A stretch of 64,000 nt of DNA, from positions 15,935,784-15,999,783 of the forward strand of contig NC_052154.1 of the NCBI RefSeq assembly GCF_902713615.1, given 5' to 3'. This stretch comes from Scyliorhinus canicula. Lineage: Eukaryota. The notes under the pieces were generated by a model that saw only the letters and a program-made list of their open reading frames with translations, did not search any database and was not told the DNA's origin. Both the position numbers and the translations under genes were made by a program. Positions 1 to 64,000 of the stretch are shown in pieces. The number at the start of each line of letters is the position of its first letter. The stretch's first letter is position 1.

Positions 1-109
1 TCAGAATTTTCTTTTGTTACTTCAGATCCTAAATTTAATAGTTTTCCCTATTATTAGTCTCAATTTACTGCTAGTTACCAGTTACTGAAAACCCCACCGA
101 TACCAAGTA

Positions 110-382
110 CTCTAATCCCATTTTTCAGCACTTGGCCGGTAGCCTTGTGCGCTATGGCATTTCAAATGCCGTCTATACACTTAAATGCTGTGAAGGTTCC
201 CGCATCTACCATCCTTTCAGGCAGTGAGTTCCAGATTCCAACCTCCCTCTGGGTGAAAATGTTTTCACTCAAATCCTAAACCTCCTGCTCCTTACCTTAA
301 ATCTGTGCCTCCTGGTATTGACCCCTCCGGTAAGGGGAAGAATTCCTTCCTATCCACCCAATCAATGCCCCTCATAATTTTA
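110..382 (-). mobile_element. CR1 LINE 3' fragment (near-duplicate of 6420-6767)
   Basis: Reverse complement resembles the CR1 ORF2 C-terminus/3' UTR (ggaatctggaactcactgcctgaaaggatggtag); the minus ORF ends in MRGIDWVDRKEFFP. Confidence 0.7.
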
Positions 383-459
383 TGCTTATTTTCAGGTTGT
401 GGCTGGAGTACAGCACCTGTAGCATCAGCGATTACCCCTGAGAACTTGTTTTGAAGCTC

Positions 460-607
460 ATGTAGAATCCATAGAATCCCTACAGTGCAAAAGCAGGCCA
501 TTTGGCCCATCGCACCTGCACCAACCCTCCGAAAGAGCAGTCTACTTAGGCTCACTCCCTCCCCGCTTCCCCCCCCCCTCCCCCCCCCACCCCCGGCCCT
601 ATCCCCC
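460..607 (-). mobile_element. tRNA-derived SINE, tail half, split by the Gypsy insertion
   Basis: Tail catagaatccctacagtgc...ccctatcccc stops at the LTR start (608); the body resumes at 6169. Confidence 0.75.
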
Positions 608-1906
608 TGATGGAATCATCAATTCACGAGACACATGCTTTAAGATATGAACAGTGGTTTTAATCTACTTACTACAAAGCCAGCCTGTTACCCGTTGAAC
701 TCTCGATGAACTGCAGGCTGGCTCTGGACACGGTTATTTATACAGCAGTCATAGAATCATAGAATTTACAGTGCAGAAGGAGGCCATTCAGCCCATCGAG
801 TCTGCACCGGCTCTTGGAAAGAGCACCCTACCCAACGTCAACAACCCCACCCTATCCCCATAACCCAGTAACCCCACCCAACACTAAGGGCAATTTTGGA
901 CTCTAAGGGCAATTTATCATGGCCAATCCACCTAACCTGCACATCTTTGGACTGTGGGAGGAAACTGGAGCACCCGGAGGAAACCTACGCACACACGGGG
1001 AGGATGTGCAGACTCCGCACAGACAGTGACCCAAGCCGGAATCAAACCTGGGACCCTGGAGCTGTGAAGCGATTGCGCTATCCACAATGCTACCGTGCTG
1101 CCCGTTCTCACATTTTGACGCAGACACAGAAACTCCCAAGTCATGTTAATAAAGAACCTGAATATTTTTGACAAAATTAAGAGTTTGCTGTAATGAACTT
1201 TAATATAGCCAAGATTATGTCGCTGCTTAGGCTAACCACAATATTACACATTAAATCCGGGATGGATAACTGAGAACTTAAACTGTTATAAATCTGCAGA
1301 TGTAGGTCAGATAGAACACAAGTTGTGGAAACAGCAAACAATTTATACAAAGAGTTCTGTTGTATGCTGGCGATTGCTGGCTCTCTCACTGATACAGTGA
1401 GATGTAACTAGAATAACGTACAACAGAAAGGCCTGGAGTGACTCCACAGTCTGAGGTCCAGAATTGTACAAATTATTTCAACAGAAACATAATACAAAGC
1501 GTGACAAATCATCAGACCAACATCGTCTGCACACAAATTACAGATCTCTTGGCACTAACCTGCATCAAACACATTAACATTATATTCTCCGGGCATGATT
1601 GAAGAAGATTGCTACTCTTTATCCATGCAGCTGAACTATCTGCCCAAGTTATTTATTCCCATTTTAGTGCTCAGTGAAATCTGTTGTACCTTTGGGATTC
1701 AACTGAAAAATCCTGTGCTTCTGAACACCAGGCCACTAAAAGAAGCTATCAAGCAGTCAAGGGGGAGGAGTCGTGGGCAGAGCCAAGGGTGGAGCCCTGT
1801 ACAAACTGCTGAGCATTCCCAGAGCTACTCCCCCTAGTGGTCGGATAACGCTACTGCACTTACAATGGTATTGGTAAATACAGTGTGAATTACTACGTTA
1901 CATTCA
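608..1906 (-). repeat. 3' LTR of the Gypsy element, interrupted by a 1000-bp insertion (752-1751)
   Basis: 608-751 and 1760-1906 align collinearly to 5873-6163; AGCAGTCA is duplicated at 744-751 and 1752-1759. Confidence 0.92.
752..1102 (-). mobile_element. HE1/V-SINE-like tRNA SINE with CR1-type tail
   Basis: Head gggcagcacggtagc with a B-box-like ggtttgattcc, core tgtgcaggttaggtggattggcc, tail ctgcactgtaaattctatgattcta; nearly identical to 9479-9823 and 43452-43790. Confidence 0.9.
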
Positions 1907-1968
1907 CCCCCTGCAAAAAAATCAAGTCCGGCGGGGGTGGTGGTCTACAAAGTAAGTCTGTCCGGTGG

Positions 1969-3261
1969 TCAAACTGTCGGCTGTGATCTGCGGAGCACGG
2001 GGGTTGCAGCCTCTTGCGGTGGCTGGATGGGTGTTGTGTGCTGGGGTACAATGGCGGACTCCAGGGAGGGTTGTGTCCGAGCTTCATGCTCTTCTGGTTC
2101 GGCCGGGGACTGGGGGCTGGCCGGTACGGGTGCACGGAACTGGTGGAGCGAGCTCGTGGTCTCAGGAGCGCGAGGGGGCGGCAGCATGGGGTGTAGGGTG
2201 AGGGATCCTTCTGTGGGGGTAGAGGGGGCGCTGGATCCAGCGGGTGCCAGATCCTGGAGGGTTACTGTGTCCTGGCGGCCGTCAGGGAACTCAACGAAGG
2301 CGTACTGGGGGTTGGAGTGGAGCAGGCGCACCTTCTCAACAAGGGGGTCGGTTTTGTGTGCCCTGACGTGCTTCCTCAGGAGTACAGGGCCCGGTGGCCT
2401 CAGCCATGCCGGAAGCGAGACCCCCGTGGTAGTGCCCCTGGAAAAAATGAAGAGCCTCTCGTGAGGGGTCTGATTGGTCGCTGTGCATAAGAGGGACCTA
2501 ATAGCATGGAGCGCTTCTGGGAGGACTTCCTGCCACTGGGAGACATGGAGCTTTCTAGACCGGAGGGTCAGTAGGACGGTCTTCCAGACCGTCGCGTTCT
2601 CCCTCTCCACCTGCCCGTTCCCCCTGGGGTTGTAGCTGGTAGTCCTGCTCGAGGCAATGCCCTTGTCGAGCAGGTACTGACGCAGCTCGTCACTCATGAA
2701 GGACGAACCCCGGTCGCTGTGCACGTAGCTGGGGAAACCAAACAGGGTGAAGATGCTATGCAGGGCCCTAATGACTGTGTGGGAGGTCATGTCGGGGCAC
2801 GGGATAGCAAATGGGAAACGGGAGAACTCATCTACGACGTTTAGAAAGTAAACATTCTTGTTAGTTGAGGGGAGTGGCCCTTTGAAATCAATCGCGAGGC
2901 GTTCAAAGGGCCTAGAAGCCTTGACCAGGTGGGCCCTGTCTGGTCTATAGAAGTGCGGTTTGCACTCCGCACAGATCGGGCAGTCCCTGGTGACCGCTTT
3001 TACCTCCTCATTGGAGAAAGGCAGGTTTCGGGCTCTGATGTAGTGGGCGAGCCGGGTGACCCCCGGGTGGCAGAGGTCGCTGTGAATGACTTTCAGTCTG
3101 TCAATCTGCGCGCTGGCGCATGTCCCGCGAGATAGGGCATCCGGAGGCTCGTTGAGCTTCCCGGGCCAATACTTAATATCATAGCTGTAGGTGGAGAGTT
3201 CGATCCTCCACCGAAGAATTTTATCATTTTTTATTTTGCCCCTTTGCGAGTTATCAAACAT
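1969..3261 (-). pseudogene. Gypsy integrase (with end of RNase H)
   Basis: HHCC zinc finger (HSDLCHPG...CPIC) and DDE core (IDFKGP, HSDRG, GQVER). Confidence 0.93.
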
Positions 3262-3366
3262 AAAGGCAACTGATCTTTCGTCGGTGATGAAGGTGAACCT
3301 CCTACCTGCGAGTTAGTGCCTCCAGTAACGAATAGCCTCCACAATGGCTTGTGCTTCTTTCTCGAC

Positions 3367-4536
3367 TTAGGAGTGTCGGAGTTCTGAAGCGGGGAGGGTA
3401 CGGGAGAAAAATGCGACTGGTTTCCCTGCCTGATTTAGTGTGGCTGCTAGAGCTACCTCTGAGGCGTCGCTCTCAACCTGGAATGGAGTGGATTCATCCA
3501 CCGCCCGCATGGCCGCTTTGGCGATGTCCTCCTTGATGCAGTCGAAGGCCTGGCGTGCCTCAGCTGACAGGGGAAATCGTGTGGCCTTAAAGAGTGGGCG
3601 GGCTTTGTCCGCATATTGAGGGACCCACTGGGCGTAGTAGAAGAAGCCCAAGCACCGTTTGAGGGCTTTGGGGCAATGGGGGAGGGGAAGTTCTAAGAGG
3701 GGGCGCATACGGTCCGGGTCTGGGCCCAGGACTCCGTTTTCCACGACGTAGCCGAGGATGGCCAGTCTGTTTGTGCGGAAAACGCATTTCTCTTTGTTGT
3801 AGGTGATGTTTAATTTCTGTGCCGTCAGGAAAAAACGGTGGAGGTTGGCGTCGTGGTCCTGCTGGTCATAGCCGCAGATGGTGACATTGTCCAAGTACGG
3901 AAACGTGGCCCGCAGCCCGTACTGGTCCACCATTCGGTCCATTGCTCGTTGGAACACCGAGACCCCATTAGTGACGCCGAAGGGGACCCGGAGGAAATAG
4001 AAGAGGCGGCCATCGGCCTTGAATGCCGTGTAATGGCGGTCCTCCAGGCGGATTGGGAGCTGGTGGTATGCAGACTTCAGATCCACCGTGGAAAAGAGCC
4101 GATACTGGGCGATCTGATTTACAATGTCTGCAATCCTGGGGAGGGGATACGCGTCAAGGAGCGTAAATCTATTTATGGTCTGACTATAGTCGACAACCAT
4201 GCAGAATTTTTCCCCGGTCTTAACGACCACCACCTGAGCTCTCCAGGGACTATTGCTGATCTCTATAATCCCCTCACTGAGAAGCCTTCGGACCTCTGAT
4301 CTGATAAATACCCTATGCTGCAGGCTGTATCGCCTGCTACGAGTGGCTACGGGTTTACAGTCCTTTGTGAGATTGGCGAAGAGAGGAGGGGGGGAGATTC
4401 GCAGTGTGGCGAGGCTGCAGATAGTGAGTGGGGGCAGGGGCCCACCGAAGCTGAGGGTGAGGCTCTTAAGGTTACACTGAATATCTAGGCCTAATAAGAG
4501 TGGCGCGCAGAGGTCGGGCAAAATGTAGAGTTGCAA
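3367..4536 (-). pseudogene. Gypsy reverse transcriptase / RNase H
   Basis: SPWRAQVVVV, DLKSAYHQ, VPFGVTNG, YLDN, then DAS...PVAFFSRTL; premature stop at 3367. Confidence 0.93.
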
Positions 4537-4546
4537 TTTTGAGTAG

Positions 4547-5839
4547 CTAGCGCCTCGGATTGTGTGTCGCGGCGGTGCGCCCCTGGATCTGTATAGAATG
4601 GGAGCCTGAAACGAGCGAGATAGTTTGCCACACTGGGAAAACGGGGAGCGAACAGCGTCTTACCAGGTCTGGGTGTATGAAGCTCTCAGTGCTCCCGGAG
4701 TCAAAAAGGCATGGCGTGTTGTACCCGTTGATTTGGACCTCTGCCATTGAATTTCGCAGATGCTTCGGGCGTGATTGATCCAGGGTGACTGCGCCGAGTT
4801 GCGGGCCGCGTGATGAGCGCCCGGGGAGGTCGTACTCTTCCGATGAATTGTCCGAGCGTGGAGATGCAGGTAGGGCCCGTGGATCGCACGTGGCGGGCGG
4901 CGAGGTAGATGGCGTCCAAGATGGCGGCCCCCATGAGTCGCATGTGGCTGCCCGTGTGGTGGAGGTTTGCCAAGATGGCGCCCCCCATGGATCGCACGTG
5001 GCGGGAAGGAGCGGGGTTGGGGCATAGGCCGCAGCGTTTCGGGCCTGCGGGTGTGGGGAGCGATTACTTCGTGCCGCTGGGGAGTTGGAAGCTGGGGCCC
5101 TTTTTGCGAGGCACACTCTCACGTAGTGGCCTTTCCGCCCGCAGCTGCTGCAGGTCACGTTGCGGGCCGGGCAGTGCTGCCGCGGGTGCTGATTCTGGCC
5201 GCAGAAATGGCAGGCTGGAGCAGCCTGGTGGCTGGGCGGCCGCGTGGCACAGGCCTGGGGAGTCGCTGGTCGGGGGCCCATGATTGGGTCGCGGAGTCCG
5301 CGGGGAACGAGGTGAGGCTGCGGAAGGAGACCTCCATCGTGGTAGCAGTTTCCGCAGTTGTTTCTAAGTCTTGGGCCCCCTTTTCCAGCAGTCGTTGGTG
5401 CACATAATTAGACCTGAGGCCCGCTACAAAAACGTTGCATACAGCAAGTTCTATATGTTCAGCCGCGGTAACCGCTTTATAGTTACAGTCATTATTTAGA
5501 TTATTGAGCTCTCTTAAAAATTCAGCGAGTGATTCTGTAGGCCGCTGGCGGCGATTCGTGAACACGTGGCATGCGTAAACTTCGTTAATGGGCCTTACAT
5601 ACATCTTATCGAGTATCACTAGCGCTGCAGTATTTGAACCAGCCGAGTTTAGTTGCGTAGATTCTGTGGCTCACCCTCGCGTGCAGTGCTTAACTTAACT
5701 TCTGTTCCTCTGTTGTTTCGGCTTTGCTCGCTTCTGCCAGGTAGGCCTCAAAGCACCACAGCCAGTGGGAGAAGATTTATTTTGCCTCTGCATCCTGTGG
5801 GTCGAGTTCCAGGCGTCCAGACTTGAGGGCTGATTCCAT
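4547..5839 (-). pseudogene. Gypsy gag (two CCHC knuckles) and aspartic protease, disrupted
   Basis: ATG at 5839 gives MESALKSGRLELDPQDAEAK then a stop; CHFCGQNQHPRQHC and CSSCGRKGHYVRVC knuckles; protease motif LFDSGS; frameshifts between ORF pieces. Confidence 0.88.
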
Positions 5840-5872
5840 GATCGATCCTGACTGTTCTTAATTAGATTAAAT

Positions 5873-6168
5873 TGATGGAACCATCAATTCACGAGACACG
5901 TGCTTTAAGATATGAACAGTGGTTTTAATCTACTTACGACACAGCCAGCCTGTTACCCGTTAAACTCTCGATGAACTGCAGGCTGGCTCTGGACACGGTT
6001 ATTTATACAGCAGTCAAGGGAGAGGAGTCGTGGGCGGAGCCAAGGGTGGTGCCCTGTACAAACTCCTGAGCATTCCCAGAGCTGCTCCCCCTAGTGATCG
6101 GATAATGCTACTGCGCTTACAATGGTATTGGTAAGTACAGTGTGAATTACTACGTTACATTCACCACA
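5873..6168 (-). repeat. 5' LTR of the Gypsy element (296 bp)
   Basis: TG..CA termini; minus-strand TATAAATA near 6000-6007 and ATTAAA at 5924-5929. Confidence 0.92.
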
Positions 6169-6332
6169 CTCCCATAACCCCAAGCATTAATCATGACCAA
6201 TCCACCTAACCTGCACATCTTCGGACTGTGGGAGGAAACTAGAGCACCTGGTGGAAACCCACGCAGGCACGGGGAGAACGTGCAAACTGTACAGTCACTC
6301 AAGGACGGAATCAACCCAGGTCCCTGGCACTG
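6169..6332 (-). mobile_element. tRNA-derived SINE, head/body half, continuation of 460-607
   Basis: ccataacccc...ccaatccacctaacctgcacatc...ggaatcaacccaggtccctgg. Confidence 0.8.
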
Positions 6333-6419
6333 TTCCTCCATATGGTCATGAATATTAACAGTTGGTGAAAAATGTCCAGGTTTAAGAAATCACATTTCAT
6401 CCTTAGGGTGTTGTCCAGT

Positions 6420-6767
6420 CATAGAATTTTCATAGCAAGGAAAGAGCCCCTCGACCCATCATGTCCGCACCGGCCATCAAGCACCTATTTACTCTAATCC
6501 CATTTTTCAGCACTTGGCCGGTAGCTTTGTGTGCTACAGCATTTCAAATGCCGTCTATACACTTAAATGCTGTGAAGGTTCCCGCATCTACCATCCTTTC
6601 AGGCAGTGAGTTCCAGATTCCAACCTCCTTCTGGGTGAATCACTCAAATCCCCTGTAAACCTCCTGCCCCTTACCTTAAATCTGTGCCCCCTGGTTATTG
6701 ACTCCACCGGTAAGGGAAAAAATTCCTTCCTATCCACCCCAATCTATGCCACTCATAATCTTATACT
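6420..6767 (-). mobile_element. CR1 LINE 3' fragment
   Basis: CR1 tail plus ORF2 C-terminus on the minus strand; closely similar to 110-382. Confidence 0.7.
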
Positions 6768-6769
6768 CT

Positions 6770-8258
6770 GGAAATAGTGGATGCATTGGTGGTCATCTTC
6801 CGGGATTCTATGGACTCTGGAACTGTCCCTGCAGATTGGAGGGTAGCTCATGTCACTCCGATATTCAAAAAGGGAGGCAGAGAGAAAGCAGGGAATTATA
6901 GACCAGTAAGCCTAACATCGGGAGTGGGGAAAATGCTTGAATCCATTACCAAGGACTTTATAGCAGAACATTTAGGAAGCAGTGGCAGGATCAGTCAGAG
7001 TCAGCACGAATTTATGAAGGGAAAATCATGCATGACAAATCTGTTGGAATTCTTTGAAGATGTAACCAGTACAGTTGACGAGGGGGAGCCAGTCGATGTG
7101 GTATATTTGGACTTTCAGAAGGCGTTTGACAAAGTCACGCATAAGAGATTATTGTGCAAAATTAAAGCACATGGGATTGGGTGAAATGTTTTGAGGTGAA
7201 TAGAAAACTGGTTGGCAGAGAGGAAACAAAGAGTAGCGATTAATGGGTCCTTTTCAAATTGGCAGGCAGTAACCAGTGGGGTACCACAGCGATCGGTGCT
7301 GGGACCCCAGCTATTCACAATATATATTCATGATTTGGATGAGGGAACAAAATGTAACATCTCAAAGTTTGGAGATGATACCAAATTAGGTGGCAGGGTG
7401 AATTGTGTCGAGGATGCAGGGATCCTACATGAAGATCTAGACAGGTTGGGCGAGTGGGCAAACCAATGGCAGATGCAGTATAATTTGGATAAGTGTGAGG
7501 TTATTCATTTTGGAAGCAAAAACAGGAAGGAAGATTACTACCTGAATGGTTGTAAATTGGGAGAGGGGAGTGCGCAGCGGGATCTGGGTGTCCTTATGCA
7601 CCATTCGCTGAAGGTAAGCATGCAGGTGCAGCAGGCGGTAACGAAGGCTAATGTAATGTTGGCCTTCATTGCGAGAGGTTTCGAGTATAGAAGCAGGGAT
7701 GTGTTACTGCAATTGCACATTGCCTTGGTGAGGCCACACTTGGGAGTATTGTGTGCAGTTTTGGTCTCCTTCTCTGAGGAAGGATGTTCTTGCTCTCGAG
7801 GGAGTGCAGCGAAGGTTTACCAGACTGATTCCAGGGATGGCGGGACTGTCATATGAGGAGAGATTGACTCGGTTGGGATTGTTCTCGCTGGAGTTCAGAA
7901 GAATGAGGGGGGTCTCATAGAGACTTATAAAATTCTAACAGCACTAGACATGGTAGATGCAGGGATGTTACCAATGTTAGGTGTGTCCAGAACCAGGGGT
8001 CACAGCCTGAGGATTCAGGGTAAACCATTTCGGACAAAGATAAGGAGACACTTCTTCACACAGAGTGGTGAGCCTGTGGAATTCATTACCACAGGAAGTA
8101 ATTGATGCTAAAACTTTAAATATATTCAAGAGGCGGCTGGATATAGCACTTGGAGAGAATGGGATCAAAGGCTATGGGGAGAAAGCAGGATTAGGCTATT
8201 GAGTTAGATGATCAGCCATGGCCGTGATGAATGGCGGACCAGGCTCGAAGGGCCTCCT
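6770..8258 (+). mobile_element. 5'-truncated CR1 LINE (RT and 3' UTR)
   Basis: NYRPVSLTS, YLDFQKAFDKV, GVPQRSVLGP, KFGDDTKL; stops and frameshifts. Confidence 0.92.
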
Positions 8259-9365
8259 TACCTCAATCAAGTCCCCCCTCAGCCTTCTCTGCTCCAGGGA
8301 AAACAACCCGAGCCTCTCTTCATAGCTGAAACACTCCAGCACAGGCAACATTCTGGTGAATCTCCTCTGCACCCCCTTGAGTGTAATCACTTCCTTCCAA
8401 AGTCTATGTAGACTACATCAACTACACTACCCTCATCTACACACTTAGTCACCTCATCGTAAAATTAAATCAAATCTGTAACACATGATTTCCCTTTGAC
8501 AAAGCTATGCTGACTATCGTTGATTAATCCTTGCCTCCCGAAGTGGAGATTAATTCTCCCCTACTTCATTTCCTAAAACTAGGTTCAGCACTCTCCCCAG
8601 GGATGTTCCGTTTACGTGCAACCCGTCCAACTTGTGCAGATCCCACCATCCCGAGAAACGAACCCAGTGGTCCAGGAATCTAAAGCCTTCCCTCTTATAC
8701 TATCTCCTCAGCAATGCATAGATCTGCTCCAGCCTCTTATTCCTATACTCACTGGTATGTGGCACTGGGAGTAATCCAGAGATTACAATTTTGAGGTCCT
8801 GCTTTTCAATCTGCTACCCTGCTCCCTAAATTTTGTTGCAGGTCCTTACCCCTCTTTCACCGATGTTGTTGGTACCAATGTGAACAACAACCTCTATCTG
8901 TTCTCCTTCCCCCTTCGGAATGCCATGCAGTCGTTCAGTGACATCCCTGACCCTGGCACCAGGGAGGCAACACACCATCCTGGAGTCATGCCTAAGGTCC
9001 CAGAAACGTCTGGCTTCACCCTTCACTGCCATTCTTAATCGTATTGCTCTTCCACTCTTGCTCCCCCCCCCCCCCCCCCCCCCCCCGGTGCAGCTCCACT
9101 CCCCTGGGGATCTGTCGCTCCCTCCGTTTTCCAACACGGAGTCACGGTTCTCGGGCGAGAGGCACTCTGCCAGAGCTTTTTCAACTCCGCCTGCTGCCTC
9201 CCTCCTTCTGAATGGTGGTCCACCCCTTCCCTCTCCGACTGCACTTCCCTAAACTGCGGGGTGACCACACATTTCAGCCCCCGCTACACACGCAACTCTC
9301 AGCCTCGCGGATGCCCCTCAGTGCGTCCGACCCACGCTCAAGCTCCGAAACCTGGAGCTCAAGGT
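8259..9365 (-). mobile_element. Internally deleted CR1 LINE (ORF1 esterase plus ORF2 remnants)
   Basis: MVCCLPGARVRDV and VVHIGTNN (SGNH esterase); QRRFTRMLP...RRLRGDLIEV at the left end. Confidence 0.8.
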
Positions 9366-9478
9366 TTTTTTTACGTGAACTTAGAGGGGCCAATTCTATG
9401 CCCCCCACCGCCGCTCAATGAAGGGGCAATTTAGCGCCGCCAATCCGCCTATACTGCACATCTTTGGTTTTTTTTTTA

Positions 9479-9823
9479 CATAGAATTTGCAGTGCACAAG
9501 GAGGCCATTCGGCCCATCGAGTCTGCACCGGCTCCTGGAAAGAGCACCCTACCCAAGGTTAACACCTCCACCCTATCCCCATAACCCAGTAACCCCACCC
9601 AACACTAAGGGCAATTTTGGACACTAAGGGCAATTTATCATAGCCAATCCACCTAATCTGCACATCTTTGAACTGTGGGAGGAAACCGGAGCACCCGGAG
9701 GAAACCCACGCACACACGGGGAGGATGTGCAGACTCCGCACAGACAGTGACCCAAGCCGGAATCGAACCTGGGACCCTGGAGCTGTGAAGCGATTGTGCT
9801 ATCCACAATGCTACCATGCTGCC
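9479..9823 (-). mobile_element. HE1/V-SINE-like SINE, CR1-type tail
   Basis: Same head, core and tail as 752-1102. Confidence 0.9.
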
Positions 9824-10199
9824 CACTTCAAGTGACTGCGGAGAGTTGTGGGGGTGAGACCCGCGCAGACACGGGGAGGATATACCCGGAGCTCAAGCTG
9901 GTCGATCTGGAATAAATCAAAACTGCAAGTAGATTCAGGCACAGAGTGAAGATGCAGAAAGCTCGGGAGACGATGCCCCCGGGGGTAACAGTGAACCTTA
10001 ACTTGCCTGCTCAGCTCAAGCACAGATTTGCTTCCACACCTTTGTTTGCACCCAGTCATGACCGATCACTATCTGGTAAACAGCAGTGCCTGAGGCAGGA
10101 CAGGGAAGGTCATTGGGGTTTTGTCCCCGATTCGGGGCCTGGGCTGAGAGAACAATAGGATCCCGGGAGCCCTGGAAACAAGAGGAACGGTTACCAGGG

Positions 10200-10514
10200 C
10201 AACCACTTTGCTGCCCGCCTCTCGATGGGAGAGGAAGCGGAAGTGACGATGGGCCGGCTCTCCCCCCCAAGAGAGAGGAAGTGACGCAACGGACGTGGTG
10301 GCTGCCAGGCAACGGCCTGTGCGGAAATGACGAGCTGGGAGCCGGAAATCGGCGGCGGGGGAAGGAATGAACACGTTTCGAGAAGCTTCGGCTGGAGTAG
10401 GCCCCGGGATCCGCGGCGCGGAGATTTGAGGAGTGAGCCGCCGGCCGCGGAGGGCCCGCCCGCCGGTGTGCGTGCCCGTTTTAGTTGAGAAGACTTCCAG
10501 CCCGGTGTGTCGAT
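10200..10514 (+). promoter_or_regulatory. CpG-island promoter / 5' UTR of MPLKIP with ETS-CRE composite motifs
   Basis: High CpG density; GGAAGCGGAAGTGACG (10233), GGAAGTGACGC (10277), GCGGAAATGACG (10321), CCGGAAAT (10342). Confidence 0.75.
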
Positions 10515-11087
10515 ATGTTCCGGCCGAATTTCCGAGCGTCGCAGCCGGGGTTCCGGAGTCCGCCGCCTCCAGGCCCAGGCCCGTTCCCCGGGGTGGGGCA
10601 GGCCGGCAGCATGTACCCCTGGGGCGGCACGGCCACGCCGCCTTACGGAGGCCGGCACCGGTGTTACAACAAGTCCCCCCAGCAGCAGCAGCCGCCCCTC
10701 CCGCAGCAGCCAGGCCCGGGCTCGGGGCCCTTCCAGCACCGATACAACAGCCCGTCCCCCGGGCACCAGCAGCCGCCGCAGGGCTTCAGCCCCCGGCACC
10801 GGGGCCGTTACTCCTCGCCCCCCTTCCAGCACCCGCTCTCCCCCGGCCCTCAGCAACACTCTCCCAGCCCGGCCCACCGCAAGTATCAGGGCTCGCCCAG
10901 GTCGTCCACCCCGTTCAGCGGTGGAGGAGAGAGGAGATCGCCGGCCCCGGTGGAGCATTACTACAAAGCCTCCATGCTGCAGGACCCATGGGCTAACCTG
11001 GAGCCGGTCTGTGTGTCTGACATTAACCAGCAATACAGCAACCTGCACACCCCCAGCAGTGGCAGAGCCGGCAGATACTTCAGCTAA
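10515..11087 (+). CDS. MPLKIP: M-phase-specific PLK1-interacting protein (TTDN1), 190 aa, single coding exon
   Basis: N-terminal MFRPNFR, Pro/Gly/SP-rich middle, QGSPRSSTPF, and C-terminus YYKASMLQDPWANLEPVCVSDINQQYS...GRYFS matching the recalled vertebrate MPLKIP C-terminus; ORF intact. Confidence 0.93.
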   Translation: MFRPNFRASQPGFRSPPPPGPGPFPGVGQAGSMYPWGGTATPPYGGRHRCYNKSPQQQQPPLPQQPGPGSGPFQHRYNSPSPGHQQPPQGFSPRHRGRYSSPPFQHPLSPGPQQHSPSPAHRKYQGSPRSSTPFSGGGERRSPAPVEHYYKASMLQDPWANLEPVCVSDINQQYSNLHTPSSGRAGRYFS

Positions 11088-12572
11088 CAGCGAAAAGAAA
11101 ACACTTCCAACCTTCTCCTTTTATTGTGTACCCGCCAAAGGGTTGGACACACCTCCCTCAACATGGACCAGGAACTGCCCTACTTCCCCCACTCATTGCT
11201 TTCCAGAGGCAGTCATTTTCTTTTTTTAAAAACAAAAACATTTTGATTAGGATTTTTTTGCAGGATCGACTTTTTAAAAAATGAGATCTATTTTTTTAAC
11301 CTACGCACCAGTTCCCCCCCACACCCCTTTTTGTTTTGGCGACACAGGGGGCTTGCTTGTTGGATGTTAACCAGGCGAGTACTAACTACTTCAGATTTGG
11401 GAAGTGCCTGCTCGGAAGAAATGTTAAAAATGTTCTTTAAAAATCACCAGCCAGTGAACAGTCACTAATTATTTTCCAGGTGTCCACACTCCTGTGCATT
11501 AATGAGCAGGTTAGACAGCATGTCGTCTGATTTTTTTTTACTGTAAACCATTGAAATGGTCATTTTTTAATAAATTGTCAACTTTTTTTAGATATAAGAT
11601 TAAAACTCCAGTGGTTAATTTTGTATAATCCACGTTTCTAGTGTGTGTGTGTGTTAATATAAATGAAAATGATTCATGTCTGGTTGAATAATGAGACGGC
11701 AATTGTTGGATATGTGCAGTAAAGGTATCTAATGTCCTGGTGTTCCTACTGTTTTCAGTATTAATAATTTTATTTTTCAGAAGTGGGGAAAAGTACAATT
11801 TGAGCAAATGTGAATTCAGTTTGAAAACTTGTTGCGTTATGGATATGGTAGTAGGGGATATAATTACTGCATAACATGATGTTTGGTGGCGTCGAAACCT
11901 ACCCATAAATGGGCAGAGAATTTTATAGGTTCAATGGAGTGAGATTTCTCTCGGTGACTGGCTCTAATTATCTCTTTCCTTGGTATTTATCATAAGAAAA
12001 AATAAAGTTTGCTTGATTTTTTTTTCTTAATTCTTGGCATATATGAAAAGGCTCTTTTTCATTTCTGCTCTCATCTGTGGATGGATGTGCATACTTTTAA
12101 TTACACTTGCAAGCAGCCAGATTTTGCCAATTACCTTCCTGGGCCGTGGAGAAATAAGCATGCTAACTTTGTTACGTTTCTGTTCCATGAGTGCTGCAAG
12201 TTAAAAGTGCCTAAGTGGTCACTTCTGAGTAAACCTGGATGCTGAGATTTGTCACGCACTTTGAGTTCATCACAGTGGTCCTTGCAGTTGTGTGTACACA
12301 CAATGCACTTTCTGACCTGATAGGATGGTGAGAGTGGCAATAGTAACTATTCTCTCTCTCTTTCCCCCCCCCCCCCCCCCCCCCCCCCCCCCAGATAAGT
12401 ACAAATATTCGCACCCGCACTGGGATGGGGTGAATGACCACAGATCAGACTCGGACTTCAGATTGTAACCTCAGTGGCTCACGACAACACCCAAGCAAGG
12501 CATAGACTTTTCAGTTTGACGTTGAAATCTACAAGTTCACTGGCCCTTGGGTGTTTTAATAGGTTTGCATAT

Positions 12573-12740
12573 AGGGGCTGCTTTAGCACAGGGCTAAATA
12601 GCTGGCTTTTAAAGCAGGCCAGCGGCACAGTTCAATTCCCGTACCAGCTTCCCCGAACAGTTGCTGGAATGTGGCGATTAGGGGCTTTTCACAGTAACTT
12701 TATTTGAAGCCTGCTTGTGACAATAAGTGATTTTCATTTG
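12573..12740 (+). mobile_element. Short tRNA-head SINE with L2-like tail
   Basis: ggggctgctttagcacag...gttcaattcc...ttcacagtaact...ttgtgacaataag; sister copies at 53930 and 54936. Confidence 0.75.
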
Positions 12741-12910
12741 CATAAAGCCATTATGATAATGCATGGTGTATGTGAATTGTTGGAAAGGGAGAAGAGGATC
12801 GATTGAATATCTTTGTAAACATTGGAATTTGCATTTTGCTTTGTCACATAGATGTCATACACTGAAGGATATTTGTCATGTTTTGGGAGAGGGTGAAATA
12901 AGTATGTAGA

Positions 12911-12916
12911 AATAAA
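12911..12916 (+). terminator. Candidate poly(A) signal for MPLKIP (alternative at 12001)
   Basis: AATAAA at the end of an AT/U-rich 3' UTR-like stretch. Confidence 0.35.
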
Positions 12917-13413
12917 AGCATATTTGGATTATACAAACACATGCTCCAGAGCTGCAATGTCGACCACCTGTTAATCGGGATATACAAATAAGGTTAAAGT
13001 TTGAACAAAACCTGTTTAAAGTTTCCTTGTGCTGTATAGCAATATTCCTGTGCTGATCAGTACATCCCCTGATTTGTTTGTCACAGGGTTATCTAAAAAA
13101 ATGATATGGCCATTCTTCCTGTCTTATCTCGCTCATACCACATTCGGGTATCTTTACATTTTCAGAGGGTAAAGGAGCTGTCCTAAAGCACCAACTACAG
13201 CTCTTAGTTGGTTTTTATGCAGTTTGTAGTTTTAAAAAGTGGCTTAAACAGAACAGTAATCTTTCAAATGGAATCTTTATAAGACAATATGCTCTCAAGT
13301 GATACTGTAAGAGTTTTGATGGTGTTTAATCAGAATGGGTCATGTTTGCTTTTCTTGTCGCTTATCTAGTTCCCCTCCATTGCTGTTGAAATTGAACAGG
13401 CAACCATGTAGAA

Positions 13414-13867
13414 CAGGGGTGGGCAAACTACGGCCCGCGGCCCGCCAAAGGCCTTTATGCGGCCCACCAAGATCAAGTCATTAAAAAAATTTTTTTTTTT
13501 TTTAAATATAAGGTTAATTGGGGGGGGGGGGGGGGGGGGGGCTGTTAGGTTACTGGTATAGGGTGGATACGTTGACTTGAGTAGGGTGATCATTACTCGG
13601 CACAACATCGAGGGCCGAAGGACCTGTTCTGTGCTGTACTGTTCTATGTTCTATATGAGGCGCCCAGAATCATAACCGGGTGAAGCGCCATTTTTGAAAA
13701 GTAGAGAAAAAGAGGGCTAAAGGCAGGATGCCGCCGGGGGAAGCGCTGAAGTATATGCCGCACGCTAATTGGTTACAACCGGGACTATTAATTAATATAC
13801 TATGTGGCCCTTTAAAATTGTGAATTTCTGAATGTGGCCCTTGAACGGAAAAGTTTTCCCACCCCTG
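13414..13867. mobile_element. hAT (Charlie-like) MITE
   Basis: 16-bp TIRs CAGGGGTGGGCAAACT (15/16 match); perfect 8-bp TSD ATGTAGAA at 13406-13413 and 13868-13875. Confidence 0.92.
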
Positions 13868-14214
13868 ATGTAGAATGTACGGAGCAACTCCAAGAACAGA
13901 AAAATAAAATGTGTGCGGTCTTTTAATTGTTCTAACAAACAGACAGAGTTCTGATCTATGGCCTGAATAGTTGTTGATCTGAGTGAGCAAATCTAGAAAT
14001 CAATCAAACTTTTAACCGTAACAGAAAAATATATAGTTTTCAATCATAGTAAAATGCCATCTCAATGTTTGATCATTCTAAATCTTTTGTTTTAATGGTG
14101 AATTGTTATATTTGTAAGAAGTATTGTTTGATATATATTTCGACTTTTTCCATTTTTGCAAATATTGCAACAGACCCTCAGAACCAGTACAGTGCAGCGT
14201 AAATGGTACTGCAT

Positions 14215-14351
14215 CAAAGCAAATTACTGCGGCTGCTGGAATCTGAAACCAAAGAGAAAATGCTGGAAAATCTCAGCAGGTCTGGCAGCATCTGTAGGGA
14301 GAGAAAAGAGCTAACGTTTCGAGTCCAGATGACCCTTTGTCAAAGGGTCAT
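14215..14351. mobile_element. Penelope-derived terminal-repeat fragment
   Basis: aaatgctggaaaatctcagcaggtctggcagcatctg family; related copies near 29062, 43865, 49276. Confidence 0.6.
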
Positions 14352-14806
14352 GCATACAGAAAAGGATAGGAGTTAAGCAATCCATTAATCAGTAAACTTG
14401 TTCTTGGTATAAATAGAAGCACCAATGGTGGACAGATAAGCAAGAGAATGGGGAAAAGAGGATAAAGACAATATCATGGTAAAACGCTGCCTGCACATTA
14501 GCGATCACAAAATAAAATATAGCATAAGATTTTTGTACCTGTTCGAGCATGCACCAGAGCATACCTCTCTCACCTCTAATTATAACAGAGGCACCAGTGA
14601 CAAGTTACAATGTAATTTTATTGGATATGAGGCCTGTCTGTATCTCTGCAGGAGCCAGTTATGGATTCTTTAACCCCAAAATAAACATACAGAAGAAAAT
14701 CTGCAAAGACATTAATTCTAAGAGGATACTTCCCAAATAACCACAAGATGCAGTTCATCCCCAAAATCTGGCACAGTACAGTGATCGTTATTTTGCATAC
14801 ATATAG

Positions 14807-15880
14807 TAAGAAGTCTTACAATACCAGGTTAAAGTCCAGCAGGTTTGTTTTGAATCACTAGCTTTCGGAGCGCAGTACCTTCCTCGGGTGAATGAAGAGG
14901 TGGGTTCCAGAAACACATGTATAGACAAAGTCAATGATGCAAGATGACACTTTGAATGCGAGTCTTTGCAGGTAATTAAATCCACAGGTCCAGACAGAGC
15001 AACTGGAGAGAGGGATAATCACAGGTTAAAGAGGTGTGAATTGTCTCAAGCCAGGACAGTTGTTAAGATTTCGCAAGACCAGGCCAAATGGTGGGGGGGG
15101 GGTGAATATAATGTGACATGAATCCACGGTCCCGGTTGAGGCCGTACTCATGTGTGCAGAACTTGGCTATCGATTTTTGCTCTCCGATTCTGTGTTGTGC
15201 ATCCTGAAGGCCGCCTTGGAGAATGCTTACCCAAAGATCAGAGGCTGAATGCCCGTGACTGCTGAAGTGTTCCCCGACTGGAAGGGAACATTCCTGCCTG
15301 GCGGTTTTCGCACAATGTCCATTCATCCGTTGTCGCAGTGTCTGTACGGTCTTGCCAATGTACTACGTCTCAGGCCATCCTTTCCTGCAGCATATGAGGC
15401 AGACAATGTTGGCCCAGTTGCACGAGTATGTACTGTATACCTGGTAAGTGGTGTTCTCACTTGTAATGGTGGTACGCATGTCAATGATTGGTACAACTTG
15501 CAGAGGTTGCCATGGCAAGGTTGTGGTCGCTGTTCTGAAGGCTGGGTAGTTTGCTGCAAACAATGGTCTGTTTGAGGTTGTGCAGTTGTTTGAAGGCAAG
15601 TAATGTGGGTGTGGGAATGGCCTTGGCAAGTTGTTAGACTTCAACACGTCATTGATGAAGACAGCGAAGATGATGTCGTTTTTCCGCTCTAGGGAAGTAC
15701 AGGATGACGAAGGGTTGGTTGTGTTTGTCTTCTGAGGAGGTCGGTGTGTTTTGTTGCTGTGGCGTGTTGGAACTGTCGATCGATTAGTCGAGCGCCATAT
15801 CCCGTTCGTACGAGGGCATCTTTCAGCGTCTGTAGATGTCTGTTACGGTCCTCCTCTTCTGAGCATATCCTGTGTGTACG
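14807..15880 (-). mobile_element. Penelope-like element fragment (RT end, GIY-YIG endonuclease, terminal repeat)
   Basis: NIVCLICCRKG..(Y)IG..LRQRMNGH...VGEHF...GLNRD is a GIY-YIG signature. Confidence 0.88.
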
Positions 15881-16089
15881 GGTTTTGCGTGCAGAGAAGA
15901 CAAGAAAATAGTCATCGTGGTCGGTGACTCCCTCTATACGGAAAATAAAGGTATACCAAAAAGAGCAGGGGATCTCGGGATAATGGCATAACCACATGGC
16001 CCTTTGGTATACACCCTCCTCCATAAGGCCAAACCTAACTCAGCCTCCCAAAAACACCCATGTAATCAAAGGATCTTTCGGGTGCGACA

Positions 16090-16260
16090 TTTTAAACCAA
16101 GGTCTCTTTTTCCTGCTTGGGTGGATGTAAAAGATGCATTACTTTGAAGAAGAACGGGAGGGTTATCCCCAGTGTCCTGGGTGATATTTATCCCCCTCAG
16201 CATCAGATTATCGGGTCACCATCACATTGTTGTTTCCTGTGTGCAAATTGGCAGCACATA
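16090..16260 (+). mobile_element. DeuSINE-like (Deu-domain) fragment
   Basis: taaaccaaggtc...ggtggatgtaaaagat...gaagaa..ggagggttatccccagtgtcctgg; similar copies at 17800, 24410, 52320, 54463. Confidence 0.6.
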
Positions 16261-16496
16261 ATCAATACCTGGATATATTCCTGGATATAGCTTGCAAGCT
16301 CAAGTCCAAGCAGAGCTATATCCCTTCTGGCAAGACGTTCTCAGTCTTTATTGTGTTAACAATATAGTTCAATATCTTTGTTTATTTAAGTCATTCTACA
16401 TCTAATTAATTAGCAAAGTAATTTGAGCTACATATAGAAAACATATTCTGTTTGTTTCTATTGGCAGTCTGTGCAATTTGAATTTGCTTATATCCA

Positions 16497-17095
16497 GGGG
16501 CGAGATTCTCCCCCCCCCCCCCCCCCCCGGCCGGGTCGGAGAATCACAGGGGGCCGGCGTCAATCCTGCCCCCGCCGTGTCCCAAAGTCTCCAGCACCAG
16601 AGATTCGGCGGGGGCGGGAATTATGCCGCGCCTGTCGGTGCGCCCGCCCCCCCCCCCCCCCCCCCCCCGGCGATTCTCTGGCCCGCAATGGGCCGAAGTC
16701 CCGCCGCTGTCATGCCGGTCCCGCCAGCGTGGATCAAACCACCTACCTTACCGGTGGGACCAGGCAGCATGGGCGGGCGCGGGGCGATCTGGGCCCTGGG
16801 GGGTGTCCCCACGGTGGCCTTGCCCACGATCGGGGCCCACCAATCGGTGGGCGTGCCTGTGCCGTGGGGGCACTTTTTTCCTTCAGCTTTCGCCATAGCC
16901 TTCACGATGGCAGAGGCGGAAGTGTCCCCTCCCTTGCGCATACCCGGAGATGATGTCAGCAGCCGCTGACACTCCGCCGCATGCGCGGACTCCGGCCAGC
17001 GAAGTCCCTTCGGCCCCGGCTGGCGTGGCGCCAAAGGCTGTTCTGGCTGGCGGGGCGCCAACCACTCCGGCGCAGGCCTAGCCCCTCAATGTTGG
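16497..17095. repeat. GC-rich palindromic MITE-like repeat
   Basis: ggggcgagattctcc...ggagaatc internal inverted motifs; same style as 39513 and 63518. Confidence 0.55.
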
Positions 17096-17149
17096 AGGCT
17101 TCCATCATACCAACCCTATTGATTAGGACTTGAGTGCAACGATTAGTCA

Positions 17150-17796
17150 ACAGTAGTCAAGAAGGTATACGGCATGCTTGCCTTCATTGGCTGGGGCATT
17201 GAGTATTAAAAGTGGCAAGTCATGTTGCAGCTGTATAGAACTTCAGTATAGCGTTCAATTCTGGTCGCCACACTACCAGAAGGATGTGGAGGCTTTAGAG
17301 AGGCTTTACCAGGATGTTGCCTGGCATGGAGGGCATTAGCTATGAGGAGAGGTTGAATAAACTTGGTTTGTCCTCATTGGAACGAAGGAGGTTGAGGGGG
17401 GACCTGATCGAGGTCTACAAAATTATGAGGGGCATAGACAGAGTGGATAGTCAGAGGCTTTTCCGCAGGATAGAGGGCTCAATTACTAGGGGGCATAGGA
17501 TTAAGTTGCGAGGGCCAAGGTTTAGAGGAGATGTAAGATAAGAGAGGAGGTAAGTTTTTTTTTACACAGAGTAGTGGGTGATTGGAACTCGCTGCCGGAG
17601 GAGGTGGTGGAAGCAGGGACGATAGTGTCGTTTAAGGGGCATCTTGACAAATACATGAATAGGATGGGAATAGAGGGATACAGACCCCGGAAGTATAGAA
17701 GATTTTAGTTTAGATGGGTAGCATGGTCGGCGCAGTCTTGGAGGGCCGAAGGGCCTGTTCCTGTGCTGTACCTTTCTTTGTTCTTTGTTCTATTCT
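17150..17796 (+). mobile_element. CR1 LINE 3' end
   Basis: SYEERLNKLGL..ERRRLRGDLIEVYKIM; (tctttgt)n tail; same subfamily as 33730-36873. Confidence 0.9.
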
Positions 17797-17799
17797 TTG

Positions 17800-18135
17800 C
17801 TGACACCCCAGTGCAGTACTGAGGGTGCTTTTTTTGGATGAGACATTAAACCGAGGCCCCATCTGCTCCCTCAGGTGGATATAAAGGACTATTTCAAGGA
17901 GCAGGGCAGTTATCCCTTGTGTCATAGAGTTTTACAGTACGGAAAGAGCCCCTCAACCCTACCTGGAAAAAATTTCTCCCTCCACCAACATCACTAAAAC
18001 AGAAGGTCTGGTCATTATCACACTGCTGTTTGCTGTGCATAAATTTGCAGCAGCATTTCCAAAGTGACTACGCTTCTAAAATTACTCCATCAGTTGTAAA
18101 GCATTTTGGTCATCAAGCGGGACATATAAATGTAA
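17800..18135 (+). mobile_element. DeuSINE-like fragment
   Basis: gagacattaaaccgaggcccc...ctcaggtggatataaagg...ctggtcattatcacactgctgttt. Confidence 0.65.
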
Positions 18136-18413
18136 GTCACCTGTTTAGGAGGCATTAGAGTTCCGAATGCCTTTGTTACCCCTGCAGTTGATTATTCTGA
18201 TTCAGTCCTTGCCAGTCTTCCATCTCCTACCCTCCACAAACCTGAGATGATTTCAAAACTGCTGAATGTATCTGAAGTCACCACAAGTTCCACTCACCCA
18301 TCTCCCCGTCGCAGGTTCACTGATACCTTTGGCTCATTGTCATCGAGATTTACTGAGCAAAAAGAGATCCTTCAGCCCATCTTGTCACACCTGCTGTCAA
18401 GCACCTATCTGTT

Positions 18414-18628
18414 TTTTATAAATTAGTGTACCCACTTCATTTTTTACAATTAAGGGGCAATTTAACATGGCCAATCCACCTAGCTTGCACATCTTAGGGT
18501 TGTGGGAGCGAAACCCACGCAAACAAGGGGAGAACATGCAAACTCCCCGCGGCAGCGACCAGAATCAAACCTGGGACCTCGATGCCATGAGGCTGCAGGG
18601 CTAACCCACTCTGCCACCGTGCTACCCC
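18414..18628 (-). mobile_element. HE1-like SINE, AT-tailed short form
   Basis: SINE head and core; 14-bp TSD agcacc(t/g)atctgtt at 18400-18413 and 18629-18642. Confidence 0.85.
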
Positions 18629-18639
18629 AGCACCGATCT

Positions 18640-19085
18640 GTTCTAATCTCATTTTCCAGCACTTGATCCATAGCCTTGTATGCTATGGCGTTTTAAGCAT
18701 TTATCTCAATGCTTCTTAAATGTTGTGAGGGTTCCCACCTCTGTCACCATTTCAGGCAGTGAGTTCCTCCAGATTGCCATCACCCCCTGGTGAAAAGGTT
18801 TTCCCTCGCATCCCCTCTCAATCTCCTGCCCTTACCTCAAATCTGTGCCCCTGGGTATTGGCCACTCTACTATGGGAAAAAGTTTGTTTCTATCACCCTG
18901 TCTATGACCCTCAGAATTTTGTGCACATCGATCTTGACCCCCTATCAACCTTCTCTTCTCCAAGGGAAACAACTCAGCCTAGCCATCCACTCTCCGTAGC
19001 TGAAACACTTCAGCCCAAGCAACAACCTGGTGAATTGCCTCTGCACCTGCTCTGGTGCAATCACATCCTTCCTATAGTGTGACTC
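18640..19085 (-). mobile_element. Old CR1 3' fragment
   Basis: Similar to 110-382 and 6420-6767 but more diverged. Confidence 0.7.
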
Positions 19086-20849
19086 CTGTATCAATGATGC
19101 CTCAATTTTAAAATTCTCATCCTTGTTTTCAAATCAGTCCATCTCTTTGCTGCCTCCCTACCTATACTCTCTTTTGGCCCTTCAATCCAGTGAATCTCTG
19201 TGCTCTGCCTGATCTGGGCTTGTGAGCATTCCTGATTTAATCCCTCTCTCATTGGTGGTTGCCCCTTCCGCTACCTGGGCCCAGTGTAAAGCCTTGTCCC
19301 GTAACATGCCTGCAAAGCAACTTGAAGGTATTATAGGTGCTATATAAATGCAAGCTGTTGTCGATCAAGTTGTTAGTTTAATTCTGAACCGAGAGATCCT
19401 ATTGGATGTTAATTTTATCCTGGAGCCATTCTTGTGAATCCTTTCTGTACCCTGTGTAATGCCTTCCCACTCTTCCTAAAGTGTGCCGCCCAGAACAGAC
19501 TGCAGTTCTCCCGTTGAGACCGAGCCAGTGGTTTATGCATGACATCTATTCAAAGGAGAGGTATTCAAAATCATGGGGTCTGGACAGAGTCGGTTCCCAT
19601 TGGTGGATGGATTGAGAATTGGAGGGCAGCGCTTTAAGGTAATTGGGAAAATAAGTAATGTGGGGACACGAGGAAAGATTTTCTTACCGAGTAAGTAGTT
19701 AGGATTTGGACTGTACTGCCTGAGAGTAAAGTGCAGGTGGGTTCAATCAAAGCATTCAAGAGGGAATTAGGTTATCTGAAAAGGAGGGAGGTGCAGGGCT
19801 ATGGATAGAAGGCGGGAGTGTGACTGAAGGTGAATTGTTCCTTCAGAGGGTACAGATGATGGGCCGAATGGCCAATTTCTGTTCTGCAGGCATTCTATTA
19901 CTCTATCCCGGGCACAGAAATGCAGAAAGGTTTTTTTGACGGTCTTCCTTTTAATTATGTTAAAGCCCCAGGTGGAGATTTTATCACCTAGCATACAAGG
20001 TATTTCCATACAGTAAACACACACACCTGATTGTTTCTCCTCAGTTATTGCACAGCTGAGACCAGGAACATGCACTGTGGAGCATCAGGTGCTATTTGAA
20101 CACAGAGCACAGGAAGCTGTGCCCTGCGCCAAATGCCACACTGAATCTAATGACTGTCATAGAGACTTCTCCGAAAAAATGTTTCAACTTTCCTTTGATA
20201 AATTCTTAAACTTCTCAAAGGGATTTGCCACTTTTCTACCAATTGCCAGTATCATGAATCTTGGGTGTAACAATAATGTCAAATTCCTCTATTCTGCTTT
20301 TTAATACCCCTCTGGTGACGTACTGCTGTTGAGCTTTTCCTGTCGGCCGAGTCTCATGGAGTGCTGAGTTGGGCAGAGATGGTCCTAGTTAACCTCTGCT
20401 CATTTTTTTGTTCAAGCAGGTGTTGGCATGGGCAATAAGTTCCCATCCTCAATAAACAGGAGATTCATTTAAATATGGAAAGGGATGTGCCAATGTGATA
20501 AAAGAATGCACAGGATATTAGTGCGTGTAGGATGCTCTGTATAAACAGTGCAGTTCATTCAAAAGTCGTGGTTATAAAATATGCCCACTGTACTGTTACT
20601 GCTACCAATGGTTTTCCCAATCTCTTCAGTAGAGTAAGGTCAATGGTGAGATGCCACTCAGTGAAAGGTGCTCTATGCTCACCCACTGGTCGATTCACAT
20701 TATCAATCAGGTGCATGTATCTCACTTTGTTTGTAATTAGTGTTTATAGAGGTTTCTGTGAGCTGTGACCCAGTGACATCACTAAGTTCTATGGATGTCC
20801 AGTCAACTAATGGGTGTTCATTTCCTCAGCAGCAGAGGAGTGACATTGT

Positions 20850-21160
20850 GGCACAGTGATTAGCACCGCTGCCTCACAGGGTCCGGGTTCAATTCCGGCC
20901 TTGGGTGACTGTGTGGATTTTGCACTTTCTCCCCTTGTCTGTGATGGAATCCTATGGGTGTCCAGTCCAGAGGTGGGCAGGTTAGGTGGATTAACCATGC
21001 TAAATTGCCCCTTATTGTCTAAAGATGTGCAGGTTAGGTGAGGTTACTGGGTTACGGGGATAGGGTGTAGGTGTGGGCTTAAGAAGGGTGCTCTTTCCAA
21101 GGGCTGGTGCAGACTCGATGGGCTGAATGGCTTCCTTCTGCACTGTAGGGATTCTATGGA
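20850..21160 (+). mobile_element. HE1/V-SINE-like SINE
   Basis: ggcacagtgattagcacc...gggttcaattcc head; tail ctgcactgtagggattctatg. Confidence 0.85.
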
Positions 21161-23234
21161 AATCACTTTGATTGCAAAAGGAATGTTTAAAGGTTAAGTG
21201 GGGTTACAGCGACAGGATGGGGGAGTGGACCCATGTAGGGTGCTCTTTCAGAAGGTCGGTGGAGATGGGCCGAATGGCCTCCATCTGCACTGTAGGGATT
21301 CAATGGATTCAAAGTCCTTACAGTTAACAAAAAAGACACTTTTGTTATCCACATGATTTTGACAAAGACCGTTGCAATGAAAGGATAGTGAAATTTAATG
21401 TACATATTTTAGGAGCACAATATTAGTCATAAGGAAGTGAAGAAGAGTAATTTATGGTAGACAAATGGTTCTATCAAATATAGCATTCAAAAATCACCCA
21501 CAGTTACATTTTCCAACAAGAATCAGTAAACAACTATTGGATTGGGAAATGTGCCTACTCCCTTTCCCACCCTCACCCTATCGATAATGATGTCCAATTA
21601 TTAACTTGGTTGAAACTAAACAAACTCAACGTAGCCAAGTTATGAAATACTGTTCTCTGGTTATCAGCAGGTGGTCAATGCAGACAAAATGGGCAAATGG
21701 GCCTCTTTCTACGCTGTCAAATTCTATCCATGACTAGCAGACCAGTCATTAAGGGCTAAACACATATTACAGTAGAGTGTGTTAATCATAAAGTCAGATT
21801 ATGATACAGCACAAAGAACACCATTCCGTCCTCATTGAGCTTATTTAATCAACCCCACTCCCATGTTCTTTCCACAAGCCCTATACTTTAAAATAAATAA
21901 TTCATGGGATGTGGGCATTGCTGTTAAGACTCGCATTTATTCACCATTTTTAGTAGCCCTGGAGCAGGTAATGGTGAGCTGCCTTTCTTGAACCTCTACA
22001 TTCTGTGTAATATTCCCCCTTCAAGTACTTATCCAATTATTTTTTGAATGTTTCTATTGAATCTGCTTCCACCACTTTTTCAGACGTTGCATTCCAAATC
22101 ACAGTGGCTCACTATGTATACATACTTTGAAATCCACATCTCGCCTCTGGTTCCTTTGTCAATCACGTCAAATCTGTCTCTTCTGATTACTGATCCTTCT
22201 GCCTCTAGAAACACTTTCTTTTTTTTATTAATATAAGGATTTTCTTTGCGAGCTGAAGCACAGTCTTCATGATTAACTGTTTTCTAAAATTTAGAGTACT
22301 CAATTATTTTTTTCCCCAATTAGGGGGCAATTTATCTAACCTGCACATCTTTGGGTTGTGGGAGCGAGACCCACGCAGACATGGGGAGTTGGTGATTAAT
22401 ACATTCTGCCACATTTATTGCATTAACGGCACATTGTAGTGCTCAATGGTGTGTGTCTTTTTCCTTTACTCATATATTTGGTTGAAACACTTGGAGCAAC
22501 ATTATTGAAATCTTGTTCATGGTAGTAAAATGAAGATTGCTACTTTATGACTCGTGTTCTTTTGAAAGCCTATGTTCCGAACACCCTAAACACATGGATC
22601 CATCTCTTTGGGATTACCAAATGCTGAACATAATATGCTGGCAGACACTCACACTCTCCTGAGAAGGGCTGCTTGCCCAGTAGCAACTCAACCACATTGT
22701 AAGCAGAAACATCTTGGCTCTCTGCCTCGTGCCAATGGGAGGCTCCAAGATGCGTAATGATGTGGTCCTTTGTACTACATAGCACAAGATCGGTCCAAGA
22801 AATTTGAGGATGTTAATATGCTGTGAAAAACTGATGTGCGTTCATTCAGCGTTGCAGGCTCAATTAATTTGTAGTTTGTTAACACAATTTTTGCGAGACG
22901 TGGTAATTGAATGAGTAAAATGTATACAATTTCTTAAATTAATGAGTGCTGCATGCCCAAGGAGTAAAATATGCTTTAGGACTTTGCCTGAGTGTTGTAA
23001 CTTCCCTTTCAATAATCTAAAGGAGCATTCATCATTCTTGTTCTGTAAAGAACACAATAAGAACACCCAAAGATAAAAGGATATTGTTGAACAGCATTTT
23101 AGGCTGGGAGAACTTTCATGCTGCCAATATCCATGGTGCTTTCTTTCGTGGGATGTGGGTGGCGCTGGCAAGGCTAGCATTTGTTGGCTATGCCTTATTG
23201 CCTTTGAATTGAGGATAAGTCAGGACAGTGGGTG

Positions 23235-23445
23235 ACTTGGGAAAGGAACACCACCACCTGGAAGTTCACCTCCAAGTCACTCACCATCATGACTTGGAAA
23301 TATAGCGCCGTTCCTTCACTGTTGCTGTGTCAGAATCGTGGAACTCCCTCCCTAATAGCACAGTGGGCGTACCTACATCACATGGACTGCAGCGGTTCAA
23401 GAAGGCAGGTCACCACCACCTTCTCAAGCGCAATTAGGAGCAGGC
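23235..23445 (+). mobile_element. LINE (CR1-like) 3' end fragment
   Basis: ggaacaccaccacctg...tggaactccctccct...cggttcaagaaggcag..caccaccaccttctcaag. Confidence 0.6.
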
Positions 23446-23880
23446 AGCTGGTTGAGCTAGCGAAGCCAACAAAGAGTTAAGAGTCAACCACCTTGCAGCG
23501 GGTCTCGAATCAGATGTGGGCCAGACCAGGTAAGGTTGGCAGATTTTCTTCCCTAAAGGACATTAATGAACCAGATGAGTTTTTACAACCAGTGATGATA
23601 GTTTCAGGGTTACCATTACGGAGTCGAGCTGTAATATTTCAAATTTTTATTAATTGAGTTTAAATTCTCTGGATTGCAAGTCCAGTGATATCACCACTAT
23701 GCCACAGCCTCCATATCAATGCAACACGTCAGTGTGTAAACTAAACTGCACCAAAGGATTGTGGGGGAGGGGATCACAAGCCCAATTGGTCTACTGTAGG
23801 GATACATTTCAAAATTGTACATCTTGTTTAGTATGAGCGGCTGGCAATAAAAAAGAAAGACTTACATTTATGCATTTCAC

Positions 23881-24106
23881 TTTTTAAAAATAAATTTAGA
23901 GTACCCAATTCACTTTTTCTAATTATGGGGCAATTTAGTGCGGCCAATCCACCTACCCTGCACATCTTTGGGTTGTGGGAGCGAAACCCACGTAAACACG
24001 GGGAGAATGTGAAAACTCCACATGGATAGTGACCCAGAGCCGGGATCGAACCTGGGACCTCGGCGCCGTGAGGCAGAAGTGCTAACCACTACACCACCGT
24101 GCTGCC
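23881..24106 (-). mobile_element. HE1-like SINE, AT-tailed short form
   Basis: 16-bp TSD catttatgc(a/c)tttcac at 23865-23880 and 24107-24122. Confidence 0.9.
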
Positions 24107-24409
24107 CATTTATGCCTTTCACAACCACAGGACATACCAAAGTACTTTATCATTGTAAGGATGCATGTTGCAGACTTCTTTAGAAACGCAAAGGTATTCA
24201 TGAACAAGAAAACTGTACAGAGGCCAGCAGTACCCTCCCCCACCACCCTGGTCTCGACATGTCTTCGAAAATCTTCTGCCTAAGAGAGGACTCCAGCCCC
24301 CCTGGGGTAGTTACCCACACTCGTCCCAATTGGTCCCTCAAGACAGGTGACCCTCTTCTGTGATGTTGCTCTTAAAGGGGAAATCATCACCAATCAATTC
24401 AGTGTTTTG

Positions 24410-24740
24410 AAATTCTGTCATTTAGAAAACTTGCCAGTCAATTTGCACAGCGATCTCACACAAACAGCAAACTGATAATGACCATTGTTTTTGTCATTTT
24501 GGTTGAAGGATTGATATTGGCCAGCATTAACTTCCCTTTGAAATAACGCCATGGGCCCTTTTACATCCAGAACAGAATGGTGTCCATTTAACATTTCACC
24601 CAAACAATAGCGGCTCCAACAGTGCTGCACTTCCTCAGTTCTACCCTGGAGAATACGCCTTCATTTTTGTGGTCAAGTTTTGAACTCCCAACCTTCTGAC
24701 TCAGAGGATAAGAGTATTGCCCACTGAGTCACAATTGGCA
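24410..24740 (-). mobile_element. DeuSINE-like element
   Basis: Reverse complement has a tRNA-like head and a degenerate Deu domain (ctggatgtaaaagggcccatggcgttatttcaaag). Confidence 0.55.
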
Positions 24741-25619
24741 CCATCCAAATGGAAGGGGAAGGCAAAATAATTCATTTTATATTGTCTTTAAATTACATGA
24801 TAAGAGTTTGTAACCACACAGCCAAGATTGAATGAACATCGTGTGAACTACATTCATATTTTGGGGGCACTTCACTTGACCATCAGCTGAGCTTTCCTCT
24901 TTCAAGACATCCAGTACCTCCCCAAAACCACTTCCCTCCAACTCTGTTACGCTGCCAAAATCCACCCTGCCTTTGCTGGGACTGCAGTGTGTCACTTCAA
25001 AGCTTGATTCCTTAAGGGTTCTGTGGGTCAGCCTCCTGCATCCCACAATTGAAGGCCTTCCTCGTCTCCAAAATAGCTTGCACCACCTTCAGCTCACTGA
25101 TTTACTGTATTCTTACAAATAAAATCTCGGCTCTAGTCTCTGATATTTTATAGATTTTGGAGAGGTGATGGTATAAATGGTAATCTCACCGACCTGGTAA
25201 TCCTAAAGTCCAGCCTAATGCCTTTGGGGCATGGGGCCAACCCCTACCACACCAATTGGTGAAATTTGCATTCAATTAATAAATCTGGAATGCAAAGTTG
25301 GTCTCAGTAATGGTGAGCATGAAACTATCATCAGTTGTGGTAAATTGTAGTCTGGTTAACTATTGCCCTTTTCAGGAAGGAAATCTGCCAGCCTTTACCT
25401 GGCCTGGTCTACATTTGAGACCGGACCCAAAGCAATGTGATTGACTCTTAACTGCCTTCTGAAATTTTTATAAAACCTTTTACCAGACATGGGTGTCGCT
25501 GGTTGAGCTAACAGTTTCATTGCCTATCTCTCACTGCGCTTGAGAAGGTGGCAATGAGTTGCCTTCTTGAAGCACTGCAATCCATGTGGTGTAGGTACAT
25601 CCACAGTGCTGTTAGGGCC

Positions 25620-26232
25620 TAACAAGAACAAAGAACAGTACAGCAGAGGAACAAGCCCTTCGGGCCTCCAAGCCTGCGTCGATCACGTGTCCTATCTAGA
25701 CCAACCTCCTGTGTCCTTCTATACCCCATCTGTTTATGTGCCTCTCTAGATAAGTCTAAACGGTCGCTAACGTATCTGCCTCAACCACCTCAATGGCAGT
25801 GCATTCCAGGCCCCACCACCCTCTGTATAAAAAACCTTCTGCCACACATTTCCACTGAACCTTTCCCCCCTCACCTTGAACTTGTGCCCCCTTGTAATAG
25901 TCATATCTGCCCTGGGAAAAAGCCTCCAACTGTTCACCCTATCTATACCCCTAATCATTTTATGAACTTCTATCAGGTTGCCCCTCAGCCTCGGTCTCTC
26001 TAGGGAGAACAATCCCAGTTTATTCTATCTCTCCATATAGCTAATGCCCTCCATACCAGGCAACATCCTGGTAAACCTTTTCTGTACTCTCTCCAAAGTC
26101 TCCATCTCCTTCTGGTAGTGCAGTGACCAGAATTGGACACAGTATTCCAAATGTGGCCTAACCAGCATTCTATATAATTGTAACATAATTTTCAAGCTTT
26201 TGTACTTGATACCCCGTCCTACGAAGGCAAGC
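25620..26232 (-). mobile_element. CR1 LINE 3' end
   Basis: FSLERPRLRGNLIEVHKMIRGIDRV; (aagaaca) tail at 25620. Confidence 0.88.
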
Positions 26233-26340
26233 TACTCAGTTCAAGGGCAATCAGGGATTGGCAACAAATGCTGGCTTTGCCAGAGATGCCCACTTCCCCT
26301 AAAATAAAGAAAACATTGTTTTAAAATCACATAGAAATAG

Positions 26341-27040
26341 GGGCGGCGCGATGCTGCCTCACGGCAATGAGGACCCAGGTTCAAACCCGGCCCCGGGTCA
26401 CTGTCCATGTGGAGTTTGCACATTCTCCCCGTGTCTGCATGGGTTTTGTGGTGATATGCATCACTGTAAATACACAAGGGGTTAATGTAAATACATGTAC
26501 GCTAGCTAGACACTAGAGGGAGCACCAGAGACATGACACACAGACACTCAACCAATAGAACAGTTAGATAGGACACGACCAATGGGAATTCACGATACAC
26601 ACAGAGGTGACACGACCACAGGGGGTCATTACACCAACCCATATATAAAGGACACAACACACATGATTTTCCTCTTTCCAGTGGAGACAGTCAGTGAGTA
26701 GCGACACTGGGTTGATTCTATATTACATCCACCACGTGGATTGTAGCAGACTGGTTAGTCAGTCTGAGTAGCTATAGAAGGATTAACAGTAGTGGGAAAC
26801 CTGAGTAGGAGAATCGTAAATAGTTTAATAAATGTGTTGAAGTTATCTCCATGTCTGAACCTTCCTTTGTCAGAGTGCACATCAAGGAAGCCGCTTATCC
26901 TACGCCAGGAGCATAACAAGACAGGTTTCACCCCCATAACCCCATAACAAAGCTGTGCCGGGTAGGTAGATTGGCCACGCTAAATTGCCCCTTAATTGGA
27001 AAAACAATGAATTAGGTACCCTAAATTTATATTTTAAAAA
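26341..27040 (+). mobile_element. HE1-like SINE interrupted by a solo LTR
   Basis: Head 26341-26446; body resumes at 26924 (ggtttcaccccc...taaattgccccttaattgg). Confidence 0.8.
26447..26923 (+). mobile_element. Solo LTR (477 bp)
   Basis: TG..CA termini, 5-bp TSD GGTTT (26442-26446, 26924-26928), CCAAT boxes, TATATAAA at 26642, AATAAA at 26827. Confidence 0.9.
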
Positions 27041-27770
27041 ATCAAATCGAAATGGTTTGTGAGATAAAATCTGCTGAAATTTTTAATATTCTTTTAGCAA
27101 TATCACTTCAGATAACCGGGGGTTAGGAGGGTGGGGTGGAGTTAAACTTCCTTTTACAGCAATAAAAAATTAGATGTTTTGTTCATTTGATTATTTAAAT
27201 TTGCTTTAAATGTTGCAATGCTGATTATCACTCATGCCGCTCTGTACAATTCCATATTGAATATGTGTTCCACAGAAGCACATGATGTCTTCATTCAGTA
27301 ATAAACACTTAAGCTCAAGCTATTGTGCACTAATTAGAAATATGTTTCACTCTGTAAATTTAATGTCACAGAAGCAGCAACCTGAAACAAATTGGCAAAG
27401 GGCAGAAATTTTACCAGTAAATGGCAGAGTGCCAGGTTCAGACAGAAAACCTATGTGGGCCAGGTTTCAGCCATCCACACTTTGCCTTTTTTTTTGAAGG
27501 GGACGTGCGTTATGCCATAATTGTGAGGGGTGGTGCCTAAACACGCCAGCAAGCCTGACTTTACAGAGATCGGGGCAAAGTGTAATTAAAGACCCCCCTC
27601 AAGGATAGCAGGACTCCCTCTCCACCGCCATTGATAGCATATTGCCACCGCCGGAACCCCCCCCCCCCCCCCCCCCCCCAACCATCACCCAGTATAGACC
27701 GCCAGAATTGGGGCCCTCCCAATGGATCACCCTATATGCGCCGCCTTTTCAGACCCTGCCCCCTTATGGC

Positions 27771-28825
27771 TGAAGGGGGGGATTCAGCGATGATATCTCT
27801 TAAAACCGAATCGTTAGCATGAGTAGTTTTACATAAATTGGTTTATTAAGGATTGAGATGAATTATAGGACTGAGTCATCATTATTAACCATTAAACATG
27901 TACTGTTTCTTACAAACAGTCAGCAAGCTGCTGGGACTGTCAGCAGCTGTCAGGATGATGATCAATCATGCGCTGCTTCCGACTCTATTGGGTGAAGTTT
28001 AAACACTGCTTGCAATTCTATTGGATAAGTTTAAAAGAAGCAGCTTCAGGGAATGGATCGTGTTCAACTGGGGTGGGCTGTGCATTTTTCAACGTTGTAT
28101 AATTACTGTGCTCGGCTCTTTGTTCGGTAGAACAGGTCTTGGCTGATATCCAGTCCGTTCTCCGTGTACACGTAACAAGCTTGATTAAGTAGCCATCTTG
28201 TCCAGGTTGTGGTGTTTTTGTTTCTCTCTGTACTGAGCTGAGCCACAGGGAATAACCGCACATGGAAGAACTCGCTCCTACATTATTTGGCGCACTGCGA
28301 GCACAGGTGTACACAGGATTCTGGCAGAATAATCCGCTTCCTAAATTCGGGTGAGTGTATTTCAATTTGCCACCCAGTAGATAGAGGAGTTACGGATCAG
28401 GCGGTCAGATCCATAAGTTGTGCGAAAGTTGCGAGTAGGTAGCGGTGGGCACACACAACACTGAGAATGTGCTAATGTTGGGTGGGCAAAGACGGACTTT
28501 TGTGCCATGCCGATGAACAGAGCAGGATAAACCATCGCGCGTCAAAAAGATTGTAAAGGGTACGGCCTCACGACAACTCGATGGAGGCCAAAACAGAAAA
28601 CCCCAGAGGGGCTCAGAGTAAGTGACCAGTCAGACAAAGCTGGTGTCGTTATTCTGAGGTTGTATGTTTAACAGGGTTTGAAACCCCACCGCTTAGAGCA
28701 GCTGCGGATAAAAGGGTAAGTACAGAGAAATGACAAAGATACATGAATTGGAGCACAAAAGTTAACTGTTTTAGCATGCTAACGATTCAGTTTTAAGAGA
28801 TATCATCGCTGAATCCCCCCCTTCA
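27771..28825 (+). mobile_element. 1055-bp element with 51-bp inverted termini and an ERV-like LTR/PBS/leader interior
   Basis: Inverted repeats 27771-27821 and 28775-28825 (50/51 match), TG..CA ends, 5-bp TSD ATGGC; putative LTR TGAAGG...CCTACA (27771-28282), PBS-like TGGCGCACTGCGAGCACAGG (28288), donor G|GTGAGT (28351). Confidence 0.85.
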
Positions 28826-29554
28826 ATGGCCATGCCCATTATTCAGGTCTCCCCTGGAAGTACCAAGCTGGCAGGGTCAGGGGCCAGGGCACTGTTCCGT
28901 TATGTCTCTGACCACCCATGCCTACAATGGCCTTCAAGCCCCCTGGCATGGTCATCACGTCCGTCTCCGTTTGTGGAAGCCAGTAATGATCCCTGGCTTC
29001 ATGATTTGTGTGTCCTCCGGCACCACGTCACGGGGCGGCTAGGAACACAGCACGTTCCTAGAAGCAAAAACAGAAAATGCTGGATAATCTCAGCAAGTCT
29101 GACAGCATCTGTGGAGAGAGAATGGAGATAACGTTTCGAGTCTGGATGACTTTCTCAAAGCTAGAGAACTGGAGATAGGATGATATTCATACTGGATTCT
29201 CTAAATTTATAAAAAAAAGAATGAAAAAAAATATTCAGTGATTCCGCTTTCACCACCTTCTGAGACAAGTTACAAAGTCTTCTGAGAGAAAAAATTCTCC
29301 TAATTTCTTTCCTATAAGGGCGACTCCTAATTTTAAAACAGTGGTCACGAGTTCAGGACTCAGCCCAAGAGGAAACATCCCTTTCAATGTCCACCTTGTC
29401 AAGACTATTTAGGAAGTTATATGCTTCAATCAAGTTGCCCCTTACTCTCTGGATGCAAGTCATTTGAACATATTTATTTGTGGTGATCAGAATACTAGAT
29501 GAATGAACTGTAAGATATGTCCCTTCTCAGATATCACATCAGTGTTGAGCCAAA

Positions 29555-29866
29555 GGGGAGTTACTGCTGCTTCACAGCATCAGGGACCTGGGTTTGACGC
29601 TGACATTGAGTGTCTGTGTGGAGTTTGCACATTCTCCCTGTGTCTGCGTGAGTTTCCCCCGGGTGCTCCAGTTTCCTCCCTAAGTCTAAAGATGCGCATG
29701 TTAGATGGATTGGCCATGCTAAATTGCCCCTTAGTGTCATGATCAATGGACATGGGTTACTGGGATGGGGTGGGGGAGTGGGCCTAGGTAGAGTGCTCTT
29801 TCAGTGGGTTGGTGCAGACTCGATGGGCTGAATGGCGTTCTTCTGCACTATGTAGATATTCTATGA
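29555..29866 (+). mobile_element. HE1/V-SINE-like SINE
   Basis: Core ggattggccatgctaaattgccccttagtgtc and CR1-type tail. Confidence 0.85.
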
Positions 29867-30067
29867 ATGAACACTATTGTCCAGAGCCCATTAAATGCTG
29901 AAATGATCTGTGCTTGACCACCATCCTCCTCATTGTTATCGACAGTCCCTCGAAACAAGATTGTGCCTCCCTGGCTTCATGATTTGTGTGTCCTTCGGTG
30001 ATTCAGCAGGTCAATCTTGGAGCCACAGGTTTTGTGTTGTGTCCCTGAGGAAAGTGGGGGGCCGGGG

Positions 30068-30098
<31 letters not shown>

Positions 30099-30146
30099 GG
30101 TGGTTCTCAAGCCTGGGTTCTGGTCTGTCTCCTGCTGGCATCACTT

Positions 30147-30505
30147 CACGGTAGCACAGTGGTTAACACTGTTGCTTCACAGCACCAGGGTCCCGGGCTC
30201 GATTCCCGCTTGGGTCACTGTCTGTGCGGAGTCTGCACGTTCTCCCCGTGTCTGCGTGAGTTTCCTCCGGGTGCTCTGGTTTCCTCCCACAGTTCAAAGA
30301 CGTGCAGGTTCGGTGGATTGGACATGCTAAATTGCACTTAGTGTCCAAAAAGGTTCTGAGGGGTTATTGGGTTACGGAGATAGGGTGGAAGTGAGGGCTT
30401 AAGTGGGTCGGTGCAGACTCGATGGGCCAAATGGCCTCCTTCTGCACTGTATGTTCTATGTTCTATGTAAGCCTACTTGTGACAATAATAAAGATTATTA
30501 TTATT
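30147..30505 (+). mobile_element. HE1-like SINE with CR1-type tail followed by an L2-like tail
   Basis: ...ctgcactgtatgttctatgttcta then tgtaagcctacttgtgacaataataaagattattatta. Confidence 0.85.
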
Positions 30506-30509
30506 CTCC

Positions 30510-30915
30510 GTGGCAGACTTTATGTGCTCAGTTTCCGACTGTGTTGTGGCTTGTTGGATGAGGTTCTGCCACGTGGCACCATTTGCGGCAGGTTTCTCTC
30601 ACATTCCAATTTGTCTGCCTTTGTATGAGGCCCTCAGAGCATCCTTGGAACGTTTTCTCTGACCTCTTTGAGATCAGGTGGCACCTTTAAGCTGTGAAAA
30701 GGGGTCCTCCTTCAGAAGCTGATTACTTGCATGTGGACGCAGAGTCCTGAACGGTGGGGCTGGTTTCACACGATCATGGTTGTGATACTGGAGGAATTGC
30801 TTTCAGTGAGGATACTGGAGCCTTTCTTCGCGTATGACTTAGAGTATCCTGCGGAGACACTGATGGTAGAAATTCTCCAGTGCCTGGTGGGTTTGAGAAC
30901 TTGGCTAAGTGGGCA
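30510..30915 (-). mobile_element. RTE-clade LINE 3' fragment
   Basis: Minus strand translates to LENFYHQCLRRIL and RGQRKRSKDALRAS, typical of RTE ORF C-termini. Confidence 0.65.
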
Positions 30916-31989
30916 ATACAATTGACGTCGCTACTTTATCAAGGAGCGAAGTTCCTCATACAAGGTGCAGCCAATCTTCAACACAAAGCTGAAGGACGGA
31001 TCAGATGTCAGCCGTCGTCACTCTGACTTCTCGAGCAGTTTGAGTTTGGAATAGAGAGAATGCATTTCCTAAAATTAATGCCAATTCGCACAGGGACTGC
31101 TAGCCTGTAACTGCAGTCCGTAATTGGTAGTTACATATTTTAAATTTACGAGGAGCAATATAAAGAGAGGATTTAAATTGCACATCTGCATTCCATTCAT
31201 ATTTCACTTAAAATAAACCATTTTGTTAGTCCATGATTAGCCTCATCACATCAGTCTAAACTTTGAAAAGACAGGAAAGCCACATGACAGCAAGGCTGAG
31301 ATGACAGTAGCTAGTACAGTACGCAAAAAGGTTCTTATTCATATGCTCCTGGGTCACAGTAGCAGATGTGAGTTCTACCTGTGGCAGCAACCAATGGGGG
31401 TTTGGCCAATTGAATATCTAGTGCAGACTTGAAATTTGTAACAGTTGTTAGATTTAAATATCATTATTTTAAGATTCAGAGTGTGACGAAAAAGGCCCTT
31501 AAGCAATGTGAGTTTGGTTCTATCATTTGCTTGGGCCATATTGTTTGGAGTCACACAAATAAATTGCAGTACTGTTGCACAAACTTATCCATTGTGATGA
31601 CTTTTAGAACATATTCAATTTTCAATGATAAAGAACTTGCACGTAGCTTAAATATAAATGAACAGACTTTATAATCCATCTGCACTGTGTCTAGCTAGTG
31701 ATTTAAATGACAAGGGGTTGAGTGCCAGGAATACAGCACCAGCAAGATTTAAAGCACTTGATTTATTCCATTCTTTCCCCTACTTACAGGAAGCCTTGGC
31801 GATGTCCTGTGTCCTTTCTCTCGGTTTCTTCATGGCCGGCTGACTCTCAAGTTTGAAAAGAAGATGTAATAATAATCTTTATTAGTGTCACAAGTGTGCT
31901 TACATTAACAATGCAATGAAGTTACTGTGAAAACTGAGACTTTGCGATTTACCGTTAATGCCAATAGTGCACTGCACCAGTGGATGACT

Positions 31990-34900
31990 TAGAACTGTAC
32001 AGCACAGTACAGGCCCTTCGGCCCACGATGTTGTGCCGAACTAGTCTGAAACTAAGATCAAATCAACCTACTCCCAATCATTCTAGTGCACTCCATATGC
32101 CTATCCAATAACCGCTTGAAAGTTCCTAAAGTGTCCGACTCCACTACCATAGCTGGGTGTGCGTTCCACGCCCCAACCACTCTCTGAGTAAAGAACCTAC
32201 CTCTGACATCCCTCCTACATCTTCCACCATGAACCTTATTTATGCCCCCTTGTAACAGCTACATCCACCCGAGGAAAATGTCGCTGAACGTCCACTCTAT
32301 CTATCCCTCTCATCATCTTCTATACCTCAATTAAGTCACCTCTCATCCTCCTTCCCTCCAATGAAAAAAGCCCTAGCTCTCTCAACCTTTCCTCAGAAGA
32401 CCTACCTTCCAATCCAGGCAGCATCCTGGTAAATCTCCTTTGCACCCTTTCCAATGCTTACACATCCTTCCTGTAATGAGGTGACCCGAACTGCACACAA
32501 TACTCCAAATGTGGTCTAACCAAGGTCTTGTACAGTTGCAGCATAACCTCAAGGCTCTTGAACTCAATCCCCCTGTTAATAAATGCTAACACACTATAGG
32601 CTTTCTTCACGGCTCTATCCATTTGGGTGGCAACTTTCAGAGATCTATGGATATGAACTCAGAGATCTCTCTGCTCCTCCACATTCCTCAGAACCCTGCC
32701 GTTAACCCTGTAATCCGCATTCAAATTTGGCCTACCAAAATGAATCAACTCTCACTTATCAGGGTTAAACTCCATCTGCCACGTTTCAGCCCAGCTCTGC
32801 ATCCTATCAATGTCTCTTTGCAGCCTACAACAGCCCTCCACATTATCCACTACTCCACCAATCTTGGTGTCATCAGCAAATTTACTAACCCAACCTTCAA
32901 CTTCATCATCCAAGTCATTAATAAAAATCATAAACAGCAGAGGATCCAGCACTGATCCCTGTGGTACACTGCTGGTGACTGGGCTCCAGGTTGAAAATTT
33001 ACCATCTACCACCACCCTCTGTCTTCTATGTGATAGCCAGTTACTGATCCAATCAGCCAAATTTCCCTCTATGCCATACCTCCTTACTTTCTGCATGAGC
33101 CAACCATGGGGCACCTTATCAAACGCCTTATTAAAATCCATGTGTACGACATCAACTGCTCTACCTTCATCTCTGTACTTAGTTACCTCCTCAAAGAATA
33201 CAATCAAACTTGTGAGACAAGACTTACCCCTCACAAATCCGTGCTGACTATCCTGGATTAAGCTGTATCTTTCCAAATGATCATAAATCCTAATCCTCAG
33301 GACCCTTTCCAATAATTTGACACTAACCGGCCTATAAATCCCAGGGTTATACTTTTCCCTTTCTTGAACAAGGGGACAACATTCGCCTCTCCCCAGTCTT
33401 CTGGCACTATTCCTGTGGACAGTGAGGACATAAAGATCAAAGCCAAAGGCTCTGCAATCTCATCCCTTGCCTCCCAAAGAATCCTAGGATATATTACATC
33501 AGGCCCACGGGACTTATCTACCCTCAGGCTTCTCAAAATTTCTAACACATCTTCCTTCCGAATATCTATCTCCTCCAGCCTACCAGCCTGTATTGCACTA
33601 TCCTCCTCAACAATATGGCCCCTCTCCTTTGTGAACACTGAAAAAAAGTATTCATTTAGGGCCTCTCCTATATCTTCAGACTCCATGCACACGTTCCCAC
33701 TATTGTCCTTGACCGGCTCAAACTTCACCTCGGTCATTGTACATATTGGTACTAACGACATAGAGAGGAAGGGGCATGAGGTCCTGCAGCAGGAGTTCAG
33801 GGAGCTAGGCAGAAAGTTAAAAGACAGGACCTCTAGGGTTGTAATCTCGGGATTACTCACTGTGCCACGTGCCAGTGAGGATAGAAATAGGAAGATAGAA
33901 CAGCTAAACACATGGCTAAACAGCTGGTGTAGGAGGGAGGGTTTCTGTTATCGTGACCACTGGGAGCTCTTCCGGAGCAGAGCAGACAGAGAGATGTTGC
34001 TGAACACAGTGGGTCTGGTGGCCTGAAGTGCATATGTTTTAATGCAACAAGTATTACGGGTAAGGCAGATGAATTTAGAGCTTGGATTAGTACTTGGAAC
34101 TATGATGTTGTTGCCATTACAGAGACCTGGTTGAGGGAAGGACAGGATTGGCAGCTAAACATTCCAGGATTCAGATGTTTCAGGTGGGATAGAGGGGGAT
34201 GTAAAAGGGGTGGCGGAGTTGCGCTACTGATTAGGGAGAATATCACCGCTGTACTACGGGAGGACACCTCAGAGGGCAGTGAGGCTATATGGGTAGAGAT
34301 CAGGAATAAGAAGGGTGCAGTCACAATGTTGGAGGTTTACTACAGGCCTCCCAACAGCCAGCGGGAGATAGAGAAGCAGATAGGTAGACAGATTTTGGAA
34401 AAGAGTAAAAACAACAGGGTTGTTGTGATGGGAGACTTCAACTTCCCCAATATTGACTGGGACTCACTTTGTGCTAGGGGCTTAGACGGGGCAGAGTTTG
34501 TAAGGAGCATCCAGGAGGGCTTCTTAAAACAATATGTAGACAATCCAACTCGGGAAGGAGCTGTACTGGACCTGGTATTGGGGAATGAGCCCGGCCAGGT
34601 GGTAGAAGTTTCAGTAGGGGAGCATTTCGGGAACAGTGACCACAATTCAGTAAGTTTTAAAGTGCTGGTGGACAAAGATAAGAGTGGTCCTAGGGTGAAT
34701 GTGCTAAATTGGGGGAAGGCTAATTATAACAATATTAGGCGGGAACTGAAGAACCTAGATTGGGGGCGGATGTTTGAGGGTAAATCAACATTTGACATGT
34801 GGGAGGCTTTCAAGTGTCAGTTGAAAGGAATTCAGGACCCGCATGTTCCTGTGAGGAAGAAGGGTAAATACGGCAAAATTAGATAACCAGAGATATTGTC

Positions 34901-37900
34901 GGGCTCGTCAAAAAGAAAAAGGAGGCATTTGTCAGGGCTAGAAGGCTGGGAACAGACGAAGCCTGTGTGGAATATAAGGAAAGTAGGAAGGAACTTAAGC
35001 AAGGAGTCAGGAGGGCTAGAAGGGGGTCACAAAAAGTCATTGGAAAATAGGGTTAAGGAAAATCCCAAGGCTTTTTACACGTACATAAAAAGCAAGAGGG
35101 TAGCCAGGGAAAGGGTTGGCCCACTGAAGGATGGGCAAGGGAATCTATGTTTGGAGCCAGAGGAAATGGGCGAGGTACTAAATGAATACTTTGCATCAGT
35201 ATTCACCAAAGAGAAGGAATTGGTGGATGTTGAGTCTGGAGAAGGGTGTGAAGATAGCCTGGGTCACATTGAGATCCAAAAGGACGAGGTGTTGGGCATC
35301 TTGAAAAATATTAAGGTAGATAAGTCCCCAGGGCCTGATGGGATCTACCCCAGAATACTGAAGGAGGCTAGAGAGGAAATTGGTGAGGCCTTGACAAAAA
35401 TCTTTGGATGCTCACAGTCTTCAGGTGATGTCCCGGAGGACTGGAGAATAGCCAATGTTGTTCCTTTGTTTAAGAAGGGTAGCAAGGATAATCCAGGGAA
35501 CTACAGGCCGGTGAGCCTTATGTCAGTGGTAGGGAAATTACTGGAGAGAATTCTTCGAGACAGGATCTACTCCCATTTGGAAGCAAATGGACATATTAGT
35601 GAGAGGCAGCATAGTTTTGTGAAGGGGAGGTCGTGTCTCACTAACTTGATAGAGTTTTTCGAAGAGGTCACAAAGATGATTGATGCAGGTAGGGCAGTGG
35701 ATGTTGTCTATATGGACTTCAATAAGGCCTTTGACAAGGTCCCTCATGGTAGACTGGTACAAAAGGTGAAGTCACACGGATCAGGGGTGAGCTGGCAAGG
35801 TGGATACAGAACTGGCTAGGTCATAGAAGGCAGAGAGTAGCAATGGAAGGGTGCTTTTCTAATTGGAGGGCTGTGACTAGTTGTGTTCCGCAGGGATCAG
35901 TGCTGGAACCTTTGCTGTTCGTAGTATATATAAATAATTTGGAGGAAAATGTAACTGGTCTGATTAGTAAGTTTGCAGACGACACAAAGGTAGGTAGAAT
36001 TGCGGATAGCGATGAGGACTGTCAGAGGATACAGCAGGATTTAGATAGTTTGGAGTGGAGAGATGGCAGATGGAGTTTAATCCAGACATATGTGAGGTAA
36101 TGCATTGTGGAAGGTCTAATGCAGGTAGGGAATATACAGTGAATGGTAGAACCCTAAAGAGTATTGAAAGTCAGAGAGATCTAGGTGTACAGGTCCACAG
36201 GTCACTGAAAGGGGCAGTACAGGTGGAGAAGGTAGTAAAGAAGGCTTATGGCATGCTTGCCTTCATTGGCAGGGGCATTGAGTATAAGAATTGGCAAGTC
36301 ATGTTGCAGCTATATAAAACCTCAGTTAGGCCACACATGTTCAATTCTGGTCGCCACACTACCAGAAGGATGTGAAGGCTTTAGAGAGGGTGTAGAAGAG
36401 ATTTACCAGGATGTTGCCTGGTATGGAGGGCATTAGCTTTGAGGAGCGGTTGAATAAACTCGGTTTGTTCTCACTGGAACGACGGAGGTTGAGGGGCGAC
36501 CTGATAGAAGTCTACAAAATTATGAGGGGCATAGACAGAGTGGATAGTCAGAGGCTTTTTCCCAGGGTAGAGGGGTCAATTACTAGGGGGCATAGGTTTA
36601 AGGTGCGAGGGGCAAGGTTTAGAGTAGATGGACGAGGCAAGTTTTTTACACAGAGGGTAATGGATGCCTGGAATTCGCTGCTGGAGGAGGTGGTGGAAGC
36701 AGGACGATAGTGATATTTAAGGGGCAATCTTGACAAATACATGAATAGGATGGGAATAGAGGGATACGGACCCAGGAAGTGTAGAAGATTGTAGTTTAGT
36801 CGAGCAGCATGGTCGGCACGGGCTTGGAGGGCTGAAGGGCCTGTTCCTGTGCTGTACTTTTCTTTGTTCTTTTATTGCTCACATAAGTGTAAAAACCTTG
36901 GGGTTTTCCTTGATCCTACCCGCCAAGGACTTCTCATGCCCCCTCCTAGCTCTCCTAAGCCCTTTCTTGAGCTCCTTCCTAGCTATCTTGTAACCCTCAA
37001 GTGCCCTAACTGAACCTTGTTTTCTCATCCTTACATACGCCCCCTTCTTCCTCTTGACAAGACATTCAACCTCTTTTGTAAACCATAGTTCCCTCACTCA
37101 CCATTTCCTTACTGACTGACAGGGACATACATATCAAGGACACGCAGTATTTGCTCCTTGAACAGGCTCCACATCTCAATTGTGCCTATCCCTGACAATT
37201 CCTGTTTCTATCTTATGCTCCCGAATTCTTGCCTAATCACATCGTAATTACCCTTCCCCCAGTTATAAACCTTGCCCTGCCGTATGTTCCTATCCCTATC
37301 CATTGCTATAGTGAAGGTCACCGAATTGTGGTCACTATCTCCAAAGTGCTCTCCCAGAACCAAATCTAAAACTTGGCCCGGTTCATTACCCAGTACCAAA
37401 TCCAATGTGGCCCCACCTCTTATCGGTCTATCCACATATTGTGTGAGGAAACCCTCCTGCATACACTGGATATAAACAGCCCCATCCAAACTATTCGAAT
37501 TATAGTGGTTCCAATCAATATTTGGAAAGTTAAAGTCACCCATGACAACTACCCTGTGGCTACCGCACCTATCCAAAATCTGCATTGCTATCTTTTCCTC
37601 CACATCTGTTACTCTGGGGGGCTATAGAAAACTCCTAACAAAGTGACCACTCCTTTCTTATTTCTAACTTCAGCCCACACTACCTCAGTGGATAGATCCT
37701 CCTCAAACTGCCTTTCTGCAGCCATTATACTGTCCTTGATTAACAATGCTACTCCTCCACCTCTTTTACCACCTTCCCTAATCTTACTGAAACATCTAAA
37801 CCCCGGAACCTCCAACAACCATTCCTGCACCTGTTCTATCCACGTCTCCGTAATGGCCACAACATCGTAGTCCCAGGTACCATTCCATGCTTCAAGCTCA

Positions 37901-38330
37901 CCAACCTTATTCCTGATGCTCCTCGCATTGAAGTAGACACACTTCAAACCACCTTCATGCCTGCAGGTCCACTCTTGTGACCTTGGTACCTCCTCAGTAC
38001 TGCACTACCCTCAAATTCCTGAACTCCAGCAACACTATCTCCTGGACTACAAATCAGTTTCCCATCCTCCTGCCAAATTAGTTTAACTCCCCTCCTCCCC
38101 CCGAAGAGCTGTAGCAAATTTCCCTCCCAGGATATTGGCGCCCCTTTGGTTCAGGTGTAACCCGTCCTGTTTGTACAGGTCCCACCTTCCCCAGAATGTG
38201 CTCCAATTATCCAAATAACTGAAACCCTCCCTCCTACACCATCCATGCAGCCACGTGTTTAACTGCACTCTCTCCCTGTTCCTCACCTCGCTCGCACATG
38301 GTACTGGCAGCAAACCAGAGATGACAACAT
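31990..38330 (-). mobile_element. CR1 LINE (ORF1 end, APE, RT, tail) split by an antisense CR1 insertion
   Basis: Esterase 38083-38330, APE 37208-37947, ...IKENPKVF at 36880; resumes near 33719 as PVKDNSGNVCMESE and runs through RT (KFADDTK) to the tail near 31990. Confidence 0.9.
33730..36873 (+). mobile_element. CR1 LINE, 5'-truncated in ORF1, nested in the minus-strand CR1
   Basis: VHIGTND esterase, APE (MGDFN, SDHN), RT (DFNKAFDKV, FADDTK), tctttgttctttt tail; frameshifts. Confidence 0.92.
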
Positions 38331-38895
38331 GGTCTTGAATCATCAAAACTTGACAGTGAATGACACAAACATCACATTGTATCTGATGGTGCTGAAGGCA
38401 ACGTGAACACAGAATGTCATGTAGATGACTTGCATAAACTACATTTCTAACCTTATCTGAAGGCCGTAGTATTTTGTAAACTGATCCTAACCATTCTTAT
38501 TATTCTATATTTATATTTAAGTTCAGACTTCTAACCTATACAACAACTGCCAATTTTATACAATGCCTTTCAACTTAGGGACTTCCTAGGAACCTCATAA
38601 TGCAAACTTTAACACTGAGCCATAGAAGGCAATATTAGACCAACATTTTTACTCTTCCTTCATGCGATGTGAGCATCGTTGGCAAGCCCAGCCTTTGTTG
38701 CTTTGAACTGAGTAGCTTGCCACACCATTTCAGAGGGCAGTTAAGATTCAACATTAATCAGGCGGTTGGAGTCACATGTAGGCCATACCAGAACTTAAAG
38801 AGCATTAGTGAACCGGATAGGTTGTTCAGCGACAAGTCATTATGGTGACCGTTACTGAGAATGGCTTTTCAATTCCATATTATTAATTGAATTTG

Positions 38896-39217
38896 TGGGC
38901 AGCACGGTAGCACAAGTGGCTAGCACTGTTGCTTCACAGCGCCAGGGTCCCAGGTTCGATTCCTCGCTTGGTCACTGTTTGTGCAGAGTCTGCACTTTCT
39001 CCCCGTGTCTGTGTGGGTTTCCTCCAGGTGTTCCGGTTTCCTCCCAGAGTCCAAAGACATGCAGGTTAGGTAGATTGGCCATGATAAATTGTCCTTGGTG
39101 ACCAAAAAGGTTAGGAGGGGTTTCTGGGTTACGCGGATAGGGTGGAAGTGAGGGCTTAAGTGGGTCGGTGCAGACTCGATGGACTGAATGGCCTCTTTCT
39201 GCACTGTATGTTCTATG
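38896..39217 (+). mobile_element. HE1/V-SINE-like SINE
   Basis: gggcagcacggtagcacaagtgg...ggttcgattcc; tail ctgcactgtatgttctatg. Confidence 0.9.
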
Positions 39218-39512
39218 AATTAAAATTTCACCAGCTGGAATTTGAACCCATGTCCCCAGAGTATTGGCCTGTGCCTCAGGCTGACAGGTCTAGTGATATT
39301 ACCACTATGCCACCCCAGTACTGATATGCAAATGTTGATTTGATGGGGTCTATTGCTTTTGGGAAAAATAGATGTGTGAGATTTGCAACACACAACTTGT
39401 TTATTTTTCTCACCCAGATGATATAACTCATTTATCTTACATGTTAATAATACTAAATAAGTGGTGTTACAAGCTCTTCCATCATCTGCTGTGTTGAAAT
39501 TAACTGACGACC

Positions 39513-39785
39513 GTGGGCAGGATTCTCTCAGAATTCTCTGGGTCAGAGAATCGGCGATCGCGCCGATTTTTCATGTGACGCCGGTCCGACGCCGTCCCAC
39601 CATTCTCCCACCCGGCGTGAACGGCCTCATCGTGAATGGAGCCGCGCCGCCCGGAGAATGGGCCGAGGGGGCAAGTCCCGCGATTCTCCGGTGTCCTGTG
39701 GATTCTGTAGCCCAGATGGGCCGAAGTCCCCTGGGGTCACGCTGGCATCGTTCACACCTGCAAATAAAAATCGTCAGCCAGTCAC
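39513..39785. repeat. GC-rich MITE-like repeat fragment
   Basis: gggcaggattctc...gagaatc palindromic motifs. Confidence 0.5.
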
Positions 39786-39789
39786 GCTC

Positions 39790-42700
39790 GTGGACGGTGC
39801 GGGAGAGGAAGTGAGCGGCCGGCGTATTGTTTAACCTTTAAAAACTTACCTTGCAGGAGAAGCGGCCTTCAGATTTTCGGCGGGAGCAGTGGCCAGGGGC
39901 CTGTCGGGAAGGTAAGTTTACCTCTTTAAAAACTTACCTTTCGAGCTGTAGGAAGTCGGCCGTGGGATTTCTGGCAAGATTTGTTAGTACCTGTATATAA
40001 GTCGGGCGGTTGCTAAACCCGAGACACTACACTTGTAGTGTCCCCCACCCTTCCACCTCCTCTAACCTAAGGGGTTGAGTGAATATCAGGTAAGCTCTTC
40101 CTTACTTTTTCTTGTTTTATCTAGAGGGGATGGCAGGGAAGGCAGTGCAATGTTCCTCCTGCAGAATGTTTGAGGTGAGGGACACCGTCAGTGTCCCTGC
40201 TGATTTCACCTGTGGGAAGTGCACCCATCTCCAGCTCCTCAGAGACCGTGTTAGGGAACTGGAGCTGGAGCTGGATGAACTTTGTATTATTTGGGAGGCA
40301 GAGGTGGTCATAGATAGAAGCTTCAGGCATGTAGTTACTCCGAAGAATAAAAATAGATGGGTGACGGTGAGAGGGGCTGTGAGGAAGCAGTCAGTACAGG
40401 GATCCCCTGTGGTTGTTCCCCTTAGTATCAAGTATACCGCTTTGGATACTGTTGGGGGAGATGACTTACCAGGGGTAAGCCATGGGGTACAGGTCTCTGG
40501 CACAGAGTCTGTCCCTGTTGCACAGAAGGGAAGGGGGAGAGGAGTAGAGCATTAGTCATTGGAGATTCCATAGTTAGGGGGATAGATAGGAGATTCTGGG
40601 GAACGCGAAAGACTCGCGGTTGGTTTGTTGTCTCCCAGGTGCCAGGGTCCTCGATGTCTTGGATCGTGTTTTCGGGATCCTTAAGGGGGAGGGGGAGCAG
40701 CCCCAAGTCGTGGTCCACATAGGCACCAACGACATAGGTAGGAAAAGGGATAGGGATGTAAGGCAGGAATTCGGGGAGCTGGGGTGGAAACTTAGATCTG
40801 GAACAAACAGAGTTATTATCTCTGGGTTGTTACCCGTGCCACGTGCTAGCGAGATGAGGAATAGGGAGCGAGAGCAGTTGAACACATGGCTGCAGGGATG
40901 GTGCAGGAGGGAGGGATTAAGATTCCTGGACAATTGGGGCTCATTCTGGGGTAGGTGGGACCTCTACAAGCAGGATGGGCTACACCTGGATCAGAGGGGT
41001 ACTAATACCCTGGGGGGAAATTTGCTCATGTTCTTCGGGAGGGTTTAAACTAGTTCAGCAGGGGGTTGGGAAACTGAATTGTAGCTCCATTATCCAGGAG
41101 GTTGAGAGTAGTGATGTCATGAGTAAGGTTTCAAAGTTGCAGGAGTGAACCGGCAGGCAGGAAGGTGGTTTAAAGTGTGTCTACTTCAATGCCAGGAGCA
41201 TCCGGAATAAGGTGGGTGAACTTGCAGCATGGGTTGGTACCTGGGACTTCAATGTTGTGGCCATTTCGGAGACATGGCTAGAGCAGGGACAGGAATGGTT
41301 GTTGCAGGTGCCGGGGTTTAGATATTTCAGTAAGCTCAGGGAAGGTGGTAAAAGAGGGGGAGGGGTGGCATTGTTAGTCAAGGACAGTATTACGGTGGCA
41401 GAAAGGACGTTTGATTAGGACTTGTCTACTAAGGTAATATGGGCTGAGGTTAGAAACAGGAAAGGAGAGGTCACCCTGTTAGGAGTTTTCTATAGGCCTC
41501 CGAAAAGTTCCAGAGATGTAGGTGCTAGATTTGGAGGTAGGTGAGCACTTTGGTGATAGTGACCACAATTTGATTACGTTTACTTTAGCGATGGAAAGGG
41601 ATAGGTATATACCGCAGGGCAAGAGTTATAGCTGGGGGAAAGGCAATTATGATGCGGTGAGGCAAGACTTAGGATGCATCGGATGGGGAGGGAAACTGCA
41701 GGGGATGGGCACAATTGAAATGTGGAGCTTGTTCAAGGGACAGCTACTGCGTGTCCTTGATAAGTATGTACCTGTCAGGCAGGGAGAAAGTGGTCGAGCG
41801 AGGGAACCGTTGAATCACTTGTCAAGAGGAAGAAGGAGGCTTATGTAAAGATGAGATGTGAAGGTTCAGTTAGGGCGCTCGAGAGTTACAAGATAGCAAG
41901 GAAGGACCTAAAGAGAGAGCTAAGAAGAGCCAGGAGGGGACATGAGAAGTCTTTGGCAGGTCGGTTCAAGGGTAACCCTAAAGCTTTCTATAGATATGTC
42001 AGGAATAAAAGAATGACTAGGGTAAGAGTAGGGCCAGTCAAGGACAGTAGTGGGAAGTTGTGTGTGGAGTCCGAGGAGATAGGAGAGGTGCTAAATGAAT
42101 ATTTTTTGTCAGTATTTACACAGGAAAAAGACAATGTTGTCGAGGAGAATACTGAGATACAGACTACTAGACTAGAAGGGCTTGAGGTTCATAAGGAGGA
42201 GGTGTTAGCAATTCTGGAAAGTGTGAAAATAGATAAGTTCCCTGGGCCGGATGGGATTTATCCTAGGATTCCCTGGGAAGCTAGGGAGGAGATTGCTGAG
42301 CCTTTGGCTTTGATCTTTATGTCATCATTGTCTACAGGAATAGTGCCAGAAGACTGGAGGATAGCAAATGTTGTCCCCTTGTTCAAGAAGGGGAGTAGAG
42401 ACAACCCTGGTAACTATAGACCAGTGATCCTTACTTCTGATGTGGGCAAAGTCTTGGAAAGGTTTATAAGAGATAGTATGTATAATCATCTGGAAAGGAA
42501 TAATTTGATTAGGGATAGTCAACACGGTTTTGTGAAGGGTAGGTCGTGCCTCACAAACCTTATTGAGTTCTTTGAGAAGGTGATCAAACAGGTGGACGAG
42601 GGTAAAGCAGTTGTGGTGTATATGGTTTTCAGTAAAGCATTTGATAAGGTTCCCCACGGTAGGCTATTGCAGGAAATACGGAGGCATGGGATTCAGGGTG

Positions 42701-43107
42701 ATTTAGCAGTTTGGATCAGAAATTGGCTAGCTGGAAGAAGACAAAGGGTGGTGGTTGATGGGAAATGTTCAGCCTGGAGTCCAGTTACTAGTGGTGTACC
42801 GCAAGGATCTGTTTTGGGGCCACTGCTGTTTGTCATTTTTATAAATGACCTAGAAGAGGGCGTAGATGGATGGGTGAGTAAATTTGCAGATGACACTAAA
42901 GTCGGTGGAGTTGTGGACAGTGCGGAAGGATGTTACAAGTTACAGAGGGACATAGATAAGCTGCAGAGCTGGGCTGAGAGGTGGCAAATGGAGTTTAATG
43001 CAGAAAAGTGTGAGGTGATTCATTTTGGAAGGAATAACAGGAAGACAGAGTATTGGGCTAATGGTAAGATTCTTGGTAGTGTGGATGAGCAGAGAGATCT
43101 CGGTGTA
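39790..43107 (+). mobile_element. CR1 LINE retaining 5' UTR and ORF1 (zinc finger, leucine zipper, SGNH esterase), 3'-truncated ORF2
   Basis: ATG 40130 MAGKAVQCSSC...CGKC, LELELDEL zipper, esterase; ORF2 APE with an internal deletion at 41521; RT up to QRDLGV. Confidence 0.93.
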
Positions 43108-43451
43108 CCGCCCCATGTATCTTTTCAGAACACAATCTTTCTCAAGACCTGAAAATTGTGGAATTCCTTACCTGCCCAACTCTTTATGCACCTACAGGTC
43201 ACATGTTACTGAAACAGAAGCTTGACTTCATTGACCATTAACACCTCATTTAGATCGTCTTCTGTTTTCCTCTCCCTCCCATGCACCTTGAACCCCCAGC
43301 CAAACACCTCCAGAACCAAGTTTTTGCTGTACTGCATCCCATGTCAAAGATCGTCCCCCTCCCCCAAAAAAAGCACAAAGAATTAATTGATTCACTCATC
43401 GTGAACAGATTAAGGAGGCAAAAAAAGGGAATGTCAAGGATATATAGATAT

Positions 43452-43790
43452 ACATAGAATTTACAGTGCAGAAGGAGGCCATTCGGCCCATCGAGTCTGC
43501 ACCGGCTCTTGGAAACAGCACCCTACCCAAGGTCAACACCTCCACCCTATCCCCATAACCCAACCCAACACTAAAGGCAATTTTGGACACTAAGGGCAAT
43601 TTATCATGGCCAATCCACCTAACCTGCACATCTTTGGACTGTGGGAGGAAACCGGAGCACCCGGAGGAAACCCACGCACACACGGGGAGGATGTGCAGAC
43701 TCCGCACAGACAGTGACCCAAGCCGGAATCGAACCGGGGACCCTGGAGCTGTGAAGCGATTGTGCTATCCACAATGCTACCGTGTTGCCG
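43452..43790 (-). mobile_element. HE1/V-SINE-like SINE
   Basis: Nearly identical to 752-1102. Confidence 0.9.
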
Positions 43791-45099
43791 TGATGGGGCA
43801 GAGAATGCTACGAATGTTTCGTTTGTCCACCTGCAAAAACAAAATAGGGAAAATTGTCCAATAAAAGCAAAATATTGCAGATACCGGAAATGTAAACAGA
43901 AAATGCTGAGAAAGTCAGCAGGCCAGACAGCATCTGTGAAGAGAGGGAAACGGGAGTCTCCAGTCATTGTGACCACCTTCCACAGAAGGGCAAGGGCCCT
44001 CTGCCAGACACAAACACAGCCCAGTGTTTCCATAACGCTGTTCAATGTGCAACCAGGAAATGGAAACGTGTTCAGTTTGAGAAAAAGAGGAGAATGGGTC
44101 AGCATTTCCCCCTCTCTCTGAAATTGGTCAATTGCAACTCCACCATCCTCCAACCCCCACCAGGTTTCACGTTTGGGGGGGGGGGGGGGGGTTGAATTGG
44201 CAGGTCTTTTATCCCGCTCTGCATATTTGGAACCGCCTCTCCCTCTGGCGGGCTGAAGTTTGAATGCACGGCCGCTCCCGCACGTACACACCCTAAACTT
44301 GTCCCTGACTCATTGGCTGCACTCTGAACGCGGAGAATGCGGACGAAGCACTGGGTTGAATGAGGTGAGCGAGACGATTGAGACATGTGTGTGTCTCTGT
44401 TGTTTCCGCAAAGGTTTGCTCGCCCTCCCCCTGGCTGACAAGGCTGGATGTGAACGTGCCAGGCTGCACGATTCCCCCAGTGGGCGGTGCAATGCCCTCT
44501 TGGGCTGGCTTCACCCACACTCAAGAGGCACCAGCGCAGAAATTCGGAAGTTCGACCCCGTCCACAACTAGGGGGGGGGGGGGGGGGGTTGGACAAACCC
44601 ATGTTTGGTTAATATGGCCCATTAGGAGCGTCAATTGAACAAAAACAGTCACTGATGCAATTGTGATATAATATCAGATACATCGATGCAACGATGCTTC
44701 AAATCCCAGCTCCCCACGCCGGGGGGGAATCATTTCCCTTCTGTCCAAACCATGGCCAGACTTCAACTTTAAACTGTGCAGGGCGATTGTACATCCACAT
44801 TGTTCAGGGCCCCCTGTAGGGTGCAAACTCCGGCACAGACTCACTGACTGATTAACATTTCACACATTCCCCCTGGATTTCAGAGGCAGTTTATTTTTTA
44901 TATCTGAAATGAATCCTGATGTCAGAAGGTGTTTTTTGGGCTAGATTAGCGGGAGCCCCCATCAATCCCGGGAGCGTTAGAATGAGCCTCTATTATTCTG
45001 GCGTTGCAATGTTGAATTGTGAGCGATTGTATTAACCGGGATTACAGTGTGATCGCCCGGAGCAGCCTTTACTCTTAGGCAGCGGCTGTCTCTCTCTCT

Positions 45100-45960
45100 G
45101 TCTCTCCCCTTCTCCCTCCTGTCTGTCTACCCCTCTCCCTCCTGTCTGTCTACCCCTCTCCCTCCTGTCTGTCTACCCCTCTCCCTCCTGTCTGTCTACC
45201 CCTCTCCCTCCTGTTTGTCTCTCCCCCTCTCCCTCCTGTCTGTCTACCCCTCTTCCCCCTGTCTGTCTACCCCTCGCCATCCTGTCTGTCTACCCCTCTC
45301 CCTCCTGTCTGTCTACCCCTCTCCCCCCTGTCTGTCTACCCCTCTCCATCCTGTCTGTCTACCCCTCTCCCTCCTGTCTGTCTACCCCTCTCCCTCCTCT
45401 CTGTCTACCCCTCTCCCTCCTGTCTGTCTACCCCTCTCCATCCTCCCTGTCTACCCCTCTCCCTCCTGTCTGTCTACCCCTCTCCCTCCTGTCTGCCTAC
45501 CCCTCTCCCTCCTGTCTGTCTACCCCTCTCCCTCCTGTCTGTCTACCCCTCTCCCTCCTGTCTGTCTACCCCTCTCCCTCCTGTCTGTCTACCCCTCTCC
45601 CTCCTGTCTGTCTCTCCCCCTCTCCCTCCTGTCTGTCTACCCCTCTCCATCCTGTCTGTCTACCCCTCTCCCTCCTGTCTGTCTACCCCTCTCCCCCCTG
45701 TCTGTCTCTCCCCCTCTCCCTCCTGTCTGTCTACCCCTCTTCCCCCTGTCTGTCTACCCCTCTCCATCCTGTCTGTCCATCCCACTCTCCCCGTCTACCC
45801 CACTCCCCCTCTCTGTCTACCCATCTCCCTCCTGTCTGTCTACTCCTCTCCCTCCTCTCTGTCTACCCCTCTCCCTCCTCTCTGTCTACCCCTCTCCCTC
45901 CTGTCTGTCTATCCCACTCCCCCTCTGTCTCCGCCACTCCCGCCTCTCTGTCTATCCCAT
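45100..45960. repeat. 23-bp pyrimidine-rich minisatellite (CCCCTCTCCCTCCTGTCTGTCTA)n, degenerating to about 46270
   Basis: Directly visible tandem array of more than 30 units with point variants. Confidence 0.95.
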
Positions 45961-46651
45961 TACCCCTCTCTGTCTAACCCACTACCCCCTCTGTCTACCC
46001 CACTCTCCCCTTTGTCTCCCCCTCCCCCTCCCTGGTTCCCCTCCGTCGCCCCTATTCGCTCTCAGTTCCTCCACTCCCCACCTCTTCTCTGTCTCCCCCA
46101 CCCCCACTCCCCACCCCTCTGTGTCTCCTCCACTCCCCACCCCTTCTCTGTCTCCCCCAAACCCCCTCTGTCTCCCCCACCGCCACCCCTTTGTGTCTCC
46201 CCCACTCCCCACCCCTCTCTGTCTCCCCCACTCCCCCTCTGATCCCTCTCTCTGCCCCCCAATGCCTCCCATACATCCCCCATCTTCCAAACGCAGCCAG
46301 GATTCATGCTCCCATTCCCAGGACAGGCGCTCAGTCGGCTGTGAGGCGATGTGGGTGGGTTACTCTGGTCACTTGCTGCCATTCCTATTGCTGGAGTGTT
46401 GCTGTCAATTCAGAAAGGGGAGGGGGAGTGGCCCACAGGTTATGTTTGAAAAACCCCTGGGGCACTTCATTACTGTAAAAAAATAATAAGCCCGCCCCTC
46501 GCTCCGTCAGGGGCTGTGACTGGCCTCACTCTGCTCCTGTGCAATCCGCTTCTTGTTCAGCAGAGATGTCCCGCTGGAAAGTGTGCTGCCCGCTGCCGTC
46601 AAGGTGTTGAATGCAGTTGCTGCCGCCCGGGGGAAAGGTGCCTGTGCGGCC

Positions 46652-46750
46652 ATGGAGAAGGCAGCGGTGCAGCGGGGGCTGTGCATGGAGAAGGCAGCGG
46701 TGCAGCAGGGGCTGTGCATGGAGAAGGCAGCGGTGCAGCAGGGGCTGTGC
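46652..46750 (+). repeat. Three tandem 33-bp units, each beginning with ATG
   Basis: atggagaaggcagcggtgcagc(g/a)ggggctgtgc x3 = MEKAAVQ(R/Q)GLC. Confidence 0.95.
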
Positions 46751-47590
46751 ATGCCCCGCAACTTCAGCTGCATGGCCGGTTTGTACGGCAGCCTGGCCGA
46801 GGACTGCGCCGTGGCGGCCGGGACCGGGGACCCGGAGCCGGCGGCGGGCTGCAGGCAGCGCAGCCGGGAGCCCAGCACCAACAGCGGCGGCAGCAAAACC
46901 CCCAGCCCGGGCCAGCGGAGGAGGGCCAAGTCGCTGCCAGCCCCCGGGGGCCGAGCGGTCACCCTGCTGACCCGGGCCAGCAGCAAGAAGGTCCGCTTTG
47001 CCGACTCGCTGGGCTTGGAGCTGACCACCATCCGGCACTTCTGCGACGGCGACATGCCGCACGTCCCCCCGCGGGTGATGGCCAGGCTGCGGGAGAGGCC
47101 GCCCCAGTGCCTGCTCAGTGACCAGATGATGGCCATGTTCCTGGACAGCCCCACTCACCTCCTGGAGCCGCTGTTCACCAACCCGGGCCGCTGGCCAGAC
47201 TTCCAGGAGCAAGTCAGGCTGGCCAGGGTGTGCCTGGAGAGCATCTCCACCGACCAGTTCAGCATCCTGGGGGTGATCAGGGTGTGGAACCTGGCCTACG
47301 AGAAGCAGGTGACGGTGAGGTACACCCTCAACCAGTGGAGCTCCTTCGTGGACATCGCTGCCTGCCACAGCGCCCACTCTGCGGACAACCAGACTGACAC
47401 TTTCTCCTTCAAGCTGGTGGCCCCCGTCTTCCTGGACACGGGGGGCACCCTCCAGTTCGCCATCAGGTACCTGGCGGCGGGGCAGGAGTACTGGGACAAT
47501 AACAAGGGCTCCGACTACCAGGTAAGAAGCCACAAGTTCAAAATCTCACCGCCCAAAGACTGGGAAAACGGTTGGATCCACTTCATTTGA
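46652..47590 (+). CDS. PPP1R3E: Protein phosphatase 1 glycogen-targeting regulatory subunit (PPP1R3E most likely, PPP1R3D alternative), 312 aa
   Basis: Kozak gccATGG; PRNFSC N-terminal motif; RVxF motif KKVRFADSLGLEL; CBM21 motifs VWNLAYEKQVTVRY and EYWDNNKG; C-terminal GWIHFI characteristic of R3E/R3D. Confidence 0.85.
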   Translation: MEKAAVQRGLCMEKAAVQQGLCMEKAAVQQGLCMPRNFSCMAGLYGSLAEDCAVAAGTGDPEPAAGCRQRSREPSTNSGGSKTPSPGQRRRAKSLPAPGGRAVTLLTRASSKKVRFADSLGLELTTIRHFCDGDMPHVPPRVMARLRERPPQCLLSDQMMAMFLDSPTHLLEPLFTNPGRWPDFQEQVRLARVCLESISTDQFSILGVIRVWNLAYEKQVTVRYTLNQWSSFVDIAACHSAHSADNQTDTFSFKLVAPVFLDTGGTLQFAIRYLAAGQEYWDNNKGSDYQVRSHKFKISPPKDWENGWIHFI

Positions 47591-49472
47591 AAGAGATGCT
47601 CCCACCTCCACCAAGAACAAGTGTTGCAGACCCGGGGATGTCCTTCGTCTGAACATGACAATGAAACAAAAACTAAACGTGAGACTCTCTCCACTTTGAA
47701 GCTGTTGGCACTCTTAAAAGATTGACATTCTGCATATTTTTAAAAAAACTATCTATGTTTGTTTGTGTTTAGGGAAAGTCAGTCACAATCATTTTTAAGA
47801 ATTTGATTTGAGTTTTTTGCTTTGGAAAAGGGATGTCTGATGTTTATTGTGACCTGATTTGCATCAATGCTAATATGTTCCAGGAAACCTATGCAAAGAC
47901 AGTAGAATGATGTGTGATCACATCAAATACAGCCATAGATAGAGAGAGAGAGAGAGAGAAGGTGCAACTTCTGTTTCAGAGACCATCTTAGAAATGCCTA
48001 ACTTTAAAAAAAAACTTTTAAAAATGAATTTTGCAGTTCCAAAGTAGCACTTACTATTGGCTGCAGGACACGACAACCCACATAGCTCGTTCTTAAGGCA
48101 TAAAAAGAGTTGTGTCATCTTGAGAAGAAAGAGTCCAATTGAAACCTTTTCTTCACTTCTGCAAGTATGGTGTAAGTCATGTCAAAACGCACCATGGCGC
48201 CACTTCCTCTGACTCTTATCCTTTCCCAGTGACGGGCAGTATGCGACGGAGGTGACTTGAGGAACCTCTCAGTATTGAGCAGGGTGCTGACAATTGAAGG
48301 TCATGGCAAGTTGCTTCCAATGACTTTGAGGAAGCTATCAAAAAAGGGAAGTGGAGCGAGGTGTTCCAGGCTTGTGAAGTGAGCTACCAGAGAGGATAGT
48401 TGTAGGAAAAAGATTTCAGTGCATTGAAGGATCTGGTCAGAGAACTGATTTGAAATCTGGCAAGTTGGGTATTCTGATAAGTCAAAGTTTTGTTTTTTTC
48501 TCTCTTTATATAAATGAAAGGAAACAGATTATATTAAGTGTTTCTGAACTTGACTGTACAGAAATGGAGTGGGGGGGGGGGGGGGGGGGGCAGAAAACAC
48601 TGCCCTGTGCATATTTTGACTAAGAGATTCATGTTTTTTCTAAGAATGGCATTAATTTATTCTCTGTCATAATAGATAAATCTGTATTATTGTAATCCTT
48701 TGCTTAAATGATAAAGTAAGGGAAGACTTTGAACGAGATCTTCAGTATTAGTTTTACACAAGAAATAGCCTAATTGGAGCAGATGTTATATCTATTCTAA
48801 ATTTGGTTTTGAAATGGTGCTCACTTTAAAAATCGTCATTACCTTGTAACTTCCATACGGGGCTGTGTTACTGTGACTGGCCATTGAAAAAATGACATAA
48901 ACAAGCCTTGTGTTTGATCAATCTCTTTGAAAATGTCCCCCGACTTTCATTTTTAATCCCTGACTTGTGCGAGAATGTACTCAGCAATATTTACACGTTT
49001 ATCCCCAATTTGAATCAACTGCTTCTGCAAGGAAATTTTATCATAGCAGAATTAACCATCTATATACTGTATATGTATACAATACTTATAACGTACACCA
49101 CCTGAATTTCATCCACTTTCCAGAGTAAACTCCTGACCTGTGGCGGGTGATGTTATTAAGGTGATTATTTATTGACAGAGCCCTTTATTTAATTTTGTAA
49201 ATACTCCTATACAATATTCTTAAAAAATGAAAATAGTTAAGAGGCAACACTAAGTAAGTTATATAGTGTATGAAAAAAGTGCTGGGAAAACTCAGCAGGT
49301 CTGGCAACTTGTGTGCAGCGAGAAACAGAGATCACATTTCTAATTCAATATGCATCCCATTGGACTCAAAACATTGACTCTGTTTCTCTCGCCAGAGATG
49401 CTACCAGACCTGCTGGGTTTTCCCACTATTCTCTGTTTTCATTTTAGATTTCCAGTATCCATAGTATTTTCT

Positions 49473-49805
49473 TAGAATCTGTACAGTGCAGAAGGAGGCC
49501 ATTCGACCCATCAGGTCTGCACAGACGCAGTGAAAGATCACTTTAAATAGTTCCTACTCTATCTCCTAATCCCCATAACCTAACCTGCACACTGTTGGAA
49601 ACTAAGGGGCAATTTAGCATGACGAATCCATCTAACCCGGATACCTTTGGACTGTGGGAGGAAACTGGAGCATCCGGAAGAAACCCACACAAACACGGGG
49701 AGAAGGTGCAAACTGCACACAGACAGTCACCCAAGGCCGGAATCGAACCCAGGTTCCTGACACTGTGAGTCAGCGTTGCTAACCACTGTGCCACCATGCC
49801 GCCCG
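49473..49805 (-). mobile_element. HE1/V-SINE-like SINE
   Basis: Head, core and CR1-type tail on the minus strand. Confidence 0.88.
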
Positions 49806-50704
49806 AATTTTGCTAAATCTCAATTTGCCTTCAGTGTTGTTCTTCACTGGCTCTTTAGGACAAGGAAAAGATGCTGAATGTAGACCTGATGATGTGTTGT
49901 CCATTTCCCCTTCTCCACAGAGCAAAGGTTCCACTCGTCCCTTGCTACTTCACACTGCCGCACTGCTTATCTTCATGAGCAACGTGTAGGTCACAAGGAC
50001 TTTGAAGGGGCAAAGTCAGCCTCACAACTGCAGTCCTTATGCATGAAACAACAATCTTGTTTGACATGATGGTGCAACCATGACCCTGACTGGCTAAATA
50101 TTTTCTAAACTCCATCATACACAAACATCTGATTGAAATGATGGAAAAAGATGTGAACAAAGCTGAGTACGTTCCAGTACAAAACAGGAATTAATAATAA
50201 AAGGTGTGGGACATTATCCAAGAGATTTTTTTAAACACAACGAAACCAGGAAATTTTGCAATAAATACACAGATTGTAGGTCACTAACCTGAAATGAGAA
50301 GATGGTCATTGTTTTCAGTTCTGATGAAATCCAGTCTAAAATGTTGACCTGTAATTCGCTTTCAGCTGTTGACTGGCTCCTGTGAATTTCTAGACCTTTG
50401 CATTTTTTTTGCATGTAACGTAACTTGTAATTGAAATAGACGTTGACTTGCTTTACCTGTTACGTAAAATAGACCCATAAGTGACAAAACATTTTTGAAT
50501 ATGAAGATTTATGCTATCTACAGATTGAAATTTTCTTCTCAATGAAAGTGGAATTGCTCACTCCACGACAGTTTCTTTTGCCAATTGAACAATTCTTCAC
50601 TGGTATCACTCAAATGGAACTAGAGGCGAGGGGCTTCGATTATTTGAGGAAACTAGAGAAACCAGATTGTTCTTAAAACACTTAAAGCAGCGGGGGAAAT
50701 TTGA

Positions 50705-51280
50705 GGTGAGGCCACACCTGGAGTATTGTGTTCAGTTTTGGTCTCCTCACCTGAGAAAGGACGTACTGGCGCTGGAGGGTGTGCAGAGGAGATTCACTAG
50801 GTTAATCCCAGAGCTGAAGGGGTTGGATTACAAGGAGAAGTTGAGTAGACTGGGACTGTACTCGTTGGAATTTAGAAGGATGAGGGGGGATCTTATAGAA
50901 ACATATAAAATAATCAAGGGAATAGATAGGATAGATGCGGGCAGGTTGTTTCCACTGGTGGGTGAAAGCAGAACTAGGGGGCATAGCCTCAAAATAAGGG
51001 GAAGTAGATTTAGGACTGAGTTTAGGACGAACTTCTTCACCCATAAGGTTGTGAATCTATGGAATTCCTTGACCAATGAAGCAGTTGAGGCTCCTTCATT
51101 AAATGTTTTTAAGATAAAGATAGATAGTTTTTTGAAGAATAAAGGGATTAAGGGTTATGGTGTTCGGGCGGGAAAGTGGAGCTGAGTCCACAAAAGATCA
51201 GCCATGATCTCATTGAATGGCAGAGCAGGCTCGAGGGGCCAGATGGCCTACTCCTGCTCCTAATTCTTATGTTCTTATGT
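50705..51280 (+). mobile_element. CR1 LINE 3' end
   Basis: [14 protein letters not shown]...[13 protein letters not shown]; (ttcttatg)n tail. Confidence 0.92.
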
Positions 51281-52319
51281 TGCAAATTTGGAGGAGTTTT
51301 GAGATAGTAAATATGGGGAAATCTGTTTCCGCTGAGGGGGGTGGGGAGTAGGGTAAAGAGATGTGGGGGGTTGATTAGCAGAGAAAAATAATTTAAAGTA
51401 ATTGACAAAAGAATCCAAAGTGGCGAGGAGAAAATATTTTTACACGGTGAGCTATGATTTGGAATTCACTGCCTGAAAAGGTGGTAGGAGCAGCTTCAAA
51501 AATAGCTTTCAAAAGTATTTTGGATACGTACCAGAAGGAGAAAAAGAATCCGGCTTACGGGAGAAAAACAAGGGATGTGGATTAAGCCAGCAAAGACAGC
51601 CTGGTTTTACTGTTACTGATTTCAAGGGTGTGTTGGCAGCAGTGAACAACCGGCCCATTTAATCAGAGTTGCTTCACTTAACCGATTTCACAAAATAATT
51701 AGTTTAATTATTAAAAAGCCTTTATTTTGCTCATTCATTTTTGTTGGTAATACATTTACCAGTTGGCCTGAAATGCAGATTGGACTGGAGTACCCCTCAC
51801 CCGGTGTGTGCCTCCATTACGCTAGACAGCTCCTGTTGTTGGTCTGTGAAGGGTTCTACAGACCAGCATTAACTTGACATTTATGTGTGGCACTAGTTAT
51901 CCTGTGGAAGTATACTTTGGGCTTGCTTGCCTGAAGTCTGGACATAATTTAAGGCTAGAAGGGATTTTCTTTATTAGGCTTTACGGAAATTAAACGGAAA
52001 TTACGGAAATTTACGGAAGCTAATTCTTTATTAGCTTGCTTTACAGAATACCATCAAACTTAACATACTGTTGTGCCACTTTGTGGGATTATCTTGCTGA
52101 GTAATGCTGCCAGAAAATATTTTGAAACCAGGCCATTTTTGGGAACCCAGCCTATCTGTTTCCATTTATAAAAGATTGAGCAAGGAAATGGACGAGTGCC
52201 ATTGACATACATCTGTCCCTTCGCCCACCTCTATCCTCAGGAAAAAATCAATCTATTATAGACTGTTTCCAAACTTAAAACTATTTTTGTTTGTTTGATG
52301 TGTAGCCTTTGTGTTAGCA

Positions 52320-52710
52320 AGGTTAGAAGGTTGTGGGTTCAAGTCTCACTCCAGGGCCTGGGCCCCAAACTCTAGGCTGATTAACCAGTACTAAGAAAGT
52401 GTTTCACTGATGGAGGTGCACTTTTAAGGTGAAATGTGAAACCAAGGTCCTACCTTGACCTTTCAGGTGGATGTAAGAGATCCCATGGCATTACTTAGAA
52501 GAAGAGCAGGAGAGTTTTCCCTGGTGCCCTTCTCTATCTCAATTGACATTGCAAAAATAGATGATCTGGTCATCATCACAGTGCCATTTGTAGAAACTTG
52601 TTGTATGCAACTTAGCTCAATTTTCTAAATTAAAACAGTACTTCATCAGCTGTGAAGCACTTTGGGACATCTGGTGGCGATGAAAAGTTCTGTATAAAGG
52701 CAAGTCTTTC
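52320..52710 (+). mobile_element. DeuSINE-like element
   Basis: gggttcaagtctcactcca head; aaaccaaggtcc...caggtggatgtaagagatcccatggca...gaagagcagg Deu domain. Confidence 0.72.
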
Positions 52711-52984
52711 CGTTGGGTGGGAAAAATAATGTTCCTAAAGCTCAGTAGCAATTGTAGCATTTTCTGTCTACTTTTCCAGGTTTGAGAGTGGGGAGCGAAT
52801 CTGATGAGTCCATATTCTGTGCACACTCTATTCAAATCGGCACAAAAATGATCCAGGCAGATTTTCAATTGTATCATAATCTGGCTTTAGCTGGCCAATA
52901 ATGCAAATGTGATGTTGTGGAAGTGTTGACCACTTCCGAAACTGCTGCTCTGCCCTGTAGCTTCAATAGATTCTGGTTTCCACC

Positions 52985-53230
52985 TGGAGATGAGGAATTT
53001 CTTCAGCCAGAGGGTAGTGAATCTGTGGAACTCTTTGCCGCGGAAGGCTGTGGAGGCCAAATCACTGAGTGTCTTTAAGACCAAGATAGATAGGTTCTTG
53101 AATAAAAAGGGGATCAGGGGTTGTGAGGTGAAGGCAGGAGAATGGGGATGAGAAAAATATCAGCCATGATTGAATGGCGGAGCAGACTCGATGGGCCGAG
53201 TGGCCTAGTTCTGCTTCTATGTCTTATGGA
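52985..53230 (+). mobile_element. CR1 3' UTR fragment
   Basis: gagggtagtgaatctgtggaactc...gatgggccgagtggccta..tctatgtcttatg. Confidence 0.8.
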
Positions 53231-53929
53231 ATAAAGACCTCTGTGGTGCAACTGTCAAGTTCCAATTTTTCTCTACCCCTTGATTTACCCTTTCCCTCAG
53301 AAACAGACTGTTGATGGGTATCACTTAGCATAATGGAGATATCTATGTTGACCATCATTGCCTCCTCATTAGTTGAGTTTGGATTAATAGTTATGACCTA
53401 CCCAGAAAGGGGAGATGACTCATTGTAGCTCTAATCACTCTATGGTTAACTTGCTGGAAGCGGGCACGGATGTTTGAGGATGGAATCATAATTGGTGTTG
53501 GTGCCATCCACGGTTAAATGTTGATGTGCTTAACAAAAAATAGCTAAGTTGAGGAAATACCTTCAGTGGGTGTAATTTGTCATGCAAGTGCACCCTAGCT
53601 TCAGCCAGGGATGGGTGGGGAGTTCCGAAATAAGAAATTCCATGCAGTATTGTAATATATTTGTGAAACTGTCATTGCGTTAGCTTTGGAGCATTGGTAT
53701 TATTTTACATTTATCGCCTGCCTTAAGCAACTTATTTATTCTGAGTAACTGGCGTATGGTGGCACTTTTAAGAAATGATTCAAAATGGGCAAAATCGTTT
53801 CCCGGTCTTTATTCAGCTGTGTAACAGCTTTGACAAAGCGTGTCACAGTAATGCTTTTATGAGACAAGTTGCTTTTCGAGCTCACATTTGAAATTTCTTG
53901 TGGCCAAGTTATCTAAGCAACTCGTTTCA

Positions 53930-54110
53930 ATGAAATGAAAGGAAAATGAAAATCGCTTATTGTCACGAGTAGGCTTCAAATGAAGTTACTGTGAAAAGCC
54001 CCTAGTCTCCACATTCCGGCGCCTGTTCAGGGAGGCTGTTACGGGAATCGAAACGTGCTGCTGGCCTGCTTGCAAAGCCAGCGATTTAGCGCTGTGCTAA
54101 ACAGCCCCAG
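53930..54110 (-). mobile_element. Short tRNA-head SINE with L2-like tail
   Basis: Reverse-complement match to 12573-12740. Confidence 0.75.
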
Positions 54111-54242
54111 CTGTTAATGGACAAATGATATAGCATTTCCACACCAAACAAAATTGGCAACTGGTGTAATGTATGAAAGAACGTATATTTTGAGATTATC
54201 TACCTTCCGAATGTCAGCTATGGCTCAATTGGTAGCACTTCT

Positions 54243-54462
54243 TTTATTTAAAGAAAAAATTTAGAGTACCCAATTATTTTTTTTTCCAATTAAGGGGCAA
54301 TTTAGCATGACCAATCCACCTAACCTGCGCATCTTTGGGTTGTGGGGGTGAAACCCACGCAGACATGGAGAGAATGTGAAAACTCCACACGGACAGTGAC
54401 CCAGAGCCGGGATTTGAACCCGGGTCCTCAGCGCCGCAGTCCCAGTGCTAACCACTGCGCCC
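54243..54462 (-). mobile_element. HE1-like SINE, AT-tailed form, inserted in a DeuSINE head
   Basis: 17-bp TSD caattggtagcacttct at 54226-54242 and 54463-54479. Confidence 0.9.
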
Positions 54463-54855
54463 CAATTGGTAGCACTTCTAACTCACAGATTTATGTTTTC
54501 CAGTCACACTTCAGTGACCTGAGCACAAAAATGTGGCTCGCATTTTCTGGGGGGAATAAGACAAAACAAAGGCTACATCTACTTTCAAAAGTGTGGAGAT
54601 CACATGATATTGCTTCCAAGAAGAACAGGATGTTAACCACCGTGTCTTGTCCAATTTGTATCCCTCAATTAACATTTAAAAAATGAAAAGATAGATCACC
54701 TGCTCACTATCACGTTGCAGCTTGTGGAAGCTTGATGTGTGCCATTGGCTGCTCTGTTTCCTATGCTGACGATATTTCGAAAGCACCTCATTGGTCGTTA
54801 AGAACTTTGGGACACCCTGCGGTTAGAAAAGGCACCATATAAATGCAAATCTTTC
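54463..54855 (+). mobile_element. DeuSINE-like element (degenerate)
   Basis: tRNA-like head starting before the SINE insertion; gaagaacagg..., ctttgggac..., atataaatgcaa tail. Confidence 0.55.
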
Positions 54856-54935
54856 TTTTAATTTCCCTTTAGAGCTAACGTGAATTTTTCTGCGATTGCG
54901 CCATTGAAACCTATTCCCCAAAGGTTTTTGAAATT

Positions 54936-55107
54936 ATTAATAATAGTAATAGCTTATTGTCACACGTGGGCTTCGATTAAGTTACTGTGAAAAGCCCCTA
55001 GTCGCCACATTCCGGCCCTTGTTCGGGGAGGCCGGTACAGGAATTGAACCCGCGCTGCTGGCCTTGTTCTGCACTACAAGCCAGCTGCTTAGCCCACTGT
55101 AGCCCCA
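54936..55107 (-). mobile_element. Short tRNA-head SINE with L2-like tail
   Basis: Same family as 53930-54110. Confidence 0.75.
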
Positions 55108-55564
55108 GGTTTTCCTGCTAGATCACTTATTAAATGCAACCTGCACTTTAGCACACAGGTCTGCCCATGTTGAGATGAGGAGAATCGAAAAGTATCCATG
55201 CAAGTAATATGAAAAGGGATTGGTTAATAAATAGTAATGTTGGGAGTGCTGTTGACATGCCATCATTTATGATGATGGCATTGAAGGAAGATTTTCCCTA
55301 ACGTCATTTCAGGATCGGTTCTCAATGAGATGTCTGCTGTTGTAAAACAGATAACAAAGGGCAGTTAAAGAGCTGTGCAAATCTAGTGATAGCTCTGATG
55401 TAAGATTATTTTGGGCCAATGCAATGGAATGTACAATTTCTGCAGATTGAGAGACAGCACCACTATCCAATATAAACGGAGTCTTCAGATAAAAAATATG
55501 AATTGAAAATGCATATGATCTTATCCACCTATTTATGAAATTAACTTTTTTTCCTCCATTTTAG

Positions 55565-57030
55565 GAATTCAAAATGTGACTTGTGTTGTCGCGTTTTAAT
55601 GTGATAAATGTTTGTATTTTTACCTTATGTAAAGAAGTGCATCTATTTTTTATAAAAGAGTCATGTGCTAAATCGGTGTGTTGTTTGCAATTTATGTGTG
55701 TGTGTAAATATTGAACATCTGTTTGCCTTGCTTTTGACATTCAGTAGCCATTATTATGCCTTGCAAAATCTGTTGTTTCTGTCTGTGTAATAGTTTAATT
55801 TTTGAATTGAGGGTTCACCCAACGTCAAACTTAAATTCTTCCTGGCCATTTCACTACAGAGTTAGTATTTATGTGTTTAAATTTTGAGGGAAGAAAGTGT
55901 ACTTTTTTAAATTAATATTGACTGCGATGAGGTATCTTGTTGCAATGGTAATAGCATTCTTTGTGACTAGTAATTCACACCTAGAATCTTTGATAACTGG
56001 AAGCCTACAATGAATGTGGAGCATGGTGCTTGGTGAAAAACTACTGGAGAATTATATATGCCAAGAAAACAGTCATTCACACAGACTCACTTGCATTTGA
56101 TGTCAAGTATTGAACCTTCAGGGAGATTAATCAGATAAGTAACCTCTGTGAGGCTTCTGGGTAAGGACTATGCACAATATTTTCTTCTTGACCCATTTTC
56201 ATAAATTATTTAATCTTAAATGTGCCAATAATAAAAAATATATATAATTGATGCTACCTGTGGGATTTTGCTCCCTGTTCAGTTTCCTGATTGATGATAA
56301 TTTCCCAGACAGTTTTCCCTTGTCATGCAATCTGACCTTCAGTTCAAAAATGTTTTCAAGAATTCGCAACTTTTGAGCTTTGAAATTGGCCTTTATCTGT
56401 GCAATATTACATCTGTAAACTATGCAATATTCGATGCTAATAGCTCCGGTTCTATCAGTTCTGCCAAAATATTTTAGAGGAACATCAAAAGGCTCCCAGA
56501 GTTTCCCTGCAACCTATTTTTTTAAGCTCGAGTAGTATACGTCTGACCTGCGACAACGTGTTTGTGTGTCAGTTTGTCTGCATGTTGTTTAATTTTATGG
56601 AATGAAAACTTATGACCTAAGGGTGCTGTAAATACTACGCAAGTAATTGTTAGTCATTTTGTGTCAATTTGAAGGTAATCATTTTCTATAACGGCCATTT
56701 TTCAAAAAAAGGTCTGTGTTACATTGTACTGTTAGGTGACATTTACAATTATGACACTGTTACAATGTTCAAACAGTTTGTGGCCAAAGTTCTGCATTTG
56801 TCCAGTAAAACCTTGGCTAACAATGAAATCTCATGTAATGGCCACTGACTCATAGGTTCTTAATTGGAGAGGGAAGATTGCAGAAGCTAAACTTGTGCAG
56901 TGACGAATCAAATTCAAGCCGGGCTGTATACAGAATGGTACTACTGTATTTTTTATTTGTTAGTCTTTTCTTGTGACAATATTGCTTTATATTTTGTACA
57001 TTGTGATGTCAATAAAATGTACTGTCCCTC
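55565..57030 (+). other. Candidate terminal exon / long 3' UTR
   Basis: Acceptor ttaactttttttcctccattttAG|G at 55564/55565; about 1.45 kb free of recognisable TEs and AT/U-rich; tgtacattg...AATAAA at 57011. Confidence 0.5.
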
Positions 57031-57087
57031 GATTCTAGCTGTGAACATTTTCTTCAGTGGCGCATATATTAGTAATAGTAAAACAGG

Positions 57088-57385
57088 ATCAGCACGGTGG
57101 CGCAGTGGTTAGCACTCCTGCCTCACGAGGTCCCAGGTTCGATCCCGGCTCTGGGTCACTGCCCGTGTGGAGTTTACACATTCTCCCCGTGTTTGCGTGC
57201 GTTTTGCCCCCACAACCCAAAGATGTGCAGGGTAGGTGGATTGGCCAGGCTAAATTGCCCTTAGTGTCCAAAAAAGGCCAGGAGGGGTTATTCGGTTACG
57301 GAGATGGGGTGGAGGTGAGTGCTTAAGTGGGTCAGTGCAGACTCAATGGGCCAAATGGCCTCCTTCTGTTTGTCCTATGTTCTAT
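57088..57385 (+). mobile_element. HE1/V-SINE-like SINE
   Basis: cagcacggtggcgcagtggttagc...ggttcgatccc. Confidence 0.85.
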
Positions 57386-57619
57386 TTTCTTCAAAGCCCC
57401 TTCAGATTTGGTCCGGTTGGTGCAACGGCAAAAAGGAAAATCAGAAGGCTTGAGAATTCCCCAGCCAAGGTGCCAGCAAGGGCAATACGAGAGAATTAAA
57501 ACAGCAAAGGCATTCGAATCGCTAACGAAACAGGAGCAATCTTCGCTTTGATGCCCCCCCTCCCACACCCAGACCAATAATATGTTAACACTCACAACCT
57601 GGCCTCTCCTGTGAATGTA

Positions 57620-58340
57620 GGAACAGAGAAAATAAGAGCAAGAGTAGGCCATTCGACCCATCAAGCCTGCTTATCCATTCAAACAGATCATGGCTGATTA
57701 TCTACCTCGACGTCATTTTTCACAACTATCCCCGTATCCCTTGATGTCATTGGTATCCAGAAATCTATTGATTCCTGTTTTGAACAATCCCAATGTCTCC
57801 ACAGCCCTCTGGCGTAGAGAATTCCAAAGATTCACCACCCTCTGTGTGAAGAAATTCTTCTTCATCTCAATCTTAATTGACCTGCCTCTTATTCTGCGAT
57901 ATGTCCCCTGGTTCGAGGACCCCCAGCCAGGGAAAACATCCTATCCACATAGACCTCGTTACTCCCTGCAAGATGAGATCCCCTCTCATTCTTTGTAACT
58001 CTTGAAAATGCATGTTTATTTTCCTCAATCGCTCCTTATAAAACAATCGCACCATCCCATGGATTAGCCAGGTGAACCTCCACTGCTCTCCCTCTACGGC
58101 AAGTATATCCTTCCTTAGATCAGTAAAGCAAAGAAGGACATAATACTCCAGGCGTGTTCTCATCTAATTGCAGCAAAGCATCTTTACTGCTGCATTCAAA
58201 TCCTCTTGCAGTAAAGACCAACATACTATTTGCCTTCCAAATTTCTTGCCATACCTGCAAGTGACTCATTTTGGTAACTCATGAACAAAGGAACCCTGGT
58301 CCCTTTGGACATCAACACCTCCCAACCTCTCACCGTTGAA
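57620..58340 (-). mobile_element. Old CR1 3' fragment
   Basis: Degenerate RTRLEYYVL...QRMRGDLI. Confidence 0.75.
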
Positions 58341-58345
58341 GAAAT

Positions 58346-58655
58346 GGCCGGCACGGTGGCGCAGTGGTTAGAACTTCTGTTCAATTCCGGCGTTGGGTGG
58401 CTCTCTGTGTGGAATCTGCACCTTCTCCCCATGTCTGCGTGGGTTTCCTCCAGGTGCTCTGGTTTCCTCGCACAGTCCAAAGATGTGCAGGTTAGGTGGA
58501 TTGGCCATGTTAAATTGCCCCTTAGTGTCCAAAAGGTCAGGCGTGGTTACCGGGTAATAGGGATAGGGTGGAGGCGTGGGTTTCAGTGGAGTGCTCTTTC
58601 CAAGGGCCAGTACGGACTCGATGGGCCGGAATGGCTTCTTTTTGTAAATTCTATG
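58346..58655 (+). mobile_element. HE1/V-SINE-like SINE
   Basis: Core ccaaagatgtgcaggttaggtggattggcc; tail tgtaaattctatg. Confidence 0.85.
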
Positions 58656-59837
58656 ATAAGACCGATAACTGATCTAATCAGATCAGACAGGAGCAGGATC
58701 ACAGTGCAACTTTAAATGATCTTCAGCTTGATTCTTTCCTGCAAGGCAGCAATATATTGTGAATGCTAATCTATCTAATGATAATTGCAACGGTACGGTA
58801 AAGGCCAACAAAAGGTTGAATATGATGATCACAGAATAAGTAAGTTATCTCCGAATTATTTGCCGAAGTTTATATCTTGACCATAACAGTAACGTATCTA
58901 TAAGTTTCACAATATTTTCATATCAGTCAGGTTTAATTTAGCTTTGCAGAGCTATGTTCAGCAGCTAAACTCGTACCGCAGTCTTAGTATGTTGAAGTTC
59001 TCAAGTCTATATTTGGTGTACAATTGGCAGGTCTTCAGTATTTAGGCTGAATTCCTGATGGCATGCAGATAAAAATCAAACACCCCTCCAATACCAGTTG
59101 TTTGTGGTGAAGGACAATGCTGTTCTCGAATGCATTATGGCAAATCATCATTGTCTGTTTCACCTTCCTTCCCAGTTTAATTTGTTTGGTATAGGCTGTA
59201 CATTTATCAGCTGCCATATTTTTAGTGTTTAGAGATTCCAGCCATTGACTTTCAAAGATGTTTCAGCCTCCTTCAGAAACATTTTACGCATTTCAAAATT
59301 GTAGGTGAACAGTTTTAATACTTTAACAATGATAAATAGAAGCTCACCTCAAGTGCTTTAAACAATCAAAGGACAATTTGATTGAAAACCATATTTCACA
59401 ATGTTATAACTGTTGACACGTGAAAGCTTCCACAATGTTGCTGATAAGCATTGAGTTGTTATTACTCAATACCCTCAATTACAAGACTGCCTGGTTCCAA
59501 GTTCTTCAAGACTTCTTGCTACAAGAAACACAAACTCTTCCATGTTTGGTCAACTGTAGAATTGCCTTTTTACCTGGATATTGAAATCATGGAAGGGACT
59601 CAATTTTATTCCAGGCCTGAACGTTGTATCTACACTTTGTGCCATACCAGCGGGTCTTAACATTGAAGTTGGATATATTCCCTCAGTTCACAGTGTAATA
59701 TTGCAGAGTTCTGATAAGATTTCATATCTCCTCCAGATTTGATAAGTACTTCTGGTAAATTATTTTCAAGATAATTTTAATGGTCCTGTTAGTATATTTA
59801 AACATGTTGATTGATTTAAATGTTGGGATGCATTATC

Positions 59838-60043
59838 TTTATTTATTTATTTTTAATAAGGGGCAATTTAGCGTGGCCAATCCATCTGCCCTGCACATCT
59901 TTTGGGTTGTGGGGACGAAACACACGCAGACACGGGGAGAATGTGCAAACTCCACACAGACAGTGACCCAGAGCCGGGATCTAACTTGGGACCTCGGAGG
60001 CGCGAGGCAGCAATGCTAACCACTGTACCACCGTGCTGCCCTA
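59838..60043 (-). mobile_element. HE1-like SINE, AT-tailed form
   Basis: 15-bp TSD with 2 mismatches at 59823-59837 and 60044-60058. Confidence 0.85.
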
Positions 60044-62875
60044 TTGGAATGCACTATCAAGTGACAAAATATTGTGTGTAAGAATGCTATAAAAGATGTT
60101 GAAGTTCGGATTTGGAGAATGATCTAGAATGTACAGTGCATGTCATTTGACACAACTGGTGTGTGCTGATGTTTATGCTTCGCACAAGTGTTCACCCGCT
60201 CTGTTTCACCTCATTCCATCAATGTAATTGTGTTATTCCTCTTTCTCTCATTCTTACCTAGTTTTCCCCTTAAATCCATTTGCGCTATTCACCTCGAGTA
60301 CTCCTTGTAGCAGATTCCACATCCTCACCATTCTTTAGGTGAAGAGGTTTGTCCTGAATTCCTTTAGATTTATTGGTAACTTTAGTTTCCTGGCCCCTTG
60401 TGAAAGTTAATGATGGTAGGATACCAGAGTGGTGTAAATGGACTGGGTAGATCTGTACAATCTCCTCAGCCACCCATCCAATTGGGTAGACATACATGGG
60501 TGCGCCAAGCTCTGCTTAGTCCTTCCGTTGTAGGTGGAGTGTTCCGTAATCGTGTCAGCTCTTCTTAAAATTTTCTTAAAGGTTGGGGGATGTGCCAAAA
60601 ATCCTTCAACAGTCGGGCAGAAGTAGTGAGAGTGACAATAGTCTGACTAGAATTATCCTGAACAAACATGTTTGATTAAGCTATACAGCTCATCATATGT
60701 TGGTAAGACACAGGATATGCAGTGTAACCGTCCCATAAGGAGACCAAAGGCTAGAATAAATTTTAGCTTCTGTTATTGAGATGTGTCGTGATGTACTCGA
60801 AAGTAAAATATAAAATATTTTTCTCCTGATATTATAAATGGCTTTATTGCTGTTTTCAATGTCTTTTGGTTATTTATTAATTCAAAATAATTGTGTGTGA
60901 CGCACATTTATGCTCACAAACCTCACTCCCTCGTGTCACAATTTTGCGTCATGCTTTGCTGTTTGCAATTTACAACGGGAAGTATAATGTCAACATTTCC
61001 GGCTAGATTTTATAATTTAGCTGTCACAATGTAGTTGTTGGCCACTAAAGGAAATTACTTTCTTTGCCAACTGTGCCCTCTTGTATATGTAAAAATAAAC
61101 TCGTATCCGTGAACTGCCACCAGGCAATGAATTGTTTCAGATAATTCGCCTTGACTGTACCTTTACTGATTCTGTTTGGTGCCTCTTTTAAAATTAAAAT
61201 CAATGCATTCTAGTTGGACCGTATACCCCATCACATCGTGGGCATCACTCAGTGGCATCAGATCCAGAAATGATCCAGTTCTGATTTGTGCTCCATCTTT
61301 TAGTTCATACTATCCAGAGCACTTCTTACTGGGTTACACAAAATATACTCCAATTAAACTTCCACAAAGACCTCTGAGAACTCCTCCAACCTCGGTCCAG
61401 AACATGCAGACAGCTGGACTATCGGCGCACCGCCTGCACCCATCCTCCATGAATCATCCTCGATACCATCATGTGTGCTCTATGCACCATTTTAAACTGA
61501 ATGAGACTTTGTCTCACACATGAAGAGGGCAGATTTATTCTCTGTAAGGCCTCACGCCATGGTCCAGCTTCTAATGTCCCTCCCAGCTCCTCTTCCCATT
61601 TCTGCTCTATTTCCTCCAGCATGGACAACACTCTCTCCGTCAGTTCCCCGTATATGTCAGAGATGCTACCCTCCCTTATCTCGTCCTCAGGCTGAATGTT
61701 ATCTTGTAACGCCGGGGGTGGTAGACCTGGAAATGTAGCCAGCTCCTTTCTGACGAAGCACTTGACTTGCAGGCACCAAAATCCGGTTCCTCTCTGTAGT
61801 TGAAACTCCTCCTCCAGTTGCCCTCGTTCAGCAAACTTTACCCCATGAACATATCCCTGAAACATTCTATCCCTGCCCGCTCCCATGTTCTGAAGGTGGC
61901 ATCTAACCCCTCCGGAACAAACCTATGATTGCTGCATATCAGCGCCCACTGTGACATGCTCTCCATCTTAAAATGCTACCGGCATTGATTCCACACTGAG
62001 TGGTGAGACCGCCATTGGCCTCGTGGAGTACCTGGCTGGTGAGAACGGGTGGGGCATCAATAGCAATGCCCTTAAACTCGTCCCTCTGCATGAGGCCTCC
62101 TCCATCCCCCCCCCCCCCCCCCCCCCCCCCACACTAACCCTTCACCTACCTCCTAACCTTCTCAACGGTCGCCACCCAGTAGTAATTCAACAAGCTCGGC
62201 GGGGCCAACGCCACTCTCCACCTGTCCCTCTCCAAAAACACCCTCCTAATCTGGGGTACCTTATCCGGCCATATGAACTCCAAGATCATCCTATTTGTCC
62301 TATTGAGATAGCATTTGGGCGCAACGGTCGCGAGGTTTTGAAAAACAAACAGGAACCTCAGCAGCACCGTTATTTTTTGTGTCTGGATCCTTCCGGCCAG
62401 CGAGAGCAACAGGGCATGCCGCCTTCTAAAGACCTCCTTCACCCCCTCCACCGAGTTCACCAAATTCACCTTGTGCAACGGGGCCCAACTATGCCCCACC
62501 CATATCCCCAGGTACCGGAAACTTGACCCAACCAGCCAATCGGCAACTTCTCCCTGCACCCGAACGCTTACCGGGAACACCTCTCTCTTCCCCACATTGA
62601 ACTTGTACCGTGAGAACAACCCAAGCTCTGCCAATATCCCCATAGAACTATGAATGCTCTCCACCGGATTCATAACATTCAACAGCAGGTCGTCTGTGTA
62701 AGGTGTTCCATTCCCCCCCCCCCCCCCCCCCCCACCCCCCTCACAATACCCCTCTACCCCAGAAGCCTTGAGCACCATTGCCAAAGGTTCAATCGACACA
62801 GCGAAAAGCAACAGTGGACACCCTTGCCTCATTCCCCGGTGCACACTAATATACTCCAAGCTAACATTATTCATC

Positions 62876-63135
62876 AATAATAATAATAATCTTTATTATT
62901 GTCACAAGTAGGCTTATATTAACACTGCAATGAAGTTACTGTGAAAATCCCCTGGCTGCCACATTTTGGGTACGCAGAGGGTGAATTCAGAATGTCCAAT
63001 TCACCTAACAGCACATCTTTCGGGACATGTGGGAAGAACCCAGAGCACCTGGAGGAAACCCACGCGGACACGGGGAGAACGTGTAGACTCCGCACAGATA
63101 ATAACCCAAGCTGGGAATTGAACCTGGGACCCGGG
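62876..63135 (-). mobile_element. tRNA SINE with L2-like (att)n tail, inside the L1/Tx1 fragment
   Basis: HE1-like head, tail ttcacagtaacttcattgcagtg...gtgacaataataaagattattatt. Confidence 0.8.
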
Positions 63136-63517
63136 GCTTTATATAGCAAGCTCACCCAATCTGCAAGCGCCTGCCCAAACCCAAATCATCCCAGCATCTC
63201 TAAGAGGTAGGCCCACTCAACTCGGTCAAATGCTTTCTCTGCAACCATAGACATTGTTACCTCCATTTCATGAACCCCAATGGCATCATGATCATGTTCA
63301 ACGACCTTGTCATGTTAGCCAACAACTGCCACCCCTCACAAAACCCATTTGGTCCTCACCTATCACCCCCGGCAGACAGCCCTCTGTGCGCATTGCCAGA
63401 ACCTTAGCCAATGGCCTTGCATCAACATTCAGCAACGATATTGGGCGGTACGATCCTCATTCCTCTGGGTTCCTGTCCTTCTTTAAAATAAGTGGAAGCC
63501 TGAGTCAGTGCGATGAG

Positions 63518-63684
63518 GGGCTGGATTCTCTGCCGGCGGGATGCTCCGTTTTGCCGGCAGCCGGGAGGTTTCCCGACAGCTTGCGGCTGCCCCACAATGG
63601 GAAACCCCATTGACCAGCCGGTGTAACGGAGCATCCCGCCGGTGGGGTGAAATAGAAATGTGGCTCGGCGGGGCAGAGAATCCA
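63518..63684. mobile_element. GC-rich MITE
   Basis: Terminal inverted repeat ctggattctctgcc / ggcagagaatccag plus internal ggcgggatgctccgtt / aacggagcatcccgcc. Confidence 0.7.
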
Positions 63685-64000
63685 GGTGGTGATCAGGGGG
63701 GAGTTTATTTTGATCCGGACGGACAGGGAGAAAGTGGAATGGGTGGAAAGGCAAAGACTGGCGGAGGCCATTCTGCAAGTGGATCAGAGGTACACGGCTG
63801 CCCCTGAGGAAGGGTTGTTGAAGGGTTGCCCACCGACTCATTATACATCTCCACTAATAGAGTTCCAATTCCATGCCAAACCTTTTACAGAGCTCCACTG
63901 GGAACCCGTCCGGAACCGGGAAGTCCTGGCCATCCAAAAACTGCCTCATGTCCTCATCCCCCACCGGAGGCTCCGAACTATACAGTCCCTGATAAAAGGC

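Follow-up and report, generated by a model that had tools for sequence, protein, structure and literature searches.

An LTR in the genome of the catshark Scyliorhinus canicula is interrupted by a unit that joins a SINE to DNA foreign to the LTR element, which raises the question of where this DNA came from and by what route it came to move together with the SINE. The locus lies in a window of 64,000 nucleotides, the whole stretch of DNA analysed here, to which all unprefixed coordinates refer. A preliminary description, made from the letters of the window, had proposed that the SINE carried upstream host DNA with it in a 5′ transduction.

The insertion, its host LTR and the empty site

The insert occupies positions 752-1751 (1,000 bp) and interrupts a Gypsy-type element on C9 within its left LTR. 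This element lies on the minus strand, with its 3′ LTR on the left and an intact 5′ LTR on the right (5873-6168), and its internal region (1969-5670) encodes protease, RT, RNase H and integrase in Gypsy-type order and in separate frames. Alignment of the two pieces of the left LTR with the intact LTR gave a 96.5% match between 608-751 and 5873-6016 and a 94.3% match between 1752-1908 and 6009-6165. The 8 bp by which both halves overlap on the intact LTR are AGCAGTCA, the sequence that stands doubled around the insert at 744-751, within the first LTR piece, and at 1752-1759, so that the alignment confirms the insertion with duplicated flanks that had been described. The target site is present once, at 6009-6016, in the paired LTR, which the preliminary description had taken as the pre-insertion allele, and likewise once in 11 of 11 other LTR copies of the family that were examined; the empty state is therefore ancestral. 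It is these empty-site LTRs that establish the target-site duplication (TSD) of the insert, since 8-9-mer matches within 1.5 kb of the SINE head are common among 35 control SINE copies and a k-mer alone would be insufficient. The TSD measures 5-8 bp, because three of the eight bases of its left copy (749-751) can also be read as SINE tail repeat. Retroposition mediated by the LTR element itself, with a template switch within that element, was ruled out, as a TSD of its own flanks the insert, which only one of the two LTRs contains.

Read on the minus strand, the insert ends in a full-length, young tRNA-type SINE with a CR1-like stem-loop tail (752-1103). The SINE is complete and has its tail at the left TSD copy, as had been described, although its head ends at 1103 rather than 1102. 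A- and B-box-like motifs were seen by eye, ARAGORN found no tRNA gene in the SINE, and we take the element to resemble HE1/V-SINE. A stem-loop is predicted for the tail (z −2.3), with a fold as good in 3 of 200 shuffled sequences. The tail can also be aligned with 3′-terminal sequences of CR1-like elements, taken as the DNA 325-378 nt after a CR1 ORF2 motif, and scored above all 30 shuffles for six of eight of them. No CR1 with a near-identical tail was present among the 8 + 7 motif sites examined.

The donor locus and its transcript

A genome search with 1103-1751 returned at least two matches (counts from these searches are lower bounds), the window itself and a locus on C2 (G000:C2:19547234-19547878, 98%). 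The preliminary description had presented 1103-1751 as unlike any repeat in the window, and no other match occurs there; the part derived from the donor is, however, 1104-1747 (644 bp), and the four bases at 1748-1751, which had been counted as unique DNA, are absent from donor and target alike. With these two genome matches, the reading of the unique part as a multicopy TE was ruled out. At C2 the same full-length SINE directly adjoins the unique DNA (C2:19546898-19547878), with no LTR match in 40 kb around it. A donor of this kind, with the unique DNA directly upstream of the same SINE and free of LTR flanks, was what the proposed transduction called for, and two independent insertions were ruled out by the uninterrupted junction of SINE and unique DNA at the donor. 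The C2 SINE is flanked on both sides by its own 5-bp TSD, GTTCT, of which the copy has the head-side half only (1104-1108). The SINE was therefore at C2 first, and SINE and upstream flank were copied together later. The insert accordingly has the hallmarks of a 5′ transduction, as its TSD encloses the SINE plus upstream host DNA and the source locus has both, with a TSD of its own.

The unique part of the copy (1104-1747, minus strand) aligns to the donor without gaps and with 10 differences in 645 positions (635/645 identical), and the SINE part differs from that of the donor at 10 positions and by 2 indels. An assembly chimera is unlikely, given these 20 substitutions and 2 indels. The two LTRs of the host element differ at 14 of 288 positions, as against 10 of 645 in the unique part (p = 0.006). 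This difference agrees with an insertion younger than the host LTR element, with the qualification that constraint on the donor UTR could lower the 10/645.

The SINE part appears to have the same origin. Copy and donor have a C at 836 in common, a base carried by none of 29 SINE copies selected with the copy and by none of eight random copies covering the site (four of the eight are gapped there). That C836 is private to the pair, as a first count of 0/31 had suggested, was ruled out, since 7 of 24 copies selected with the donor carry it. At 902 the copy has T, as do 22 of the 29 copy-selected SINEs, and the donor has A; T902 was found in none of 14 random copies from 400 kb of arbitrary genome. 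This 400 kb contained 15 similar SINE copies, so the family is very large and searches in it enrich recurrent changes. The simplest account of T902 in the copy would be a recurrent change combined with search bias, a mosaic being possible. With one derived SINE change in common and about six private changes each, the two sequences fit a SINE part that descends from the donor, copied soon after the donor's own insertion.

The donor region is sampled by 20 of 24 listed sequencing runs, which contain 82-98% of its sampled words and none of which is recorded as RNA. Contigs of four runs, aligned to the unique donor DNA and the sequence upstream of it, reveal two introns with CT..AC ends, each spliced out in three of the four runs, which indicates GT-AG splicing on the minus strand. 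The introns are followed by a long last exon that spans the entire donor segment. The exons encode an in-frame C-terminus followed by a stop, which identifies the gene by homology as TRIP11/GMAP-210, with the C-terminus in the last exon (97% to a catshark protein); a search with the TRIP11 C-terminus gave 918 hits. The upstream 1,286 bp of this last exon have one genome match (single copy), and an ab initio exon scan of the donor region missed the true last exons. The copied DNA is distal 3′ UTR that starts ~1,070 nt after the TRIP11 stop, with the SINE behind it in sense. Transcription and strand, which the preliminary description had named as the checks to make on a donor, thus agree with the proposed transduction of upstream host DNA by a SINE, which is supported by the C2 donor and by its sense transcription as the TRIP11 3′ UTR in spliced contigs.

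Transcription from the upstream host promoter into the SINE, on the sense strand of the latter, is covered up to the SINE head and probably continues beyond it; contigs of three of the four runs overhang the first base of the head by 27-62 letters, the sequence of which was not displayed. An ATTAAA is situated ~100 nt ahead of the SINE, and the contig of the fourth run ends ~15 nt beyond this motif with 7 letters unaligned (L038:4316-4336). This end weakly hints at a proximal poly(A) site ~85 nt ahead of the SINE, and many TRIP11 transcripts may end before they reach the SINE. Another AATAAA lies ~380 nt past the SINE tail at the donor. Where the contigs of the four runs cover the donor segment they contain no alternative bases, so the transcripts match C2 and not the copy.

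How the unit was copied

Based on the ends, strand and source of the insert, we propose, with a probability of roughly 0.85, that it is a 5′-truncated retrocopy of the distal 3′ UTR of TRIP11 together with its embedded SINE, made by CR1-type TPRT initiated at the tail of the SINE in a Pol II transcript. The 3′ end of the copy is the terminal repeat of the SINE (752-765), which measures 17 nt including the microhomology versus 10 nt at the donor and ranges from 8 to 20 nt among 35 SINE copies. Positions 752-755 are absent from the donor, and the copy contains neither poly(A) nor downstream flank of the donor. The 3′ junction has a 3-nt microhomology (749-751), and the 5′ junction has four extra bases (1748-1751) beyond 1747, where the donor match ends. 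A short TSD (5-8 bp) with 3 nt of 3′ microhomology and 4 extra nt at the 5′ end is characteristic of CR1/L2-type TPRT, as is a 3′ end at a stem-loop and short tandem repeat shared with a LINE. By contrast, the copy lacks the poly(A) and the 13-15 bp TSD of a classical L1 processed pseudogene. According to the sections of the published accounts consulted, TSDs of L2/CR1 elements peak at 3-5 bp (1-8 bp for ZfL2-1), compared with 13-15 bp for L1, and copies of ZfL2-2 have 3′ microhomology in ~80% and 5′ extra bases in ~40-50% of cases (PMC4245944, PMC2666801). In similar excerpts, stem-loop recognition is described as strict in L2/CR1 elements (PMC4176376), and slippage on terminal repeats is reported (PMC3747384).

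The proposed course of events would begin at C2, where the young SINE landed in sense behind the TRIP11 stop, generating a 5-bp TSD of its own, and where TRIP11 transcripts run up to the head of the SINE and presumably through it. A CR1 ORF2 protein would then have bound the stem-loop of the tail in trans and nicked the LTR on C9. Priming would have taken place on the 3-nt microhomology with the tail repeat, probably at an internal position in the RNA, with slippage lengthening the repeat; we consider internal priming at the tail at least as likely as a transcript that ended at the SINE tail. Synthesis would have halted after ~995 nt, with ~1,070 nt still separating it from the coding sequence, and joining at the 5′ side would have left the four extra bases and completed the 5-8 bp TSD. 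As the copy falls within one exon and spans no intron, it is its ends and strand that point to an RNA intermediate. Copying may have occurred soon after the SINE arrived, since copy and donor share a single derived SINE change and have similar numbers of private ones.

The reverse transcriptase could instead have started on the free Pol III RNA of a SINE elsewhere in the genome and switched to the TRIP11 transcript through SINE homology, in which case the tail-side part of the SINE would not be the donor's. Such a template switch would suit the combination of C836 and T902 in the copy, which none of 53 other copies has. Joined mRNA and SINE sequences also have a precedent in this genome. An RPL21 retrocopy on C1 (L133:1449-2383; G000:C1, ~240,234,800-240,235,750), with six fully spliced exons and a parent on C14, has a short poly(A) that runs straight into the head of a full-length SINE missing from the parent. 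It has a candidate 6-bp TSD, AACCTC, around the whole unit and 10 extra bases at its 5′ end, and looks like an mRNA-SINE chimera made by template switching; a later insertion of the SINE into the poly(A) is possible. In the TRIP11 copy, however, position 836, where a derived base is shared with the donor, is closer to the tail than 902, whereas a foreign tail would predict the reverse arrangement, and at the SINE head the copy reproduces the genomic junction of the donor, with neither poly(A) nor added bases. We therefore regard a template switch as an improbable origin of the TRIP11 copy.

We also considered an origin at the DNA level, in which 1 kb of C2 DNA served as the template for repair of a staggered break in the LTR, without an RNA step. 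End-joining repair also yields short duplications, microhomology and extra bases, so the junctions would be compatible with such a repair, as would the lack of a spanned intron. However, it gives no reason why the copy should end only a few bases from the SINE 3′ end, why the tail-side half of the donor TSD is absent and repeat units foreign to the donor are gained, and why the segment comes from an expressed last exon with a sense SINE, and we consider it very improbable. That a relaxed L1/Tx1-type enzyme copied a fragment of TRIP11 RNA ending by chance at the SINE is scarcely credible: a relaxed route has also operated in this genome, as one of two older intronless RPL21 copies (L135 on G000:C22; the other is L136 on G000:C3) ends in poly(A) without a SINE, but the TRIP11 copy has no poly(A), ends in a CR1-type repeat and has a TSD of 5-8 bp, compared with a peak of 13-15 bp given for the L1 clade in the section consulted of PMC4245944.

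Frequency, known parallels and consequences

Transduction of upstream DNA by a SINE tail is rare in this genome. Neither shared 5′ flanks nor adjacent poly(A) occurred at any of 82 further SINE heads, no donor emerged for either of two displaced-TSD candidates tested among the control SINEs (L025, L029), and neither check revealed a second event of the type. A search for the SLU7 family returned parent exons only, and one for Sds3, which was too insensitive, gave a single weak match.

Several known systems share features with the TRIP11 insertion, as far as the portions of their descriptions consulted allow a comparison. One parallel is 5′ transduction from upstream promoters, known for SVA including SVA_F1/MAST2 (PMC12593883, PMC3287187). 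The TRIP11 insertion resembles it in that upstream host sequence is co-mobilised, transcription comes from an upstream host promoter, and the TSD encloses host DNA and element. SVA is transcribed by Pol II and mobilised by relaxed L1 via poly(A), whereas the TRIP11 case involves a tRNA-type SINE that lacks poly(A) and has a CR1-like stem-loop tail, with the 3′ UTR of a host gene as cargo; stringent tail recognition would take the place of the poly(A) route. Crocodilian SINEU-2 copies likewise have extra 5′ flank in a non-mammalian vertebrate, attributed to 5′ transduction or template jump (PMC4494074). Those extensions, in the excerpt consulted, are snRNA- or transposon-derived and common to several copies, whereas the TRIP11 insert occurs once, its protein-coding donor is named, and empty sites serve as a control. 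Processed pseudogenes (PMC5470649, in part) are similar as 5′-truncated sense copies of the 3′ end of a gene within a TSD, but the TRIP11 copy ends at an internal SINE tail and not at poly(A).

For sharks and rays, a published table pairs the HE1 V-SINE with the HER1 LINE (PMC3747384). The SINE studied here, putatively HE1-like, is likewise of the tRNA type, occurs in a shark and has a tail reminiscent of CR1-like 3′ termini; unlike for the HE1/HER1 pair, the exact partner LINE was not found among the CR1 motif sites examined. Parts of two further reports provided SINE context (PMC5499810, PMC6887750). A search of the full-text literature, conducted on titles and the starts of abstracts and mostly outside subscription journals, returned no description of host 3′ UTRs retroposed via an embedded CR1-tailed SINE.

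Sequence-specific recognition is held to restrict CR1-type enzymes to RNAs with the 3′ tail of their own elements and to limit which RNAs are copied, and this is the usual account of the scarcity of retrogenes in CR1-dominated genomes (PMC5470649, section consulted). In cartilaginous fishes, 14,081 retrocopies have been credited to CR1 or Tx1 in a 2026 preprint (10.64898/2026.06.26.734816), the consulted part of which contains no mechanism. The TRIP11 insertion suggests that a host transcript becomes a CR1 substrate once a SINE has inserted into its 3′ UTR, which would offer a way around the stringent specificity. As a natural case the locus is unusually clear, in that donor, empty site, strand and junctions can all be read, and it leads to the prediction of retrocopies that end in SINE tails and come from genes with sense UTR SINEs. 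More tentatively, and with rather less than even confidence, we suggest that shark SINE tails act as general licences by which stringent CR1 enzymes retropose host mRNAs, through either a sense SINE in the 3′ UTR, as in TRIP11, or a SINE joined to a poly(A) mRNA, as in the RPL21 copy on C1. If this were true, it would explain part of the many retrocopies of cartilaginous fishes, and the parents of retrocopies would be predictable from their UTR SINE content.

The TRIP11 copy itself carries no coding sequence and is probably inert. A TATA-like motif, seen by eye, adjoins it in the 3′ LTR, and the genome search with 1103-1751 found no progeny copies of the insert. Some further observations concern the host element and the rest of the window. 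The Gypsy-type element seemingly sits inside an older SINE, with the tail half and the head half on either side (465-607 and 6169-6333), and CR1-like 3′ fragments that are 90% identical flank it at 108-386 and 6490-6767. Five of the 11 LTR family copies (L051, L053, L054, L056 and L060) have a 4-bp flank match shifted at one of the LTR ends by a single additional base, which may reflect an asymmetric end or a boundary set wrongly. Farther along, a pyrimidine-rich tandem array of ~40 units of 23 bp occupies 45027-45950.

What the first reader, a model, noticed from the sequence alone, without database searches (positions are those of the whole stretch)
27766..28830. Retroviral LTR-PBS-leader closed by an inverted copy of its own U3 end, integrated with a perfect TSD
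Seen: 27771-27821 and 28775-28825 are 51-bp inverted repeats (one mismatch) with TG..CA ends, flanked by direct ATGGC. The interior is organised like a proviral 5' end: ATTGG boxes, TATAAT near 28098, LTR-like end CCTACA (28277-28282, imperfect inverse of TGAAGG), PBS-like TGGCGCACTGCGAGCACAGG (28288) and donor G|GTGAGT (28351). It has no gag/pol and no direct second LTR. The right junction is the palindrome TTAGCATGCTAA (28771-28782), reusing TTAGCATG from the left repeat. Established: DDE integrases need only two CA-ended att termini and make 4-6 bp TSDs, and normal proviruses have direct LTRs. Inference: either a template-switch cDNA with two U3 ends that was integrated, or a non-autonomous ERV-derived element with TIR architecture, a hybrid between an ERV and a MITE. 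This is the best novel-system candidate in the window.
Basis: partly seen in the sequence, partly recalled or inferred. Interest (0 to 1): 0.8.

Follow-up and report, generated by a model that had tools for sequence, protein, structure and literature searches.

The report
Catshark mobile element with inverted ends
A 1,055-base non-coding mobile-element insertion in a catshark genome has 51-base inverted ends and a 5-base target duplication; it is a real insertion, but more likely a lone LTR or small transposon than a new virus-transposon hybrid.

Summary
27771-27821 and 28775-28825 are 51-nt inverted repeats (50/51) with TG..CA tips, flanked by ATGGC on both sides. Chance expects none. Of 44 exact inverted pairs of at least 20 nt in the window, only this one has a target duplication of 4 bp or more. 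The single mismatch is a C/T change at a CpG, so the arms were probably identical at insertion. The interior has no coding capacity and no second copy in the window.

The host is a catshark: its PPP1R3E is 94% identical to that of Scyliorhinus torazame.

TG..CA tips plus a 5-bp duplication point to a retroviral-type DDE integrase. The LTR-PBS-leader reading is not established. Its LTR-end/TGG pattern occurs at chance frequency, the + strand has no poly(A) hexamer, and the minus strand gives an equally good LTR parse.

No further catshark DNA could be reached, so the copy census that would decide the matter was not done.

Ranking:
- Solo LTR with unusually long terminal inverted repeats: about 0.4.
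- Non-autonomous TIR transposon of an integrase type: about 0.3.
- One-off aberrant retroviral cDNA: about 0.1.

Interest is modest.

The parts
27766..27770 (.). Left copy of the 5-bp target-site duplication (ATGGC)
   Evidence: Identical to 28826-28830. A chance match has probability 1/1024.
27771..27821 (+). Left 51-nt terminal inverted repeat, starting TGA
27822..28774 (.). Non-coding interior (953 nt), 12-21 stops in every frame
   Evidence: CpG observed/expected for the element is 0.69, against 0.46 for the window.
27973..28035 (+). 33-nt tandem repeat, 1.9 copies, carrying the two ATTGG motifs (CCAAT on the minus strand)
28098..28103 (+). TATA-like hexamer on the + strand, with no poly(A) hexamer downstream of it on this strand
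27842..27867 (-). Minus-strand TATAAT (27867-27862) followed 14 nt later by AATAAA (27847-27842); a CA lies 21 nt further on, at the inner edge of the left arm
   Evidence: Motif level only, in an A+T-rich stretch.
28277..28307 (+).
   Evidence: The pattern is at chance frequency and is not validated.
28350..28356 (+). Splice-donor-like GGTGAGT; a second one, GGTAAGT, is at 28715-28721
   Evidence: The window background is 0.125 per kb per strand.
28771..28782 (.). 12-nt palindrome at the inner edge of the right arm
   Evidence: It is one of 15 such palindromes in the window. Given the arm's palindromic CATG, it needs 4 extra bases to match (1/256).
28775..28825 (-). Right 51-nt terminal inverted repeat, ending TCA
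28826..28830 (.). Right copy of the 5-bp target-site duplication (ATGGC)

Best explanation
Shown: a 1,055-bp non-coding DNA with TG..CA tips and (originally perfect) 51-bp inverted ends was inserted into unique catshark DNA, duplicating 5 bp of the target. Inferred from established knowledge: a retroviral-type DDE integrase joined the two CA-3' ends to target phosphates staggered by 5 bp, and gap repair produced the ATGGC duplication. Inferred, and my preferred identity: the unit is a solo LTR of an uncharacterised catshark LTR retroelement or ERV. It would be what remains after LTR-LTR recombination removed the internal part, and its LTR has unusually long terminal inverted repeats. The tandem repeat, the CCAAT/TATA-like motifs and the relative CpG richness would then be LTR regulatory sequence. 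The PBS-like and donor-like motifs would be incidental.
For: The TIR and TSD are real and unique in the window. Its TGA..TCA ends and 5-bp TSD meet the rule curators use to annotate a solo LTR (PMC8969392) and lie within the 3-6 bp TSD range of LTR elements and retroviruses (PMC10045372). A length of 1,055 bp is ordinary for an LTR. There is no coding capacity. A 33-nt tandem repeat lies upstream of TATA-like motifs. On the minus strand, TATA, AATAAA and CA have textbook spacing, which would make U5 roughly the 51-nt arm. [quoted passage not shown]
Against: To my own knowledge, a 51-nt terminal inverted repeat that was probably perfect at insertion is far longer than the short repeats usual at LTR ends, and it looks like a transposon TIR. 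The third base is A, not the usual T of TGTNR (PMC2836005). There is no poly(A) hexamer on the + strand, and the minus-strand signals lie in A+T-rich sequence where they arise easily. No paired copy flanking gag-pol could be examined, because no other catshark DNA was reachable.
Confidence: 0.4

Rival explanations
1. It is a non-autonomous TIR DNA transposon (a long, MITE-like element) moved by an integrase-type transposase encoded elsewhere. The transposase would be Ginger2/TDD-like or of an undescribed superfamily. The interior would be passenger or leftover sequence.
For: The TIRs are 51 nt, sharply bounded and probably perfect at insertion. The TSD is perfect. The size is about 1 kb and there is no coding capacity. 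The TIR length lies within the 50-180 bp Ginger2 range, and a 5-bp TSD matches TDD-4/5 (PMC2836005).
Against: The Ginger terminal motif TGTNR is not met (the end reads TGAAG). Metazoan Ginger2 makes 4-bp TSDs in A+T-rich RTATAY targets, whereas here the target is ATGGC (PMC2836005). Ginger2 was not found in vertebrates (PMC3575427). There are no subterminal repeats beyond the arms. There is no second copy in 64 kb. DNA transposons are the minority class in catshark (PMC11979771).
Confidence: 0.3
2. This is the reader's first option: a one-off aberrant retroviral cDNA. It would consist of an LTR (27771-28282), a PBS and a leader, closed by an inverted copy of the first 51 nt of U3. The inverted copy would have arisen by a strand switch at the palindromic CATG during DNA synthesis, and integrase would then have inserted the molecule through two U3-type ends.
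For: It predicts arms identical at insertion and a sharp inner boundary at a palindrome. The left half looks LTR-like, with a tandem repeat and a TATA. Two consensus donor-like heptamers lie on the same strand, where about 0.13 are expected. The + strand of 28283-28774 folds somewhat better than shuffles (z -2.3), compared with z -1.6 for the minus strand.
Against: The LTR-end plus TGG pattern is at chance level: 0.59 per kb per strand, and three on the + strand of the element. No AATAAA or ATTAAA lies between the TATA and 28282. To my own knowledge, the 16th base of the PBS-like stretch does not fit the nearly invariant C61 of tRNA T-stems. The minus strand gives an equally good parse. No open frame runs into the junction. 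Such integrants should be very rare. No parent provirus was available for comparison.
Confidence: 0.1
3. It is a chance inverted repeat or an assembly artefact.
For: None, beyond the fact that read-level support could not be checked.
Against: Shuffles expect 0 matches. The 5-bp flanking repeat sits exactly at the arm tips, uniquely among 44 inverted pairs. The window has no N runs.
Confidence: 0.02

Closest known systems
Solo LTR of a Ty3/Gypsy-type retrotransposon or endogenous retrovirus
   Same: TG..CA (here TGA..TCA) tips, a 5-bp TSD, about 1 kb, non-coding, and promoter-like repeats (PMC8969392; PMC10045372).
   Different: The terminal inverted repeat is 51 nt rather than a few to about 20 nt (own knowledge). 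U3-R-U5 signals are ambiguous between the strands. Pairing around gag-pol was not demonstrated.
Ginger2/TDD cut-and-paste transposons (integrase-like transposase)
   Same: TIRs of 50-180 bp, a 4-5 bp TSD and LTR-like termini (PMC2836005).
   Different: TGTNR is not met. The target is not A+T-rich. No transposase is present. The superfamily has not been reported from vertebrates (PMC3575427).
Vertebrate Maverick/Polinton elements
   Same: They are integrase-inserted and have TIRs of 46 bp upward (PMC8097293).
   Different: They have 6-bp TSDs, AG-type end motifs and are 12-25 kb with eight genes. None of this is seen here.
Defective retroviral DNA forms made by intramolecular events (own knowledge; no paper read here)
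   Same: They could give two identical integrase-competent ends and an inverted terminal segment.
   Different: No integrated example with two U3 ends was found or compared. For this locus it remains a model only.

Membership tests
LTR retroelement, solo LTR | 5'-TG..CA-3' tips (variants TGA..TCA accepted) | tested here: met
   rule from PMC8969392.
LTR retroelement, solo LTR | 4-6 bp target-site duplication | tested here: met
   ATGGC on both sides.
LTR retroelement, solo LTR | The same unit occurs elsewhere as two direct copies flanking gag-pol | not testable with these tools
   No catshark DNA beyond the window was reachable. There is none in the window.
LTR retroelement, solo LTR | Promoter and poly(A) signal ordered as U3-R-U5 | tested here: inconclusive
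   The + strand has a TATA but no hexamer. The minus strand has both, in A+T-rich sequence.
   No host tRNA set was available. The only ARAGORN call in the window is a doubtful tRNA-Phe(aaa). The motif pattern is at chance level.
Ginger1 | 4-bp CCGG/CCGT TSD and TGTNR termini | tested here: not met
   5-bp ATGGC and TGAAG (PMC2836005).
Ginger2/TDD | TIRs of 50-180 bp and a 4-5 bp TSD | tested here: met
   51 nt and 5 bp (PMC2836005).
Ginger2/TDD | TGTNR termini and an integrase-like transposase in autonomous copies | tested here: not met
   The end reads TGAAG, and there is no ORF. An autonomous partner could not be looked for.
Maverick/Polinton | 6-bp TSD and (AGT)2 or (AG)3 end motifs | tested here: not met
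   PMC8097293.
IS3EU/GingerRoot | TA..TA tips and a 6-bp TSD | tested here: not met
   PMC10045372.
MITE-like non-autonomous family | Many copies with the same ends and different TSDs | not testable with these tools
   There is a single copy in 64 kb. Collection scans were empty.

The most novel reading that the evidence does not exclude
The element belongs to a family of TIR-bounded elements in a vertebrate that are moved by a retroviral-type integrase or transposase. It would be either a Ginger-like superfamily not so far recorded in vertebrates or an LTR-derived element that has acquired inverted ends, a step once proposed for the origin of Ginger TIRs (PMC2836005).
Probability: 0.2. Interest if true: 0.65.

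Novelty: new member of a known kind. Interest (0 to 1): 0.3.

Why it matters
If it is a solo LTR or an ordinary non-autonomous transposon, it is one more uncatalogued repeat in a genome that is two-thirds repeats. Its value would be for annotation only. If a census shows a multi-copy family with these inverted LTR-type ends, it would be a vertebrate example of the bridge between LTR retroelements and integrase-type DNA transposons. That bridge has so far been discussed mainly from invertebrate and protist Ginger elements. A unique junction derived from a normal provirus family would be a rare natural record of an aberrant integration product.

Tried and rejected
**Searches for other copies (all negative or blocked)**
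- BLASTN and nhmmer of the element against the window found only itself.
- TIR strings were absent from viral, metagenome and prokaryote genome collections and from the paper library.
- The 115-aa ORF has no relatives among 5.8 billion proteins.
- Ten exact ORFs from the element and its flanks are not in the protein collection.
- The orthologous S. torazame locus could not be fetched: 'no DNA: file too large'. The element also lies about 18 kb from PPP1R3E, beyond the 10-kb flank.

**Other checks without result**
- Rfam found nothing at gathering threshold and only one E=3.6 hit locally.
- Pfam on ten interior ORFs found nothing meaningful.
- The immediate flanks are not repeated in the window, so there is no paralogous empty site.

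**Rejected on TSD length and tip sequence**
- hAT, Tc1/mariner, PIF/Harbinger, piggyBac, Maverick, IS3EU and Ginger1.
- Shifting the element boundaries does not rescue any of them. The inverted repeat cannot be extended outward, because C at 27770 does not pair with A at 28826.

**Rejected by reasoning**
- A post-integration inversion of a normal provirus would not place an inverted U3 tip exactly against the TSD.

- In my private reasoning I twice recalled short sequence strings from memory. One was several tRNA primer-binding-site strings. The other was a short polypurine/U3 junction of a murine retrovirus.
- The generic motif patterns (poly(A) hexamers, donor heptamers, TATA) were typed from textbook knowledge.
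- In one search I joined the two host flanks, not element sequence, as an 'empty-site' query. The file remains in /scratch.

Full report
**What is there**

The window reads as the finding says. 27771-27821 and 28775-28825 are a 51-nt inverted repeat, 50 of 51 positions complementary. It starts TGAAGG and ends CCTTCA, and ATGGC lies immediately outside both arms.

A 29-nt terminal probe allowing 3 mismatches finds only these two sites, and 100 shuffles give none. I listed every exact inverted pair of at least 20 nt lying 100-8000 nt apart. There are 44, mostly SINE copies in opposite orientation, and only this pair has a flanking direct repeat of 4 bp or more at the arm tips.

The inverted repeat cannot be extended outward, because C at 27770 does not pair with A at 28826. 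It stops abruptly inward as well: in-register identity drops to 1-6 of 10 per block, and the best local alignment beyond the arms (score 17) is no better than shuffles (mean 18.3).

The one mismatch (27807) is C versus T at a CpG. The arms were therefore very probably identical when the element arrived. CpG observed/expected is 0.69 in the element against 0.46 for the window, which fits a fairly young insertion.

**Coding capacity and copies**

Each of the six frames of the interior has 12-21 stops, and no frame is open into the right junction. The longest ORF (115 aa, minus strand) has no relative in the 5.8-billion-protein collection. Ten interior ORFs give no meaningful Pfam hit.

BLASTN at word size 9 and nhmmer find no other copy in the 64 kb, direct, inverted or diverged. 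Rfam finds nothing.

**Host and surroundings**

An ORF at 46553-47590 is PPP1R3E (CBM21 domain). It is 94% identical to the protein of Scyliorhinus torazame and 73-77% identical to those of other sharks. The window therefore comes from a catshark close to that species.

The window also holds a Ty3/Gypsy-type element, LINE fragments and many SINE-like repeats of about 300 bp. The immediate flanks of the insertion are unique in the window.

**What the ends say**

TG..CA tips together with a 5-bp duplication are the mark of retroviral-type DDE integrases. [quoted passage not shown]

That an enzyme of this kind made the insertion is an inference from established knowledge. It is common to all serious explanations.

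- A hexamer within one mismatch of CCTTCA (CA kept) followed within 6 nt by TGG occurs 0.59 times per kb per strand across the window. It occurs three times on the + strand of the element itself.
- No AATAAA or ATTAAA lies between the + strand TATA (28098) and the proposed LTR end.
- The PBS-like stretch cannot be matched to tRNAs, because no host tRNA set is available. The one ARAGORN call in the window is a doubtful tRNA-Phe(aaa).
- From general tRNA knowledge, the 16th base of the PBS-like stretch would pair with U rather than the nearly invariant C61.

Some points favour the parse.

- Two consensus donor-like heptamers lie on the + strand (28350, 28715), where about 0.13 per kb are expected.
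- The + strand of 28283-28774 folds somewhat better than shuffles, z -2.3, against -1.6 for the minus strand.

The minus strand yields an equally tidy LTR parse. TATAAT is at 27867-27862, AATAAA follows 14 nt later at 27847-27842, and a CA lies 21 nt after that, at the inner edge of the left arm. The two ATTGG motifs then read as CCAAT upstream. Two contradictory parses of equal quality mean that neither should be believed without copies to compare.

**The palindrome**

TTAGCATGCTAA at 28771-28782 is real. It is one of 15 twelve-nt palindromes in the window. The arm ends in the self-complementary CATG, so only four further bases need to match (1 in 256). It is compatible with a strand switch at microhomology but does not demonstrate one.

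**Known families**

- Ginger1 is excluded by its 4-bp CCGG/CCGT TSD and TGTNR tips.
- Ginger2/TDD matches in TIR length (50-180 bp) and, for TDD-4/5, in the 5-bp TSD. It does not match in tips (TGAAG here) or in target preference (PMC2836005), and it was not found in vertebrates (PMC3575427).
- Vertebrate Mavericks have 6-bp TSDs and AG-type end motifs (PMC8097293).
- IS3EU/GingerRoot has TA..TA tips and 6-bp TSDs (PMC10045372).
- Curators annotate unknown units with 4-6 bp TSDs and TGT..ACA or TGA..TCA ends as solo LTRs (PMC8969392). This element meets that rule.

**Ranking**

1. I put a solo LTR with unusually long terminal inverted repeats first, at about 0.4. It needs only a quantitative oddity in a class abundant in this host.
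2. A non-autonomous TIR transposon of an integrase type comes second, at about 0.3. It explains the perfect, sharply bounded 51-nt arms best, but it needs a superfamily not recorded in vertebrates.
3. It explains the identical arms and the palindromic boundary, but it rests on chance-level motifs and a very rare event.
4. An artefact or chance repeat is about 0.02. The remainder is unassigned.

A post-integration inversion of a normal provirus is rejected. It would not place an inverted U3 tip exactly against the duplication.

**What could not be done**

The decisive test is a census of copies in the host genome and the orthologous empty site. The shark assemblies in the collection return no DNA because the files are too large. 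The element is also about 18 kb from the nearest usable gene. Exact ORFs of the element and its flanks are not in the protein collection. Scans of viral, metagenome and prokaryote collections and of the paper library were empty.

In my reasoning I twice recalled short strings from memory. These were tRNA primer-binding sites and a polypurine/U3 junction of a murine retrovirus.

In one search I joined the two host flanks, not element sequence, for an empty-site query, and that file is still in /scratch.

**Verdict**

The structure is real and cleanly inserted, and it is correctly attributed to an integrase-type enzyme. Its reading as a retroviral LTR-PBS-leader hybrid is unproven, and simpler identities are more likely. 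Interest is 0.3. The novel reading, an integrase-type TIR family in a vertebrate, has probability about 0.2.

Noticed in passing
window 108-6767, minus strand: There is a Ty3/Gypsy-type LTR retroelement. Its protease (4547-5281), RT/RNase H (3367-4536) and integrase (1969-3261) lie in three separate ORFs, so pol is interrupted at least twice. Repeated blocks at 108-386/6490-6767, 608-751/5873-6016 and 1752-1908/6009-6165 are in an order that does not fit a simple two-LTR layout, and a SINE-like insert lies in the left part. It has no similarity to the element under study.
   Followed up: partly
window 32641-35819 and 41851-43152: There are LINE fragments: endonuclease plus RT at 34131-35819 (+) and RT at 41851-43152 (+). 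Inverted, 75-79% similar copies lie at 32641-33738.
   Followed up: partly
window, e.g. 758-1107, 9479-9828, 30147-30460, 38903-39217, 43452-43794, 49482-49808, 57093-57385: A dozen or more copies of SINE-like repeats of about 300 bp with tRNA-like heads are present in both orientations. The ARAGORN 'tRNA-Phe(aaa)' at 12575-12653 was not checked.
   Followed up: no
window 45027-46270: A C/T-rich minisatellite with a 23-nt period lies just upstream of PPP1R3E. It produces a spurious 423-aa ORF of proline/serine/leucine repeats.
   Followed up: no
window 46553-47590 (+): This is a single-exon PPP1R3E gene (CBM21 domain), 94% identical to the S. torazame protein. It identifies the host as a catshark.
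   Followed up: yes
window 9063-9086, 12364-12393, 16510-16528, 16643-16668, 27657-27679, 48566-48590, 62106-62130, 62713-62740: Homopolymer C (or G) runs of about 20-30 nt recur at eight or more sites. One lies 91 bp upstream of the insertion. Their origin is unexplained; they may be tails of a repeat family.
   Followed up: no
window 27766-27770 plus 28831-28833: With the element removed, the target would read ATGGCCAT, an 8-nt palindrome. The 5-bp duplication lies off-centre within it (read).
   Followed up: no
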